Under the pieces are notes generated by a model. The model was not told where the DNA came from. It saw only the letters and a list, made by a program, of their open reading frames with translations, and searched no databases. The position numbers and the translations under genes are program-made. Below are positions 1-51,167 of a stretch of DNA of 51,167 nt, in pieces; positions within the stretch are counted from its first letter, which is position 1; each line of letters opens with the position of its first letter. This DNA comes from a virus. The stretch lies in IMG/VR virus record IMGVR_UViG_3300044462_000123. One strand, written 5' to 3'.

Positions 1-127
1 CAAGGCCTCCGCCACCGGCGCCGCTGGCGCCACCGAAAAGTTCACCGTCGCGATCGAGGGCCACTCGCGGGCGCAGCACGCGCTGCAGCGCGCCCTCGAC
101 GTGTCGGGCAACCTGGCCAAGGGATTC
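1..127. repeat. Terminal direct repeat, copy 1 (identical to 51041-51167); circular-closure overlap
   Basis: Base-by-base reading: 1-127 equals 51041-51167 exactly, and the tape-measure reading frame is continuous across the join. Confidence 0.95.
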
Positions 128-1222
128 CTGACCTCACTGGCCATCGCGCCCGTGCTGGCCCTTGGCTCGGCGCTCTCCACGGCCGCGCTGAAGATGCTCG
201 GCTTCGGCGAGAACACGAAAGCGGCCACGGAGGCGGGCTCGGCCTTTGCCAAGCAGGCCGATGCGATCACGGAGAGCCTCAAGAGGCTCAATACCGAGGC
301 CGCCCTTGCGGGGAAGTATCCCGGCCTGTTCTCCAGCGCGCCGGGCGCCGTTGGGTCGAGCCGGCAGGCCCAGATTCAGGACCTGCTGAGGTCCATGACG
401 TCCGCCGGCGGCGCGTACACCACCCCCGAGCAGCGCGAGGCGATGGGCGCGCTCGGGATCCACGTGCCGAACGTCGGGGATTCGCGCACCCCGGACATGG
501 CGGCGGCCCTCGCCGCACTCGGCCGGGCCGCGCAGGAGCAGCAGGCCTTCTCCGGTTTCAACGCTGCGCTCAACGCGCCCGGTGGAGCCACGGCGCTCCC
601 CGGATTCGCGGGCACGGGCGCGCCGGGGTTTGCCGGTTCTCCATCGCGCGCGGCCGCCCTCGCGCGCGCCAGCGCCTACGCCACCAACATATCGCCTGTC
701 TACGGTGGCGGCTACAGCCCCGGCGGCATGTCGCAGTTCACCGGCTACGGCGACACGATCCCCGGCCTCGTCGGCCTGCAGGGCGCCAACGATCCGCTCG
801 CCGTCTTCCTCGGGCAGAATAGAGCGCCTGGATACGTGCCCGGGGCCGGCGGCTTCAACTCGATCACCGGCCTGCAGGGCCCGGACGCCTCCGAGTTCCT
901 GAAGCAGCAAGAGGCGACGCAGCGCAGCGCCGAGAACATCGGCGACGCCTTCGCCAACTCCAGCCTGCAGGCGCTGGAGGCAGCACAGAGCCTCGGTGAC
1001 GGGCTCGCGATGATCTTCCGCAGCGTCCTGCAGCAGATCCTGGCAGAGACCGCCGGCAAGGCCCTGGCGAGCGCTGGCACGTCGGCTGCCGTCTCCGTGC
1101 TCGGCGGCAGCACGGGCGTCCCAGCCGGCGGCGGCTCCCATGTCGAGGCGTTCTACGGCAGCTTCGGGCGCAGCTCGCGGCAGCTCGCCGACGACCAGCG
1201 CCGCGCGATTCGGAGGAGGTAA
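1..1222 (+). CDS. Tape measure protein, 3' portion (gene starts at GTG 50961 and wraps around; about 433 aa in total)
   Basis: In frame with 50961-51167 through the repeat (codons start at position 2). Lies between the G/GT chaperone and the distal-tail gene. Ala/Gly-rich with a hydrophobic segment (LAIAPVLALGSALSTAAL). Assigned by synteny. Confidence 0.75.
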   Translation, partial: KASATGAAGATEKFTVAIEGHSRAQHALQRALDVSGNLAKGFLTSLAIAPVLALGSALSTAALKMLGFGENTKAATEAGSAFAKQADAITESLKRLNTEAALAGKYPGLFSSAPGAVGSSRQAQIQDLLRSMTSAGGAYTTPEQREAMGALGIHVPNVGDSRTPDMAAALAALGRAAQEQQAFSGFNAALNAPGGATALPGFAGTGAPGFAGSPSRAAALARASAYATNISPVYGGGYSPGGMSQFTGYGDTIPGLVGLQGANDPLAVFLGQNRAPGYVPGAGGFNSITGLQGPDASEFLKQQEATQRSAENIGDAFANSSLQALEAAQSLGDGLAMIFRSVLQQILAETAGKALASAGTSAAVSVLGGSTGVPAGGGSHVEAFYGSFGRSSRQLADDQRRAIRRR

Positions 1223-1224
1223 TC

Positions 1225-2193
1225 GTGGCCAGTGTGGAGCTGCAGTTCCCGCCCGCGATCAGCAACCACAGCGCCGGCGGGCCAGGCTACCGCACCAGCA
1301 TCGTGGAGCTGGACAGCGGCGCCGAGGAACGCGTCGGTTTCTGGTCGGCGCCGCGGTACCACTACAACCTGCAGTACGGCATCCGGAACTTCGCCGACCT
1401 GCGCACCGTGCTGAACTTCTACGTGGCGCGGCGCGGGCCGGCGGTGGCCTTCCGCTACAAGGACTGGCTCGACTACAGCAGCTCGGCCACTGGCAAGCCC
1501 AGCAGCAGCACGCCGGTCAACACGGACCAGCAGATCGGCGTGGGCAACGCCAGTCAGACGGCCTTCCAGCTCGTGAAGAACTACGCCGACGCCGGCGCCA
1601 CGGTGGTGCGCACCGTCACGAAGCCGGTCACGGGGTCCGTCACAATCTCATTCGACGGCGTCGATCAGCCGTCCGGCTGGACGGTCGACACGACCACCGG
1701 CATCGTCACGTTCTCGGTCGCGCCCGGGAACGGTGTCGTCGTCAAGGCCGGCTACCTCTTCGACGTGCCGGTGCGCTTCGGCGGCGAGATCGACGCAGGG
1801 CTTCTGCTGGCGCTCGACACGTTCGACGCCGGGTCGCTGCCGTCCATCCCGCTCGTAGAGGTCATCGGCGAGACGCCGAGTGCGGAGGACAAGCCGCCGG
1901 GCGGCTCAGCGGCCGTGTCGCTCGCGGCCAGCGCCAGCTTCACGCGCGCGACCGGCGAGCTGCTGGTGGTGACGCCAACGACGGGCGGCTTCAACTACAC
2001 GCAGAGCGAGCCCGAGACGGGGCTGGGCCTCGGCGGCCCTTACCATCGCATCGTCAACGCCAGCGGCTCCTTCTCCTTCACGCTCAAGGGCCAGCTAGGT
2101 GGCACCATCGTCTCGGTCGCCGCTGGCGCGACCTACGAGATGTGGATCAAGGACGGCGGCGCCGGCACCAAGCAGTGGGCGGCCTTCCCATGA
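1225..2193 (+). CDS. Distal tail protein, RcGTA g12-like (DUF2460 / TIGR02217-type)
   Basis: N-terminus ELQFPPAISNHSAGGPGYRTSIVELDSGAEERV...WSAPRYHYNL matches the remembered DUF2460 signature. Sits directly after the tape measure. Confidence 0.85.
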   Translation: MASVELQFPPAISNHSAGGPGYRTSIVELDSGAEERVGFWSAPRYHYNLQYGIRNFADLRTVLNFYVARRGPAVAFRYKDWLDYSSSATGKPSSSTPVNTDQQIGVGNASQTAFQLVKNYADAGATVVRTVTKPVTGSVTISFDGVDQPSGWTVDTTTGIVTFSVAPGNGVVVKAGYLFDVPVRFGGEIDAGLLLALDTFDAGSLPSIPLVEVIGETPSAEDKPPGGSAAVSLAASASFTRATGELLVVTPTTGGFNYTQSEPETGLGLGGPYHRIVNASGSFSFTLKGQLGGTIVSVAAGATYEMWIKDGGAGTKQWAAFP

Positions 2194-2528
2194 TCGACGA
2201 GGCTACGTACTACGGGGGCTCTCTCAAGAAGACGCTGGCCGCCGAGTACCACATTAGCCCGCGCAGGGAGCGCTTCGGGCACTTCGACGCGACGGGCTCC
2301 AACTTCGCCGTGCGCCTGCCTGACGCGACGCAGTTGCGCACGGGGCTCGACACGATGCTGGTGGCGGCCTTCACCAACACGCTCACGGTCAAGGACAAGA
2401 CCGGCGCCACGCTGACGACCATTGGGGTCGATCGAGTGAAGCGCTTCCACCTGCTCGACAACTCCACAGCCGCCGGCGTCTGGCACTTCAGCGCGGGCTT
2501 GGCCGTGAGCCTCGGGACAGCCGTCTAG
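2190..2528 (+). CDS. Hypothetical protein (112 aa) between the g12-like and g13-like genes
   Basis: ATGA overlap with the upstream stop and TAGTG overlap with the downstream start. High GC3. Confidence 0.6.
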   Translation: MIDEATYYGGSLKKTLAAEYHISPRRERFGHFDATGSNFAVRLPDATQLRTGLDTMLVAAFTNTLTVKDKTGATLTTIGVDRVKRFHLLDNSTAAGVWHFSAGLAVSLGTAV

Positions 2529-3427
2529 TGCCAGCCACCATCGCCCCGCCGTGCGCCGCCCTGCTGGAGCAGAAGACCCTGCGCTTCGCGTATCTGTGGG
2601 CGATCCTGCGCGCGGATGGCGTGCTGCTCTTCTTCACGGACCACAACGCCCCGCTCGTGTTCGGCGGGTTCACGTTCTACCCGGGCGGCTTCGACGCCTC
2701 GGCGCGGCGCGCGGACGGCGGGCTGGAGACGCACAGCCTGTCGCTCGAGGGCATGATCCAGTCGGGCGACATCGCGGTCGCCGACCTGCGCTCAGGGCGT
2801 TACGACGAGGCGCAGATCTTCGAGTACCTCGTCGACTGGCGCTACCCGTGGGCTGGCGCGATTCGCACCAGGACGTGGTGGATCGACTCGGTGTCCTTCG
2901 ACGGCCAGCGCTGGTCGGCCGAGACGTCGGGGCTCGTGCGCTTCCCGCAGGTGCCGACCGGCAAGCTGCTGGCGCGCACCTGCTACTGGAAGCTCTACGA
3001 GAACTTCGGCGTGTCCGGCAAGGCCGGCTGCAAGCTGGACCCGGCCGCGTTCACCTTCACGCCGATCGCGGTGGCTGTGGTCACCGACCCGCGACGCATC
3101 TTCACCTGCGACACCGGCATCACGGGCTCGCTGGGCGCCGACTACTTCGCCGATGGCCGCGTGACCTGGCTGACCGGGCCCAACGCGGGCGTTGTCTCCG
3201 AAGTCGCCACGCACAACGACCACGCGGGCGGGCTCTACACCGTCGAGCTGTACGTGGAGACGGACTTCGACATCGCGGTCGGGAACACGTTCACGATCAC
3301 GGCCGGCTGCGACAAGCTTTTCTCGACCTGCAAGGCGAAGTTCAACAACGTGGTGAACTTCGGCGGCGCGCCCAAGAAGCCACGCGCGGGCGACCTACTC
3401 AAGATCGCGAAGACGCCACAGTCGTGA
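2528..3427 (+). CDS. Tail hub protein, RcGTA g13-like (DUF2163 plus phage BR0599-type C-terminus)
   Basis: LRFAYLWAILRADGVLLFFTDHNAPLVFGG..FYPGGFDASA and the C-terminal CDKLFSTCKAKFNNVVNFGG motif. Synteny with the g12/g14/g15-like genes. Confidence 0.85.
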   Translation: MPATIAPPCAALLEQKTLRFAYLWAILRADGVLLFFTDHNAPLVFGGFTFYPGGFDASARRADGGLETHSLSLEGMIQSGDIAVADLRSGRYDEAQIFEYLVDWRYPWAGAIRTRTWWIDSVSFDGQRWSAETSGLVRFPQVPTGKLLARTCYWKLYENFGVSGKAGCKLDPAAFTFTPIAVAVVTDPRRIFTCDTGITGSLGADYFADGRVTWLTGPNAGVVSEVATHNDHAGGLYTVELYVETDFDIAVGNTFTITAGCDKLFSTCKAKFNNVVNFGGAPKKPRAGDLLKIAKTPQS

Positions 3428-3855
3428 CGGAGACGATGCATACCCGCCAGGACGTGGTCGACCTGACCCGGAGCTGGATCGGCACGCCGTGGGTCCATCA
3501 GGGGCGCCGCGCCGGCGTCGGCCTCGACTGTGTCGGCCTCATCACCAGCGCGCTGGCCGTGCTGGGCGAGCCGACGAGCGACTACACGTGGTACCGGCGC
3601 GCGCCCGAGGGCGACAACCTGCTGCGCGAGATCCGCGCGCGCTTCGTCGAGCTGCCGGCGCCTGAGCCCGGGTCGCTGCTCGTGTTCTTCATCCGCAGCC
3701 GGCGCGTGGCCCAGCACATCGGGCTCCTGACCTACGACGGCACCATCGTGCACGCCAACGCCGCCGCCGGGCGCGTGTGCGAGCAGCCCTACGACGCCGA
3801 GTGGCAGCGCCGCACGCTCGCGGCCTTCGACCTCACGCGGAGGGCCACCGCGTGA
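3424..3855 (+). CDS. NlpC/P60-family cell-wall peptidase, RcGTA g14-like (tail-associated)
   Basis: WIGTPWVHQGR..GLDCVGL (Cys) ... AQHIGLL (His) ... IVHANA. GTGA overlaps at both ends. An alternative start is ATG 3436. Confidence 0.85.
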   Translation: MTETMHTRQDVVDLTRSWIGTPWVHQGRRAGVGLDCVGLITSALAVLGEPTSDYTWYRRAPEGDNLLREIRARFVELPAPEPGSLLVFFIRSRRVAQHIGLLTYDGTIVHANAAAGRVCEQPYDAEWQRRTLAAFDLTRRATA

Positions 3856-6494
3856 ACTACGTCGGCGATACCTTCCGGTTCGGCGGGACGCTCTTCAGCT
3901 ACATCCCTGGCGTCGGCGGCCCGTTCGAGAAGCTGTTCGACGCCGCCGGGCAATACTTCGATCCGCAGTCGCGCATCTCGGCGCGCCCGATCAAGGAGTT
4001 CGGCGTCAACTCAGGCGAGCCGTTCTCGCCGCTGGACCTCCCTTTCGGCCCGTCGGCTCCCGTCGACGGCGTCGTCGCGTACATCGGGCCGATCACGAAG
4101 AAGAAGGTCAGCACCACGAGCGGTAAGGGCGGCGGCTCGCAGACCGTCGACAGCTACCAGTACTTCGCGGACGTGGCGATCGACTTCTGCGAGGCGCCCG
4201 ACGGCGGCATCGTCGAGTACACGTCGCTGTGGGCTGACGGGCAGTTCGTCTACGGCCAGAACCCGGACCAGAACGAGACGAGCGACGAGCTGGCGCTCGA
4301 GGTCGTGACCCTGAAGGGCAAGACCTTCGTCGACATCAGCAGCCCGCTCGGCGGCCCGAACCTGAAGAAGTTCAAGCCCTCGGGCGACTCGGTCGTCATG
4401 ACGGGCTGGGCGACGGGCGGCAACAACATCACGGCCGACCCCGTGTCGTCCAAGAAGAAGAAGAGCGACGGCACCAGCATCCTGCGCCTGCTGGTCGCCC
4501 CCGCCGATGCCGCGGGCGTCGCCGACGAGGCCGCCGGCTCGACCGTGACGCTCTTCCAGGCGAACCAGAAGAGCAACCTGAACGACCTGGCCGACGTCGA
4601 GCTGTACCTCGGGACCGACAGCCAGATCGCCTCGCCGGCCATCGAGGCCAACGAGGGCACCGGCAACGTCGAGGCCGCGCGCGGCCGGTGCCGCGTGGTC
4701 ATCAACAAGCTCTACCTCAACAAGTGGGGCAACCGCGTCCCGATGTCATGGCGCGCCGTCGTCCAGGCCCACGCCTCGCTGACGCTCGCTCAGGCCATCT
4801 CGGGGCTGCTGCTGCGCGGCGGGCTGACGGCCGGGCAGTTCGACGTCACCGGGCTCACGGGCGACGTGCAGGGCTTCGTCCTGCGTGCAGGCGACGCCCC
4901 GGCCAGCATGGTCGTGGCCCTCATGATGGCCTACGACCTCATGGCGCGCGAGGTGTCCGGGCAGCTCGTGTTCTTCCATCGCGAAGATGCCCCGCACGTC
5001 ACCGTCGGGGCCGAGGACCTCGGGGCCCACGCGGCCGACGAGAGCCCGCGGCGCGAGATCGACCTCGAGCGCTCCCCTGCGCTGGACCTGCCCAGCGACG
5101 TCCGCGTGTCCTTCCTCGACCCGACCAAGGACCTGCAGCAGTCCGACGCGCGCCAGCAGATCGCCAACGCCACGACCCAGGCCAGCGTCTCGGTCAACCT
5201 TCCGATCGTGCTGGACCCCGAGGACGCGCGAGCCATCGCCAAGCGGCTGGCCTGGATGCCGCGAGCCACACGGCACGAAGCCACGTTCAACTGCCCGCCG
5301 TCGCGACAGGATATCGTCGAGGGCGACGTTCTCGACGTCACGGCCCACGGCGAGGCCTGGCACCTCGTGGCCCAGCGGGTCGAGGCAGGCAAGAGCGGCA
5401 TCGTGGCCGTGCGGGCCCAGTCCGACAACACGGGCGTGGTCTCCGTCGCGCCCATCGCCGGCAGCGACGACGACAGCGACTCGCTGCAGGTGCCGCCACC
5501 GATTGCGCTGGACGTCATGGACATCCCGGCCATCACGCCCGAGCACGTGCTCCTGCCGGGCCGGTACTTCGCGCTGGCGCTGTACGACACCGAGCAGCCG
5601 TGGCCCGGCGGCGTGGTCTACGAGAGCACAGACGATGGCGACAGCTTCCTGCCGATCGCGCTGGCGCAGACCGAAGCCATCGCGGGCTACGTCTCGGCCG
5701 TAGCGGTGTCGGGCTCCAGCGGTGGCGGTCTGGTGTGGGACCTGCGCTCCAGCTTCACCGTCACGATCTGGAACGGCGAGCTGGAGTCGATCTCCGAGGC
5801 CGACGCGCTTGCGCTGCACAACCTCGCGGCGCTGCGCACGCCGGGCGGCGAGTGGGAGCTGATCATCTTCCGCAACGCCACGCTCATCGGCACCACGAAC
5901 CTCGGGCACAAGGAATATCAGGTTGACACGATCCTGCGCGGCGTGCGCGGGACCGAGTACCTCATCACGACGATCACCGCCGGGTCGGCCTTCGTCCTGC
6001 TGGAGCCATCGCAGTTCTCGCAGGGGTTCATCGCGGACCTCGGCACCGAGCGGCTGTACAAGGCCGTCCCAAACGGCGGCGCCTCCTCCGACTTCAGCGA
6101 CACCGAGGAGCTGACGGTGGCGCTGCACACGCTCACGCCGTGGGCACCGACCCTCATCAGTATCACCCCGGACGTCATCTTCCCACTCCTCGACGGATCG
6201 CGTGACGAGACTTTCGTCTGGCATCGCCGGACGCGCGCGTTCACGGACCCACTCGAGCCGGACCAAGTGACCCTCGCCGAAGAGGTCAACGAGTTCTACG
6301 TCGACATCTACGTGTCCGGCGGGTTCGTGCGCACCGAAATGGTCCCCGGCGGCGACGACGGCGAGACGACGTGGACCTATACGGCCGCGGACCAGATCAC
6401 CGACGGGGCGAACCCCACGGATATCGGGACCGTCATCATCTACCAGCGCAGCACCTCGGTCGGGCGGGGCTCACCGCTCGGCCCGCTCGGCTGA
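3852..6494 (+). CDS. Host-specificity / central tail-tip protein, RcGTA g15-like (gpJ-like)
   Basis: 880 aa in the g15 position. Contains SYQYFADVAIDFCEAP..GIVEYTSLWADGQ, as in phage tail protein (Phage-tail_3-type) families. Confidence 0.8.
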   Translation: MNYVGDTFRFGGTLFSYIPGVGGPFEKLFDAAGQYFDPQSRISARPIKEFGVNSGEPFSPLDLPFGPSAPVDGVVAYIGPITKKKVSTTSGKGGGSQTVDSYQYFADVAIDFCEAPDGGIVEYTSLWADGQFVYGQNPDQNETSDELALEVVTLKGKTFVDISSPLGGPNLKKFKPSGDSVVMTGWATGGNNITADPVSSKKKKSDGTSILRLLVAPADAAGVADEAAGSTVTLFQANQKSNLNDLADVELYLGTDSQIASPAIEANEGTGNVEAARGRCRVVINKLYLNKWGNRVPMSWRAVVQAHASLTLAQAISGLLLRGGLTAGQFDVTGLTGDVQGFVLRAGDAPASMVVALMMAYDLMAREVSGQLVFFHREDAPHVTVGAEDLGAHAADESPRREIDLERSPALDLPSDVRVSFLDPTKDLQQSDARQQIANATTQASVSVNLPIVLDPEDARAIAKRLAWMPRATRHEATFNCPPSRQDIVEGDVLDVTAHGEAWHLVAQRVEAGKSGIVAVRAQSDNTGVVSVAPIAGSDDDSDSLQVPPPIALDVMDIPAITPEHVLLPGRYFALALYDTEQPWPGGVVYESTDDGDSFLPIALAQTEAIAGYVSAVAVSGSSGGGLVWDLRSSFTVTIWNGELESISEADALALHNLAALRTPGGEWELIIFRNATLIGTTNLGHKEYQVDTILRGVRGTEYLITTITAGSAFVLLEPSQFSQGFIADLGTERLYKAVPNGGASSDFSDTEELTVALHTLTPWAPTLISITPDVIFPLLDGSRDETFVWHRRTRAFTDPLEPDQVTLAEEVNEFYVDIYVSGGFVRTEMVPGGDDGETTWTYTAADQITDGANPTDIGTVIIYQRSTSVGRGSPLGPLG

Positions 6495-6506
6495 CACGGA
6501 GGCCTC

Positions 6507-8528
6507 ATGACCGAGACAATCAATATCCAGGTGCCCCTGATCCCCGAAGGCGCGGTGAAGGGCCACGTCACGCACAACACCGGCATGACGCTGATCGATT
6601 GGGCGCTGCTGGGCAGCCTGAACACGATCACGACCACGAACACGCCGCTCGGCTCGCCCGTCGACGGCGACGCACGCATCATCGGCGGCGCGCCGACGGG
6701 CGCGTGGGCCGGGCATGCCAGTGAGATCGCGGTCTATCTCAACGGCTGGCACTTCATCGTGCCGATCGAAGGCCTGCAGCTCTGGGCCGAGGACACCAAT
6801 AAGCAATACGTCTACGACGGGTCGGCGTACCAGCAGGTGTACCCAAGCGGCGGCGGCGGGTCGACGCCGACGGGGACTGGCTTCCGGCACGTCACGGGCG
6901 GCGTCGAGGACGCGGCGGCCAAGCTGGTCGACACGGCGGACATCAACAATGCGCAGGTCACGCTCGCGAAGATGGCGGACCTGGCGCAGGACCTCTTCAT
7001 CGGCCGCACGACGGCGAGCACTGGCGTCCCACAGACGGCGACGATCACAGCGGCGGCGCGCACCGTACTCGACGACACGACCGTTGCCGCGATGGTCGAC
7101 ACGCTGGGCGGCGCGTCATCGACGGGCTCCGGTGGCCTTGCACGCGAGACGAGCCCGGCGTTCGTCACGCCGGCGCTCGGAACGCCGGCATCCGGCAATG
7201 ACCGCAACCTCGCGAGCCACGGCGCCGACGTGGCCTCCTCCGGGACGATCGACCTGGACGCCGCGACTGGCGTGGTGGTGGATGTTACCGGCACGACGAA
7301 CATCACCGCGATCACACTGGCCGACGGCAAACGGCGCATCTGCAGGTTCACCGGAGCTCTGACGCTCACCAACGGCGCCTCGCTGGTGCTGCCTGGCGGC
7401 GCCAACCTGACGACGGTGGCCGGCGACTACGCCATCTTCGCCGGGTACGCCGCGGGCGTCGTCCGTTGCGTCGCCTTCGCCCCGGGCAAGCTGCCGATCG
7501 CTCTCGGCGGCACGGGCGCCGTGACGGCTGGCGCAGCGGCGACCGCGCTGGGTGTCGGCACTGGCGACTCGCCGCAGTTCACCGCCGTCAACGTCGGCCA
7601 TGCCACCGACACGACGGTCGACCGCGCCAGCGCCGGCGACATCCAGGTCGAGGGCAACCGCATCTTCCGCGTCGGCGGAACCGACGTGCCGGTGGCAGAC
7701 GGCGGCACGGGGCAGAGCTCCATCATCGACGCGATGGATGCGTTCCACACGAAGAGCAGCGACATCGCCTCGGCCGCCACCACGGACCTGTCGACCGCGA
7801 CGGGCCTCTACGTTGACGTCACCGGGACCACGGACATCACGGCGCTGGGCACCGAGGCTGCCGGCGTGATCCGGCGCTGCCGCTTCACGGGCGCGGGGCT
7901 GACGGTCACCCACAACGCGACGTCGCTCATCATGCCGGGCGAGGCCAACTTCCGGACAAGCCCGAACGACATCTTGGAGTTCGTCAGCCTCGGCAGCGGC
8001 AACTGGCAGTGCGCGAACATCCCGCCGCCGCTCGAGCACACCTCGCGCCTGAACGCCGACTACACGCTGACCAGCACGATATCTGCACAGGTGCTCCTCG
8101 TGGCTGGTCAAAATACCTTCACGCTGCCGCTCGGCGTCTACGAAGTGAACCTGTTCATCTGCATCGACACCATGTCGGGCACCTCCGGCAATGCGTCCTT
8201 CAGCCTGCTCGGGGCGGGCAGCGCGACGGTATCTAATCCGCTGTGGCTCAACTTCGGCAACGATCTCGCCGGGAGCGCTGGTGGTGGCGCGGCGGGGGGC
8301 TGCTGGCAAGCCAACGTCGCCAACGGCGGCGCCAATGCCATTACCGCTGCCACGAATACGGGCATGTCCATGCTTGGGAGTGGCACCATCGACGTAACAG
8401 GAGCCGGCACCTTGATTCCCAGCATTACGCTCGTCACGGCTGCCGCTGCAGTCGTGCGCCGTGGATCGTTCATTCGCTTCCGGCTCATCGGCCCGAGCGC
8501 GATGACCAAGCGCGGCAAGGTGAGCTGA
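6507..8528 (+). CDS. Tail fibre protein with DUF2793-like N-terminal domain
   Basis: N-terminus GHVTHNTGMTLIDWALLGS...AWAGHASEIAVYLNGWHFIVPIEGLQLWAEDTNKQYVYDGSAY resembles DUF2793. Gly/Thr/Ala-rich fibre-like body with an internal duplication. Confidence 0.75.
   Translation: MTETINIQVPLIPEGAVKGHVTHNTGMTLIDWALLGSLNTITTTNTPLGSPVDGDARIIGGAPTGAWAGHASEIAVYLNGWHFIVPIEGLQLWAEDTNKQYVYDGSAYQQVYPSGGGGSTPTGTGFRHVTGGVEDAAAKLVDTADINNAQVTLAKMADLAQDLFIGRTTASTGVPQTATITAAARTVLDDTTVAAMVDTLGGASSTGSGGLARETSPAFVTPALGTPASGNDRNLASHGADVASSGTIDLDAATGVVVDVTGTTNITAITLADGKRRICRFTGALTLTNGASLVLPGGANLTTVAGDYAIFAGYAAGVVRCVAFAPGKLPIALGGTGAVTAGAAATALGVGTGDSPQFTAVNVGHATDTTVDRASAGDIQVEGNRIFRVGGTDVPVADGGTGQSSIIDAMDAFHTKSSDIASAATTDLSTATGLYVDVTGTTDITALGTEAAGVIRRCRFTGAGLTVTHNATSLIMPGEANFRTSPNDILEFVSLGSGNWQCANIPPPLEHTSRLNADYTLTSTISAQVLLVAGQNTFTLPLGVYEVNLFICIDTMSGTSGNASFSLLGAGSATVSNPLWLNFGNDLAGSAGGGAAGGCWQANVANGGANAITAATNTGMSMLGSGTIDVTGAGTLIPSITLVTAAAAVVRRGSFIRFRLIGPSAMTKRGKVS
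7227..7478 (+). repeat. Tail-fibre internal protein repeat, copy A (aa ~241-324)
   Basis: DVASSGTIDLDAATGVVVDVTGTTNITAI...RRICRFTGALTLTNGASLVLPGGAN aligns with copy B. Confidence 0.8.
7758..8021 (+). repeat. Tail-fibre internal protein repeat, copy B (aa ~418-505)
   Basis: DIASAATTDLSTATGLYVDVTGTTDITAL...IRRCRFTGAGLTVTHNATSLIMPGEAN. Confidence 0.8.
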
Positions 8529-8532
8529 GCGC

Positions 8533-8826
8533 GTGCCGCGGAAGCCCGCCACCGCCAAGGCCTTCAACGCGCGCGCGTTCGTGGCGTCTGCGCCGCAGAG
8601 CCACGCCGGCCGCGGCGGATGCGGGACCTGTCGCAAGACCGCCGTGGTCAAGGCGGTCCGCGAGATCCTGGAGGCGATGGCCGACTCCGGCAAGTACATC
8701 TCGGTGCGGCAGATCCTGGACGCCATGCGCGCGCAGTTCGGGTACGACCTGAAGCACGAGGCGCTGCGGAGCCACATCCAGCGCTGCGAGCAGGGGCTGT
8801 ATGAAAAAGCGTACGGCCCGCACTGA
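8533..8826 (+). CDS. Hypothetical protein (97 aa)
   Basis: GTG start 4 nt after the fibre stop. High GC3. N-terminal KAFNARAFVA motif shared with the next gene. Confidence 0.55.
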   Translation: MPRKPATAKAFNARAFVASAPQSHAGRGGCGTCRKTAVVKAVREILEAMADSGKYISVRQILDAMRAQFGYDLKHEALRSHIQRCEQGLYEKAYGPH

Positions 8827-9916
8827 CAGGGGATTCGACGCGCGCGCCTTCGTCGCCCACCAGTCGGGCGAGGTCTCGCAGCTCAAGGCCGAGCGCGATC
8901 GGCTCCTGAAGAAGCTGGCGCACTACCAGGATGGCGGCGGTCTCATCGTCGAGGCCGTCGCGGCCGCCTTTGCCGAGCACGCGCCACAGATCGCTGCGCC
9001 ACCGGCGCCGGCGCACGTCGGCAAGGGCCGTGACGTCGAGGTGGCCGTGGTGCACCTGTCCGACGTCCAGTACGGCAAGCGCACCGCCAGCTACAACAGC
9101 CACGTCGCCGACGAGCGCATCGCGCTGCTGGGCCGCAAGGTCGAGGAGATCACGGCCCTGCGCCGGAACGCCGCCACGATCCGCGAGTGCCGCCTCTACG
9201 TGGGCGGCGACATCGTCGAGGGTGAGGACATCTTCCCAGGGCAGGCCTACGAGATCGACCAGGGCGTCTTCGATCAGGCCGTGCGCGGCGCGCCGACGGC
9301 CATCGCTTCACTCGTGCTGCACCTGCTCCGCATCTTCGAGCGCGTGCACGTCGTGTCGGTCTCTGGCAACCACGGTCGCAACGGCCGCAAGGGCAGCAAC
9401 GGCAGCCACAAGACCAACTGGGACAGCGTGGCCAGCCGCGTCCTCGAGCTGATGCTGCTGGGCCCGCACGCGCCGGCCGAGCTGCGCAAGCGCCTGACGA
9501 TCGTCGTCGAGGACGAGCGGTTCTACAACGTCGACCGCGTCTTCGACTGGGGCAACCTCGTGGTGCACGGCGACCAGATCACCGGTGGATTCGCTGGGTT
9601 CCCGTGGTACGGCACCGCGAAGAAGGCGTGGGGGTGGATCGACTCCATTCCGGCACCGTGGGACTATCTGTGGTTCGGGCACTTCCACACCTTCGCGTCG
9701 GCTGTGCTGAACCACCGGACCTTCCTCGCGAACGGCACGACCGAGAGCGACAATGCCTACGCGCAGGCGCAACTGGCGGCGGCGGGCTTCCCGTGCCAGC
9801 GGCTGTCCTACTTCAACCGCGCGCACGGCCTCATCGCGGACCACCAGGTCTTCCTGTCGCGAGAGCGCCGGCCGCACAAGATGAGGGCCGAGGCATGGCG
9901 GAAGGCGCACGCATGA
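8801..9916 (+). CDS. Calcineurin-like metallophosphoesterase
   Basis: Ordered motifs VVHLSDVQYG, GGDIVEG, SGNHGRN, VVHGD, GHFH. The first motif has Gln where DxH is usual. Confidence 0.8.
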   Translation: MKKRTARTDRGFDARAFVAHQSGEVSQLKAERDRLLKKLAHYQDGGGLIVEAVAAAFAEHAPQIAAPPAPAHVGKGRDVEVAVVHLSDVQYGKRTASYNSHVADERIALLGRKVEEITALRRNAATIRECRLYVGGDIVEGEDIFPGQAYEIDQGVFDQAVRGAPTAIASLVLHLLRIFERVHVVSVSGNHGRNGRKGSNGSHKTNWDSVASRVLELMLLGPHAPAELRKRLTIVVEDERFYNVDRVFDWGNLVVHGDQITGGFAGFPWYGTAKKAWGWIDSIPAPWDYLWFGHFHTFASAVLNHRTFLANGTTESDNAYAQAQLAAAGFPCQRLSYFNRAHGLIADHQVFLSRERRPHKMRAEAWRKAHA

Positions 9917-10101
9917 CGACGCAGGACGAAAGCCTGCGCGCCGTGGACAACACGCGCCTCTTCCTGCTGGCCCTGCTGGACCCAAAGCGGACGCCCGGGG
10001 TGCCGCGCACGATCCGGCAGTGGGCCAGCCGCCTGGCGAAGCACTACCCGAGCAGCGCCCTCGATCTGATCGACCGCTCGCTGCGGGACGAGGTGCGATG
10101 A
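9913..10101 (+). CDS. Hypothetical protein (62 aa)
   Basis: ATGA overlaps at both ends. High GC3. Confidence 0.5.
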   Translation: MTTQDESLRAVDNTRLFLLALLDPKRTPGVPRTIRQWASRLAKHYPSSALDLIDRSLRDEVR

Positions 10102-10439
10102 CCCTGCACCGTTCCGTCGGCTTCCTGCCGTTGCTACGCAGCCTGCGCCAGCACTGCCCGCCGGTGCTGCCCATGAGGGTCCGGCGCTGCAAGATCCCAG
10201 CGTCGGTGGGCGCGATCGCCGACTGCGCGCTCATGTCGGACGACGAGGGGAAGCCGTCGCACTTCTCCATCCGCGTGGACTCCCGGCTGCCGGAGATCGC
10301 TGCGTGTGACGCCTTGGCGCACGAGGTCGCGCACGCGCTGGCCTACACGACGGAACACCCGGCGTTCCTGGATCACGGGCCCGAGTGGGGATTGGCGATG
10401 GCACGGGTCTACCGCGCGCACGAGGCGCTGCTGAGGTGA
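10098..10439 (+). CDS. Putative zinc metalloprotease-like protein (HExxH, SprT-like)
   Basis: ALAHEVAHALAY...EHPAFLDHGPEW: an HExxH motif plus downstream His residues. Family assignment is tentative. Confidence 0.55.
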   Translation: MTLHRSVGFLPLLRSLRQHCPPVLPMRVRRCKIPASVGAIADCALMSDDEGKPSHFSIRVDSRLPEIAACDALAHEVAHALAYTTEHPAFLDHGPEWGLAMARVYRAHEALLR

Positions 10440-10771
10440 CCGCGGTCGAGCAGCTCGTCGAGCGCCTGCACCGCGGCGACCGTGTGCGGCTATTCCTCAG
10501 CGGTCCGATGACATCGGTCCCGGGCTGGAACTACTTCGCCTTCCAGCACGCAGCCGGCATCTGGCGCGCGCGGGGCTTCGACGTCTTCAACCCGGCAGAT
10601 CTGTTCGGTGGCCGGACCGACCTCCCGCGGCGCGAGTACATCCGGGCGGGCGTCCTCGAGCTGGTCGAGTGCGACGTGCTGCTCCAGCTCCCGGGCTGGG
10701 AGGCTTCGCCCGGCGCGCGGCTGGAGTACGACTTCGCCTGCGAGCTGGACCTCGAGATCACCGACGCGTGA
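10436..10771 (+). CDS. DUF4406-like (nucleoside 2-deoxyribosyltransferase-like fold) protein
   Basis: LFLSGPMTSVPGWNYFAF..AAGIWRARGFDVFNPADL...ECDVLLQLPGWEASPGARLEYDFA matches the remembered DUF4406 pattern. Confidence 0.7.
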   Translation: MTAVEQLVERLHRGDRVRLFLSGPMTSVPGWNYFAFQHAAGIWRARGFDVFNPADLFGGRTDLPRREYIRAGVLELVECDVLLQLPGWEASPGARLEYDFACELDLEITDA

Positions 10772-11067
10772 CACCCCTCGAGCAGCTCGCCCGCACGCGC
10801 GTCGAAGTCCTCGGCGTGCGGCAGTACGGCCCGTACCAGCCGGGCCGCTACGACACCGCGGCGCGGCTGCGCAACGCGCGGGAAGAGCTGGCCGACCTCT
10901 TCGCGTACGCCGTGCTGTTCGACCGCGTGGAGCGGCCGGCGAACGAGGCCGAGCGGTACGCGGTGCGCCTTCTCTGTGAGCGGCTGTGGGCCGCCCTGGA
11001 CGCGCAGGCGGGGGCCCCGCGGATCGAGTCGCCCGGGGAGCCGGAGTGCGGGGCGCCGACGGCGTAG
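10768..11067 (+). CDS. Hypothetical protein (99 aa); last gene of the rightward transcription unit
   Basis: GTGA overlap at the start and a TAG stop at 11065-11067. High GC3. Confidence 0.55.
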   Translation: MTPLEQLARTRVEVLGVRQYGPYQPGRYDTAARLRNAREELADLFAYAVLFDRVERPANEAERYAVRLLCERLWAALDAQAGAPRIESPGEPECGAPTA

Positions 11068-11076
11068 GGCGCCGGG

Positions 11077-11520
11077 CTAAACTCCCAAACCTCCAAATAA
11101 CTCGGAGGTTCGTGCGGGCCGAGCCCGGGGCCCCGCCTGCGGTGGGCCCGGCAGCTCCCTGCGCGGCGCATCCTTCGCGGCGTCGGCGTCGGCGTCGCGG
11201 GCCGCGCGCTGCGCCTCGCTGATGACCAGCGCCCGGGCGTGCACCGCCGGGATGCGCTTCAGGCGGCAGTTGAGGTCGAGTGGCCCTGGCTGCCACGGGT
11301 CGTGCCGGTAGGCGATGGCGCCTGCCTGCGGCATCGGCTGCTCGCGGACGTAGATCGCGCAGCGGGCCTGACCGGCGCGCCCGATGATCTCGCGGGTGGC
11401 GGCGTCGGCCGGCTCGCGGTTCGTGTGGGGCCCGCACAGCGCGGCCGGCGGGGTCTCCTCGAGGAAGGTCGCGCCGTCGAAGGGCCCGGCGACCAGGCGC
11501 AGCGGGCGCGGCCCGGTCAC
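11077..11520 (-). CDS. Hypothetical protein (147 aa), distal gene of the leftward operon
   Basis: GTGA overlap with the upstream minus-strand gene. The last ~10 codons are AT-rich and coincide with the hairpin. Confidence 0.55.
   Translation of the reverse strand: MTGPRPLRLVAGPFDGATFLEETPPAALCGPHTNREPADAATREIIGRAGQARCAIYVREQPMPQAGAIAYRHDPWQPGPLDLNCRLKRIPAVHARALVISEAQRAARDADADAAKDAPRRELPGPPQAGPRARPARTSELFGGLGV
11088..11110 (-). terminator. AT-rich hairpin between convergent operons; candidate intrinsic terminator of the leftward operon
   Basis: AACCTCC (11088-11094) pairs with GGAGGTT (11104-11110) around a 9-nt loop. On the minus-strand RNA it is followed by UUUGGGAGUUU. This is one of the few AT-rich spots in the window and overlaps the last codons of 11077-11520. 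Confidence 0.55.
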
Positions 11521-11768
11521 AGGCGCCGCATGTCACGCTGCTCTCGCGCGATCTGCTCAAGCGACTTGGCACCTGGCGGGAAGGACGGATCGGCGGGCGG
11601 AGGTCCGCGCGCCTCGTCGAGCTTGGCGTTGTCGCGCATGACCCAGCAGATCACGAGCCCGATGGGCCCGAGCAGCGCGCCCAGCAGCGCGCCGGCGAGG
11701 CCCTTGCCGAACCGCTCCAGCGTCATGTAGCCGATCGCGCCGCAGGCGATCCAGAAGACGATCAGCAT
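11517..11768 (-). CDS. Small membrane protein (83 aa, two hydrophobic helices)
   Basis: MLIVFWIACGAIGYM and LAGALLGALLGPIGLVICWVM hydrophobic segments. High GC3. Confidence 0.6.
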   Translation of the reverse strand: MLIVFWIACGAIGYMTLERFGKGLAGALLGALLGPIGLVICWVMRDNAKLDEARGPPPADPSFPPGAKSLEQIAREQRDMRRL

Positions 11769-11778
11769 CGGTTGGCGC

Positions 11779-12390
11779 TCACGGCGTGACCGCCGAGAGT
11801 GGCAGCGCCAAGCTCAGTCCGTGCAGCTTGTACTTCACCTTGCATGGCGCTTCGTGGTCGCCGGCATCCGACGTGCCAGTCAGCGTGAACGAGGCCTTAC
11901 CGAACAGGCGCACGACGCCGTTCTTCTTGTCGACCTTCAGCTTCGCCGAGACCTTGTGCTTCACGACGGTGTCGAACGTGGCGTCGATCACGATGGTGGC
12001 ATACTGGCTGGTGAGGTCGTAGACCAGCTCGTGCAGCCAGCCCTCGAGCTGCTGCGCGCCGGCGGCGTCAAGGACCATGGTGGCGACCTTGCCAGACTTC
12101 GTCAGGGCGCCCCACGGGCCGCTCATGATCGGCGGCGGGCCAGGCGGCTTCACGAAGTCCCAGTGTCCGTCGTCCCCCAGCGCCAGGTGCCCGCTGCCGG
12201 GGACCTTGATCTTCATGTGCAGGGTCTTGTTGAACCAGTGGGCCGTGCCACCGACGGAGACCACCGCGTCGGAGAAGGTCCACTCGGTGCCAAACAGGTC
12301 GTAGGCCGGCGGCTGCGGCGGCGTGGCGGCCAGCAGGAGCGCCGCGACGCACGCGGCCGCGAGGCGCCAGCGGACGAGTAATCGAGCCAT
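11779..12390 (-). CDS. Secreted protein of unknown function (203 aa, Sec-type signal peptide)
   Basis: MARLLVRWRLAAACVAALLLAATPP signal-like N-terminus. GGAGAAGG Shine-Dalgarno just upstream of the ATG (complement of 12388-12390). First gene leftward from the switch. Confidence 0.7.
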   Translation of the reverse strand: MARLLVRWRLAAACVAALLLAATPPQPPAYDLFGTEWTFSDAVVSVGGTAHWFNKTLHMKIKVPGSGHLALGDDGHWDFVKPPGPPPIMSGPWGALTKSGKVATMVLDAAGAQQLEGWLHELVYDLTSQYATIVIDATFDTVVKHKVSAKLKVDKKNGVVRLFGKASFTLTGTSDAGDHEAPCKVKYKLHGLSLALPLSAVTP

Positions 12391-12589
12391 AGCCTTCTCC
12401 GGCCCCAACTGCGGGAGCCTACTCCCGCTGCAACTACCTGTCCACACGCTGGTTATGCGCATGCCGTAACAGCATGCGAAAATGCTTGCGTAGTCTGCAT
12501 GCATTAGTGCTATAGTTGCCGCCATGAGCAGGCCGAAAAGGCCACCACCGGAGGCAACGCAATGCGAGATTCCAAGAGGGCATGCGCCG
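12391..12589. promoter_or_regulatory. Divergent promoter/operator (genetic switch) region
   Basis: Lower-GC gap between divergent genes with four GCATGC hexamers (12459, 12472, 12497, 12580). Candidate leftward promoter: -35 TTCGCA (complement of 12475-12480), 17-nt spacer, -10 CATAAC (complement of 12452-12457). Candidate rightward promoter: TTGCGT (12486-12491), 19-nt spacer, TATAGT (12511-12516). Confidence 0.55.
12458..12478. promoter_or_regulatory. Candidate operator: inverted repeat CGCATGC-N7-GCATGCG
   Basis: Perfect 7-bp arms at 12458-12464 and 12472-12478. They fill the spacer of the candidate leftward promoter. Confidence 0.5.
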
Positions 12590-12817
12590 ATGTACGATCC
12601 TGCGACCATGGTCACCCCGAAGCCCTTCTCCGAGACCTTCAAGGTGCTCCGCGAGCAACTGGGCCTGACGCAGATGGAAGCGGCCGTGCTGCTCGACTCG
12701 ACGCCGTCGCAGGTGTCGCGGTGGGAGGGCGGCACCAGCGTGCCACACACGCTGACGCAGGAGGGCATCCTCGCGCGGCTGCGGAAGGCCGGCCGCAAAG
12801 GCAAGCCCGCCGGCTGA
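12590..12817 (+). CDS. XRE-family HTH transcriptional regulator (Cro/CI-like)
   Basis: FKVLREQLGLTQMEAAVLLDSTPSQVSRWEGGTSVP is a classic HTH_3 pattern. AAGAGGG Shine-Dalgarno lies 9 nt before ATG 12590. The ORF is open from ATG 12524, but those 22 codons have low GC3. Confidence 0.8.
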   Translation: MYDPATMVTPKPFSETFKVLREQLGLTQMEAAVLLDSTPSQVSRWEGGTSVPHTLTQEGILARLRKAGRKGKPAG

Positions 12818-12885
12818 CCCCGCCGTCCGGCCGGGGCGCGCCGCGCGCCCTGCTGCCCGAGTCCTGCCCGCGCGACCCGCGGCCG

Positions 12886-13125
12886 GTGTACCTGCTGCCG
12901 TGGCGCGGCTTCCCCGCGCCCATCGCGTGGCACGTCGGGGAGTGCCTGTGCGGCGCCACGGCGCGCGTGGTGCTGGGCCAGTCGCTGGAGTGCCCCCGCT
13001 GCGCTGAGCGCGGCTGGCGGGCCTACCACTCGGCCAACAGGCTCTTCGCGGCCATGGGGCGCAAGGACGGCGTGGCCTTCGCCGCGGCGGCCTTCGACCT
13101 GCTGGCGCCGCGGGTGGGGGCCTGA
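12886..13125 (+). CDS. Small zinc-ribbon-like protein (CxC...CxxC)
   Basis: Near-100% GC3; HVGECLCGATARVVLGQSLECPRCAERGW. The start is uncertain: GTG 12886 is the first canonical start, but the frame stays open with high GC3 back to 12817. Confidence 0.5.
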   Translation: MYLLPWRGFPAPIAWHVGECLCGATARVVLGQSLECPRCAERGWRAYHSANRLFAAMGRKDGVAFAAAAFDLLAPRVGA

Positions 13126-13127
13126 CG

Positions 13128-13538
13128 ATGGGGACGCTTGACTCCACCGGCGGCGTGCGGCACCCTGCCGCGGTCGAAGCAGCCGCTTCCCGGGCAGGGG
13201 TGCCCGGGATGCCGAAACAGGAACCGTCGCAGACGCAGCAGGCGCCCGCCTCCAAGGCGGCGCCGCGCGCAGTCCTTCGTGCCGCCAGCGACTTGCGGGC
13301 CGGCGATGAGGTCTACTGCACCATCGGCTCGGCCGGCGCTGAGCCGACGCGCGAATCCGCCCAGCGGCTGATTGCCGGCGGCGCCGCCGGCGACGTCGTG
13401 GAGTCCGTCGAGTCCTTCCGCCGCTCGGTGGACGTGACGTTCGCCGGGCGCGCGGGCGCCATGATGATGGGGCCAGGCGAGCTCGTGGTGGTCGTCGAGC
13501 GCGAGGCGGTGCATGGCGGCGCGGGTGGTGCACCGTGA
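13128..13538 (+). CDS. Hypothetical protein (136 aa)
   Basis: ATG start 3 nt after the upstream stop. GTGA overlap downstream. Confidence 0.55.
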   Translation: MGTLDSTGGVRHPAAVEAAASRAGVPGMPKQEPSQTQQAPASKAAPRAVLRAASDLRAGDEVYCTIGSAGAEPTRESAQRLIAGGAAGDVVESVESFRRSVDVTFAGRAGAMMMGPGELVVVVEREAVHGGAGGAP

Positions 13539-14620
13539 CGGCCACCGAGGCTCCGACTCTCCCGCTGCTCACGGTATCAAGCGCGCGCACGTTCAAGCGT
13601 TGCGCACGCGAGTACCAGCTCCGCAATGAACTACTCTTGGAGCCCGCTGGCGAGAAGGCCGCGGCGCTTCGGTTTGGCGCGCTCATCCATGCGGGCCTCG
13701 AGGCGTGGTGGCTGGTGCCGTCCGGGCCAGGCCCTCGGCTGGAATCCGCTCTGCTCGCCATCCAGCCGCCACCCGGTGAAGAGCGCGACCCCTTCGACCA
13801 GGTGCGAGCCGAGGAGATGCTCAGGGGCTACGACGCACGCTGGGCCGCCGCCGGCATCGAGGCGCTGTCCGTCGAGGCGCAGTTCCTGACCGAGCTGCGT
13901 AACCCGGAGACAGGCGCGCCTTCCAGGACGTGGAGCCTCGCCGGAAAGATCGACGCCGTCGCGCGGCTGCCCGACGGTCGCGTCGTGCTGGTTGAGCACA
14001 AGACCAGCTCGGACGACATCATGCCCGGCTCGGACTACTGGAAGCGGCTCGTGATCGACGCACAGGTGTCCACGTACTTCGTGGCGGCCCGCGCGCTCGG
14101 CTTCGACGTGTCAGCCTGCCTGTACGACGTGCTCGGCAAGCCGACGATCAAGCCGCGCGCCATCCCGCTCACCGACGCCGACGGAGTCAAGATCGTCCTG
14201 GACGCGGCCGCCGCGCGCGTGCGCACGAAGGACGGCAAGAAGTACCGCGAGACGGCCGATGCCGAGCAGGGCTTTGTTCTGCAGACGCGCCCAGAGACGC
14301 CCGAGGAGTATCGCGCGCGGCTGCGCGCCGACATCGCCAGTGCGCCCGAGGCGTACTACCAGCGTGGCGAGGTCGTGCGTCTCGAGGAGGAGGAGCGCGA
14401 CGCGGCCTTCGATGTCTGGCAGATCGGCCGCGAGATCCGCGACGCGCAGCTCGCCGGCCGCTGGCCGCGGAACCCGGATGCGTGCATCCGGTACGGCAGG
14501 CAGTGCGACTACTGGCCGGCCTGTTCCCGCACGGCCTCGCTCGACGACCCCGCCGCCTTCCGCAGGCGTGAGCGCGCGCACAGCGAGCTGACGATGGGGG
14601 CCGCCGATGCGAAGGCTTGA
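13535..14620 (+). CDS. PD-(D/E)XK exonuclease, Cas4-like (four-Cys cluster)
   Basis: [15 protein letters not shown] (N-terminal Cys), [19 protein letters not shown] (D...ExK) and C-terminal [14 protein letters not shown]. Confidence 0.8.
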
Positions 14621-15176
14621 TCTGGCTGGCCAGCGATTCGGGCGACTCGCTGTCGTGGCTTTCTCATGCGCGACCCACGGTAGGACGTGGTGGGCGTGCC
14701 TTTGCGATTGCGGGCAGAGCGTCGTCCGCAACTCAAATGTCCTGAAGTATGGAAAGACGCGCTCCTGCGGTTGCTTGGTGCGGGACACGGCCAGGGCGAA
14801 CGGCGCTAAGAGCCGCGGCCCCGCGCCCAAGCATGGGCACACAGTCGGTGGTCGCAAGTCTCCCGAGTACGCCATCTGGTCGGCCATGAAGCGCCGCTGC
14901 AGTCCGAAGGCCGGCGCGGAAGCCCGGCCTAAGTACTTCGCTCGCGGCATCCGGGTCTGCGCGCGCTGGGCGGACTTCGAGGCGTTCTTCGCCGACATGG
15001 GCCCGCGTCCCGGCGAGCGGCACTCCATCGACCGCATCGACAACGACGGCGATTACCAGCCGGGCAACTGCCGCTGGGCCACGGCCCGCGAGCAGGCCAA
15101 CAACCGCCGCGCGCGCCGCACGCGCGCACAAATCAACGCCTCACTGTCAACCAGTCGTTCCCCTATTGGAGCCTGA
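14607..15176 (+). CDS. HNH-type homing-endonuclease-like protein
   Basis: [10 protein letters not shown]...WWACLCDCG...SCGC N-terminal Cys cluster and [30 protein letters not shown]-terminus. Overlaps the nuclease gene by 14 nt. Confidence 0.7.
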
Positions 15177-15178
15177 CC

Positions 15179-16153
15179 GTGTCCACCGCACCCGCAGCCC
15201 CCGCCGTCCAGTCACCTAAGGTGACACTGTCCGCCATCACGCGCGGCAAGATCCGGCGCCCGCGCCGCATCCTCGCCTATGGCCCCGAGGGCGTCGGCAA
15301 GTCGACGTTCGGCTCAGACGCGCCCGGCGCCGTGTTCCTCGCGCCCGAGGATGGCACAGCGCAGCTAGATGCCGCGCGCCTTCCGGAGCCCGCGACGTGG
15401 GCCGACGCGATGGCCGGGCTTGACGCGCTCGGCAGTCAACCGCATGAGTTCAAGACGCTGGTCATCGACACGCTGGATTGGCTTGAGCCGCTGATCAGCG
15501 CGCACGTCTGCTCGCTCAACGGCTGGAAGTCTCTCGAGGACCCAGGCTACGGCCGCGGCGCGGCGGCTGCGCTCGACGTCTGGCGCGCGCTGCTCGCCCG
15601 CCTCGACGGCCTGCGCAACAGGTGCGGCATGGACATCATCCTGCTCGCGCACTCGCAGATGCGCACCTTCCGCAACCCCGAAGGCGAGGACTTCGACCGC
15701 TACGAGCTGAAGCTGCAGCCGAAGGCGAGCGGGCTGTGCAAGGAGTGGTGCGACGCCGTGCTGTTCGTCAACTACGAGACGCTGACCCACAAGAAGGACG
15801 GCAGGACGCGCGGCCTCTCCACCGGCGCGCGCTTCATCCACACTGAGCGGCGCGCGGCCTTCGACGCGAAGAACCGCTACAGCTTGCCTGAGCAGCTCCC
15901 GCTGTCCTGGCCCGACTTCGACGCGGCGGCGAAGGCCGGGCAGGTTGACACGACGGAGAACCTGCGCGCCCAGGTCGACGCGCTGCTGCCGCGCGTCGAC
16001 GCGGACACGCGCGGCAAGGCCGAGGCGTGGCTGTCCAACGCGGCCAACAGCAACCCGCGGTCGCTCGCGCAGATGGCCGACCGGCTGCGCGCGCGCGCCG
16101 AGATCCTGAATCCCAACAACAGCGCCGAGCAGGCGCAGGAGACCGTCAAGTGA
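15179..16153 (+). CDS. AAA_24 / Sak4-like RecA-fold ATPase (recombination)
   Basis: Walker A ILAYGPEGVGKST and Walker B-like TLVIDTLD. Usual partner of Cas4-like nuclease and SSB-like genes. Confidence 0.8.
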   Translation: MSTAPAAPAVQSPKVTLSAITRGKIRRPRRILAYGPEGVGKSTFGSDAPGAVFLAPEDGTAQLDAARLPEPATWADAMAGLDALGSQPHEFKTLVIDTLDWLEPLISAHVCSLNGWKSLEDPGYGRGAAAALDVWRALLARLDGLRNRCGMDIILLAHSQMRTFRNPEGEDFDRYELKLQPKASGLCKEWCDAVLFVNYETLTHKKDGRTRGLSTGARFIHTERRAAFDAKNRYSLPEQLPLSWPDFDAAAKAGQVDTTENLRAQVDALLPRVDADTRGKAEAWLSNAANSNPRSLAQMADRLRARAEILNPNNSAEQAQETVK

Positions 16154-16707
16154 GCATCATCGCCGGCAAGTACCGGGCCCGCGCCATCGCGTCGAGCGTC
16201 CAGTGGGGCGTCTCGAGCAACAACAACGAGCAGGTGGCCGTGACCTTCGAAATCGTGGGGGGCGAGTTCAACGGGTTCCACACGACGTGGGTCGGCAACT
16301 TCAGCGAGCGCGGCCAGGAGATCGCGCTTAAGGCGCTGCGCGCGTGCGGCTGGAATGGTGACGACCTGACGGATCTGTCGGGCATCGAAGCCAACGAGGT
16401 CGAGCTGGTGCTGAAGGAGGAAACCTACACCGGATCGGACGGCGTGGAGCGCACGACGGTGAAGGTCCAGTGGGTCAACGGCGGCGGGAAGTTCGAGTTC
16501 CGCAAGCCGCTGGACCGCGGTGGCCTCGCGGCCTTCGCCGCGAAGATGAAGGGCGCGGCCGTGGCCTCGCGCCAGCCGCAGGCGAGCGGCGACGGGAGCG
16601 GCCGGCCGCGCATCGCCAAGCCGGCCGAGGTCGGCAAGACGCCCGGCGGCAATCCGATGTCCGAGCAGATGGACAACGCGCAGGAAGCAACCGAACTCCC
16701 CTTCTAG
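16150..16707 (+). CDS. Single-stranded-DNA-binding protein-like (DUF669 / gp2.5-type) with acidic C-terminal tail
   Basis: Position after the Sak4-like ATPase. Gly/Pro-rich linker and C-terminal ...MDNAQEATELPF resembling SSB tips. Confidence 0.65.
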   Translation: MSIIAGKYRARAIASSVQWGVSSNNNEQVAVTFEIVGGEFNGFHTTWVGNFSERGQEIALKALRACGWNGDDLTDLSGIEANEVELVLKEETYTGSDGVERTTVKVQWVNGGGKFEFRKPLDRGGLAAFAAKMKGAAVASRQPQASGDGSGRPRIAKPAEVGKTPGGNPMSEQMDNAQEATELPF

Positions 16708-16876
16708 GGGGGCGGCGCGCGAAGCATTCATTGAGAGGAAGTCGCCCTGGGAGGGCTGGTCTGGTGGTTGGGTTCGACTGCAGGACGTGGACGCGGGTGC
16801 GAGTGAGCTGTTCCGTTGGCCGGGGCATCGGCGTGCGTGCCGGTGCTCCGGCCTCTTTGTTCGGCGTGGGCTGGCC

Positions 16877-17230
16877 ATGATCGCCCTCCCCGACGAGCCG
16901 CCGGAGCGTCAAGCCTCGCTCTTCTCCCGAGCGACCGCGCGCGCGACCGACCCCGAGACGTCGCACCTGGCCGCGGCCTCCGTCGACGCCGACAAGCTGG
17001 AGGTGCAGGTGCTGGACTACCTGCGGTACTGCCGCCACCTCGGCGCTACGTCGCATGAGATCGCGGCGGGGCTTGGGCTGAGCCTCGTCACGGTCAGCCC
17101 GCGGCTCCGCCCCCTGCAGCGGCACGGGCTGGCGGCGTGGGCGCGTGACGCGGACGGGCATCCGATTCGGAGGAAGGGCGCGGGGCATCGGGTGGCGTCG
17201 CAGGTGTGGGTGGCAGGGGAGTTCGCATGA
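16877..17230 (+). CDS. Winged-helix DNA-binding protein
   Basis: VQVLDYLRYCRHLGATSHEIAAGLGLSLVTVSPRLRPLQRHGL. Start taken at ATG 16877; the upstream in-frame stretch looks non-coding. Confidence 0.6.
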   Translation: MIALPDEPPERQASLFSRATARATDPETSHLAAASVDADKLEVQVLDYLRYCRHLGATSHEIAAGLGLSLVTVSPRLRPLQRHGLAAWARDADGHPIRRKGAGHRVASQVWVAGEFA

Positions 17231-17697
17231 TGAGCAGCTTCATCGGCATCGACCCGGGCACCTCGTGCGGCTGGGCCGTGCTCTCCGCCGCCGGCGGACG
17301 CATCGGCTCCGGCACGTGGGACTGCAGCACGCGCCGCGGCGAGGGCGCCGGCTTCCGCTTCGTGCGATTCGAGCGGTGCCTGCGCGAGCTGCTGGGCGCG
17401 CATCCCGGCGCGCAGCTCGCCTACGAAGAAGTACGCCGGCACGCTGGCACCGACGCCGCGCACGTCTACGGCGGTCTTCGGTCCCACATCCTCCGCGTGT
17501 GCGAGGAGCTGGGCGTGCCCTACTGCCCCGTGCCCGTGGGCACGGTGAAGAAAGCCGCCACCGGCAAGGGCAACGCCGACAAGAACGCCATGGTCTCGGC
17601 GGCGCGCGCGCGGTGGGGCGCACCCGATCGAGCGAAGGACGACGACGAGGCCGACGCGCTGTTCATCGCCGAGTGCCTGCGCGGAGGGTTCGCATGA
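17227..17697 (+). CDS. RuvC-like Holliday-junction resolvase
   Basis: FIGIDPGTSCGWAV ... YEEV ... DEADALFIA: the acidic catalytic motif order of the RuvC family. Confidence 0.8.
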   Translation: MMSSFIGIDPGTSCGWAVLSAAGGRIGSGTWDCSTRRGEGAGFRFVRFERCLRELLGAHPGAQLAYEEVRRHAGTDAAHVYGGLRSHILRVCEELGVPYCPVPVGTVKKAATGKGNADKNAMVSAARARWGAPDRAKDDDEADALFIAECLRGGFA

Positions 17698-17789
17698 AGA
17701 CGCTGGCGGATCGCTTTGAGGCCCGCGTGGAGCGCGCGCGCGGCAAAACGTGGGCTCACGTCACCGAGCAGCAGCGGGGGGCGGCATGA
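17694..17789 (+). CDS. Very small ORF (31 aa), possible coupling peptide
   Basis: ATGA overlaps at both ends. No other support. Confidence 0.3.
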   Translation: MKTLADRFEARVERARGKTWAHVTEQQRGAA

Positions 17790-18259
17790 GCACGCGATTC
17801 GGCCTGCCACCGACCCGGGCGCGCCGGCACAACTTCAGCCCCGAGTACCTCGCCCAGCGCCTGGCCGCCGGCGCCATCGTGGCTGAGATCGCCGCTGACC
17901 ACTGCTGCAGCGAGTGGACCGTCCGCTCCCGGTGCGTGGAATACGGCATCGAATGGCACGTCCGCTGGCATTCCAGCGAGAGCCTGCGCGCGCAGCTCAC
18001 CGACTTCGCGGCGCAGGGGATGCCATGCGCTGGTCAAGCCAAACTTCTGGGAATGGACGTCGAGGCGGTGCGCTACCACGTCCGCCGGCTCGGCCTGCCT
18101 AGGCTGCAGTGGGGCGGCAAGCGGCGCGGCTTCGGCGTGCGGATGCGCGAGGTCGTCAAGGGCGTGGGCTGCTCGCCGGGCGTGGGCATCTTCGACTGGC
18201 CGGACGGCGTGCCGGCCGCGGCCGTGCTGCGCGATGACGCGGCGCAGGAGGCGGCCTGA
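17786..18259 (+). CDS. Hypothetical protein with two HTH-like segments
   Basis: IVAEIAADHCCSEWTVRSRCVEYGI and QAKLLGMDVEAVRYHVRRLGL. Confidence 0.55.
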   Translation: MSTRFGLPPTRARRHNFSPEYLAQRLAAGAIVAEIAADHCCSEWTVRSRCVEYGIEWHVRWHSSESLRAQLTDFAAQGMPCAGQAKLLGMDVEAVRYHVRRLGLPRLQWGGKRRGFGVRMREVVKGVGCSPGVGIFDWPDGVPAAAVLRDDAAQEAA

Positions 18260-19215
18260 TGGAGTGGATGAAGATCCGCGAGGACCTGCCCGAGGACCCA
18301 GTGACGCTGTTCATCGCGGACGTCGTGGGGATCCACCCCGACGAGGTCGTCGGCAAGCTGGTCCGGATCTGGCGCTGGTCGCGGCACCACACGGCCAGCG
18401 GATTCGTGCCCGGTGTGAAGCCCGGTGTCGTGGACACCATGGTCGGCAGGCGCGGCTTCGCCCAGGCGATGGCCTCAGCTCCTGATGGGCCGTGGCTCGT
18501 GATCGAGCCAAGGGGGCTGACCTTCCCGAAGTGGGACGAGCACAACAGCAAGGCCGCAAAGTCGCGCGCCCTCGCCCGCGAGCGCGTGCAGACCATGCGC
18601 TCGAAGCGTAACACCCGTAACGCTGGTGTTACGCCGGAGTCACGCTCGGAGCGTAATGCATTAGACGAGACGAGACGAGACGAGATGAAGGAAGGCCCTT
18701 CGCTTCGCTCAGGGCTTGCGCCGCCTGCCGGCGACGCCCCCGCAGCGCATCCGACCAAGAAGCGCCCCCCCAAGTCCGCCCAGGACGTGATCCGAGTCCC
18801 CGACGGGCGCGCTGCCACCTCCGCGTTCACGGACGGCTGGGATGCCCTGTTCCGGCTGCACAAGGGCGCTGGCTACGGCTTCGACGGTCCGAAGGACATG
18901 CAATCCGCCAAGGCAATCCTCGGGTTTGCCGGGTTGCGCGTGCGGCCGGTGCCGTCCACGGCCGACGAGGCGGATGCCGCCGTGGCCGTGGCGCTCGACA
19001 TGGCCGAGCGGCTGCTGACGAGTACCGACCCGTTCTTCGTCGGCAAGGGCGTCGACCTCGGCCTGCTGCGCTCGCAGTGGAACCGCATCAGCTCGGCCGG
19101 CGTGGGCGCCATCGCGCAAGCGCCTGGCCAGCGCCAGACCAACGTCGAGCGCAGCCTGTCGGCGCTGGAGTCTTTCAAGGCGCGCGTCACGCAACAGGAG
19201 CCCCGCCGTGGCTGA
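18259..19215 (+). CDS. Putative replisome organiser / replication initiation protein
   Basis: N-terminal WMKIREDLPEDPVTLFIA...VVGKLVRIWRW pattern typical of phage replisome-organiser N-domains. Followed by the loader gene. Confidence 0.6.
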   Translation: MEWMKIREDLPEDPVTLFIADVVGIHPDEVVGKLVRIWRWSRHHTASGFVPGVKPGVVDTMVGRRGFAQAMASAPDGPWLVIEPRGLTFPKWDEHNSKAAKSRALARERVQTMRSKRNTRNAGVTPESRSERNALDETRRDEMKEGPSLRSGLAPPAGDAPAAHPTKKRPPKSAQDVIRVPDGRAATSAFTDGWDALFRLHKGAGYGFDGPKDMQSAKAILGFAGLRVRPVPSTADEADAAVAVALDMAERLLTSTDPFFVGKGVDLGLLRSQWNRISSAGVGAIAQAPGQRQTNVERSLSALESFKARVTQQEPRRG

Positions 19216-19819
19216 TCCCGTCGAAGTCGCCAACGTCCTCGGCGTGCTCTCCGCGGCTTTCCCCAGCGTGACGCTGACCGAGCAGACCGCGGCCGTGTGG
19301 GCCGGCGCGCTGCACGACGTGCCGGCCGACGCGCTCGCGGCGGCGGCGCAGAAGCTCATCGTGACGGCGAAGTTCTTCCCAGCCATCGCCGAGGTGCGCG
19401 AGGCCGCGCTGTCGTCGATGGGTTTGCTGCCGGACCGCGCCGCGGAGCTGGCGTGGGGCGAAGTCCTCGATGCCGTCAGCCGCTTCGGCTGGGCGCGCGC
19501 GCCCCTCTTCGCGGACCCGCTCGTGGAGCGCGCGCTGCAGTGCACGATCGGCTGGCGCGACTTGTGCACGTCGGACCTGTCGGACGGGTCGTCGCATCGG
19601 GCGCGCTTCATCGCGGCCTACGACGCGCTGCAGCGCCGCGTGCGCGAGGGCCTGCTGCTGCCAGACGCGCTGCGGGCGCAGATCGCGGAGTGCCGCAAGG
19701 ATTACGTCGCAGGCGTGCTTGAGGACCAGCACCCGGACCGCGAGAGCGTGAGCGACCAGGCGAAGCGAGCACGCGCGCTGGTGGCCGGCCTTGGCGCCGG
19801 CCCGAAGGCAGCGCCATGA
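19208..19819 (+). CDS. Replicative-helicase loader, G39P-like
   Basis: VLSAAFPSVTLTEQTAAVWAGALHDVPADALAAAAQKLIVTAKFFPAIAEVREAA matches the remembered loader-and-inhibitor-of-G40P pattern. Confidence 0.65.
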   Translation: MADPVEVANVLGVLSAAFPSVTLTEQTAAVWAGALHDVPADALAAAAQKLIVTAKFFPAIAEVREAALSSMGLLPDRAAELAWGEVLDAVSRFGWARAPLFADPLVERALQCTIGWRDLCTSDLSDGSSHRARFIAAYDALQRRVREGLLLPDALRAQIAECRKDYVAGVLEDQHPDRESVSDQAKRARALVAGLGAGPKAAP

Positions 19820-20161
19820 GCGCGCGACTTGATTCCGTCCTCGCGATGGCTACTCTCGGCTCCATCGGGCGACAGGCGCCTGGGAGCTGGGCTGGGAGGC
19901 CCGGTGGACGCCTGCCGCGGCGGGTCCGTGCAGACGCCACGGATTTCTTTCGGGAGGTTGCGATGGCCGGGATGAGCCGCCAGCCGCTCGTGCTTCACGT
20001 CCTTCGCGCCGAACGATGCGAAGTTGCTCATGCGCGGCATGGACATCCGGCACATCCAGCTTCTACTCGGGCACGCCTGCCTCAGCACGACGGCGATCTA
20101 CACGCACGTGCCGCTGCCGCATCTGCAGAAAGCGTACGCGCGAGCGCACCCGCTGGGCTGA
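19816..20161 (+). pseudogene. Truncated, frameshifted tyrosine recombinase (integrase) C-terminal remnant
   Basis: Frame 2 (19976-20161) reads ...[24 protein letters not shown]...HPLG*, the box II / catalytic Tyr region. The HxLR-like LHVLR lies in frame 1 upstream. GC3 switches frame near 20000. No N-terminal or first catalytic Arg region is present. Confidence 0.65.
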
Positions 20162-20174
20162 TCGGCGGTGGCCG

Positions 20175-20459
20175 ATGACGCCGGCCGACCGCTGCGAATG
20201 CCGTGGCCACTGCGCCAAGCACGAGAGCCGCTGCGTAGAGCTGTTCGGCCAGAAGCGCCTCTTCGATGAGCGCGTGGAGGAGCCGGCGTTCAATCGCTAC
20301 GCGCGCGGCCGGCGCTTGTGCGCGGCGTGCGCGACGACCTTCGACCCGTACCGCAAGGCGCGTGAGCGCCGGGCCGAGCGCGCCGCGAGCGAGCGGCAAA
20401 GCGTCGGTGACGAGTACGTCCGGTCGTATTTGGAGCGTCTGCGCAATGCACCGCGCTGA
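20175..20459 (+). CDS. Cys-rich hypothetical protein (94 aa)
   Basis: CECRGHCAKHESRC ... CAAC. High GC3. Confidence 0.6.
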   Translation: MTPADRCECRGHCAKHESRCVELFGQKRLFDERVEEPAFNRYARGRRLCAACATTFDPYRKARERRAERAASERQSVGDEYVRSYLERLRNAPR

Positions 20460-20569
20460 TTCCATCTTCGTGGTCCGCGATTCGCGCCTCGGCGGCAGCC
20501 GAGTCGCTGTCTCCCGCAGCGAGCCCCCGCGGATCGCGGGCCACACTTGCCTCATGCGCGGAGCGACCG

Positions 20570-21742
20570 ATGACTAGCAAGATCACCAAGCTCACGCCCG
20601 CGCAGACCGCACTCATGCCCGAGTGGGTCGAGAAGTGGACGGCTATCGGGCTGTGTACGGACGAGGTGAACTGGCAAGCCGCCGAGCAGAATGGCCGCGC
20701 GATCTACCGCGCGGCCGGATTGCCGGAGCCGCGGCTGGTGATCCATGTGCCGTCGCCGCTGGGCGCTTGCCTCGTCATGCCATTCGTCTCGGCGCTGTTG
20801 ACGCAGAAGCTGGGGGACAGCGTCGGGGCCAGCGTCGGGGCCAGCGTCCAGGCCAGCGTCTGGGACAGCGTCTGGGCCAGCGTCTGGGACAGCGTCGGGG
20901 CCAGCGTCTGGGCCAGCGTCCAGGCCAGCGTCTGGGACAGCGTCTGGGACAGCGTCTGGGACAGCGTCGGGGCCAGCGTCGGGGCCAGCGTCCAGGCCAG
21001 CGTCGGGGCCAGCGTCCAGGCCAGCGTCCAGGCCAGCGTCTGGGCCAGCGTCGGGGCCAGCGTCGGGGCCAGCGTCCGGGCCAGCGTCTGGGACAGCGTC
21101 TGGGCCAGCGTCGGGTGCGCCTTCAAGGGCTGCCACGATGCCGGCTTTCCGGCATGGACTTCGTTCTTCGTTGAGGGCTGCGGGCTCTCGCTCGCTCCGC
21201 CAGCCGCTGCGAAAGAAGCCGCGTGGCGCGTGATGCAATCCGGCTGTGGCTGGTGGCTGCCGTACCGCAACCTGCTTGTGCTCTCCGACCGGCCGCGCGA
21301 AATCCACCGCGACGCCCGCGGACGGTTGCACCGCGAGAACGGCATGGCGCTGTCCTACCGTGACGGCTGGGGCCTGTGGGCGCTCAACGGCGTCGCCGTC
21401 ACCGAGCAGATCGTCATGCGTCCCGAGACGCTGACGGCAGCGGAGATCGATGCCGAGCGCAACGCCGACGTGCGCGCCGTCATGGTCGAGCGGTACGGCT
21501 ACCGCCGCTACCTGCACGAGAAGGGCGCGCGCTCTCTCGATGTGCAGGTGGATCGCTTCGGGCGCCCGATGGCCCTGATGGCCACAGCCGACGAGCGCGA
21601 TCCGCACATCCTCGTCTGCACGGATGGGTCCACGACCCGCGTGCATCACTGTCCCGTCCCCCGCGCCGTCCGCGACTGCATGGCTGCCGAGTCGTGGCTG
21701 ATGGGCGGGATCGACTTCCAGCGCGTGAAGGCAGCCTCCTGA
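20570..21742 (+). CDS. Tetrapeptide-repeat protein with DUF6745-like C-terminal domain
   Basis: 25 x (W/G/Q/R)(D/A)SV repeats. The C-terminus WWLPYRNLLVLSDRPREIHRDARGRLHRENGMALSYRDGWGLWALNGVAV...ERNADVRAVMVERYG resembles the remembered DUF6745. Confidence 0.75.
   Translation: MTSKITKLTPAQTALMPEWVEKWTAIGLCTDEVNWQAAEQNGRAIYRAAGLPEPRLVIHVPSPLGACLVMPFVSALLTQKLGDSVGASVGASVQASVWDSVWASVWDSVGASVWASVQASVWDSVWDSVWDSVGASVGASVQASVGASVQASVQASVWASVGASVGASVRASVWDSVWASVGCAFKGCHDAGFPAWTSFFVEGCGLSLAPPAAAKEAAWRVMQSGCGWWLPYRNLLVLSDRPREIHRDARGRLHRENGMALSYRDGWGLWALNGVAVTEQIVMRPETLTAAEIDAERNADVRAVMVERYGYRRYLHEKGARSLDVQVDRFGRPMALMATADERDPHILVCTDGSTTRVHHCPVPRAVRDCMAAESWLMGGIDFQRVKAAS
20813..21112 (+). repeat. Perfectly phased 12-bp tandem repeat, 25 units (NNG-GMC-AGC-GTC)
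   Basis: Units read directly: ggggacagcgtc, ggggccagcgtc, caggccagcgtc, tgggacagcgtc, cgggccagcgtc and so on. Only the first two codons vary. Confidence 0.95.
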
Positions 21743-21752
21743 GGAGTTCATC

Positions 21753-22217
21753 GTGACGACCAAGACCAAGGCCCTGCCCGACGCCGCGACGGCGCACAAG
21801 CTCGTGGAGGACGCGGCGGCGAAGGTGGCCGCGCTGCCCGAGACCGAGCGCGTGGCGAGTCTGTCGGTGGGCGACATGGTGCAGCAGGGCGACGTGTACC
21901 TGCTGCGCGTGAAGGACAAGTCCCAGCCGGCGAAGGACAAGACCGGCAGCCGGCAGCTCGCGCCGGGCAACAACCCGGGCGCGCGGCATGTCATCGACCC
22001 GGACGCGGACGTGACGGTCTACCCGTCGGGAATCGCGGGCGGGCTGGAGGCGCTGGGCGTGCCGGTGGCGAGCCACGCGCTGCTCGGTCCGCTGGTGCGG
22101 GCGCTGTCGCGCTTCACGCTGATGCATCCCGAGCACGGCCACAAGGACATGCCGGCAGGCTGCTACCAGACGCTGTTCCAGGTGGACGCGGTGACGATGC
22201 AGCGGGTGCAGGACTGA
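21753..22217 (+). CDS. Hypothetical protein (154 aa)
   Basis: GTG start with high GC3. QQGDVYLLRV...LAPGNNPGARHVI...HPEHGH. Confidence 0.65.
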   Translation: MTTKTKALPDAATAHKLVEDAAAKVAALPETERVASLSVGDMVQQGDVYLLRVKDKSQPAKDKTGSRQLAPGNNPGARHVIDPDADVTVYPSGIAGGLEALGVPVASHALLGPLVRALSRFTLMHPEHGHKDMPAGCYQTLFQVDAVTMQRVQD

Positions 22218-22220
22218 CCC

Positions 22221-22328
22221 GTGAAGACCCGTGACACGACCATCGGCATCGTTGGCGAGGCGGCGCTGATGCTGTTCGCGCTGTACGCGCTCTGGCTCGC
22301 GGTGTCGCTGATGGCGGCGCACCCGTGA
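22221..22328 (+). CDS. Small single-pass membrane protein (35 aa; below the ORF-track cut-off)
   Basis: Own translation: VKTRDTTIGIVGEAALMLFALYALWLAVSLMAAHP*. GTGA overlap with the next ORF. Confidence 0.4.
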   Translation: MKTRDTTIGIVGEAALMLFALYALWLAVSLMAAHP

Positions 22329-22636
22329 GCACCACCGGCGGGCGCGGCGAGCTGCTCGTCGGCTTCGTCCGGCACCGACATGACCTGCGTGGCGGCGGGG
22401 GCCCGGCGCTCGACGATGTGGCCCGAACGCGCATCGTCGGCGCTGGATGCCACGACCCCAACGTGACGGCCCCCGTCGCCCGCTCTTTCGGCGTGTCGGC
22501 CCTGTTGCCCCTCGGCCTGCCGGTGTGGGGCCTGTGGGCGCTGCTGCTCGCTACCGCGTCGCTGGCGCTCTGGTCGCACTGGCGCTTCCGCCGCGCCGGC
22601 TGCCCGCGCAGTGGCGGCTGGAGGAACGGGCCATGA
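22325..22636 (+). CDS. Membrane protein (103 aa, C-terminal TM helix)
   Basis: VSALLPLGLPVWGLWALLLATASLALWSHW. Coupled overlaps on both sides. Confidence 0.45.
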   Translation: MSTTGGRGELLVGFVRHRHDLRGGGGPALDDVARTRIVGAGCHDPNVTAPVARSFGVSALLPLGLPVWGLWALLLATASLALWSHWRFRRAGCPRSGGWRNGP

Positions 22637-22854
22637 ACGCCGACCTGCACTCCGCCGGCGTGGCCATGGCGGCGCTGGCCCTCTTCGCGCTGGCGCTGCT
22701 CGGCGCGCGTGCCCTGGCCCGCGCGATCTTCCGCTCGCACGACGAGCCCACCGAATCCATGGCCCACGGCGCGGACGACCCCCGCGCGCCGGAGACGGGA
22801 GACCAGCGGGGGGCCAGCTCCACAGCGCCCGGGAGGCGGCCGCTTCGACCCTGA
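22633..22854 (+). CDS. Membrane protein (73 aa, N-terminal TM helix)
   Basis: AGVAMAALALFALALLGARALA followed by a charged tail. ATGA overlap at the start. Confidence 0.5.
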   Translation: MNADLHSAGVAMAALALFALALLGARALARAIFRSHDEPTESMAHGADDPRAPETGDQRGASSTAPGRRPLRP

Positions 22855-22916
22855 CCACGGGCCGGCGGTCCGACCCCTCGGATCGTCGGCCACTCAACCC
22901 ACGGGAGACCCTGACC

Positions 22917-23369
22917 ATGGACGACACCACCGCCATGCACAAGCCAGACGAGCGGGCGGACTACCTCACGCGCTTCCGCGAGAAGGGCCAGTCGCAGGCC
23001 CTCGCCTGGATCCACGACATGCGTCCCGGCGGCGAGGCCGGCATGGCGTGGGCGCTGGGCGTGGCCGACGTCGTGGTGCACAAGTTCGGGCGCGCGCTGC
23101 AGCGGCCGCAGCCGCCGCTCAACCTCGGCGTGGACCTGGTGCTGCCGTGGCGCACGCGCTGGGCGCTGTTCCGGCGCGGGCGCGTCTCGGTGTCCGCGCG
23201 CGCTGTCGTGTCGTCGGCTGGCCCGGCGCCGCTGTTGGGCTCGACGGTCGCGCTCGAGCTCGACGGCAGGATCCTCGACGCGAAGGTTGCGCTGGCGCCG
23301 AAGTTCGTGGCGCCCGAGGAGCCAGTGGGCGTTCAGACCGCTGAGACAGCGGGCGAGGACGGGCCATGA
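22917..23369 (+). CDS. Hypothetical protein (150 aa)
   Basis: ATG 22917 in a long high-GC3 frame. ATGA overlap downstream. Confidence 0.55.
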   Translation: MDDTTAMHKPDERADYLTRFREKGQSQALAWIHDMRPGGEAGMAWALGVADVVVHKFGRALQRPQPPLNLGVDLVLPWRTRWALFRRGRVSVSARAVVSSAGPAPLLGSTVALELDGRILDAKVALAPKFVAPEEPVGVQTAETAGEDGP

Positions 23370-23704
23370 AGAAGCGGCTGAAGAAGCCAGAGCTGGCCCC
23401 AACGGCCATCCTTGTGGCAAACGCAATCGCGTCCTCGCTCAGGAATGGATCGCCGTGGACCGAAGGCGTTCACGCCTTCGTCGGGCCAGACACGCACCTG
23501 ATCGTCGTCGTGGCCGTCATGGGCGCCGATTTGAGCGCGGCGCAGCGCGCGTTTGATTCCGTCAGCGAAGCTGCCTACGCCCAGAGTGGCCTACTCGCGG
23601 CGGCCACCGTGCTGGACCCATGGAAGGCGAAGCCCTGTGCCGCGGAGCCCGAGACCGCGGATAAGCCGCAGCGGTCGGCCCCGGGCGTGGCCGGCGCCGA
23701 CTGA
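23366..23704 (+). CDS. Hypothetical protein (112 aa)
   Basis: ATGA and TGATG junctions. High GC3. Confidence 0.6.
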   Translation: MKKRLKKPELAPTAILVANAIASSLRNGSPWTEGVHAFVGPDTHLIVVVAVMGADLSAAQRAFDSVSEAAYAQSGLLAAATVLDPWKAKPCAAEPETADKPQRSAPGVAGAD

Positions 23705-23895
23705 TGGCCACGCGCGAGACGCAGTGCGGCAACAAGCACCGCCACGAGACGTGGCGCTCGGCGCAGCTCGAGGCAGCCAGCGCCGCGAAGCGCAACCGCC
23801 ACGGCGCGATCCGCGTGTACCGCTGCCCATGGTGCCGCGGCTTCCACATCGGCCACGACGCGCCCGCGCGCCGCATCAAGGCGCTCGCATCGTGA
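23704..23895 (+). CDS. Small zinc-ribbon-like protein (63 aa)
   Basis: QCGNKHRH ... YRCPWCRGFHIGH. Confidence 0.6.
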   Translation: MATRETQCGNKHRHETWRSAQLEAASAAKRNRHGAIRVYRCPWCRGFHIGHDAPARRIKALAS

Positions 23896-24026
23896 GCAGC
23901 AACGTCTACCCGCTGCGCGCTCGTCGTGCGCAGCACCGCGCCACGCCGGGAGCCCCCGGTTCCTTCCACGGGCTGGCGGGCGCGGTCTCTTCTTCACCCG
24001 CGGCCCCGCGCCGCACGGAGACCTGA
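23892..24026 (+). CDS. Possible small ORF (44 aa)
   Basis: GTGA overlap and GC3 around 80%. No other support. Confidence 0.35.
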   Translation: MSSNVYPLRARRAQHRATPGAPGSFHGLAGAVSSSPAAPRRTET

Positions 24027-24027
24027 C

Positions 24028-25005
24028 ATGACCGCACCCATTCACATCGCCCGCGCCTACAACGAGATATTCGCGCAGGACGTTGACCGCGCGCTGGGCT
24101 TCATGCCCACCGTGCAGACGGTCATCTACGCGATCGGCGCCGGGACCATCGACGGCGACATCAAGCACGCGCAGGTGACGCTTGATCTCGCGCGCCAGCG
24201 CGGACAGTTCCTTGAGGCGTGGTTCTACCCCGGGGCGGGCGGCATCACCTCGGGCAAGATCAAGGTCACCGACCCCGCGCTGGTGGCTGACGCGAAGAAG
24301 GCCGCCGACCAGTTGCGCGCTCACATCGCCAATGGTGGCCTCGGTGGCGGGGCCTCGATCCTGTCGGAGTGCGGCGACGACTGGAAGATCACGCCGGCGA
24401 CGTTCATCGCGGCCTACGAGGCCGTGGCGGCGGTGGTGCCGAAGGAGTTTGTCCGCGTGTGGGCGCTGACTCCGATGAAGGGCCTGTCCGGCGCGATGGC
24501 CTACCGCCCGCCGTCGGCGCAGCTCTTCGCGCTGCACCCCTACGGCCTCAAGTCCGTGGACTTCACCGCGCTGGCGGACGGCACGCCGAAGGCCAACACG
24601 ACGCCGGCCGCGCGCACGCTGGCGCTCCTGGAGGCAGCCGCGGTGGCGGGGTTGCCGCTGCTGGGCTTCGACGAGGCTGGCGTGATCGACCTGCCGGACA
24701 TCGCGACCACGGGCAAGGCCGCGTGGCTGTCGTACTACAAGCCGTGCTTCGATCTGCTCACCCGCTACGGCGGCCGGATGATGTTCATGGCGTCCGAAGA
24801 CTGGAAGTTCGGGACGTGGCTCGATGGCCGCTGGGCGCCGACGCTCTCGGCCGAGGAAGGGCACGCGAAGTACCCGCTGGCACCGCTGGCGTGGTTCGGC
24901 GCGCCGGGCTGCCCGGAGGCGTGCGAGATCATGGCCAAGAAGTTCTCCACGGGTATTGTGGCCAAGGCTGTCGCGAGCCCGTTCGCGATTGGAGGTGCGG
25001 CGTGA
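24028..25005 (+). CDS. Hypothetical protein (325 aa)
   Basis: Long high-GC3 ORF starting at ATG 24028. No family recognised. Confidence 0.7.
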   Translation: MTAPIHIARAYNEIFAQDVDRALGFMPTVQTVIYAIGAGTIDGDIKHAQVTLDLARQRGQFLEAWFYPGAGGITSGKIKVTDPALVADAKKAADQLRAHIANGGLGGGASILSECGDDWKITPATFIAAYEAVAAVVPKEFVRVWALTPMKGLSGAMAYRPPSAQLFALHPYGLKSVDFTALADGTPKANTTPAARTLALLEAAAVAGLPLLGFDEAGVIDLPDIATTGKAAWLSYYKPCFDLLTRYGGRMMFMASEDWKFGTWLDGRWAPTLSAEEGHAKYPLAPLAWFGAPGCPEACEIMAKKFSTGIVAKAVASPFAIGGAA

Positions 25006-25229
25006 GCAAGTTCACCGCCGCCTGCCTCGCGTGCGCCGTGACACTCGTGTTCCTCGCCGCGCTGGCCGAGCGCGAGCGGCGGCATGACCGCGCGCACATC
25101 GAGAAGATGCTGATGCCCCCGCCGCCGCAGACGCAGTCGGTGGTGCCGGTGCCGGGGCAGTGCAAGGGATTCCATGCGACGCCGATGGTCGTGACGGTGC
25201 CGTTCGCGACCGGGCCGGACCTGCCGTGA
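25002..25229 (+). CDS. Small membrane-anchored protein (75 aa)
   Basis: FTAACLACAVTLVFLAALA N-terminal hydrophobic segment. GTGA overlaps. Confidence 0.5.
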   Translation: MSKFTAACLACAVTLVFLAALAERERRHDRAHIEKMLMPPPPQTQSVVPVPGQCKGFHATPMVVTVPFATGPDLP

Positions 25230-25672
25230 CCGCCACGGAGTATTGCGAGGACTGTGCGTGGTTCGGCGCGCGCCGTGAGGGGCAGCCGTGCAGCACCGTG
25301 GCGTGTCTGCATGCCGGCGCGCTGAACACGCCACCGGCAATATGCCGCGACCAACCGGAGACTCCGTGGCGCGATGACTGCGAACGCTCGCGCAAGTCGT
25401 ACTCGCATTGTCGTGGCGCGCGGCACTGGAAGTCGAAGGAGCCGCCAGACGCGACGGCCATATCCAAGGCGAAGCGTGACCGCGTGGCGGCGCAGGTTGG
25501 CGCGCGATTCGTCACGGTGATGGTCCACCTGTTCCTTTGGCTGCCACTTGCCTTGCTGAACATGGACAGCGCCAGCGAGCATATCCAAGGCGCGGTGGTC
25601 GGGTGGGCCTGTGCAAGCATCGCGCTGGGCGCGCTGCGTCCATTCCGCTTCATGTTGGAGCCGCAGCCATGA
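25226..25672 (+). CDS. Cys-rich N-terminal domain protein with two C-terminal TM helices (148 aa)
   Basis: YCEDCAWFG...CSTVAC...C...C...HC, then FVTVMVHLFLWLPLALL and AVVGWACASIALGAL. Confidence 0.55.
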   Translation: MTATEYCEDCAWFGARREGQPCSTVACLHAGALNTPPAICRDQPETPWRDDCERSRKSYSHCRGARHWKSKEPPDATAISKAKRDRVAAQVGARFVTVMVHLFLWLPLALLNMDSASEHIQGAVVGWACASIALGALRPFRFMLEPQP

Positions 25673-25938
25673 CCGCCCCCGCGACCGCGCTTGACAGCGC
25701 GAGAGAGGCCGTGCGGCTCACGACGGCCATTCCGTTCGATTCGGTTGCCGTAGCAGCGCACGCCAGCGTCCACTACCGCCAGATCGCGCAAGCACTGATC
25801 GTGGCGGTGGATCTGCTGGAGGATGCACTCGCGGAGCTACTGGCGATGGAGGCTGCCACCGGCTTGGCCGGGCCCGGCTCATCGGACGGGCTCGACGCCT
25901 TCCTCGCCGCCCAGCGCGGCGCCGGAGGAGCAGCATGA
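25669..25938 (+). CDS. Hypothetical protein (89 aa)
   Basis: ATGA overlaps at both ends. Confidence 0.5.
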   Translation: MTAPATALDSAREAVRLTTAIPFDSVAVAAHASVHYRQIAQALIVAVDLLEDALAELLAMEAATGLAGPGSSDGLDAFLAAQRGAGGAA

Positions 25939-26777
25939 AGCTCGGCTCGTTCTTCTCCGGCATCGGCGGCCTTGAGCTGGGCCTTGAAGCTGCGCTGGGG
26001 GCGGAGACTGTCTTCCAATGCGAGCGCGATCCATACGCGCGCCGCGTGCTGGCGAAGCACTGGCCCGGCGTGCCGCGCTTCAACGACGTGCGCGCGTTCG
26101 CGTCGCGGCGCTGGACTGACTCGCACCCGATCCCGCATGCCGACGTGTGGTGCGGCGGCTTCCCGTGTCAGGACATCTCCGTTGCCGGAAAGCAGGTCGG
26201 GATTCATGGAGCGCGCAGCGGACTCTTCTTCACCTGGATGCGAGCCGTTCGCATCTTTCGACCGCGCTTCCTGGTGCTGGAGAACGTTCCAGCGATCCTT
26301 GCTGGAGACAGCTACGGTCCCGTTCTCGGGGCGCTGGCCGAGGCGGGGTACGATGCGGAATGGGATGTGCTATCCGCGGCGGACGTCGGCGCTCCGCATC
26401 TGCGCGAGCGGTGGTTCTGCATCGCCCGAGATGCTTCCGACACCGAGCGCGTCGAACTTCGAGTGCGCGGACGTGCCGCGGCTGCTGGAGCGGAGAGCGA
26501 AGCTGGCGGCGAAGCACGGGAACAACGGATTCGGGCTGACGCTGGCGCAGCACGTCAAGGCGTGGCCCACGCCGACGGCGATGTCCGACACCGGTGGAGC
26601 GGCTCTCTGCAAATGGGGCGGAGCTCGCGCCAGGCAGTCGATGCGGGATCAGGGAGTTTCGGAAGCGGAGATGAATGGCGCACTGAACCCAACGTGGGTC
26701 GAGTGGCTCATGGGGTTCCCGCTCGGGTGGACCGACTGCGCGGCCTCGGCAACGCCGTCGTCCCGCAGTGCGCCTAA
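25935..26777 (+). CDS. DNA (cytosine-5)-methyltransferase; catalytic motifs in this frame, target-recognition region out of frame (possible pseudogene, split gene or recoding)
   Basis: Frame A carries FSGIGG (motif I), GGFPCQDIS (IV), LENV (VI), RERWF (VIII) and a C-terminal GLGNAVVPQ (X). Codons 26431-26733 of this frame are low-GC3 and low-complexity. Confidence 0.8.
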   Translation: MKLGSFFSGIGGLELGLEAALGAETVFQCERDPYARRVLAKHWPGVPRFNDVRAFASRRWTDSHPIPHADVWCGGFPCQDISVAGKQVGIHGARSGLFFTWMRAVRIFRPRFLVLENVPAILAGDSYGPVLGALAEAGYDAEWDVLSAADVGAPHLRERWFCIARDASDTERVELRVRGRAAAAGAESEAGGEAREQRIRADAGAARQGVAHADGDVRHRWSGSLQMGRSSRQAVDAGSGSFGSGDEWRTEPNVGRVAHGVPARVDRLRGLGNAVVPQCA

Positions 26778-26790
26778 GTCATTGGACTGA
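26431..26790 (+). other. +1-frame segment encoding the methyltransferase target-recognition region (MLPTPSAS ... NPTWVEWLMGFPLGWTD); open from ATG 26431 to TGA 26790
   Basis: High GC3 in this frame. LPTP and NPxFVEWLMGFPxGWT are typical TRD-flanking signatures of phage C5 methyltransferases. Confidence 0.7.
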
Positions 26791-26833
26791 GGCTGCGCGA
26801 ACTCATCTCAGCGGCGCGCCAGGAGTCAGCAGC

Positions 26834-27064
26834 ATGAAGCCCAAGGCCGCGAAGTCCCGCTTCAGCTATGCCACGAAGGCCGAGGTGCTCGCGCAACTTC
26901 GCTTCGATGTGGCGCTTGCTGGCTCACAGAAGGCGTGTGCCAAGGCGCTCGGATGCTCTCCGCAGTACCTCAACGACATCCTCAACGGTAAGCGCCAGCC
27001 GGCGCGGGAAGTGCTGAACCGCATCGGGTTCCGCAAGGTCACTCTGTACGAAAGGCTCCAATGA
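26834..27064 (+). CDS. HTH DNA-binding protein (76 aa)
   Basis: AGGAG Shine-Dalgarno 8 nt upstream of ATG 26834. SQKACAKALGCSPQYLNDILNGKRQP is HTH-like. Confidence 0.65.
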   Translation: MKPKAAKSRFSYATKAEVLAQLRFDVALAGSQKACAKALGCSPQYLNDILNGKRQPAREVLNRIGFRKVTLYERLQ

Positions 27065-27258
27065 CGCCCAAGGCCAAGCGCGCGGGGAGGAAGGCGAGGA
27101 CGTGGAAGGCGTGGGCCTGCCCGCTCTCAATGGGAGTGGCCGAGTGGCCCCTCGTGTTCAGCAGCAAGACGATGCTGAACTGCCGCGGCGCGCCGGGGCA
27201 TCACGCCATCCGCGTGCTCGTCACCGAAGTGCTGCCCGCGCGCCGGAGGAAGCCATGA
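27061..27258 (+). CDS. Hypothetical protein (65 aa)
   Basis: ATGA overlaps at both ends. Confidence 0.45.
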   Translation: MTPKAKRAGRKARTWKAWACPLSMGVAEWPLVFSSKTMLNCRGAPGHHAIRVLVTEVLPARRRKP

Positions 27259-27485
27259 CCAGCGAGGTAGACGAGGACATCTGCGGCCTGTGCGGTTTGC
27301 CCGGCGCAGACAAGATGGCTCTATGGACTGGCGGCGGCGTTTACTGGCCCGGCGAGCGGAAGCCTGACGCTGAAGTGGTCCGCGCTGAATGCGAGCAGGA
27401 GGAAACGCGGCGCGCGCATTCGATGCTGACGCAGGCGCAGCGTGATGCCGTGATCCGATCAGTCTCTGGCGGAGTGTGGCCATGA
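27255..27485 (+). CDS. Hypothetical protein (76 aa), MTSE- start
   Basis: Starts within the conserved junction CCATGACCAGCGAG. Contains CGLCG. Confidence 0.5.
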   Translation: MTSEVDEDICGLCGLPGADKMALWTGGGVYWPGERKPDAEVVRAECEQEETRRAHSMLTQAQRDAVIRSVSGGVWP

Positions 27486-27706
27486 CCAGCGAAGCGAAGA
27501 TTCCGGCGCACATCATCGCCCAGTACGGATCGGCCCACGCTTTCAGGGCCGAGAAGCGGCGGCAGGTTGATGCCGTACTGCGGAGGCTGTCCGACGCGAT
27601 GTGCGGCTGTGCCTTCCTGCCCGGAGGATCTGGGCGTCTGCGCGCCGCGGATGACGTGATTAAGGAGCAGCGCCGCGACATGCAAGTATGGAGATGGGGC
27701 CCATGA
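27482..27706 (+). CDS. Hypothetical protein (74 aa), MTSEAK- start
   Basis: Starts within the conserved junction GGCCATGACCAGCGAAGCGAAG. Confidence 0.5.
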   Translation: MTSEAKIPAHIIAQYGSAHAFRAEKRRQVDAVLRRLSDAMCGCAFLPGGSGRLRAADDVIKEQRRDMQVWRWGP

Positions 27707-28317
27707 CCAGCGAGGCGAAGGTGCTGCCGTGGATGCGGGAGGCGGCCATTGAGTCTCTGTCGGCATGCTCGGCCTACTCGCAGGCCAGCGACGTGCGGAA
27801 GGTGGACATGATCGCCGCTGCTATCGCCCGCCGCGCGCCCCCATCGCCGCCAGCGCGCGGGGGGACGGAGGGGATCGGCCCGGACGGCCGACGCATCGGG
27901 CGCACGCCGATCAAGGTGAAGCCCGGGCAGTCACTCGGCGCAGCAATCGAGGAAGCCCGCGCGTCGCCGCCAGCGACGGCGGAGGCGGAGGCGCTGTGCG
28001 CAGAGATCAACGACATCGCTGAAGCCGTGGACGCGAGCGGCTATGGCGACCGTGCGCTTGGCAATCGGCTGCTGGAGGCAGCCGCCCGCCTCCGCGCGCT
28101 TGGCCAGCCCGCCGCGGCGCAGGCGTGGACGACGGTGACCTACGACGAGGCGACGTGGTCGCCAGACACGAAGGATGTCGTCCTGAGCGAATGGCGTGAG
28201 GGCAGCAGGAATGCCGGCCCCGCGTACTTGGCGCGGCTCAACTGCGAGAACGGCCACCTCGTCATCCGCTGGATGCCGTGGCCTCGCCAGCCCGACGCGC
28301 AGGGAGGCGCGCCATGA
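27703..28317 (+). CDS. Hypothetical protein (204 aa), MTSEAK- start
   Basis: Starts within the conserved junction GCCCATGACCAGCGAGGCGAAG. Confidence 0.55.
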   Translation: MTSEAKVLPWMREAAIESLSACSAYSQASDVRKVDMIAAAIARRAPPSPPARGGTEGIGPDGRRIGRTPIKVKPGQSLGAAIEEARASPPATAEAEALCAEINDIAEAVDASGYGDRALGNRLLEAAARLRALGQPAAAQAWTTVTYDEATWSPDTKDVVLSEWREGSRNAGPAYLARLNCENGHLVIRWMPWPRQPDAQGGAP

Positions 28318-28763
28318 TGGAGAAGCCAGTGAGTCGCAGTCGGGAAGAGAAGTTGGCCTACCAGCGTGGATATCAGTCCGGCATAGCAGGCAGATGGCCG
28401 AAGGAGCTCGCCTCCTCGGTGCCGCAGCCGCGCGTCCGCGATCTGGCGGTGGCGTCACAGCAACTTCAGGAGGCAGCAGACGGATTCATGGCATGCTTCG
28501 ATGATCGGGATACCGACCCAGCCATGGTGGCGCTTGACCGCGCCCGCGAAGTTGCGTGCGAGGCCATCGCCAACTTGCCGAATGAGAAGCCGGCCGCCGC
28601 CACCGCGCCTTCCGCGCCGGGCGAGGCGGAGAGGCTGCCGCGGCGCGTCCTCGCGATGATTGCCGCCGAGAGCGTCTGGGACAACGACACGGTGAAGGAA
28701 ATCCGCGACATGTGCGAGGAAGCCCTCCGCGCCGTCGCCGCCGCAGCCAAGGGCGCTCCGTGA
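28314..28763 (+). CDS. Hypothetical protein (149 aa)
   Basis: ATGA/GTGA overlaps. High GC3. Confidence 0.55.
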   Translation: MMEKPVSRSREEKLAYQRGYQSGIAGRWPKELASSVPQPRVRDLAVASQQLQEAADGFMACFDDRDTDPAMVALDRAREVACEAIANLPNEKPAAATAPSAPGEAERLPRRVLAMIAAESVWDNDTVKEIRDMCEEALRAVAAAAKGAP

Positions 28764-29020
28764 ACATCTACATCGAAGATCCCGAGGGCGTGGTCGAGCA
28801 GGAGGTAGCCGCCGGCCTTACGCGCAAGGACGTCGCGCTGACGTATGCGCTGGCGATGTGGTGCCACTTCCAAGGCCAGCTTCCGGTGGACTGGCCACGG
28901 ATCAACCGCGCGATCCTGACGCGCTGGAAGTCGTCAGGGCTGACCTGGATCAAGGAGAGCGCGTGGAAGCTGTACGACGAGAAGAAGGCCGCCGCCGGCA
29001 CGCCCGGCGAGGAGAAGTGA
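28760..29020 (+). CDS. Hypothetical protein (86 aa)
   Basis: GTGA overlap. High GC3. Confidence 0.55.
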   Translation: MNIYIEDPEGVVEQEVAAGLTRKDVALTYALAMWCHFQGQLPVDWPRINRAILTRWKSSGLTWIKESAWKLYDEKKAAAGTPGEEK

Positions 29021-29022
29021 GC

Positions 29023-29202
29023 ATGGACGGCAAGGCAACGCGCACCAGCTACGGCGTCACGGCTATTGAGTGGGTAACTTGCGGCAGCATTCCGATTCGC
29101 TGGTATCCGAACCGGCGCACAATGCTTCGTCACTGGAAGTCGCTGAGACGCAGCGGCACGCGGGCGCTGAAGGTTACGCAGGAGGTCCACGATGGACGAT
29201 GA
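29023..29202 (+). CDS. Hypothetical protein (59 aa)
   Basis: GAGGAG Shine-Dalgarno upstream of ATG 29023. Confidence 0.45.
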   Translation: MDGKATRTSYGVTAIEWVTCGSIPIRWYPNRRTMLRHWKSLRRSGTRALKVTQEVHDGR

Positions 29203-29965
29203 GGCTTTGCATGACATCGCAGCCGGCTGTCAGTACCGGCCCGAGGAGTACGCAGTCATGGCCCGCGAACTCCTCGCCCTCCGCCGCGCCGACGCGGTGA
29301 AGCAGGCGCTAATCGAGGCCGCGACACGCTGGCGTTACGCCGCGGCGCACGTAACTGTGCATGCTGTCGGCGGGCACGACCAGCGCATTGAAGATGAGTA
29401 TTCCGGCGCCGCGTGCGCGCTGTGTCGAGCGTTGGACCGCGCCGCCAACCACGCCTCGCCCGCCCCCGCCGAAGCCGCCGCGCCGATGCGGGAGGGCGGG
29501 GCGGAGACGATCCCGCGCGGCGAAGGTTGGCGTGTCACGGCTCCGTGGCGCATCGGCTTCGGCCCACACGACGGAGACGCCTTGGGGGCTGCTGTCGAGA
29601 ATGCCATCCGCGCCGCCGAGGCCCGCGTGCGCGCCGAGTGCTGGCCCGAGACCGAGAAGGCCATGCGCGAGCGCGACGCGGCGGAGAAGGAAGTCGAGCG
29701 ACTGAATGGCTACGTGCAGCGACTCACCACCCAGCGCGATGCCGCGCGGCGCGAGCGGGACGCGGCCACGGCCCAGCAGACGCGGGCGGCGGGCGTTGGC
29801 AAGGCGGCAGAATGCCAGGCTGCGCGTACCGCCTTGGCGTGCGAACCGAGCGCGCTGCGCGATGGCGGAGAAGGCTATTCCGTCGTGCGCGCCCTCGACG
29901 CCTACCTCGCCACGCGGCCGGGCGCGGCGGCTATCATGTCGACGACACCGGAGGAAACCCGATGA
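29192..29965 (+). CDS. Hypothetical protein with coiled-coil segment (257 aa)
   Basis: EKAMRERDAAEKEVERLNGYVQRLTTQRDAARRERDAA is heptad-like. Confidence 0.6.
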   Translation: MDDEALHDIAAGCQYRPEEYAVMARELLALRRADAVKQALIEAATRWRYAAAHVTVHAVGGHDQRIEDEYSGAACALCRALDRAANHASPAPAEAAAPMREGGAETIPRGEGWRVTAPWRIGFGPHDGDALGAAVENAIRAAEARVRAECWPETEKAMRERDAAEKEVERLNGYVQRLTTQRDAARRERDAATAQQTRAAGVGKAAECQAARTALACEPSALRDGGEGYSVVRALDAYLATRPGAAAIMSTTPEETR

Positions 29966-30090
29966 CCGCGCGTCTCTTCTTCATGCTCATGTTCCCCATG
30001 GTCCTGGCCTACGTCATCGCCGCCCAGCACTTCGAGAGCCGCTCCGAGCTGCGGCGCTGGATGGGGGCCAACGTGGAGTGGGTGCGATGA
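29962..30090 (+). CDS. Small membrane protein (42 aa)
   Basis: LFFMLMFPMVLAYVIAA. ATGA overlaps at both ends. Confidence 0.4.
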   Translation: MTARLFFMLMFPMVLAYVIAAQHFESRSELRRWMGANVEWVR

Positions 30091-30494
30091 GATCCGGGCC
30101 CTGGATCTATCGCCACGTTAAGGGCGGAGGCTGGCGCGCGCAGGTGACGGTCCGGCGTGTCCCGACTCGCGCGTGCTTCGCCGACACGGACTACGAAGGC
30201 AAGGCAGGCGCACTCAGGGCGGCGCAGGCGTGGGTGGCGGAGGAGCGCAGACGGCGCGGGCTGCCGCTGGGGATCGCCTGCGTCCAGACAGCCAGGCGGA
30301 TGCGAGGGCGGTCGCGCAGCCTGCCAGTCGGCATCACGCGACATGGCGGCCCGTGGGGCGGCTTCGATGTGGGGCTGCAGGTCGCTGGTCACCGGAAGCG
30401 CCGCTGGGTGCGCACGCTGGCGCAGGCGCTGCGGGTGCGCGCGCTGCTGGAGACCGTCATGCTGGGTGGCCGTAGGCGCGCGCCCATGCCTTGA
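30087..30494 (+). CDS. Possible AP2-like DNA-binding protein (two repeats)
   Basis: YRHVKGGGWRAQVTV..ACFADTDYEGKAGALRAAQAW and GITRHGGPWGGFDVGLQVAGH resemble AP2-type beta-sheet DNA-binding repeats. Tentative. Confidence 0.45.
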   Translation: MRSGPWIYRHVKGGGWRAQVTVRRVPTRACFADTDYEGKAGALRAAQAWVAEERRRRGLPLGIACVQTARRMRGRSRSLPVGITRHGGPWGGFDVGLQVAGHRKRRWVRTLAQALRVRALLETVMLGGRRRAPMP

Positions 30495-30543
30495 AAGGCG
30501 GCCCGCGTCTGGCACCATAGCCCCGGGGTCTTAACCCGGCACA

Positions 30544-31137
30544 GTGCGCCCGCGCGCGCGCCGGGCCATGGCGCGCTCCGCGGGCGACAGGCGGCGGTTG
30601 GCGAAGAAGACGATCCGGAAGGGGGGCAAGGGGTGGCGGCCTGCCAGCCGCGCGCACCGGACGGAACGGACGCCACAAAAGGCCGTCCCGCCGGAGCTGC
30701 GCTTCAGCGACTGGCGCGGCCGGTTCCTGAAGACACTCAAGCGCTGGCCTCACAACATCACGCGAGCCGCTGCGGCTGGCCGCGTGTCCAGGTCTCATGC
30801 CTACGCGCTGCGCGAGAAGGACCGCGCCTTCTCCCTCGCGTGGGACGAGATCCGGGACGGCGCGCGCGACGAGGCTGGGCATGCCCTCTACCACCGGGCG
30901 GTGCACGGCTGGAACGAGCCCGTGTTTCACGAGGGCTGCGTCGTGGGGCGGCGGCGCGTCTTCAACGCCGCGCTCCTGATCTTCGTCAACAAGTGCCTCG
31001 ACCCGCGGGTCTACAACCTGGCCCCTGGCGATGCGGGCGAGGCCGGGTCCGGCGGGCGCGAGGTCGCTGCCGAGTTCGGGCGGGCGCTCGCTGGCATGTT
31101 CAGGGCCGTGCCGAAGCCGGCGGCGGCGAGCGCGTGA
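30544..31137 (+). CDS. terS: Terminase small subunit
   Basis: FLKTLKRWPHNITRAAAAGRVSRSHAYALREKDRAFSLAWDEI...YHRAVHGWNEPVF is the typical TerS HTH N-domain. Upstream of terL. An alternative start is ATG 30568. Confidence 0.75.
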   Translation: MRPRARRAMARSAGDRRRLAKKTIRKGGKGWRPASRAHRTERTPQKAVPPELRFSDWRGRFLKTLKRWPHNITRAAAAGRVSRSHAYALREKDRAFSLAWDEIRDGARDEAGHALYHRAVHGWNEPVFHEGCVVGRRRVFNAALLIFVNKCLDPRVYNLAPGDAGEAGSGGREVAAEFGRALAGMFRAVPKPAAASA

Positions 31138-31142
31138 CGGCC

Positions 31143-31433
31143 ATGCAACGCAACCGACCCATGCCGCGCCGCTCCAGGCCGGCTGAAGCCGTGCCCGAGA
31201 GCAAGCCGACGGGCGCCAGCGTCCTGTGCCTGCACTGCGGCCGCGTTGGCCACCCCGGAGCCTTCGACCGCGCGACCAGCGCGGTGCGCCTGCTCCGCTG
31301 CCCGGTCTGCCGCTCCGAGCTGATCGACACGTCGGCGCTGCTGGAGCGGGACCCGGGGTTCCTGTTCGGCGCGCACAACCTGTGGAACTTGGACCTCGCG
31401 GAGCCGCGGGGAGCATCGGAGCAGCACGCGTGA
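31143..31433 (+). CDS. Zinc-ribbon protein (96 aa)
   Basis: CLHCG ... CPVCR. GTG 31134 is an alternative, overlapping start. Confidence 0.5.
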   Translation: MQRNRPMPRRSRPAEAVPESKPTGASVLCLHCGRVGHPGAFDRATSAVRLLRCPVCRSELIDTSALLERDPGFLFGAHNLWNLDLAEPRGASEQHA

Positions 31434-31633
31434 CAGGCAAGTCTCACGTCCGACGACTGAGCCCGGAGATGCGCGCCTGGATTGAGGAGCTTCGGGATTC
31501 GATCCGAAGCCAACTCCCGCTGTCGCGCGAGCTGATCGGAGATGGCCCAGAAGACGACCCGCCTGACGGAACCGAGGGCTGGCGACGCCTCGCTGCCGAT
31601 CTCGGCGTGGATGTATCGGACGACGCTCCATGA
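31430..31633 (+). CDS. Hypothetical protein (67 aa)
   Basis: GTGA/ATGA overlaps. Confidence 0.5.
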   Translation: MTGKSHVRRLSPEMRAWIEELRDSIRSQLPLSRELIGDGPEDDPPDGTEGWRRLAADLGVDVSDDAP

Positions 31634-31890
31634 GGTTCCCCGTCGGCCTCAAGCGCCTGCTGGGCCACCAGCCAGCCGCGCCACCTGCAGCGCCCGCGGC
31701 CGCGGGTTCCACCTGCAGCGCCTGCGGCAGCGGGGTGACCGAGCCGCGCCGCTACGGCCTGACGCTGGAGACCACCCAGGGCGTGGCGTCCGGACTGCAG
31801 CGCCTCGTCGACACCGGCCTGTTCGGCCAGACGCCCTCGGAGGCGGCCGAGCGCATCATCGCGCACCACCTCGACGACCGGACGCGCTGA
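31630..31890 (+). CDS. Hypothetical protein (86 aa)
   Basis: ATGA overlap. High GC3. Confidence 0.5.
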   Translation: MRFPVGLKRLLGHQPAAPPAAPAAAGSTCSACGSGVTEPRRYGLTLETTQGVASGLQRLVDTGLFGQTPSEAAERIIAHHLDDRTR

Positions 31891-31894
31891 GCTG

Positions 31895-33415
31895 ATGCGC
31901 GCCGCCGCTGCACTGCCGCCGGCGCTGGGCTTCGAGCTGCCGGCGCGCTGGACGCCGCTCGACTACCACCCCGTCCAGGCCGCGTGGTGGGCGACCCGCC
32001 CGGACTTCTCGATCTTGCTGAAGGGGCGCCAGTCGGGTGGCACCGAGCTGGTGAAGCGCGGCGGGGTGGTCGAGGCCATGGGCCGGGCCTACCTGCTGGC
32101 GCTGCAGGCCGGCGGGCACGGGCTGTCCGACGCCGAGTTGCGGCAGCAGATTCGGGGCACCGTCGAGCTGCTGCTGCCGGGGCGGCCGCCCGACTCGATC
32201 ACGCGGGCGGACGTGCAGGCCCTGCTGCTCGAGGACTACACGGTCAAGTTCTGTGCCCCGACGCGCGACCACGCCAAGGACCTGTACTGGGAGTCGATCA
32301 AGGCGCTGGTGCCGCCGGCCCTGATGCGCGGCGAGCCGTCCGAGAGCGAGCTGAAGGTCAAGCTGCGCCACGGCCCGCGCCTACAGGTCGTGGGCATGGA
32401 CAAGCCGGCGCGCGCGGAGGGCGGGCGCAACGACCTCGTGGTCCTCGACGAGTTCGCCGACATGAAGCCCGAGGTCCTGCCGGCCACCGTGATGCCGGCG
32501 GTCTCGACGCGCGGGCGCCTCGGGAAGGTCTGGCTGGTCGGCAAGTCCAAGCTGGGCAAGAAGCACTACAAGGCCGTGTGCGATGCCGCGCTGGCCAAGC
32601 CCGGGAAGCCGTGGCGGCTCTTCACCTGGCCCAGCACCGACATCTGGACGCCCGAGGCCGTCGAGCGCGCGCGCGGCTCCATGTCGCCCCTCGAGTTCGC
32701 CTGCGAGGTCATGGTCCAGTGGGTCGCTGCCGAGGGGCGCGCCTACTACACGTTCGACCGCGCGGTGCACACGCGCTGGAAGCTGCGGCCGCTGTACGCG
32801 CCGCGGGCGCCGCTGCTCATCGGCCTGGACTTCAACGTCGAGCCGGGCGTAGCGACCGTCGCGCAGGACATCCGCGTCCCGGACGAGTGGCGCGCGGAGG
32901 AGCCCAAACTGGACGAGGTCGTGACCGGCTGGATCGGCCAAGTGCACATCCCGAAGGCGTCCAACACGCCCGCCGTCTGCCGGAAGCTGATCGCCGACTG
33001 GGGCAAGCACCAGGGCGAGGTGCGGGTCTACGGCGACGTCACGGGCGGCAGCCGCCACACGAGCCAGACGCAGGGGAGCGACTGGGACCTCGTGCGCGCC
33101 CACCTCGGGCCGGTCTTCGGCGACCGGCTGCGCCTCGTGCTGGCCCACGTCAACCCGCCCGAGAGGGACCGGGTCAACGCCATGTGCTGCCGGTTCCGCA
33201 CAGCCGACGAGAGGATCCACGCCCTCGTGGACCCGGACGCCTGCCTGGCGCTGATCGACGACCTCGAGGCCGTGCAGCTCCTGAAGGGCGGGTCGGGCGA
33301 GCTGGACAAGAAGAGCGACCCGGGCGTGACGCACTGGACGGACGCCATGGGCTACCAGGAGCACGTGCGCTTCGGCGTCACCGGCGCCCCGAAGTGGGCC
33401 GAGCATCCGCTGTGA
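31895..33415 (+). CDS. terL: Terminase large subunit
   Basis: 506 aa. Walker A-like LKGRQSGGTE and Walker B LVVLDEFADM. Sits between terS and the portal block. Confidence 0.8.
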   Translation: MRAAAALPPALGFELPARWTPLDYHPVQAAWWATRPDFSILLKGRQSGGTELVKRGGVVEAMGRAYLLALQAGGHGLSDAELRQQIRGTVELLLPGRPPDSITRADVQALLLEDYTVKFCAPTRDHAKDLYWESIKALVPPALMRGEPSESELKVKLRHGPRLQVVGMDKPARAEGGRNDLVVLDEFADMKPEVLPATVMPAVSTRGRLGKVWLVGKSKLGKKHYKAVCDAALAKPGKPWRLFTWPSTDIWTPEAVERARGSMSPLEFACEVMVQWVAAEGRAYYTFDRAVHTRWKLRPLYAPRAPLLIGLDFNVEPGVATVAQDIRVPDEWRAEEPKLDEVVTGWIGQVHIPKASNTPAVCRKLIADWGKHQGEVRVYGDVTGGSRHTSQTQGSDWDLVRAHLGPVFGDRLRLVLAHVNPPERDRVNAMCCRFRTADERIHALVDPDACLALIDDLEAVQLLKGGSGELDKKSDPGVTHWTDAMGYQEHVRFGVTGAPKWAEHPL

Positions 33416-33561
33416 TTCTCTCAGGCCCATGCTTGAACCCACCCCGGCGGTCTGGTGCGATTGTGCTTGTCCGGGCCTCCTGCTCGGGCGGGTGCCGGTC
33501 GCGCGAGGGATTCAAGCGCCGGGCCTGACGACCGCGAGAGAGGGATTCGATCGCAAGCCGT

Positions 33562-33595
33562 CGCAGCGTAATCCGCGCTGCGCTGTGCAGCGCGG
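33562..33595 (+). promoter_or_regulatory. Mutually exclusive hairpins in the terL-downstream gap
   Basis: CGCAGCG (33562-33568) can pair with CGCTGCG (33576-33582). Alternatively, CCGCGCTGC (33573-33581) pairs perfectly with GCAGCGCGG (33587-33595) around a 5-nt loop. Confidence 0.4.
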
Positions 33596-33629
33596 GAGTG
33601 CTTCGACACTTCCCGGCGGTCGAGTCCCC

Positions 33630-34889
33630 ATGAGCGCACAGCGCCTGCCCGTGGCCCATCGTTTCCTGCTTGTCGCCGCGGCGGTGCTGTACTTCGCCGC
33701 TCTGCTCGTGCTGCTGTGCCAGCCGTCCGGCGCGCAAGTCGCGAACGGCAGCTATCTGCAGTGGGCCACGCGCGACGCGCCGGCCAGCTACCCGCAGACC
33801 GTCACGGCGGCGCTGGCGGCGCTGGCCGACTTCCCGCAGTACCCGAAGGTCGAGGTGCAGGGCTCGCCGCGCATCGTCCCAGGCGTGCTGCCGCACCTCT
33901 GCCAGCCGCTCGCGCTGGGCGCCGCGACGCCCGCGGCTGTCGCGGCCTATGCGCACTGGTGCGATGAGGAGACGCAGCGACACCTGCCGGCCGGGCCTGG
34001 GGATTCCCCGTTCTTCGCGTGGAAGTCCGGCGCCTGGGCGGCGTGGCCGCAGAAGACCGACGGCGGTGTGGTCCCGACGACGCTGTGGGACGCAGGCCAC
34101 CTGACCGTAGACCAACTGCTCGCGGCGATGTCGGCGGCCCCGGACCTCGCCACGCGCAAGCGGGCCGCGAAGCTGGCCGACGCGCTGCGCATCGCGGTCT
34201 ACGGGGTGACGCTGGACCCGGAGAAGGTGAAGAAGCAGGGACAGGCGCTGTCAGGCAACGCGCGCGCCGCCGGCTGGACAGCTTCCTTCGCCGTTCGCAT
34301 GCAGCGCGCACTGCCGTCCACGACCGGCCAAGACGTCGCCGTCATGTCCGCGATGGTCGACGGGCTCTATGCCCTTGTGCTGCAGCAGCGCGCGGCGGGC
34401 ATCCTCGGCCTGACCGACCCGTTCGTGCCCGTGAACCCGGCCGATGAGTTCGCGCCGCCCACCGATGACCACGGCGGGTGCGGCTGGTCGCTGTGGATGA
34501 TCGAGGGGCCGTACCTGCGCGGCCTGTGCGAGATCCGCGAGTTCGGCACGAACGACAAGCTCGATGCCCTCATCGGCGGCGCGCTGGACCTCGGCGAGAT
34601 GGGCTTCACGCTGGCCAAAGCCGACGGAAAGCCACCGGGCACGCTGCCCGACGACATGTCGCCCGTCGACCCGCCGCACTACCTGAAGAACAGCGCGCTC
34701 ACGCCGTGGTGCCTCATGGGCCTGCGGGCCGCGGATGCGCAGGGCCTGCTGTCGCCCGCGCTGAAGGCCGACGCCGTCGCGCTGCGCGACAAGACGACGT
34801 GGCTGCACGCCTCGGCCTGCAAGCCCGGCATCGACTTCAAGAACCTGTCCCTGCTGCTGCTGGTCGGTGACTGGCTCGGCTGGAACTGA
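33630..34889 (+). CDS. Secreted or membrane-anchored protein of unknown function (419 aa)
   Basis: MSAQRLPVAHRFLLVAAAVLYFAALLVLLCQPSGAQV signal/anchor. The upstream in-frame 67 codons have low GC3, so ATG 33630 is preferred. Confidence 0.65.
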   Translation: MSAQRLPVAHRFLLVAAAVLYFAALLVLLCQPSGAQVANGSYLQWATRDAPASYPQTVTAALAALADFPQYPKVEVQGSPRIVPGVLPHLCQPLALGAATPAAVAAYAHWCDEETQRHLPAGPGDSPFFAWKSGAWAAWPQKTDGGVVPTTLWDAGHLTVDQLLAAMSAAPDLATRKRAAKLADALRIAVYGVTLDPEKVKKQGQALSGNARAAGWTASFAVRMQRALPSTTGQDVAVMSAMVDGLYALVLQQRAAGILGLTDPFVPVNPADEFAPPTDDHGGCGWSLWMIEGPYLRGLCEIREFGTNDKLDALIGGALDLGEMGFTLAKADGKPPGTLPDDMSPVDPPHYLKNSALTPWCLMGLRAADAQGLLSPALKADAVALRDKTTWLHASACKPGIDFKNLSLLLLVGDWLGWN

Positions 34890-34901
34890 GGGAGGGAACC
34901 C

Positions 34902-35318
34902 ATGGCCCGAGGCATCCTGATCGCCGTCGTCGTCGCGCTGTGGCTGCTCGCGCTGGCCGCGTGCGTGACGGTCAACACGCCGGCCACGGCCGAGCACCCG
35001 GACGGCGGCACGGCGCTGACGTTCGGCATGTCCAGCGACAACGCCGCCGCACTGCAGGACTCTGGGCTGCTGGACTTCCTCCCGGCGCCATTGCGCGGCG
35101 TGGCGAAGGCCGGGCTCATGTACGCCGGCGTGCGCCTCGGGCAGTCGGCCGTCACGAAGAGCGGCCGGGCCAACTGGGCCGTACTCGCGGACCCGGACGC
35201 CTCGCGGGGCGCCAAGGGAGCAGCGGCGATGCACAACGTCCTCGGCACCAGCAGCCCGCTCGAGGCCGTGGACCGTCGGATCGCCTCCGAGGTCACGCCA
35301 AACAGGCCGCCCGCGTGA
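34902..35318 (+). CDS. Lipoprotein (138 aa)
   Basis: MARGILIAVVVALWLLALAAC: a canonical lipobox L-A-A-C. GAGGGAGGGA Shine-Dalgarno upstream. Confidence 0.75.
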   Translation: MARGILIAVVVALWLLALAACVTVNTPATAEHPDGGTALTFGMSSDNAAALQDSGLLDFLPAPLRGVAKAGLMYAGVRLGQSAVTKSGRANWAVLADPDASRGAKGAAAMHNVLGTSSPLEAVDRRIASEVTPNRPPA

Positions 35319-35551
35319 GCGGCGCGGCCGACCACGACGGGCCAGTGCGGCTGCCGATGCAGTTCGGCAAGCCGCGCGACGTGGACTTCACGCTCAAAGC
35401 TTGGGCCGATAGCGCTCTGATGCGCGAGGCCGAGGCGTCCGTGGCTCTGGACCGCGAGTCACCGGGGCACACCGTCTGCACGCGCGACGACGTGACGTGC
35501 TGCGACGAGCCGATGCTCGGGCCCACGGATGCGAACGGCGCGCCGGCATGA
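35315..35551 (+). CDS. Hypothetical protein (78 aa)
   Basis: GTGA/ATGA overlaps. High GC3. Confidence 0.45.
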   Translation: MSGAADHDGPVRLPMQFGKPRDVDFTLKAWADSALMREAEASVALDRESPGHTVCTRDDVTCCDEPMLGPTDANGAPA

Positions 35552-35982
35552 TCGCCGCCCTCTTCGGCCGCCGGCACACGTGCGAGACCTGCGGGGAGAG
35601 CTGCGGCGCCATGATGGTCTGCGACTGCGAGGTACGCGCCGCGATCGAGTGCGGCGGAATCTCGCTGGCCCTGCTGCTGATGTCGGCCGTCCCGCTCATG
35701 GCGCAGACAGGCGGCGGGCCCGCGCCCGTGGTCAACAGCGACCAGCTCGTCTTCACGCTGCCGGTCTTCACCGTCTGCATGCTGGCATGCATCGGGTTCA
35801 CGTGGGTTGTGGCCCGCTACGAGAGCGACTGGCGCCGCCGCTTTGACGAGCGCGAGGTCCAGCGCAAGGCGGACCGCGAGCAGCAGGCGCGCCAGATCCA
35901 GGTGCTGCAGCACGAGCTGCGCACGATGAAGGAACGCATGGGCCGCGAATCTCCGCGCGGTCCGGAGGGGCCCGGCGGGTGA
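35548..35982 (+). CDS. Two-TM membrane protein with Cys-rich N-terminus and charged coiled-coil C-terminus (holin-like or i-spanin-like architecture)
   Basis: CETCGESCGAMMVCDC; TM segments ISLALLLMSAVPLMA and LVFTLPVFTVCMLACIGFTWVVA; C-terminal RRRFDEREVQRKADREQQARQIQVLQHELRTMKERM. Confidence 0.6.
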   Translation: MIAALFGRRHTCETCGESCGAMMVCDCEVRAAIECGGISLALLLMSAVPLMAQTGGGPAPVVNSDQLVFTLPVFTVCMLACIGFTWVVARYESDWRRRFDEREVQRKADREQQARQIQVLQHELRTMKERMGRESPRGPEGPGG

Positions 35983-36172
35983 GCGTCATGGCCCACCCGC
36001 TGGGAGACGGTTCCGGGCACGGCCGGAGTGAGCGTGCGTCGGTCGCGTCCGTGCACCATTTCCAGCGGCGTAACCCGTCGCTTCCGGAGCGTGCGCGGCC
36101 TCGTGCCCGCAGCGCCGGCGCTCGCTGTCCGGGCCGACGCTCGGCGGCGGGCAACTATTGAGGAGGACGAGC

Positions 36173-37687
36173 GTGGCCTACGACACGGCACCTGCGGGAC
36201 TGGGGTTCGACTCCGTGGCGCTGAAGGACCTCGATGTCCCGTGCGCCAACTGGCGGGCCATGCAAGACCACTGGGAGCTGGTCCACGACCTGCGCGGCGG
36301 CACGTTGACGATGCGCGAGCGGCGCACGCGCTGGCTTCCGCAGGAGGACGGCGAGAGCAACGACCACTACGACACGCGCATCCGGCGCACCGTGCTCTAC
36401 GAGGGCTACGCCAACACCGTCGACGACATCGCAGGCAAGCCGTTCTCCGAAGAGGTCACGGTCACTCCCGATACGCTCGACGAGCAACTGCAGCCCATCG
36501 AGTCCGACGCCGACTACGAGGGTACTACGCTCACGCAGTTCTGCAAGGACGTGTTGGTCGACGGGATCGACCACGGGCTCGTGCACCTGTTCGCGGACTA
36601 CCCGGTCGACAGCGCAGGCGTCCTCATCGAGGACATCCGCGCGCAGCAGCTTCACCCCTACTTCACGCACGTTAGCGCGGCCAACCTGATCTGGTGGGCC
36701 TCGCGCAAGGCCAGCAACGGCCGGCGCATCCTGACGGAGATGCGCGTCCGGGAGTGGGGCGATCCCGAGCCTGGGCGCGAAGCCAAGGCCGGGGCCTACC
36801 GCATCCGCGTGTTCCGCGAGGCGGGGGCCCACTTGCCCGTCGAGTGGGAGCTCTTCGAGAAGTCCGCCGAGACATGGGCGTCGGTGGGCGCCGGCCGGCT
36901 GTCAGTCTCCGAGATCCCGCTGGTGACGGGGTACTTCCGGAAGACGGGCTTCATGCAGGGCCGGCCGTGCCTCGAGGGCCTCGCCTGGCTCAACCTCCTG
37001 CACTGGCAGAGCAGCAGCGACCAGCGGCACTCGCTGCACTTCGCGCGCGTGCCCATGATGTACGAATCCGGCACCGCGACCGAGGACGTCGCCAAGCCCA
37101 TCGTGGTCGGCGCAGGCAAGTGCATCCGCAACGTCAACCCGAATGCGAAGCTCACCGTGGTCGAGCACTCTGGCGCCGCGATCGAGGCGGGGCAGAGGGA
37201 CCTCGACATGCTCGAGTCGCGCATGGAAGCGATGGGGGCCGAGCCGCTCGCGCAGAATCGGCAGGACGTCACGGCCACGGGCCAGGTCATCGACGCGACC
37301 CGGCAGATGTCGAAGCTCGAGGCGTGGGTGCGCTCACTCGAAACGCTGCTGTGGCGCGGCTACCAGCTCGCGGCCGCATACATCGAGGTCGAGCTGCCCG
37401 AGGACTTCGCCGTCAAGATCTTCGACGACTTCGGCCTGCCGGCCAAGGCGCAGGCCGAGTGCGACTTCCTGCTGCGCCAGCGCCAGGCGGGCGAGCTGTC
37501 GCGGAAGACCTTCCTGCGCGAGGTCGCGCGACGCGGGGTCTACGCCGAGGACTTCAACGTCGACGACGAAGCCGAGGCCATCGCGGTCGAGGGGCCGCGG
37601 CTGGGCAACCTGTTCGGGGGGTCTGGCGGCCAGCCACCGCCCGAGGACGCGCCGCCCTTCGATGAGGGCGGCAAGCAGGCCGCGTGA
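36173..37687 (+). CDS. Portal protein (DUF4055-type)
   Basis: AGGAGG 6 nt before GTG 36173. WRAMQDHWELVHDLRGGTLTMRER...WLPQEDGESNDHYDTRIRRTVLYEGYANTVDDIAGKPF matches the remembered DUF4055 portal N-terminus. Confidence 0.85.
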   Translation: MAYDTAPAGLGFDSVALKDLDVPCANWRAMQDHWELVHDLRGGTLTMRERRTRWLPQEDGESNDHYDTRIRRTVLYEGYANTVDDIAGKPFSEEVTVTPDTLDEQLQPIESDADYEGTTLTQFCKDVLVDGIDHGLVHLFADYPVDSAGVLIEDIRAQQLHPYFTHVSAANLIWWASRKASNGRRILTEMRVREWGDPEPGREAKAGAYRIRVFREAGAHLPVEWELFEKSAETWASVGAGRLSVSEIPLVTGYFRKTGFMQGRPCLEGLAWLNLLHWQSSSDQRHSLHFARVPMMYESGTATEDVAKPIVVGAGKCIRNVNPNAKLTVVEHSGAAIEAGQRDLDMLESRMEAMGAEPLAQNRQDVTATGQVIDATRQMSKLEAWVRSLETLLWRGYQLAAAYIEVELPEDFAVKIFDDFGLPAKAQAECDFLLRQRQAGELSRKTFLREVARRGVYAEDFNVDDEAEAIAVEGPRLGNLFGGSGGQPPPEDAPPFDEGGKQAA

Positions 37688-38811
37688 CCCCGCAGCCCCC
37701 CGGCATCGACGAGCACCTGCTGGCCGCTCTCGACGGGCGCCCGGTCGACGACGTGCTCTTCGACCTCGGGATCCGCCGAGCCCTCTTCCTCGAGCGCTAC
37801 AAGAGCGGCGAGGTGCGGAAGTTCGTCGCGGCCCTCAACGAGGACGTGTTCCCCGACCTGCTCGACAAACTGGAGGCCCGCCTGCGGCGCATCGACGACC
37901 GCGGCGAGGACGTCGGGATTGAGTCCACCGAGCGCCTCAAGAAGCTGGCCACCGAGCTGCGGGGCACGCTGGCCGAGGGCATCCACGCGGCGTCCAAGCC
38001 CCTGCGGGACGAACTGAAGGAGCTGGCTGTCAAGGAGTCGCGCTGGCAGAAGGCCGTGCTGCAGGCGAACGTGCCGCTGCAGGTGAGCATGACCGGCCCG
38101 AACCTGCCGCTGTTGCGCTCCATCGTGGGGCGGCGGCCCTTCGCTGGCGCGACCCTGGACCAGTGGTTCGGGGACCTGACCACCAAGGCGCAGCGCGGCG
38201 TCGAACGCCAGCTCACCATCGGGCTCACCCAGGGCGAGACGGTGCCCCAGCTCGTGCAGCGGATCCGGGGGACCAGAGCGCTGGGGTTCAGCGACGGGGT
38301 GCTGGAGGCCACACGCAGCGAGGCGGAGCGCCTCGTGCGGACGGCGGTCGGGCACGTCAGCAACAACGCCAGGCTGGAGACCTTCCGGGCCAACGCCGAC
38401 GTCGTCGCCGGGCGCGTCTGGCACGCGACCCTGGACGAGCGGACCTGCCCGATCTGCGGCCTGCGGGACGGCCAGGTCTTCGACCTCGAGGACGACACGG
38501 CGCCGGTCCCGCCGGCGCACCCCAACTGCAGGTGCGTCCTTCAGGCGCGCACGAAGACCTGGAAGGAGCTGGGCATCCGGCTCCGGGACGCGCCACCAGG
38601 AGTCCGGGCGTCCATGGACGGCCCGGTGAAGGCGACGACGACCTGGTCCGATTGGATCGACGGGCCGGGCAGCGACCACGCCGCCGAGGCCCTCGGCCCC
38701 GGGCGCGTGGCGCTGTGGCAGGCCGGCAAGATCACCCTCGACGACCTCGTGTCCCAGCGGGACCGGATCCTCACGCTCGACGAGCTTGAGAAACTGTCAG
38801 GTGGCAGTTGA
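37684..38811 (+). CDS. Head morphogenesis protein, SPP1 gp7 / Mu F-like
   Basis: WHATLDERTCPICGLRDGQVF...PPAHPNCRC is the hallmark motif. Follows the portal. Confidence 0.9.
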   Translation: MTPQPPGIDEHLLAALDGRPVDDVLFDLGIRRALFLERYKSGEVRKFVAALNEDVFPDLLDKLEARLRRIDDRGEDVGIESTERLKKLATELRGTLAEGIHAASKPLRDELKELAVKESRWQKAVLQANVPLQVSMTGPNLPLLRSIVGRRPFAGATLDQWFGDLTTKAQRGVERQLTIGLTQGETVPQLVQRIRGTRALGFSDGVLEATRSEAERLVRTAVGHVSNNARLETFRANADVVAGRVWHATLDERTCPICGLRDGQVFDLEDDTAPVPPAHPNCRCVLQARTKTWKELGIRLRDAPPGVRASMDGPVKATTTWSDWIDGPGSDHAAEALGPGRVALWQAGKITLDDLVSQRDRILTLDELEKLSGGS

Positions 38812-38902
38812 AAGTGCCCATGCCGTGCCGTAGCACTGGAGCCCGTGGCGATGGCCGAGGCGTGGACTGGGGTCCTGCGCGCGGCGCTGAGACCTGACGA
38901 CC

Positions 38903-39703
38903 ATGGCCCTGAAGGCCCGACTGGCCTCGCTCGATGCTGTGCCTGACGCCCTCCGCGGCCTCTACAAGGCCGACGCCGACGGCAAGTCGTTCATCCTGGA
39001 CGTCGAGTCCGTCGGCGACTTCAAGCTCGATGACACGGCCAAGCTGCGCGGGGCCCTCGAGGCCGAGCGCGCGCGCGGCGACGAGCTGAAGGGCGCGCTG
39101 CACCTGTTCGACGGTATCGACCCCAAGCTGGCGCGCGCGGCCATGACCAAGGCTGCCCAAATGGAGAAGTGGACGCCCGAGGACAAGGTCCGCGAGCAGA
39201 TGGAGGCCCACGCCCGCCAGCTCAAGGAGAAGTTCGACGGTGAGATCGACGGCGAGCGCAAGACGGCCGCGCGCTACCGCGAGATCCTGGAGCGCAAGGT
39301 CGTCGACGCCGCGGCCACGGCCGCGATCTCCAGGCTGAAGGGCGTGCCGGAGCTGCTGCTCCCGCACGTCAAGAACCGCGTCAAGGTGGTCGAATCCGAC
39401 GGCGACTTCATCGCCCGGGTTCTCGCCGACGACGGCAAGACATTCGCCGTGACCCGCAAGTCGGGCGCGACGGGCGACATGAGCATCGAGGAACTGGTCG
39501 AATCCATGAAGGGCAGCGACGTCTTCGGTCGCGCCTTCGAGGGCTCCGGCGCCGCGGGAAGCGGATCCGGGGGCTCTGGCGGAGCGGGACGCTCCAGCGG
39601 CCGGGTCACGATCACACGCGCTGAAGCCCGCAACCCGGCGGTCTTCAAGGCGCGCGAGGAGGCTGCCGCGAAGGCCGGCACCACGGTGGAGTACGTCGAG
39701 TAG
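38903..39703 (+). CDS. Scaffolding protein
   Basis: Charged, helical, Ala/Glu/Lys-rich protein with a Gly/Ser linker, immediately upstream of the coat gene. Confidence 0.75.
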   Translation: MALKARLASLDAVPDALRGLYKADADGKSFILDVESVGDFKLDDTAKLRGALEAERARGDELKGALHLFDGIDPKLARAAMTKAAQMEKWTPEDKVREQMEAHARQLKEKFDGEIDGERKTAARYREILERKVVDAAATAAISRLKGVPELLLPHVKNRVKVVESDGDFIARVLADDGKTFAVTRKSGATGDMSIEELVESMKGSDVFGRAFEGSGAAGSGSGGSGGAGRSSGRVTITRAEARNPAVFKAREEAAAKAGTTVEYVE

Positions 39704-39718
39704 CTGATCGGGGAGCCC

Positions 39719-39763
39719 GTAGGCGGGATGCCGCGGGCGCGGACGTGTAGGCGGGATGCCGCG
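39719..39763 (+). repeat. Two copies of 17-bp direct repeat GTAGGCGGGATGCCGCG (39719-39735 and 39747-39763) between the scaffold and coat genes
   Basis: Read directly. Both copies are followed by a CGGACG-containing sequence. Confidence 0.9.
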
Positions 39764-39813
39764 CGGACGAGTGGCTCAGTCATTCGTGCACACACGTTTC
39801 GCGAGGAACTCCC

Positions 39814-41028
39814 GTGACCAACGTTCTCGGCAACTACGTCCCCATCCTGTACGCCAACAAGGCCCTCGAGGCGCTGATGAAGCGTCTCGGCCTCGCCGCC
39901 CGCGTGAACCGCGGCTACGACGCCGAACGCCGCAACGTCGGCAAGGGCAAGGTCATCAGCATCAAGAAGCCGTCGGTCTTCACGGCGCAGAGCGCCCCCG
40001 GCTCGGCGGTTGACCTGAGCGTCGGCACCGTGGACATCACGCTGTCCACCTTCAAGGAAGTGCGCTTCGCACTGCCGGACAACGAGCAGGCCTGGACCGG
40101 CTCCGACATCATCACGGACCACATCATGCCGGCCGGCTACGCCATCGCGGACGCCATCGACCTGGACCTGGCCGCGCTGATTCCGACCGTGGCGCACGCC
40201 TACGTCGAGCCCTCCGCGGCCACCGCGGCCACGATGGCCGGCATTCTGGCCGTGCAGAAGGCGCAGTTCGACCTCAAGGTGCCGATCGACGACGAGGCCG
40301 CGATGCACTTCATGATCGGCGGCAAGGAGCAGGCCGACCTGCTCGCTCTGTCGGCCTTCGCGCAGTGGCAGGGTGCCGGCCAGGTCGGCCTCGACACGCA
40401 GCTCCGCGGCTTCCTGGGCCGCCGCTACGGGTACGAGTTCTTCGCCAACCAGAACCGCGGCACGCAGGCCTACGCCGACATCACGGACTTCCTGGGCGCG
40501 GGCCCGACGGCCGCGGCCGGTGCGACCTCCATCGCGGTCACGGCGCTCGGCACGACCGAGGCCTACAAGAAGGGCTCGATCCTGAAGTTCACGTCGGGCG
40601 CCGAGAGCGGCAACCAGTACGCCGTGACGGCGGACGTGACGATGTCCGGCGGCGGCGGCACGTTCGTCATCAACCCGGGCCTGCGCGTGGGCTGCACCTC
40701 GGGCGACACCTTCGCGATCAACGACCTGGCGGCCCTGAACCAGGGCGCGGCGGGCACGGGCGCGCTGGACAACGTCACGGACAACCTCAACCTCGCCTTC
40801 CATCGCGACTGGGCCGCCGTCGGCTTCGCCGCGCTGCCGGACGAGACGATCCGCGACCTCGGCGTGCGGGTCTTCACGGTGCAGGATCCGGTGACGGGCA
40901 TTTCGCTGCGCGCGCGCATCTTCTACGACGGCGCGAACAGCAAGACCGTGTGCGTCGTCGACGCCCTGTGGGGCGTGCGCGAGATCGACGCCGACCGCGC
41001 CTGCCGCTACGAGATCAAGAACTCGTAG
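39814..41028 (+). CDS. Major capsid protein (P22 gp5-type coat family)
   Basis: 404 aa after the scaffold. N-terminal YVPILYANKALEALMKRLGLAARVNRGYDAE..VGKGKVISIKKP resembles the P22-coat family. Confidence 0.85.
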   Translation: MTNVLGNYVPILYANKALEALMKRLGLAARVNRGYDAERRNVGKGKVISIKKPSVFTAQSAPGSAVDLSVGTVDITLSTFKEVRFALPDNEQAWTGSDIITDHIMPAGYAIADAIDLDLAALIPTVAHAYVEPSAATAATMAGILAVQKAQFDLKVPIDDEAAMHFMIGGKEQADLLALSAFAQWQGAGQVGLDTQLRGFLGRRYGYEFFANQNRGTQAYADITDFLGAGPTAAAGATSIAVTALGTTEAYKKGSILKFTSGAESGNQYAVTADVTMSGGGGTFVINPGLRVGCTSGDTFAINDLAALNQGAAGTGALDNVTDNLNLAFHRDWAAVGFAALPDETIRDLGVRVFTVQDPVTGISLRARIFYDGANSKTVCVVDALWGVREIDADRACRYEIKNS

Positions 41029-41118
41029 CCCGGTGAGCTGATGCCGTGACCGGCGGGGGTGGCGGCCCTCGCCGGTCACGGCCTTCCCGAACTCCGCCGC
41101 CATACGAAGGAGCCAGCC

Positions 41119-41298
41119 GTGCAGCAGGACAATGCGATCTACGACCCCAAGGTGCACGAGACCATCGAGGTCGAGCACAAGGGCCGCAAGGCCCGCAAGC
41201 GCATCTTCGCCGCGCGCCTCGCCGACTATGAGGCGACGGGCTGGACGGTCGTGGCTGCGCCCGAGGCGGCCCACAGGCACAAGCCGAAGGGCGAGTGA
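41119..41298 (+). CDS. Hypothetical protein (59 aa)
   Basis: AAGGAG Shine-Dalgarno 7 nt before GTG 41119. Confidence 0.5.
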   Translation: MQQDNAIYDPKVHETIEVEHKGRKARKRIFAARLADYEATGWTVVAAPEAAHRHKPKGE

Positions 41299-41379
41299 AG
41301 ACATGGAGGGCCGGCTGCCTTCCGGTGGCAGGCCCCGCGGGCAGCGAGTTGACAGTCGCATGGCGTGGAGGGTGAGCAC

Positions 41380-41925
41380 GTGACGACACGCACGATTCCG
41401 TACTTCGAGGCGAGCGGCGCGCGGCTCGTGAACTCCACGCCGGCGGAGATTGCCGCGGCGGTGGCGCTGGGCTGGCTGCCAGGCTTCGAGTACTCGACGG
41501 GTCCGATCACGGACGCCGACCTGCTGCTGCCGGTGCTCTTCAGCGACAAGGAGCTGCGCGACAAGATCGCCGCTGCTGGCGGGCCGATCTACGACGCCGG
41601 CATGACGTCCGCGCAGCTCGCGATCGCGCTCCTGCGCGTGGCGGGCAAGACGGCCTACGACCGCGTGGAGGTCTCGTCCGTCACGGCCAACACCGGCACC
41701 ACGGCCGGTGGCGACGCGCGCACGATCGCCGGCTTCGGCTTCAGCTTCGGCCGCGGCGGCACGCCGACCGTGACGTTCGGCGGCAACCCGGCGACGTCGA
41801 TCGTCGTGGTGAGCGACACCAGCATCACGTGCGTCACGCCGGCTCACGGCGCGGGCGCGGTGTCGGTCATCGTGGGCAACGCCAACGGCTCGCATACCAA
41901 GGCCTCGGCCTTCACCTACTCCTGA
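41380..41925 (+). CDS. Ig-like (IPT/TIG) domain protein, candidate head decoration or fibre
   Basis: C-terminal VSSVTANTGTTAGGDARTIAGFGFSF..TPTVTFGGNPATSIVVVSDTSITCVTPAHGAGAVSVIVGN is a classic IPT/TIG pattern. Confidence 0.7.
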   Translation: MTTRTIPYFEASGARLVNSTPAEIAAAVALGWLPGFEYSTGPITDADLLLPVLFSDKELRDKIAAAGGPIYDAGMTSAQLAIALLRVAGKTAYDRVEVSSVTANTGTTAGGDARTIAGFGFSFGRGGTPTVTFGGNPATSIVVVSDTSITCVTPAHGAGAVSVIVGNANGSHTKASAFTYS

Positions 41926-41937
41926 TCCGGGGGCGTC

Positions 41938-42465
41938 ATGGCGCACGTCGTCGAGACTGGCTCGGGCCTGAGCAACGCGAACGCGTACCTCTCGGCGGCA
42001 GAGGCGGACCTGTACTGGGCCGACCACGGCGCGCCTGACGACTGGACGGCTGCGCTCACGGCCGAAAAGGAGGAGGCCATCCGGGCCGCCACCGAGGCGC
42101 TCGACGCACTCTACGGCCAGCGCTGGCGCGGCAGCCGCGTGCAGTCCGCCCAGGCACTCGACTGGCCCCGCACGAGCGTCGAGGACGACGATGGCTTCAC
42201 GGTCGAGTCCACCAGTCTGCCGCTGCGCCTGAAGAGCTCCTGCGCCATCCTGTCCTTCGAGGCGCTGACCGGGGGTGGCGAGACCTCCTCCCTCGTGCCG
42301 GACATCACCGACACCGGAGCCCTGTCCGCCCTGACGGAGACGCTGGGCCCGCTCTCGCGCACGCAGCAGTGGGTTGGCGGCCGCAGCCAGGTGAAGTGGC
42401 GCCCCCTGGTCGATGGCCTGCTCCGGCCCCTGATCCTGGCGGGCGGGACGGTCATCCGGGCGTGA
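41938..42465 (+). CDS. Head-tail adaptor (DnaT-like / gp6-like connector)
   Basis: SNANAYLSAAEADLYWADHG...WTAALTAEKEEAIRAATEALDALYGQRWRGSRVQSAQALDWPR. Confidence 0.7.
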   Translation: MAHVVETGSGLSNANAYLSAAEADLYWADHGAPDDWTAALTAEKEEAIRAATEALDALYGQRWRGSRVQSAQALDWPRTSVEDDDGFTVESTSLPLRLKSSCAILSFEALTGGGETSSLVPDITDTGALSALTETLGPLSRTQQWVGGRSQVKWRPLVDGLLRPLILAGGTVIRA

Positions 42466-42824
42466 CCACCGAGCTCGACACCGCCTTCGCCGACATGGCC
42501 CTCGAGATGGTCGAGGCGTTCGGACCGACGGCCATCTTCACCGACGTGCCTGGCACCTACGACCGCGTGACGGGCAGCGCGCCGGCGGGCGCGGTCCTCG
42601 GGCCCTTCAAGGTCTCGCCGCCGTTCCCCTACGAGCAGCGGTACATCGACGGCGACGTCATCCAGCGGCGCGACCTGCGCGTCATCCTGCCGGCGAAGGG
42701 CGCCTTCGTGCCGCTGCTGGGCATGACCGTCTCGCTCTCCGGCGTCTCGCACATCGTGGTGACCGTGCGGCCCTACCAGTCGGGCGACGACATCGCGGCC
42801 TACGAACTGCAGGTGCGCGCATGA
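42462..42824 (+). CDS. Head-closure / neck protein (hypothetical, 120 aa)
   Basis: Synteny between the adaptor and the gp10-like gene. GTGA/ATGA overlaps. Confidence 0.6.
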   Translation: MTTELDTAFADMALEMVEAFGPTAIFTDVPGTYDRVTGSAPAGAVLGPFKVSPPFPYEQRYIDGDVIQRRDLRVILPAKGAFVPLLGMTVSLSGVSHIVVTVRPYQSGDDIAAYELQVRA

Positions 42825-43243
42825 CCGGCACCAGCAACATCGAGGAGTTCAATCGCGAGGTGCAGGCCTGGGCCGAAACGATGCCGGCCAATGTGGTCGT
42901 CACGGCGCAGAAGAAGCTGGCCTTCGACGCCTTCGCCGGCATCGACGACAAGATGCCCGTCGACACGGGGCACGCGCGCTTCAACACGCAGGTCTCCGTC
43001 AACGACTACGCGCGCGGCGAGATCCCAGGCGTCGACCCGACCGGCAGCGTGGCGCGCGGGCGCGCCGAGGCCGCGCTGGCCGACATCCCGCCCTTCGCGC
43101 TGGTCGTGATCCACAACTCCGTGCCGTACATCGAGCGGCTTGAGGGCGGCAGCAGCACGCAGGCCCCCTCCCCCGGCGGCATATTCGACCTCACGGCCCA
43201 CGAACTGCTCGCGACCTTCGACGTCGAAGGCCTGCCCCCGTGA
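42821..43243 (+). CDS. HK97 gp10-like tail completion protein
   Basis: MPVDTGHARFNTQVSVN ... IHNSVPYIERLEGG matches the gp10-like pattern. Confidence 0.75.
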   Translation: MTGTSNIEEFNREVQAWAETMPANVVVTAQKKLAFDAFAGIDDKMPVDTGHARFNTQVSVNDYARGEIPGVDPTGSVARGRAEAALADIPPFALVVIHNSVPYIERLEGGSSTQAPSPGGIFDLTAHELLATFDVEGLPP

Positions 43244-44559
43244 CGACCTACACCGCCATCGCCACGCGCGCCTTCACAGTCAGCCCGGTGCCAGATCACC
43301 CGCACGCGATCCTGAAGGTCTTCCTGCCGAACGGCACGCCGAACCCCGAGGGGCACCCGGCGTGCATCTACAACATCCTCGAGAACGTCATCGACTGCGA
43401 CATGATCGACGTGATCGACGAGAGCCGGCCGGAGCTCGCGGCGATCCTCGATGCCCACAGCGCCCTCATCCTCGTGGCGAGCCCGGTCGCGCGTGGCGAC
43501 AACACGGGCAACACGGAAGCCAGCGTCGCCTACGACCCGGACAACAACCTGTTCGGGCCCAGCTACCGCGGCAACGGATGCAACTGGGCGCCGACGCTGG
43601 GCGTGCCCACGGGCCTGCCGACGGGCACGCATCCGATGGCCGACCCGCTCTGGTTCATGACCATCAAGTCCTACCCGCAGGCGGTGCAGTACGTCGTTAC
43701 GCAGCTCGTGGCCGAGTTCAATCTCGACCCGACGCGGCTGTGGGGCGGCGGCAGTTCGGCGGGCGGCCTCGGCGTGCTCGCGACGATGTGGGGCCCCAAC
43801 CGCGCGCCGCAAATGTTCCCCGGCGGCAGCGGGCAACTCGCGGTCGACACGCGCGCCGCACTGCGTTGCGCAGCGATCGAGCGCACGCAGACGTTCGGGC
43901 CCGTCTTCCAGCAGACCGGCGCCGGATGGTTCTTCCCGCAGGTGCCGGGCACGGGCACCGGCTACAAGGTCAACGCCCCGGGCGGCCTGCCCATCGGCAC
44001 CACCGTGATCCCGGTCGACACCGGCACCGGCACGATCATCAAGGGCGACTTCCTCGTGCTCTCGGGCATCGGCGACCGGCCACGCGTCTCGGTGGGACTG
44101 GCTGGCGGGCAGATCACGATCGCTTCGCCGCTCACCGCGGCGCTGGCCGACAACGCGAACATCACGATCCTGAAGACGTGGGACTGGCCCAGCTTCCCGA
44201 TCTCGATCGGCGACCAGACGAACCTCTTCGAGATGGCGCCGCTCGTCATGGCCGAGGCGCCCGCAGAGTACGCGGACAACGTGGCGAACAAGAAGTGCTG
44301 GATGCGCTACCTCGCGCCCGCGACCGCTGGCGCGCCCTACGACAAAACGCACCTGACCCACGACGAGCCGAACGTCCACAGCGTGTGGTCTGGCCGCGCG
44401 ATGAAGGAGCTCATGGGCACGGGCCTGCGGCTCGTGGTCAACGGCGCCGACGCGGCCGATGGCGTGCACGAGGACGCTGTGATCCTGACCGGCGACGCCG
44501 ACGTCTACGCCGACATGATGGCCACGATCTACGAGTGGCTCGAATACGAGTACCTCGGC
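43240..44559 (+). other. Domain: alpha/beta-hydrolase (esterase)-like, aa 1-440
   Basis: Nucleophile elbow LWGGGSSAGGLG (GxSxG; Ser codon near 43756). Ends at the poly-Gly linker GDGGGGGS (44560-44577). Confidence 0.55.
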
Positions 44560-47500
44560 GACGGCGGCGGCGGTGGCAGCGAGCCCGAGGGGGTCGCCTG
44601 GTACACGCGCATCGACCGGGCGATCCGCCAGCACTTCGGGACTGAGGTGGAGGACGCCCTCGTGATCCCGGCGGTCTACGACAACGAGAGCGAGGCCGTG
44701 GCCCTGGCGTCCGCGCGCTGGGCCCGCGTGCGGGTCGACCACGCGGGCACGAATCAGACGCACTTCGGGTCCATCCCCAAGTACCGGCGCGCCGGAGACC
44801 TCGTCGTCGAATGCCGCTGCCGGGTAGTCCAGGGCGACGGCTCGGCCGTGCAGCTCGCCGACGCGGTCGTGGCGGTCTTCCGCGGCGCCACCGTGGGCGA
44901 CGACGTGAACGTCATCTTCCGGCAGCCGCGCGTCGACGGGCCGCACAGGGACGGCGCCTGGTGGGTTGCGACCGTGCGCGTCCCTTGGTACAGCGACGAG
45001 TCCGTCGAGCACAGCGAGGCCGGCCCGGACGATGCGGCCGCCACGTTCGGCGACATCACCGAGGCGCTGCGGGCGCGCTTCCAGAGCTACGTTGAGGCGC
45101 CCCTAGGGCTGACGACGCAGTACGACGACCAGGCCTTTGCGCCTGAGCTGGGCCAGGCCTGGGCGCGCTTCAGTGTGCTCCTGGGGAGCCAGATCCACCC
45201 CGAGGGCAGCGAGCGGCAGTGGTATCGGCAGATCGGCATGGCGGTGGCCCAGGTCTTCGTGCCGGCTGGGATCGGCCATGGCCAGGCCCTCACCATCGTC
45301 GACACGATCGACGAGGCCTTCCGGTCGACCAGCCAGCAGGGCGTGGTGCTGGGCGAGCCGGCGCTGCGCACGGTTGGTCGCGACGGCGCGTGGTGGCAGC
45401 TCAACGTGACGCTGCCGTTCCAGGCGCCCATCACCGTCGCCGACGACGTGGTCGACAGCATCTACCCCACGGGCTCGCTCTACGAGCCGCCCACGGGCAT
45501 GGTGCTGTACGGCCTCTCGCACTTTCCTTCCGACGCCCTGTCCTACGTGGACGCGCTGGCCAACGGCGTCCCCGGAGGTGGTGGCGGCGGCGGCCCGCCG
45601 TCGGACTACCTGCCGCTGGACGTCAGCGTCGCGAAGGTCATACCGGCCGCGCTGACGGCGTGGACCGACACCGACACGCTCGTGACCTTCGCGGTGCCGC
45701 TGCCCGACCTGCTCGTGGCCGACCTTGCTGGGCGCCCGGAGCTGTCGCTCTCCGGGGCCTCGATCTGGCAGGCCCGCACGCTGCAGAAGTGGCCCAGCGG
45801 CTTCGCGAAGTGGGCGCTCTTCAAGGCGCGGGTCAACCCGGCCACCACCACGACCCTCACGATCAGCGGGTCCGGCGTTGGCAAGTCGGCCGGGTCCGAC
45901 CTCCTGAGCCTGACGGGCGGGGTCTACACGCTCGCCACGGGCGCCGTGACGGCGACGGTGAAGGTCCCGTCCTTCAATCTCTTCGACAGCGTCAAGATCG
46001 GCGCGCTCACCATCATGGCGTCCGGCACGGGCGGCCCAGGCCTCCTCGGCACGATGGCAGACGGGGTGACGGGCCTCGTCATCCGCTCCACGGCGGTCGG
46101 CCGCGTCGAGGACAACGGCCCCGCCAGCGCGTGCCTGCGGATCGACGGCGAGCTGGCGGCCAGCACCGCCCCGACCGTCACGGTGGCGAAGTTCGCATGC
46201 CGCTTCGTTGCGGCCGCGCAGTCGCCGGACATCGCCGTCACGTTCACGGTGCAGAACGACACCTGGCACCTGAACGCCTCGCCCTCGACCGACGACAACA
46301 AGCATCTGCAGCTCGGCTGGGTCGAGATCGGGTTCCGCATCAACGCGGGCGCCAGCCGCACGCTCGTGTGTTGCAACCCTGGCTCCGAGACGGCGCAGAG
46401 CATCGGCGGCGTCGGGCAGCCCAAGGACGTCTACTGCTACCAGAAGTACAGCACGGCAGCGACCACCGACGTCTCGGGCACGGGGCCGGCGTACAAGCCG
46501 CACATCACGAAGGACGGAGCCGGCGTCTTCACGCAACAGGGATGGGAGAAGCGCGACGACAACGTCCTCACCGTGGACCTGCCGGCCGGGAGCTGGCCCC
46601 AGCACGGGTACCTGAACCTGTCCGGCGCGTCCGCGGGCTGCACCATCGGCATCCGGCACATGCCCTTCTTCTGGCCCGCATCGCTGCGCGGGAATGACAA
46701 CGGGTCGGTGGGCGTCGGCCTCTTCCCCCGCTACAACCCGGACAAGTACGTCTTCCCGTGGCGGATGCACGAGAGCCGGGAGTGCGTCTTCTCGTTCCAC
46801 GCCGGACCGATCGGCGCGCTGCCGTCGACCAGCCTTCCGTCGCAGGTCGTCAAGCGCCTCGACTACCCGCTGTACGGGCGTCTCGCCGACTACAGCAAGT
46901 ACGACGCGGCGGGCGTCTTCCCCTATCGGCTGGCGACCATAGCGGAACAGCAGGAGCTCTACACCGCGCTGGGGATCGCGCACACGCCGGCCGTCAGCAA
47001 CGAGAGCATGCAGGTGCTGCGCTTCCGCGCCTCGAGCACGACGGGCGGCGACAACAACCACGCGGCCGGCGAGGTCCGGCTGGTCGACGCGTTCCTGCGC
47101 TACGGCAAGGGCGGGCAGCTCTTCCGCGGCCTCGACATGGCCGTCTACCTCGCCGAGTGGGCCATCCCGCGCTCTTCGGACTTCGCGGACGCGGACGACC
47201 CTGGCGCCAGCAACGACGGGACGCTTGCCCACACCACCGGCACCTTCGACGACGGGAACAGCGACCAGCACCTCTACGACGAGAACATGCTTGACGCCTA
47301 CTTCCTGACGGGCGACGAGCGCCTGCACGCGTCGCTGTTCGACGAGGCCGACGTGCTCGCCGCGGTGACTTTCTCGGTCAACGGCAACGAGCGCGGGAAC
47401 TACCAGTGGTTCCGCGCGGCCTCGCTCGTCGCCGAGTTCCTGGCGGATCAGAGCCCGACGGAAGCGGCGACGCTCAAGGCCTCGCTCAAGGCGCGGATCA

Positions 47501-48993
47501 CGGCGCACTCTGCCACCACAGTGGACGTCGACGCGGTTTCCTCCGGGTCGGGGTGGGACAACGCCACAGCCGGCGCGGGCGCGCGCGGGTACTACGCCAG
47601 CTCGCTGCAGAACCTCGGCGAGCAACTGCCTGGCGAGTTCTTCGTGGCGCGTGGCTTCGTGAGCGCACGCCTCGGTCCCGTCGCCTTCAAGATCACGCAG
47701 CGGTACCTCACCGTGGCCGACAGCGACGGCGTCAAGGCCCAGGGCCGCAAGAAGGACTTGGCCAAGTGGACGAAGAACGAGCTGCTGGCGACGGCCACCG
47801 GCCCGGACGTGCCCGCCGGCATGCTCGGGCAGAAGTGCCTGATCTACAGCTACCAGATCCACCTGCAGACGCCGGGCGCCGACGACGCCAGTCACCCGGG
47901 CGGATTCCAGCACCCCGACTTCCACTCAGTGCTCACGGCTGCGGCTGAGGGGTGGCGCGAGACAGCCGACGCGGCCTACATCGCGATGGGCGTCGCCCAC
48001 ATCGCGGCCTTCGTCGCGGACGGGAACGTCGCCGTGCTTGACTCGGGCCTCGAGGTGCAGGACTTCGTGCAGGCCTACCACGACTTCGTGACGCCGCCCG
48101 AGGAGAGCGAACCGCCCGATCACCTGCCGGGGATCGTGGCCCACGTCTACAACCTCGGGATCAATGATCACCCCGACCCGACCACGGAGCAACTGGTCGC
48201 GGTGCTCGACGAGCTTGACGGCCTCGGCTACGTGCCGCGGTTCGGGATCACGCTGCAAGACCAGACCGGCGACCCGCAGATCCCACTCGACGACGTGATC
48301 GCGACCACGAGCACCTACGACGATCAGATCGACACGCTCGCCCAGGCGCTCGTGGAGTTCGACAAGCCTGTCTTCCTCGCGATCGGGTGGGAGTGCAACG
48401 GCCACTACACCACCGCGTACTACCCTGCCGCGTTCCGCAAGATCGTGGACATGGTCCGCGCCGCGGGCGCGACCAAGGTCGCCTTCGTGTGGGGCATCGA
48501 GGCCACGCCCGCCAGCAACTACGACGACTGGTATCCGGGCGACGCCTACGTCGACTGGTTCGCCGTCGACGTCTTCCGCAAGGACAAGTACCTCACCGCC
48601 GGGCACCCGGTGAACACGCACTTGGTGACCTTCCTGGCCTACGCGGTGGCGCACAGCCGTCGCGTGATGCTGCTCGAGGCCGAGGCCGTGGGTGAAGACA
48701 TGCCGGGCGGCACGATCTTGCCCGATCCCGCGGACGGCACGGCGCAGTACGCCTACTGGTTCCACGCGTTCTTCGCGCTGCTCGCGGCGAACCCGATCAT
48801 CGGGTGCTTCGAGTACACGAACCAGGACCTGACGGGCAGCGGGTACGACGTGCCCGGCATGGGCTGGAAGAACGGCAGACTCGACGTCAACAGCGACGTC
48901 TTCTTGCCCTGGGTCGCAGAGATCAGCCAAGAGAAATACATCGACTCGTCGCGGCGCGACCTGCTGCTGCACTGGTCAGAAAACCACGGTTAG
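43240..48993 (+). CDS. Giant multidomain virion protein (1,917 aa): esterase-like + 2 x tail-terminator-like + unknown ~840-aa region + GH26-like glycosidase
   Basis: Single uninterrupted high-GC3 ORF. GTGA overlap with the gp10-like gene, and the tail tube gene starts 13 nt after its stop. Domain evidence is given in the sub-features. Confidence 0.85.
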   Translation: MTTYTAIATRAFTVSPVPDHPHAILKVFLPNGTPNPEGHPACIYNILENVIDCDMIDVIDESRPELAAILDAHSALILVASPVARGDNTGNTEASVAYDPDNNLFGPSYRGNGCNWAPTLGVPTGLPTGTHPMADPLWFMTIKSYPQAVQYVVTQLVAEFNLDPTRLWGGGSSAGGLGVLATMWGPNRAPQMFPGGSGQLAVDTRAALRCAAIERTQTFGPVFQQTGAGWFFPQVPGTGTGYKVNAPGGLPIGTTVIPVDTGTGTIIKGDFLVLSGIGDRPRVSVGLAGGQITIASPLTAALADNANITILKTWDWPSFPISIGDQTNLFEMAPLVMAEAPAEYADNVANKKCWMRYLAPATAGAPYDKTHLTHDEPNVHSVWSGRAMKELMGTGLRLVVNGADAADGVHEDAVILTGDADVYADMMATIYEWLEYEYLGDGGGGGSEPEGVAWYTRIDRAIRQHFGTEVEDALVIPAVYDNESEAVALASARWARVRVDHAGTNQTHFGSIPKYRRAGDLVVECRCRVVQGDGSAVQLADAVVAVFRGATVGDDVNVIFRQPRVDGPHRDGAWWVATVRVPWYSDESVEHSEAGPDDAAATFGDITEALRARFQSYVEAPLGLTTQYDDQAFAPELGQAWARFSVLLGSQIHPEGSERQWYRQIGMAVAQVFVPAGIGHGQALTIVDTIDEAFRSTSQQGVVLGEPALRTVGRDGAWWQLNVTLPFQAPITVADDVVDSIYPTGSLYEPPTGMVLYGLSHFPSDALSYVDALANGVPGGGGGGGPPSDYLPLDVSVAKVIPAALTAWTDTDTLVTFAVPLPDLLVADLAGRPELSLSGASIWQARTLQKWPSGFAKWALFKARVNPATTTTLTISGSGVGKSAGSDLLSLTGGVYTLATGAVTATVKVPSFNLFDSVKIGALTIMASGTGGPGLLGTMADGVTGLVIRSTAVGRVEDNGPASACLRIDGELAASTAPTVTVAKFACRFVAAAQSPDIAVTFTVQNDTWHLNASPSTDDNKHLQLGWVEIGFRINAGASRTLVCCNPGSETAQSIGGVGQPKDVYCYQKYSTAATTDVSGTGPAYKPHITKDGAGVFTQQGWEKRDDNVLTVDLPAGSWPQHGYLNLSGASAGCTIGIRHMPFFWPASLRGNDNGSVGVGLFPRYNPDKYVFPWRMHESRECVFSFHAGPIGALPSTSLPSQVVKRLDYPLYGRLADYSKYDAAGVFPYRLATIAEQQELYTALGIAHTPAVSNESMQVLRFRASSTTGGDNNHAAGEVRLVDAFLRYGKGGQLFRGLDMAVYLAEWAIPRSSDFADADDPGASNDGTLAHTTGTFDDGNSDQHLYDENMLDAYFLTGDERLHASLFDEADVLAAVTFSVNGNERGNYQWFRAASLVAEFLADQSPTEAATLKASLKARITAHSATTVDVDAVSSGSGWDNATAGAGARGYYASSLQNLGEQLPGEFFVARGFVSARLGPVAFKITQRYLTVADSDGVKAQGRKKDLAKWTKNELLATATGPDVPAGMLGQKCLIYSYQIHLQTPGADDASHPGGFQHPDFHSVLTAAAEGWRETADAAYIAMGVAHIAAFVADGNVAVLDSGLEVQDFVQAYHDFVTPPEESEPPDHLPGIVAHVYNLGINDHPDPTTEQLVAVLDELDGLGYVPRFGITLQDQTGDPQIPLDDVIATTSTYDDQIDTLAQALVEFDKPVFLAIGWECNGHYTTAYYPAAFRKIVDMVRAAGATKVAFVWGIEATPASNYDDWYPGDAYVDWFAVDVFRKDKYLTAGHPVNTHLVTFLAYAVAHSRRVMLLEAEAVGEDMPGGTILPDPADGTAQYAYWFHAFFALLAANPIIGCFEYTNQDLTGSGYDVPGMGWKNGRLDVNSDVFLPWVAEISQEKYIDSSRRDLLLHWSENHG
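44593..45000 (+). other. Domain: tail-terminator-like (DUF4128-type), copy 1, aa ~452-587
   Basis: IDRAIRQHF...IPAVYDNESEAV...ARWARVRVDHAG...YRRAGDLVVECRCRV.QGDGSAVQLADAVVAVF...GAWWVATVRVPWY. Confidence 0.65.
45040..45429 (+). other. Domain: tail-terminator-like (DUF4128-type), copy 2, aa ~601-730
   Basis: ITEALRARFQSYV...TTQYDDQAFAPELGQAWARFSVLLGS...YRQIGMAVAQVFVPAGIGHGQALTIVDTIDEAF...GAWWQLNVTLPF. Confidence 0.7.
45607..48114 (+). other. Region of unknown function, aa ~790-1625 (first half beta-rich-looking, second half helix-rich-looking)
   Basis: Begins after the GGGGGGG linker (45574-45594). No family recognised by eye. Confidence 0.4.
48127..48990 (+). other. Domain: GH26-like (clan GH-A TIM-barrel) glycoside hydrolase, aa ~1630-1917
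   Basis: KPVFLAIGWECNGHY (acid/base Glu codon at 48391-48393), AFRKIVDMVRAAGATKVAFVW, DDWYPGDAYVDWFAVDVF, RRVMLLEAEAVG (candidate nucleophile). Confidence 0.6.
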
Positions 48994-49005
48994 GAGGGCA
49001 CTCAC

Positions 49006-50199
49006 ATGGCCAGCGGCGCACTACTCAAGGTCAGTTACAAGTCCGAGAAAGACGCGGCCGGCGGCACGTATGGCGTCGACCCTGGCGCGGGCAGCGTCCA
49101 ACTGCGCGAGGTGCGCTACAGCCGCTACGGCGTCGACATGACGCCCGCCTTCGCCGAGACGGACGAGATCCGCAGCGACCGGCAGACGGTCGACGCGATC
49201 ATGACCGACTTCGGCGCGGCCGGGCAGATCGAGGCGCCCTTCGCCTACCTGATCCACGACGACTTCATCCGCGCGGCGATGCTCGTCACCAGCGACTTCC
49301 AGGCCGGAGTTCTGCTCGCTGCGCTGACCAATCTGACCTTCGCGGCCGCCGGGAACACGATCACGCGGGCGTCGGGCGACTTCGTGGCCGCCGGCATCGT
49401 GGCCGGTGGCTTCATCCGCATCACGGGCGCCGCGCAGGCTGGCAACAACTCGGTCTGGAAGATGACCAACGTCACGACGACGGTCATCACGGTCTCGGGC
49501 GGAACGCTGGTGAACGAGTCGGCCGGCGCCTCGGTGGTCATCAAGCAGAGCCAGGACATCAAGCCCGGCACGACGATCCACAGCATGATGTTCGAAGCGC
49601 AGTTCACCGACCTGTCGAACGAATACGCCGTTGCGACGGGCATGATGGTGTCGCGCTGGGCGCTGTCCGTGCCGACGAACGGGCTGATCAAACAGACCTT
49701 CGACACACTGGGCAAGACGGTGGCGTCCGCCAGCGCGACAACGGGCACCGGCGCCATCATCGCGGCGCCCACGAGCGTGCAGTTCTCGTCGGTCAACAAC
49801 ATCGACAAGGCCTGCGTCGCGGGCGCGGTGGTGTCCCTGACGGCCGTGCAGTTCAGCCTCGACAACCGGCTGCGCCGACACCTGGCGATCGGGACGCTGG
49901 GGCCCATCGACCTCGGCATGGGTTCGATCGGGCTGGAGGGCAGCTTCGAGGCCTACTATGCCAGCAAGGCCGACTGGGACAAGGCGAAGGCCAAGACCGA
50001 CAGCTCGCTTTGGCTCTCGTTCGTGGACGCCGCGAACGACCGCTACGTCATCGAGTTTCCCGCGATCGTGTACACGAGCGCGACGCGCACGGCGGGCGGC
50101 AAGGACAGCGACGCAGTCGCAACCATCGGCTTCCGCGCGAAGCGCAGCACCGCGTCCTATGACCTGACGATGATGCGCTTTTCCAAGATTGCGCCGTGA
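49006..50199 (+). CDS. Major tail tube protein
   Basis: Lies immediately before the G/GT chaperone. N-terminal KSEKDAAGGTYGVDPGAG...LREVRYSRYGVDMTPAFAETDEIRSDRQTVDAI resembles tail-tube families. Carries an inserted middle domain. Confidence 0.75.
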   Translation: MASGALLKVSYKSEKDAAGGTYGVDPGAGSVQLREVRYSRYGVDMTPAFAETDEIRSDRQTVDAIMTDFGAAGQIEAPFAYLIHDDFIRAAMLVTSDFQAGVLLAALTNLTFAAAGNTITRASGDFVAAGIVAGGFIRITGAAQAGNNSVWKMTNVTTTVITVSGGTLVNESAGASVVIKQSQDIKPGTTIHSMMFEAQFTDLSNEYAVATGMMVSRWALSVPTNGLIKQTFDTLGKTVASASATTGTGAIIAAPTSVQFSSVNNIDKACVAGAVVSLTAVQFSLDNRLRRHLAIGTLGPIDLGMGSIGLEGSFEAYYASKADWDKAKAKTDSSLWLSFVDAANDRYVIEFPAIVYTSATRTAGGKDSDAVATIGFRAKRSTASYDLTMMRFSKIAP

Positions 50200-50227
50200 G
50201 CCGCAGCAGGCCCCCAACGGAGATCCA

Positions 50228-50641
50228 ATGAAGTTCTACCAGGCCATGATCGACCCGGAGCTAGACCGCGAGGGTCGCTGGGCCGAGTTCGTGCCCGGGA
50301 TGCGTTTCCGCATCGCCCGCATGGACAACAAGCGCGCCCTCGACAGCCACCGGCAGCGGCTGGCCGACGAGCAGGCGCGCGTCGGGCGCGCCAAGATCGC
50401 GCCCGAGGTGCTGGGCGAGATTGCGCTCGAGACCCTCGCGCGGCATGTGCTGCTGGGGTGGGATGGCGTGGACGACGCCGACGGCAAGCCCATCCCGTAC
50501 AGCCCGGAGAAGGCGCTGGAGTTCCTGCGCGACGAGCGGTGCCGCGACCTGCGGCGGTTCCTCGAAGAGGCCGCGAGCGACGCGGCCGCGTACCACGCCT
50601 CGGCGAGGAAGGACGCCGAGGGAAACTCGCGGAGTGCCTGA
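50228..50641 (+). CDS. Tail assembly chaperone (gpG-like)
   Basis: Position between the tube and tape-measure genes. Contains the slip site near its 3' end. Confidence 0.8.
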   Translation: MKFYQAMIDPELDREGRWAEFVPGMRFRIARMDNKRALDSHRQRLADEQARVGRAKIAPEVLGEIALETLARHVLLGWDGVDDADGKPIPYSPEKALEFLRDERCRDLRRFLEEAASDAAAYHASARKDAEGNSRSA

Positions 50642-50958
50642 CGTGGATCCTCGAGCACGGCAAGCACGCAGAGCGACTCGAGCGGCTCGCGGCGCAGGGG
50701 CACGACATCCCGGCGCTGGAGAAGCGGCCGGAGCTGGTGTCGGCGCTGCGCCCGTACTGGGACGCCTTCCTCGAGCTGACGGCGGCGCGCGGCGCCTCGA
50801 TCGCGGGGTCGCTACCGCTGGCCATGTGCGACATCGGGGCGTGGCTGGACATGCGAGACGTGCCGCGATCCGAGCGGGGCGAGTGGCTGGACGCGCTCCT
50901 GGCCATGGACGTGGCTTGGCTGGCGCACGTGCGCGAACAGGCTGAGGTGGAGGACTAA
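50228..50958 (+). CDS. Tail assembly chaperone frameshift product (gpGT-like), -1 shift at 50620-50626
   Basis: The -1 frame is open from the slip site to TAA 50956-50958, 2 nt before the tape-measure GTG. Reads ...GKLAECLTWILEHGK... Confidence 0.75.
50620..50626 (+). promoter_or_regulatory. Programmed -1 ribosomal frameshift slippery heptamer G GGA AAC
   Basis: X XXY YYZ in the correct phase (GGA = 50621-50623 in the chaperone frame), 13 nt before the zero-frame stop. Lambda G/GT uses G GGA AAG. Confidence 0.75.
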
Positions 50959-50960
50959 AG

Positions 50961-51167
50961 GTGCCGACTCTCGAGCTGGCGATTGACGCGCGGAGGGCGC
51001 GGTACGGCGCCGACGACTTCGCGTCTGCGACGGACCGCGCCAAGGCCTCCGCCACCGGCGCCGCTGGCGCCACCGAAAAGTTCACCGTCGCGATCGAGGG
51101 CCACTCGCGGGCGCAGCACGCGCTGCAGCGCGCCCTCGACGTGTCGGGCAACCTGGCCAAGGGATTC
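50961..51167 (+). CDS. Tape measure protein, 5' portion (continues at position 1 via the circular junction)
   Basis: GTG 50961 lies 2 nt after the GT-product stop and is in frame with 2-1222 through the 127-bp overlap. Confidence 0.75.
   Translation, partial: MPTLELAIDARRARYGADDFASATDRAKASATGAAGATEKFTVAIEGHSRAQHALQRALDVSGNLAKGF
51041..51167. repeat. Terminal direct repeat, copy 2 (identical to 1-127)
   Basis: Exact identity read base by base. Confidence 0.95.

Follow-up and report, generated by a model that had tools for sequence, protein, structure and literature searches.

The window analysed here, a 51,167-nt stretch of viral DNA (IMG/VR record IMGVR_UViG_3300044462_000123), contains a 1917-aa ORF whose product we regard, with moderate confidence, as a virion structural protein in which the tail terminator doubles as a scaffold displaying polysaccharide-degrading modules at the head-tail junction. 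If this is true, polysaccharide-cutting enzymes would be found at the neck of a phage and not at its tail tip. The window represents a complete, circular siphovirus genome of 51,040 bp that closes on itself by a 127-nt overlap and has a coherent gene order (Ad1, Hc1, Neck1, giant ORF, tube, chaperone), with the full neck set Ad1/Hc1/Ne1 upstream of the giant ORF and the tube gene downstream. The features referred to below are:

42821..43243, + strand: Neck1/gp10-like tail-completion protein, the upstream neighbour, whose TGA stop overlaps the GTG of the giant ORF as GTGA
43240..48993, + strand: giant ORF, 1917 aa, GTG start, 204.8 kDa, pI 4.8, 11.3% of the genome
43240..44562, + strand: N-terminal domain, aa 1-441, possible esterase-like alpha/beta hydrolase by motif only
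43744..43767, + strand: GGGSSAGG, aa 169-176, with S173 as candidate nucleophile
43948..44181, + strand: small inserted domain, aa 237-314, like a segment of P22-type coat proteins
44563..44577, + strand: Gly5 linker, aa 442-446, between the N-terminal domain and the terminator pair
44596..45015, + strand: terminator domain 1, aa 453-592, the more divergent of the two (29 bits to PF13554 alone)
45037..45450, + strand: terminator domain 2, aa 600-737, closer to the canonical form
45463..45564, + strand: predicted GH26 barrel, first strand and helix, aa 742-775, profile positions 37-70
45574..45594, + strand: Gly7 joint, aa 779-785, N-side of the insertion
45607..48087, + strand: PcRGLX/PL26-like module, aa 790-1616, with N-terminal barrel, beta-sandwich and helical C-terminal domain
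48088..48126, + strand: Pro/Glu-rich joint, aa 1617-1629, C-side of the insertion
48127..48981, + strand: predicted GH26 barrel, main part, aa 1630-1914, profile positions 75-371, collinear with aa 742-775
48391-48393, + strand: GH26 acid/base E1718, invariant among 20 homologues
48676-48678, + strand: GH26 nucleophile E1813, conserved in at least 90% of 20 homologues
49006..50199, + strand: tail tube protein (PF18906, phrog_290), the downstream neighbour

The giant ORF is a genuine single gene without interruption. As the genome has a GC content of 70%, long ORFs are expected by chance; GC frequencies at codon positions 1, 2 and 3 are 0.65, 0.48 and 0.94, and GC3 stays between 0.89 and 0.97 in all 19 consecutive 100-codon blocks examined, from which we conclude that the whole frame is truly coding, in agreement with the single 5,754-nt ORF described in the earlier note. 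Position 43240 is the earliest start codon past the in-frame stop upstream, and homologues begin with MTTYTA, as the protein itself does. An identical 1917-aa protein is recorded from four JGI contigs, and the final 1.2 kb of the ORF plus the tube gene align colinearly with an independent contig of 2810 bp (7 mismatches, no indels). The motifs that had been quoted were all located in the translation: LWGGGSSAGG at aa 167-176, IGWECNGHY at aa 1715-1723, WYPGDAYVDWFAVDVF at aa 1764-1779 and MLLEAEAVG at aa 1810-1818.

The placement of this ORF in the tail-terminator slot was likewise confirmed, with Neck1 before it, coupled through GTGA as had been reported, and the tube gene after it. The TAG of the giant ORF is followed by 12 nt containing AGGAGGG and then by the tube ATG at 49006, so that the claimed proximity to the tube gene holds while the claimed spacing of 13 nt does not. 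In related phages the same slot is filled by plain terminators of about 136 aa, such as those of R26L and PhiJL001 (136 aa each). Profile searches gave two stretches of similarity to PF13554 (63.6 bits, 2.6e-17; cut-off 27) and to phrog_179 (1.2e-40), which sustains the proposal of two tandem terminator-like domains; aligned with each other, the two copies share 28% identity (E 3e-12). When all six frames of the closed genome were scanned with HMMs, no second terminator-like ORF emerged, the next best hit having an E-value of 0.64. The giant ORF carries the sole terminator domains of the genome, in the canonical position.

In its gene position and above-threshold profile matches the protein resembles lambda gpU, SPP1 gp17 and T5 p142, the 'Tc1' of type-1 necks. 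It departs from their small format of a single ~130-aa domain by having two tandem domains in a chain of 1917 aa, with about 1,640 extra residues distributed across both sides. Terminators enlarged by additional or duplicated domains have been described before (PMC11784142). The Pvc16 cap protein of the Photorhabdus virulence cassette, for instance, shares with the giant ORF a duplication of the terminator fold within one chain and the toleration of extra domains (PMC11784142); in that contractile system, the added domain is used to terminate the sheath, whereas the giant ORF has no sheath to terminate and bears enzyme-like extras.

For the N-terminal domain an alpha/beta-hydrolase module had been proposed, of which the GxSxG elbow stands and the profile and fold support does not. 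No alpha/beta-hydrolase match was obtained in Pfam or NCBIfam, and a PDB profile search reached an E-value of only 0.58, limited to the nucleophile elbow, where the sole matches, EST2-type carboxylesterases, aligned exactly at GGGxSAG. Comparison with E. coli Aes by hhalign returned a probability of 1.8%, and the AF2 model had a pLDDT of 31. Three ~600-aa proteins of 'N-domain + terminator' architecture from other phage contigs share the domain at 47-59% identity; none of the four family members departs from the GGGxSAG motif, and D325 and H380, the candidate acid and histidine following the serine, are likewise invariant. The N-terminal domain may be an esterase-like alpha/beta hydrolase. Its small insert (aa 237-314) is 40.5% identical to the Me-ZS1 coat protein (E 5e-6).

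The GH26-like TIM barrel assigned to the C-terminus is well founded. This region matches the characterised beta-1,3-xylanases AlXyn26A (7xjr, 4.8e-18) and XYL4 (2ddx, 2.8e-12) and narrowly exceeds the Pfam cut-off for PF02156 (20.3 versus 20.2); a match to this region was also obtained with 7xs3, the structure of an E243A nucleophile mutant. Since HMMER placed a gap at the 7xs3 site, the nucleophile was set to E1813 from the podoviral protein P0006 (see below) and the 20-sequence alignment. Judged by these alignments, the GH26 glycosidase domain is genuine and keeps its predicted catalytic glutamate pair, E1718 and E1813, the acid/base and nucleophile residues shared with AlXyn26A and XYL4. 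Unlike in those enzymes, the (beta/alpha)8 barrel is not contiguous: the profile aligns in two pieces separated by an insertion of about 850 aa after the first strand and helix, a split also present in P0006.

The insertion accounts for the ~840-aa region that the earlier note was unable to place. On the AF2 model (pLDDT 89.4, pTM 0.91) we confidently assign it the same three-domain fold as PcRGLX, an exo-rhamnogalacturonan lyase of family PL26: Foldseek retrieved 5xqo with an E-value of 8.8e-20 (TM 0.61/0.57), and all 13 top PDB fold matches were PcRGLX, the next fold class following at 1e-8 and TM 0.17. Among 24 aligned homologues of the module, 20 matched the PcRGLX family PF21345 and 10 matched PF19501; in the giant ORF's own module PcRGLX_1st and PcRGLX_2nd remained below Pfam thresholds. 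The family alignment shows invariant polar residues N483, R498 and H555 (module numbering), with H388, R391, R472, D524, R596, E725 and Y749 nearly invariant. The fold is shared with PcRGLX (5xq3, 5xqo) over its full length at a TM of about 0.6, but identity is only 12-13% and the module lies within another enzyme. The order originally read, with this region ahead of GH26, has to be revised, as the collinear profile pieces indicate that the module is nested inside the barrel; the second poly-Gly run is thus the insertion joint.

Relatives of the separate parts were found in several other phages. MW202657 encodes, in the same slot, a 546-aa protein consisting of a different N-extension and the same tandem terminators. 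In P0003, P0004 and P0005 (~600 aa) the giant ORF's N-domain precedes a C-terminal region of terminator size, in which a weak terminator match was obtained for P0004 alone (phrog_4204, E 0.0048). MW202657 and the ~600-aa relatives occupy the slot upstream of phrog_290-type tube genes and represent intermediate forms. P0006, a 2577-aa protein encoded on the T7-like podovirus contig L003, shares 65% identity with the giant ORF across aa 790-1616 and likewise has the GH26 part; its cassette separates residue 552 from residue 553 of a tail nozzle whose N and C parts match 8ck1 at 6.1e-75 and 5.6e-23. The tail nozzle protein forms a ring in related phages. Because the same nested cassette sits in the nozzle of an unrelated podovirus contig, we take the GH26/PcRGLX-like unit to be a mobile cassette carried by ring-forming proteins of the virion. 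The anchors differ, the nozzle lying distally on a short tail and receiving the cassette internally, whereas in the giant ORF the cassette is a C-terminal fusion. The giant fusion was found in one phage population only: IMG/VR and GTDB genomes yielded no relative, INPHARED yielded terminator-domain relatives only, and the junction of terminator domain 2 with the cassette (aa 737-742), with no homologue bearing the same fusion, is known from this genome's assemblies only.

This singular junction, together with the metagenomic source of the contig, might suggest that the fusion is an assembly artefact, i.e. a missed stop, a frameshift or a chimeric join of a normal terminator with enzyme genes. 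We consider this highly improbable, given that GC3 is uniform (0.89-0.97) with no frame change at any joint, that start codon context is absent at the joints, that the identical protein was called on four contigs, that the genome closes by its overlap with coherent gene order, and that every junction type other than that between terminator domain 2 and the cassette has independent single-ORF precedent. An unlikely alternative is that the product is a polyprotein cut at its Gly-rich joints, the virion keeping a small (tandem) terminator and the enzymes being released as soluble depolymerases at lysis. The terminator pair is indeed flanked by Gly5 and Gly7 runs, and six 205-kDa chains would be a heavy load for a neck; moreover, the N- and C-termini of the T5 terminator take part in contacts at subunit interfaces (PMC11784142), so that fusions at both ends might hinder ring formation. 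However, neither a protease site nor a pairing with a protease came to light, and cleavage at Gly7, which lies within the GH26 domain, would split the barrel. Release of the cassette from its position in mid-nozzle would likewise break the nozzle of P0006, and the N-domain stays fused in the ~600-aa relatives.

It is also rather improbable that the appended modules act mainly as non-cutting carbohydrate-binding adhesins for reversible attachment, like the CBMs of lactococcal neck passage structures (NPS). The neck modules of 936 and P335 phages bind saccharides at low affinity and do not degrade them (PMC6669499), and the sub-threshold Pfam scores of the PL26-like module would fit such a role, but both GH26 catalytic glutamates are conserved along with their surrounding motifs, and the PL26-like family retains its invariant and nearly invariant polar residues.

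Under the preferred reading, a terminator serving as enzyme scaffold, the tape measure would set tube length, after which the tandem terminator domains would close off the final ring of the tube and dock onto Neck1 and the head-closure proteins. The ring could consist of six chains forming two stacked rings or of three chains forming one pseudo-hexameric ring. Flexible Gly-rich joints link the terminator pair to the conserved N-terminal domain and to the C-terminal cassette; as the terminator ring would be buried in the neck, the appended modules would have to project outward, as 3-6 arms, and from the gene arrangement we infer their display at the neck or collar. On each arm there would be a GH26 glycosidase together with a PL26-like enzyme, either lyase or hydrolase, and perhaps an esterase. 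During passage through the matrix the arms would cut the polysaccharides of host capsule, EPS or biofilm that surround the bulky head, and they might also provide reversible first binding. In the tail-tip genes themselves no enzyme domain is seen.

An enzyme positioned around the neck and collar has a parallel in the podovirus phi29, whose pre-neck appendage gp12* degrades wall polymers and is a separate trimeric beta-helix tailspike bound to the collar. The likeness lies in an enzyme at the neck and not at the tail tip, a placement that for the giant ORF is deduced from its genes. Neck collars of lactococcal siphophages carry carbohydrate-binding or hydrolase-like modules (PMC6669499), and the NPS of 936 and P335 phages resembles the giant ORF in presenting non-essential-looking, carbohydrate-directed modules at a siphophage head-tail junction. 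Those modules comprise CBMs and beta-helix hydrolase-like and esterase-like domains, with C-terminal modules often swapped (PMC6669499), unlike the GH26 and PL26-like modules described here. The NPS is encoded by a separate gene, with a BppU-like N-domain as anchor and a trimeric coiled coil, whereas in the giant ORF the terminator itself would be the anchor; no PHROG or Pfam match to a BppU-like collar domain or NPS was obtained in the giant ORF, and a coiled coil was likewise not seen. In literature searches no fusion of a terminator to enzymes turned up, and the arrangement seems in that respect new, as the earlier note had supposed, although carbohydrate-directed neck modules (PMC6669499) and enlarged terminators (PMC11784142) are each known. 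The host is probably an alphaproteobacterium, since the phage's tail-tip module belongs to the RcGTA/PhiJL001 type.

Long open frames are common in this genome because its GC content is ~70%, and the length of an ORF is therefore by itself no proof of coding. In the giant ORF occupying the tail-terminator slot (43240..48993, + strand, GTG start, 1917 codons), GC at codon positions 1, 2 and 3 is 0.65, 0.48 and 0.94 over the whole ORF, and third-position GC stays at 0.89-0.97 in every one of 19 consecutive 100-codon blocks. By this block-wise GC3, the ORF is a single genuine reading frame without a hidden frame change. Its GTG shares bases with the stop codon of the preceding gene (GTGA), and a 12-nt spacer with AGGAGGG separates its TAG from the ATG that starts the following gene, at 49006. 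The start MTTYTA is common to the giant protein and to homologues of its N-terminal part. The uninterrupted, GTGA-coupled 1,917-aa frame described in the earlier note was thus confirmed, and the motifs quoted there all lie at the positions assigned to them in the translation.

An identical protein of 1917 aa has been recorded from four JGI contigs, the longest of 51,258 bp. Moreover, the final 1.2 kb of the ORF, the spacer and the tube gene recur in the same order on an independent 2,810-bp metagenome contig (Ga0137451_1009612; window 47798-50607), which differs by seven substitutions and no indels. Six of these seven differences are nonsynonymous (four in the giant ORF, two in the tube gene) and one, in the tube gene, is silent; they are too few to interpret. 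The fusion appears to be known only from metagenomic sequence of one phage population. The joints within the ORF were inspected for ways to make a short terminator, by an internal start or a frameshift, and showed neither a start codon nor a Shine-Dalgarno context. The antisense high-GC3 ORFs inside it (43962-44291, 46437-46700 and 48753-48941) were dismissed as shadow frames of the kind usual in high-GC genes.

The window begins and ends with an identical 127-nt sequence (1-127 and 51041-51167), and the genome is therefore closed circular or circularly permuted with a length of 51,040 bp, 11.3% of which is taken up by the giant ORF. Its genes follow the order of a siphovirus whose neck is of type 1:

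Head, neck and tail genes around the giant ORF
36158, portal
37684, head morphogenesis protein
38903, scaffold
39814, major head protein
41365-41925, TIG-domain protein (186 aa, C-terminal IPT/TIG, Ig-like, domain)
41938, head-tail adaptor Ad1
42369, head closure Hc1
42821-43243, Neck1/tail completion, directly before the giant ORF
43240-48993, + strand, giant ORF
49006-50199, tail tube (PF18906, phrog_290), directly after the giant ORF
50189-50641, assembly chaperone
50961 to 1222, tape measure (433 aa), spanning the circular junction

The slot between the gp10-like gene and the tube gene is accordingly as first read, with Neck1 upstream and the tube downstream. The 186-aa TIG-domain protein, whose gene lies after that of the major head protein and before that of the adaptor, may decorate the head or neck. 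The chaperone ORF stops at 50641 and is directly followed by a stretch open in another frame up to 50958 (region 50189-50958); in tail assembly chaperones such a two-frame layout is typical of programmed frameshifting. At 1225-8525 lies a tail-tip module of RcGTA/PhiJL001 type (DUF2460, Phage_phiJL001_Gp84_N + BR0599, Phage-tail_3 + Rcc01698_C, DUF2793 fibre), which suggests that the host is probably an alphaproteobacterium. No enzyme domain was detected in the tail-tip proteins. PHROGs labels 1225-2190 "glycoside hydrolase" (phrog_2913), a doubtful assignment; Pfam sees only DUF2460 there. The whole genome contains no tRNA genes and no Rfam families above gathering score, and megablast against phages retrieved no relatives.

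The terminator identity of the protein is well supported. Two stretches match PF13554 (Phage_tail_terminator_5; 63.6 bits) and phrog_179 (tail terminator; E 1.2e-40), the first copy reaches 29 bits with PF13554 by itself (cut-off 27), and copies 1 (aa 453-592) and 2 (aa 600-737) align with each other at 28% identity (E 3e-12), in agreement with the two tandem terminator-like domains proposed from the sequence. When all six frames of the closed genome were scanned with an HMM built from these two copies and four relatives, no other terminator-like ORF was found; as nothing else scored better than E 0.64, the giant protein is the sole carrier of the terminator-like domains of this phage, at the canonical position. 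Related terminators of cultured phages are ordinary single proteins of ~136 aa (Dinoroseobacter phages R26L and R5C, PhiJL001 gp77, cyanophage KBS-S-2A and Xanthomonas phage Xp15). Split terminator pairs in R26L and PhiJL001, where tblastn alignments seemingly extended over two genes, were rejected: the ORFs are ordinary 136-aa terminators, and the upstream stretch of the alignments is spurious, in a frame that the adjacent gene does not use.

Enlarged terminators with N-terminal cargo nevertheless appear to recur, with the giant protein as the extreme case, on the basis of two sets of proteins. In the same slot, the Manatee Spring siphovirus MW202657 encodes a 546-aa protein consisting of an unrelated ~275-aa N-terminal extension and the same tandem terminator pair; it ends just past the second copy, and a phrog_290-type tube gene follows downstream. 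Three metagenomic proteins of 590-602 aa (P0003, P0004 and P0005) share 47-59% identity with aa 1-441 of the giant protein and run on into a C-terminal region of terminator size, in which only P0004 gives a terminator match, a weak one (phrog_4204, E 0.0048). Their genes lie late in the head-tail gene cluster and, where visible, directly upstream of a ~470-aa tube-like gene, with a phrog_290 match on the contig of one relative (L002). Scans of IMG/VR and of GTDB genomes found no relatives.

For the N-terminal domain (aa 1-441), the alpha/beta-hydrolase identity advanced earlier is retained as a lead. The GGGxSAG elbow is invariant in all four family members, as are D325 and H380, candidates for the remaining triad residues, and the only matches of the family profile to PDB were four HSL-type carboxylesterases, exactly on the nucleophile elbow (E 0.58). 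For this putative assignment, neither Pfam nor NCBIfam gave a match, and the hhalign comparison of the family with E. coli Aes was confined to 35 columns at the serine motif, with a probability of 1.8%. An AF2 model of this domain with terminator 1, from a four-sequence alignment, reached a pLDDT of 31; because the terminator part was low too, we attribute this to the shallow alignment. A small Gly/Thr-rich domain inserted here (43948-44181, aa 237-314) resembles a P22-type coat protein segment (Microcystis phage Me-ZS1, 40.5% identity, E 5e-6) and members of phrog_283/phrog_1302; phrog_283 is also matched by P0003 and P0005. With aa 221-320 as query, BLASTP showed no similarity to the phage's own capsid protein and a PDB search gave chance-level matches only.

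The C-terminal GH26-like TIM-barrel could be substantiated. Over its final 317 residues the protein matches two GH26 beta-1,3-xylanases, AlXyn26A (7xjr, 4.8e-18) and XYL4 (2ddx, 2.8e-12), as well as the lichenase CelH; the Pfam GH26 match is barely over threshold. When 19 homologues are aligned with it, E1718 (in IGWECNG) does not vary and E1813 (in MLLE) is at least 90% conserved; they correspond to the acid/base and the nucleophile, respectively, and this pair predicts a catalytically intact domain. In a HMMER pairwise alignment the nucleophile fell on the GE further along, in AVGEDMP, but P0006, a 2,577-aa tail nozzle protein related to the giant protein, does not have that glutamate and retains the counterpart of E1813, which makes E1813 the better assignment.

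The ~840-aa region that the earlier note could not place is PL26/PcRGLX-like. A phmmer search of the full library with aa 800-1917 retrieved 1,506 relatives; among 24 aligned family members, Pfam matches PcRGLX_2nd in 20 and PcRGLX_1st in 10, the giant protein itself remaining below threshold. From this alignment, AF2 modelled aa 790-1616 with a pLDDT of 89.4 and a pTM of 0.91. The top 13 Foldseek matches of the model in PDB are all chains of the PL26 exo-rhamnogalacturonan lyase PcRGLX (best E 8.8e-20, TM 0.61/0.57 over the full length), with the next fold class far behind (E 1e-8, TM 0.17). The identification comes from this fold comparison, the family profile having found no match among PDB sequences. 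In module numbering, N483, R498 and H555 are invariant and H388, R391, R472, D524, R596, E725 and Y749 nearly so; such a pattern of polar residues would fit an active enzyme. Its closest viral structural relative in BFVD reaches a TM of only 0.37, and a tblastn search of 50,697 phage records detected no relatives of the PL26-like module or the GH26 part.

This module does not precede the GH26 barrel but is nested in it. In an HMM of the 19 GH26 homologues, built with the giant protein left out, positions 37-70 match aa 742-775 (YPTGSLYEPPTGMVLYGLSHFPSDALSYVDALAN) and positions 75-371 match aa 1630-1914. The short piece is weak by itself (7.6 bits) but exactly collinear with the long one, which places the first GH26 strand and helix directly after terminator domain 2. 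Ahead of the second strand, the barrel is interrupted by a Gly7 run, the PL26-like module and a Pro/Glu-rich joint. This split is also seen in P0006 (aa 731-773 and 1981-2278, 15.1 bits), encoded on a T7-like podovirus contig (L003:10001-17734) and sharing 65% identity with the giant protein in the PL26-like module and 30% in the GH26 part. Since aa 509-730 of P0006 match residues 332-552 of the solved tail nozzle 8ck1 (6.1e-75) and its last 296 residues match residues 553-830 (5.6e-23), the whole cassette is inserted in a nozzle loop, giving three levels of nesting (PL26-like in GH26 in nozzle). Terminator and nozzle are tail proteins that form rings in related phages; the presence of one cassette on two unrelated proteins of this type is the strongest indirect evidence that it would be displayed on particles. 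The exact junction of terminator domain 2 with the cassette appears as a single example, in this phage population.

In the giant protein, the terminator domains are joined to their cargo by flexible joints. We infer that the terminator pair would cap the tube and dock to Neck1 and Hc1, so that the cargo would point outward as three to six arms at the neck, where it might degrade or bind host surface polysaccharide. In T5, a hexameric terminator can sit on a tube trimer made pseudo-hexameric by duplicated domains, and the termini of the terminator are located at subunit interfaces (PMC11784142). In the giant protein the linker joining the two copies is as short as about 8-12 residues, which makes one ring of three chains plausible; in Pvc16, a duplicated terminator fold can also build additional rings. 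Enzyme cassettes fused to core tail ring proteins (terminator or podovirus nozzle) instead of fibres or spikes might constitute a distinct, unrecognised way of carrying depolymerases, the duplicated terminator forming a pseudo-hexameric ring whose three multi-enzyme neck arms (esterase-like, PL26-like and GH26) would serve to remove exopolysaccharide near the capsid, where the particle is widest, and not to find receptors. We put this forward tentatively, as a rather unlikely proposal when taken as a whole.

The earlier remark that such an enzyme-bearing collar was not known to have been described needs qualification. Lactococcal siphophages are documented to have collars at the neck that bear carbohydrate-binding, beta-helix hydrolase-like or esterase-like modules; these are separate NPS proteins anchored by a BppU-like domain (PMC6669499), whereas here the terminator itself would be the anchor. 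The C-terminal modules of these lactococcal proteins are known hotspots of domain shuffling (PMC10684548). Enlarged terminators have been mentioned (PMC11784142), and a terminator fused to enzymes was not found in literature searches. We rate the giant protein as belonging with such neck-borne carbohydrate-active appendages, in a terminator-anchored form. Another case is phi29, with a wall-polymer-degrading appendage mounted on its collar. The tandem terminator in a siphophage is an unreported feature, and so is the nesting of a PL26-like module within a GH26 barrel that moves between ring proteins of different phages.

Searches for phage depolymerases focus on tail fibres and spikes. A terminator with ~170 kDa of carbohydrate-active modules suggests that core neck proteins can carry enzymes too, and that such genes may be missed or misread as hypothetical proteins. 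The giant protein offers a test case for the cargo that a terminator ring tolerates, for a duplicated terminator as a three-chain pseudo-hexamer and for a possible role of neck-borne enzymes in crossing EPS or biofilm; the nested cassette, found on two unrelated virion proteins, is a candidate for a portable module in the engineering of phages that display enzymes. In the complete genome of MW202657, the deposited "hypothetical protein" UOF80047.1 (L001:5164-6804) could be re-annotated as a tandem tail terminator.

Follow-up and report, generated by a model that had tools for sequence, protein, structure and literature searches.

The sole tail terminator of this phage was found to be a giant protein, residues 452-732 of which are a tandem pair of gpU-like terminator domains of family PF13554 (D1 and D2). 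The reading that is best supported, plausible but unproven, is that three such chains would form a six-domain terminator ring on a three-fold tail tube, with enzyme cargo at the neck, and we consider this fairly probable. The window, which is the whole stretch of 51,167 nt that was analysed, is the complete, circular genome of a siphophage (~51 kb), with a 127-nt terminal repeat and continuity of a reading frame across the junction. Its G+C content is 70%, from which a high-G+C bacterial host may be guessed. The features discussed are listed in Table 1.

Table 1. Positions of the neck and tail genes and of the modules of the giant ORF in the window
Feature	Position (nt)	Strand	Evidence or remark
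Head-tail adaptor (Ad1)	41938..42465	+	PF20557 E 1.4e-28; PHROG 477 E 4.5e-37
Head closure/stopper (Hc1), 120 aa	42462..42824	+	PHROG 161 E 4.5e-13; gene call in contig L002
Tail completion/Neck1 (Tc1)	42821..43243	+	PHROG 169 E 2.9e-26
Giant ORF, 1917 aa	43240..48993	+	Sole tail terminator of the phage; enzyme modules (the N-terminal one putative) on either side
N-terminal cargo module, aa 1-441	43240..44562	+	GSSAG (GxSxG motif) at aa 171-175
Gly5 tether, aa 442-446, N-terminal module to D1	44563..44577	+	Read from sequence
Terminator domain 1 (D1), aa 452-590	44593..45009	+	PF13554, 33.2 bits, E 6.6e-8
Inter-domain linker, aa 591-600, inside lower-confidence 589-602	45010..45039	+	pLDDT 71, model residues 151-160
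Terminator domain 2 (D2), aa 601-732	45040..45435	+	PF13554, 44.6 bits, E 2.1e-11
Spacer, aa 733-778, and Gly7 tether, aa 779-785 (nt 45574-45594)	45436..45594	+	Exit to C-terminal cargo
Middle cargo region, aa 786-1649 (~860 aa)	45595..48186	+	No family assigned
GH26 glycoside hydrolase domain, aa ~1650-1901, C-terminal	48187..48942	+	Sequence match
Tail tube protein, 397 aa	49006..50199	+	PF18906 E 2.1e-22
Tail assembly chaperone	50228..50641	+	PHROG 313 E 3.1e-18; PF27119 on called gene
Tape measure gene start	50961..51167	+	Continues over the circular junction to 1222; ~433 aa (contig L002 gene call)

A tandem terminator within a giant ORF

The genes of the neck and tail are in the order Ad1, Hc1, Tc1, giant ORF, tube, chaperone, and tape measure. 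Tc1 lies directly upstream of the giant ORF and overlaps it by 4 nt. With Tc1 before it and the tube gene after it, the giant ORF sits in the terminator slot. When all six frames of the genome were scanned, no terminator domain was found outside the giant ORF. No sheath family was found either, and the genes for tube, chaperone, and tape measure come immediately after the terminator gene. The set of neck genes is the same in genomes with tandem and with single-domain terminators and, therefore, D1 is not a substitute for a lost component.

A preliminary description of this region had placed a repeat between codons 452 and 730 of the ORF (positions 44593 and 45429). Both the coordinates and the repeat were correct, and the domain boundaries were found to be slightly wider (452-590 and 601-732). 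The pattern that it had noticed is present in both copies, which share the motifs YDN/YDD, WAR, YR..G, G.G, A..F, GAWW, and PW/PF, and the pairwise alignment that it had proposed as a check gave 28% identity over 131 residues (E 7e-13). Its association of the pattern with DUF4128 also held. Each copy on its own passes the curated cut-off (27 bits) of PF13554 Phage_tail_terminator_5, formerly DUF4128, over profile positions 2-127 of 127, and together the copies match PHROG 179, ‘tail terminator’, in two stretches (E 5.5e-43).

The tandem core was modelled by AF2 as one rigid unit (pLDDT 92.6, pTM 0.90; model residues 1-5 below pLDDT 50). D1 is built as a helix, two strands, a helix, and further strands, mostly with pLDDT above 95, and the terminator fold, a four-stranded sheet with two flanking helices, is present in both domains by AF2 and Foldseek. 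Each half superposes on solved terminators, those of FCWL1 (9jlf_D, TMt 0.84) and T1 (9l0e_N, TMt 0.85), with further structural matches to 2gjv, 2l25, and lambda gpU, and a TMt of 0.92 for PhiJL001 gp77. The PF13554 matches and the TM values of 0.84-0.85 thus place the segments in the terminator fold rather than in an unrelated one. Both domains retain the Arg, YDN, and G-D signature conserved in single-domain relatives. As judged from mean identity to those relatives (34% for D2 vs 28.5% for D1), D2 is the copy closer to single-domain terminators.

The single-domain terminators of lambda (gpU), T5 (p142), T1/FCWL1, and PhiJL001 (gp77) share with the tandem pair the fold, the signature, the place in the gene order (after the tail completion protein and before the tube) and, for the PF13554 members, the sequence family. 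Presumably they also share the job of halting tube polymerisation and offering a docking face to the head. They differ in being chains of ~130-160 aa that form hexamers, whereas here the two copies lie in a single long chain with a predicted copy number of three.

The cargo was identified to different degrees. The N-terminal module is possibly an alpha/beta-hydrolase esterase, a putative assignment for which the single family match, to BD-FAE, was weak and below the Pfam threshold (E 0.24). A homologous module stands before the tandem terminator in two family representatives, P0002 and P0006. In the middle region, a PcRGLX-like polysaccharide-lyase sandwich is weakly suggested around aa 955-1008 by a sub-threshold match to PF21345 (E 0.024). 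Neither of these modules had a match in PDB, PHROG, or NCBIfam. The C-terminal module matched GH26 enzymes over ~250 residues (AlXyn26A 7xjr, E 3.9e-17; beta-1,3-xylanase 2ddx, E 4.2e-12) and the GH26 profile PF02156 (E 4.4e-5; 23.4 bits for the isolated segment vs a cut-off of 20.2). By these sequence matches, it is the sole firmly identified enzyme in the giant ORF. A likeness of aa 237-314 to a stretch of the capsid gene of Microcystis phage Me-ZS1 was set aside, the likeness being absent from the phage’s own capsid protein.

Relatives of the tandem terminator and their cargo

An exhaustive search of representatives returned 1236 matches at E <= 1e-3. Among the best 150 of these cluster representatives, 107 were tandem, and 5 more of the 150 were recognised as tandem once a sensitive profile was used. 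The tandem terminator is, therefore, a family and not unique to this phage, which answers the call in the preliminary description for a database search for tandem-terminator fusions. The gene context of the relatives was taken from exact-protein look-ups.

Within this family the tandem pair is nearly always at the extreme C-terminus, either bare or after N-terminal cargo of up to ~1500 aa. Bare tandem proteins of 260-300 aa fill the same terminator slot in relatives. Since 104 of the 107 tandem relatives among the best 150 of the 1236 matches stop no more than 8 residues past D2, the C-terminal exit of the giant ORF is exceptional; it is the only intact protein among the 107 with a long C-terminal extension. 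The linker of the giant ORF is ~10-14 aa long, compared to a family median of 20 aa for the gap between matched domains. When nearest neighbours were compared, D1 went with D1 in 80 of 99 cases and D2 with D2 in 85 of 99, and this clustering points to one old duplication. The possibility that cargo is confined to tandem forms was ruled out by P0134 and P0140, which are single-domain terminators with cargo of 535-620 aa.

Other searches returned few relatives. The phage collection held only one related genome, deposited twice (MW202657 = MW202864). A word-indexed protein search with a 300-aa tandem as query gave no match, the same kind of search with a 40-sequence profile gave only 8 proteins, and a locus search of genome contigs gave no confirmed relative. 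The PDB sequence profile search returned single-domain terminators only. No description of a trimeric, tandem, or duplicated terminator was found in the literature searched, and none in the PDB searches.

The preliminary description had reasoned that the duplication would reconcile a hexameric terminator with glycan-degrading tail enzymes that are typically trimers. This rationale was not supported: 43 of the 107 tandem terminators (best 150 of 1236 matches) are bare, without cargo, so the duplication is not for matching trimeric enzymes. Also, GH26 is not known to need trimerisation, and three cargo arms set ~120 degrees apart around the tail axis could not easily meet. A better rationale for the duplication is a one-to-one fit with a three-fold tube.

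Copy number of the terminator chain

By its model, the tube protein of this phage consists of two fused tube domains, as in T5 pb6 and P74-26 TTP. The AF2 model (pLDDT 86.7, pTM 0.85) gave Foldseek matches to 8xan_A (TMt 0.89), the P74-26 tube 8ed0_A (TMq 0.61, TMt 0.69), T5/DT57C pb6, and T5 p140. The duplicated tubes of P74-26 and T5/DT57C form trimeric rings (PMC11784142, PMC12407722), and the tube modelled here is predicted to form trimeric, three-fold rings as well. A PF18906 tube lies directly downstream of the tandem terminator in all six contexts examined. Duplication and fusion of a domain, with three chains giving a pseudo-hexamer, is the route taken by T5 pb6, P74-26 TTP, and T5 p140, and likewise by the phage’s own tube, although these proteins make the tube and not the cap and differ from the giant ORF in kind and in job. 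A three-fold tube need not have a three-fold terminator, since the cultured relatives Pan1, R5C, and PaMx74 have the same tube family and single-domain terminators. In T5 and P74-26, phages with trimeric tubes, six single-domain chains make up the terminator (PMC11784142, PMC12407722).

We infer that three chains would place their six domains side by side, as D1-D2-D1'-D2'-D1''-D2''. Both kinds of junction would be the ordinary head-to-tail lateral interface of terminator rings, and the last ring of the tail tube would be capped with three-fold, pseudo-six-fold symmetry. Since three chains of fused double domains are also predicted for the tube, terminator and tube chains would pair one to one, and D1 and D2 could each become specialised for a different one of the two tube sockets. 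The free ends of the ring would serve as attachment points. At the N-terminus, Gly5 would carry the putative esterase-like module and, at the C-terminus, the spacer and Gly7, which are unusual in the family, would carry the 860-aa region and GH26. Three enzyme arms would be displayed at the head-tail junction and may be active there.

Mean-field covariation was used to look for contacts between the domains, with ~100 effective sequences from the best 150 of ~1200 family members. The top pairs within each domain form sensible antiparallel ladders. The strongest coupling between domains joins Asp533 of D1, in the GDG loop before helix 2, with Arg611 of D2, in helix 1. Its mirror pair, Arg463 of D1 with position 680 of D2, was also found, and the two pairs rank 1 and 3 among ~14,000 cross pairs. 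A second mirrored set is formed by 533/629 and 481/680. The coupled pairs of helix-1 and GD-loop positions show no coupling inside a single domain. Arg is present at 611 in 64 of 64 sequences with Asp at 533, and permutation gave p < 0.0005 for both cross pairs, a result that shared ancestry could inflate. Twelve shuffles that broke the pairing of D1 with D2 gave top cross-domain scores of 0.77-1.22, compared to 1.09 observed. Because the cross-domain scores are not above the shuffles, the evidence is limited to reciprocity and the contingency tables, both of which shared ancestry could inflate. The lateral interface described for the T5 terminator hexamer is made by the sides that bear helix 2 and the N-terminal helix, which are the same surfaces as those coupled here. 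As far as such sequence patterns go, the reciprocal couplings favour an alternating D1-D2 ring, and a closed pseudo-two-fold D1:D2 dimer would also give them.

The preliminary description had suggested a six-domain ring from three chains on the basis of domain count. This suggestion is now also supported by the double-domain tube of the trimeric type, by the adjacency of tube and terminator in six of six contexts, and by the reciprocal couplings, but not by coupling strength, which lies within the shuffle range.

Another possible arrangement, which we think rather unlikely, has six chains and twelve domains, with one domain (probably D2) forming the canonical hexamer ring and the other a stacked ring or collar. 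It implies six enzyme arms per virion. All the terminator assemblies compared are hexamers, even where the tube is trimeric as in T5 and P74-26, and two-domain hexamers exist. The latter are known from the contractile systems phiCD508 (gp53) and PVC16, which have two terminator-like domains per chain, as here. D2 is also more conserved than D1 and nearer to single-domain forms, and P0134 and P0140, with their large N-terminal cargo on a single domain, suggest that six cargo copies are apparently tolerated. However, homotypic rings predict couplings within one domain type, whereas the pairs of helix-1 Arg and GD loop couple across types in both directions. D1 retains the full ring-forming signature, and the set of neck genes is complete, with nothing left for a second ring to replace. 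The extra part of phiCD508 gp53 and PVC16 handles the sheath, and in this phage an outer domain would find no sheath to attach to. The geometry differs as well. Although phiCD508 gp53 gave the best Foldseek E-value for the tandem model, over all 300 columns, the superposition on 9gb5_H was poor (TMq 0.29, TMt 0.31, rmsd 15.9 A), and the domains are placed differently.

It is improbable, in our estimation, that D1 and D2 instead close into a pseudo-two-fold dimer within one chain that serves the enzymes as, for example, an adaptor or a carbohydrate-binding scaffold instead of being part of a ring, with capping achieved otherwise. A two-fold interface would likewise be expected to give reciprocal couplings (a with b', b with a'), and the homologous-position pairs 92/239 and 134/278 (model numbering) score high. 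Against this, the gene is exactly in the terminator slot of a genome with no other terminator domain, the bare tandems fill that slot in relatives, and the signature of ring-forming single-domain relatives is intact in D1 and D2 alike. Furthermore, the coupled surfaces are opposite lateral faces in the T5 hexamer description, which fits a cyclic contact and not a two-fold one. Finally, a sequencing-error fusion or other artefact of assembly or annotation, which could be suspected because no other intact protein among the 107 tandem relatives has a long C-terminal extension, or a chance likeness of the two repeats, is very improbable given a reading frame without interruption and with GC3 of 0.93 over the entire 5.75 kb, an identical 1917-aa protein called on independent metagenome contigs from other samples, poly-Gly tethers between the modules as is typical of real fusions, the E-value of 7e-13 between the copies, and a score above the Pfam threshold for each.

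A proposed modular terminator at the neck

Host- or environment-facing appendages at the head-tail junction include the T4 whiskers and the lactococcal neck passage structures. The collar protein of P74-26, which encircles the terminator ring, is likewise an extra module at this junction. These known neck and collar appendages are separate proteins that bind to the neck, whereas the cargo described here is covalent to the terminator and includes a recognisable glycoside hydrolase.

For the lineage as a whole, we lean slightly towards the following combined reading. A widespread lineage of uncultured siphophages would have a terminator ring of three two-domain chains that doubles as a modular display platform. 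At the neck, each chain would present up to ~1500 aa of cargo for binding or cutting glycans, in three copies per virion. Three-fold symmetry would hold along the whole tail, with tip, tube, and cap included, and would give way to six- and twelve-fold symmetry only at the interface of terminator and neck. Only the phage studied here would have cargo on both the N- and C-terminal sides of the terminator pair.

Terminators of this family can bear very large fusions, and this marks the neck as a site for glycan-active modules, where engineered cargo might also be displayed. The bare members of 260-300 aa, such as P0003 with 278 aa, are small, well-predicted targets for structural work. The usual view is that every terminator is a hexamer, also in T5 and P74-26, where the tube is three-fold and each identical terminator subunit must suit two different tube sockets. 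A natural experiment is provided by close relatives that share the tube family, some of which have a single terminator domain and others a tandem. If the three-chain ring is true, duplication and fusion would have reached the tail cap for the first time in this two-domain terminator, which would reveal how the change of symmetry between tail and head can be shifted.

Terminator gene and its neighbors

An exact copy of the first 127 nt (1-127) closes the window at 51041-51167, which marks the window as a complete genome of ~51.04 kb, either circular or terminally redundant. Genes run in the order capsid, IPT/TIG protein, adaptor, head closure, tail completion, giant ORF, tube, chaperone, tape measure, and tail tip. 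The tail tip module contains a DUF2460 distal tail protein, a gp84_N+BR0599 hub, Phage-tail_3+Rcc01698_C, and a DUF2793 protein, and the phage is long-tailed and non-contractile. The tape measure (~433 aa) is shorter than those of related loci L003, L008, L009, and L010 (878-1083 aa), which suggests, from gene length, a short tail. Between tail completion and terminator, some genomes with tandem terminators (L009, 5267-5997; L010, 4627-5998) carry two or three extra small genes that are not in the window. The gene between those for capsid and adaptor (41365-41925) encodes a 186-aa product whose C-terminal domain is IPT/TIG (Ig-like) and which may decorate the head or neck.

The giant ORF, with a GC3 of 0.93 and G+C distributed over codon positions as in a genuine gene (genome 70% G+C), occupies the exact terminator slot, between the tail completion and tube genes. 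The preliminary description had placed a tandem repeat of DUF4128-type terminator domains at 44593-45429. These positions are codons 452 and 730 of the ORF, and the repeat was upheld when the two segments were aligned to each other (28% identity over 131 residues, E 7e-13). The family assignment also held: the first (D1) and second (D2) segments separately passed the 27-bit cut-off of PF13554 (Phage_tail_terminator_5, formerly DUF4128), each matching the full profile, and together they matched PHROG 179 'tail terminator' in two stretches (E 5.5e-43). Two tail-terminator domains in tandem are confirmed. Since a six-frame scan with the domain profile found no further terminator domains elsewhere in the genome, the giant ORF product is predicted to be the phage's only terminator.

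Features of the giant ORF and its gene neighborhood (aa, residues of the giant ORF; other positions, nt of the window)
Feature	Position	Strand	Evidence or remark
Head-tail adaptor	41938-42465		
Head closure protein	42462-42824		
Tail completion protein	42821-43243		directly before giant ORF
Giant ORF, 1917 aa	43240..48993	+	ORF list
N-terminal module	aa 1-441		GSSAG motif at aa 171-175
Gly5 run, tether of N-terminal module	aa 442-446		
D1	aa 452-590	+	PF13554, 33.2 bits
D2	aa 601-732	+	PF13554, 44.6 bits
Spacer, 46 aa			directly after D2
Gly7 run	aa 779-785		after spacer
Region of ~860 aa			between Gly7 run and GH26; sub-threshold PcRGLX-like hint, E 0.024
GH26 domain, C-terminal	aa ~1650-1901		7xjr, E 3.9e-17
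Tail tube, 397 aa	49006-50199		PF18906
Tail assembly chaperone			after tail tube
Tape measure gene, ~433 aa	50961-51167 -> 128-1222		spans circular junction
Tail tip module	1225-8528		GTA/PhiJL001 type

Tandem terminators as a family

Searched exhaustively, 1.84 billion cluster representatives yielded 1236 matches (E <= 1e-3), of which the best 150 supplied the family counts. Two domains were present in 107 of these 150, and a more sensitive profile added five tandems. In the 107, the gap between the domains was short (median 20 aa), and D2 ended 2-8 residues short of the C-terminus in 104. N-terminal extensions were 60 aa or less in 43 of the 107 and over 600 aa in 18, with a maximum of ~1500 aa. 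Pfam gave few matches on the extensions: right-handed beta-helix and ConA-like lectin twice each, and GH26 once. Of the intact tandems in the best 150, the window protein alone continued into a long C-terminal extension, of 1187 aa. Its N-terminal module, which was also found in two other proteins from the search (P0002 and P0006), matched BD-FAE esterase weakly (E 0.24). Within this module, aa 237-314 (43948-44181) shared 40% identity (E 5e-6) with part of a Microcystis phage Me-ZS1 gene annotated 'P22 coat-protein 5 family'; this segment did not resemble the window phage's own capsid protein and may be a small mobile insertion domain. P0134 (757 aa) and P0140 (671 aa) are single-domain terminators with 535-620 aa of N-terminal cargo. 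In P0098 (387 aa), a truncated second domain is followed by an Ig-like segment, and this protein may be chimeric, or its gene may be frameshifted.

D1s resembled D1s (nearest neighbor in 80/99) and D2s resembled D2s (85/99), suggesting that the two copies arose once, long ago, and have diverged since. D2 was closer than D1 to single-domain terminators. The signature of helix-1 Arg, YDN, and G-D was kept in both copies and is conserved in single-domain relatives.

Predicted structure and reciprocal couplings

An AlphaFold2 model of the tandem, built from a 40-sequence alignment of tandem relatives, had a mean pLDDT of 92.6 and a pTM of 0.90. Each half consisted of a helix, two long strands, a helix, a short strand, and two long strands, and the high pTM suggests that the halves pack in a fixed way. 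With Foldseek, each half matched solved single-domain terminators in the PDB, including FCWL1 (9jlf_D, TMt 0.84), T1 (9l0e_N, TMt 0.85), 2gjv, 2l25, lambda gpU, the GTA terminator, and T5 p142; the best predicted viral structure was PhiJL001 gp77 (TMt 0.92). The lowest PDB E-value belonged to phiCD508 gp53, a 272-aa, hexamer-forming, two-domain myophage terminator. All 300 columns were aligned, but the superposition was poor (TM 0.29, rmsd 15.9 A), suggesting that the two proteins have domains in common but differ in domain arrangement. The sequence profile of the tandem retrieved only single-domain terminators from the PDB.

Mean-field direct coupling analysis was conducted with 109 tandem sequences (~102 effective). 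The top intra-domain pairs formed consistent antiparallel ladders and, thus, the analysis carries some signal. The strongest pair between domains joined D1 Asp533, in the GDG loop capping helix 2, to D2 Arg611 in helix 1 (giant-ORF codons), and its mirror, D1 Arg463 with D2 position 680, ranked third of ~14,000 cross pairs. A second mirrored set was 533/629 and 481/680. The same position pairs inside one domain scored approximately zero. Asp at 533 occurred in 64 sequences, every one of which had Arg at 611, and where the Arg was lost the acid was usually lost too; permutation gave p < 0.0005 for both cross pairs compared to 0.02-0.08 for within-domain pairs. The surfaces coupled here are those reported for the lateral interface of the T5 terminator hexamer, in which the helix-2 side of one subunit faces the N-terminal side of the next (PMC12407722). 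Since 12 shuffles that broke the D1-D2 pairing gave largest cross-domain couplings of 0.77-1.22, compared to 1.09 observed, coupling strength is no evidence; only the reciprocity and the residue tables count, and both may be inflated by shared ancestry. One contact made both from D1 to D2 and from D2 to D1 fits the prediction of an alternating ring, D1-D2-D1'-D2'. If each domain type formed a ring of its own, stacked or concentric, couplings would be expected within one domain type, with no mirror image.

Three chains or six

The closest solved relative of the tube is the SH-Ab15497 major tail protein (8xan, TMt 0.89); the tube model (pLDDT 86.7, pTM 0.85) matched this protein along its full length, as it did the P74-26 tube (8ed0, TMq 0.61/TMt 0.69), T5 and DT57C pb6, and T5 p140. 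T5 pb6 and the P74-26 tube are two fused tube domains that form trimeric pseudo-six-fold rings (PMC11784142, PMC12407722) and, from these matches, the window tube is predicted to combine two fused tube domains in one chain and to have three-fold symmetry. A PF18906 tube gene (384-427 aa) followed the tandem gene directly in each of the six tandem contexts examined. Three-fold symmetry in the tube does not impose the same symmetry on the cap, since T5 and P74-26 have hexameric single-domain terminators atop trimeric tubes (PMC11784142, PMC12407722), and single-domain terminators of ~136 aa occur in relatives with the window's tube family (cultured Pan1, R5C, and PaMx74; metagenomic L011).

On balance, we lean toward a trimer, with three chains per terminator ring. 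A double ring of six chains, for which the T5 and P74-26 hexamers are a precedent, seems less likely: the mirrored couplings count against homotypic rings of either kind and, since neck genes are the same in genomes with single-domain and tandem terminators, the extra domain is no substitute for a lost ring. A closed two-fold D1:D2 dimer, which would also be expected to show reciprocal couplings, is less probable still.

The preliminary description saw the duplication as reconciling hexameric terminators with trimeric glycan-degrading enzymes. This rationale is not supported, since 43 of the 107 tandems in the best 150 of 1236 matches lack cargo, some single-domain terminators also bear large cargo, and three arms that leave a ring encircling the tail axis would be widely separated. 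The only firmly identified enzyme is the GH26 domain, a fold that presumably works as a monomer. A better rationale for the duplication is that it would supply one terminator chain per chain of the three-fold tube. This match could leave D1 and D2 free to specialize, one for each of two different tube sockets; in P74-26, one bivalent terminator loop must serve both (PMC11784142).

Precedents exist for the terminator fold, for duplicated and fused tube domains, and for neck appendages. Neither the PDB (sequence profile and Foldseek) nor the searchable literature yielded a siphophage terminator that is tandem or trimeric. In the phage collection searched, tandem terminators, which are common in metagenomes, were absent from cultured phages, and in the sole related genome on deposit the gene is labeled hypothetical. 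What is new is the combination of a duplicated terminator, probably trimeric, that serves as a cargo platform. Under any assembly model, the head-tail junction would display three or six copies of the modules per virion, and local digestion of capsule or matrix glycans is a plausible role for them.
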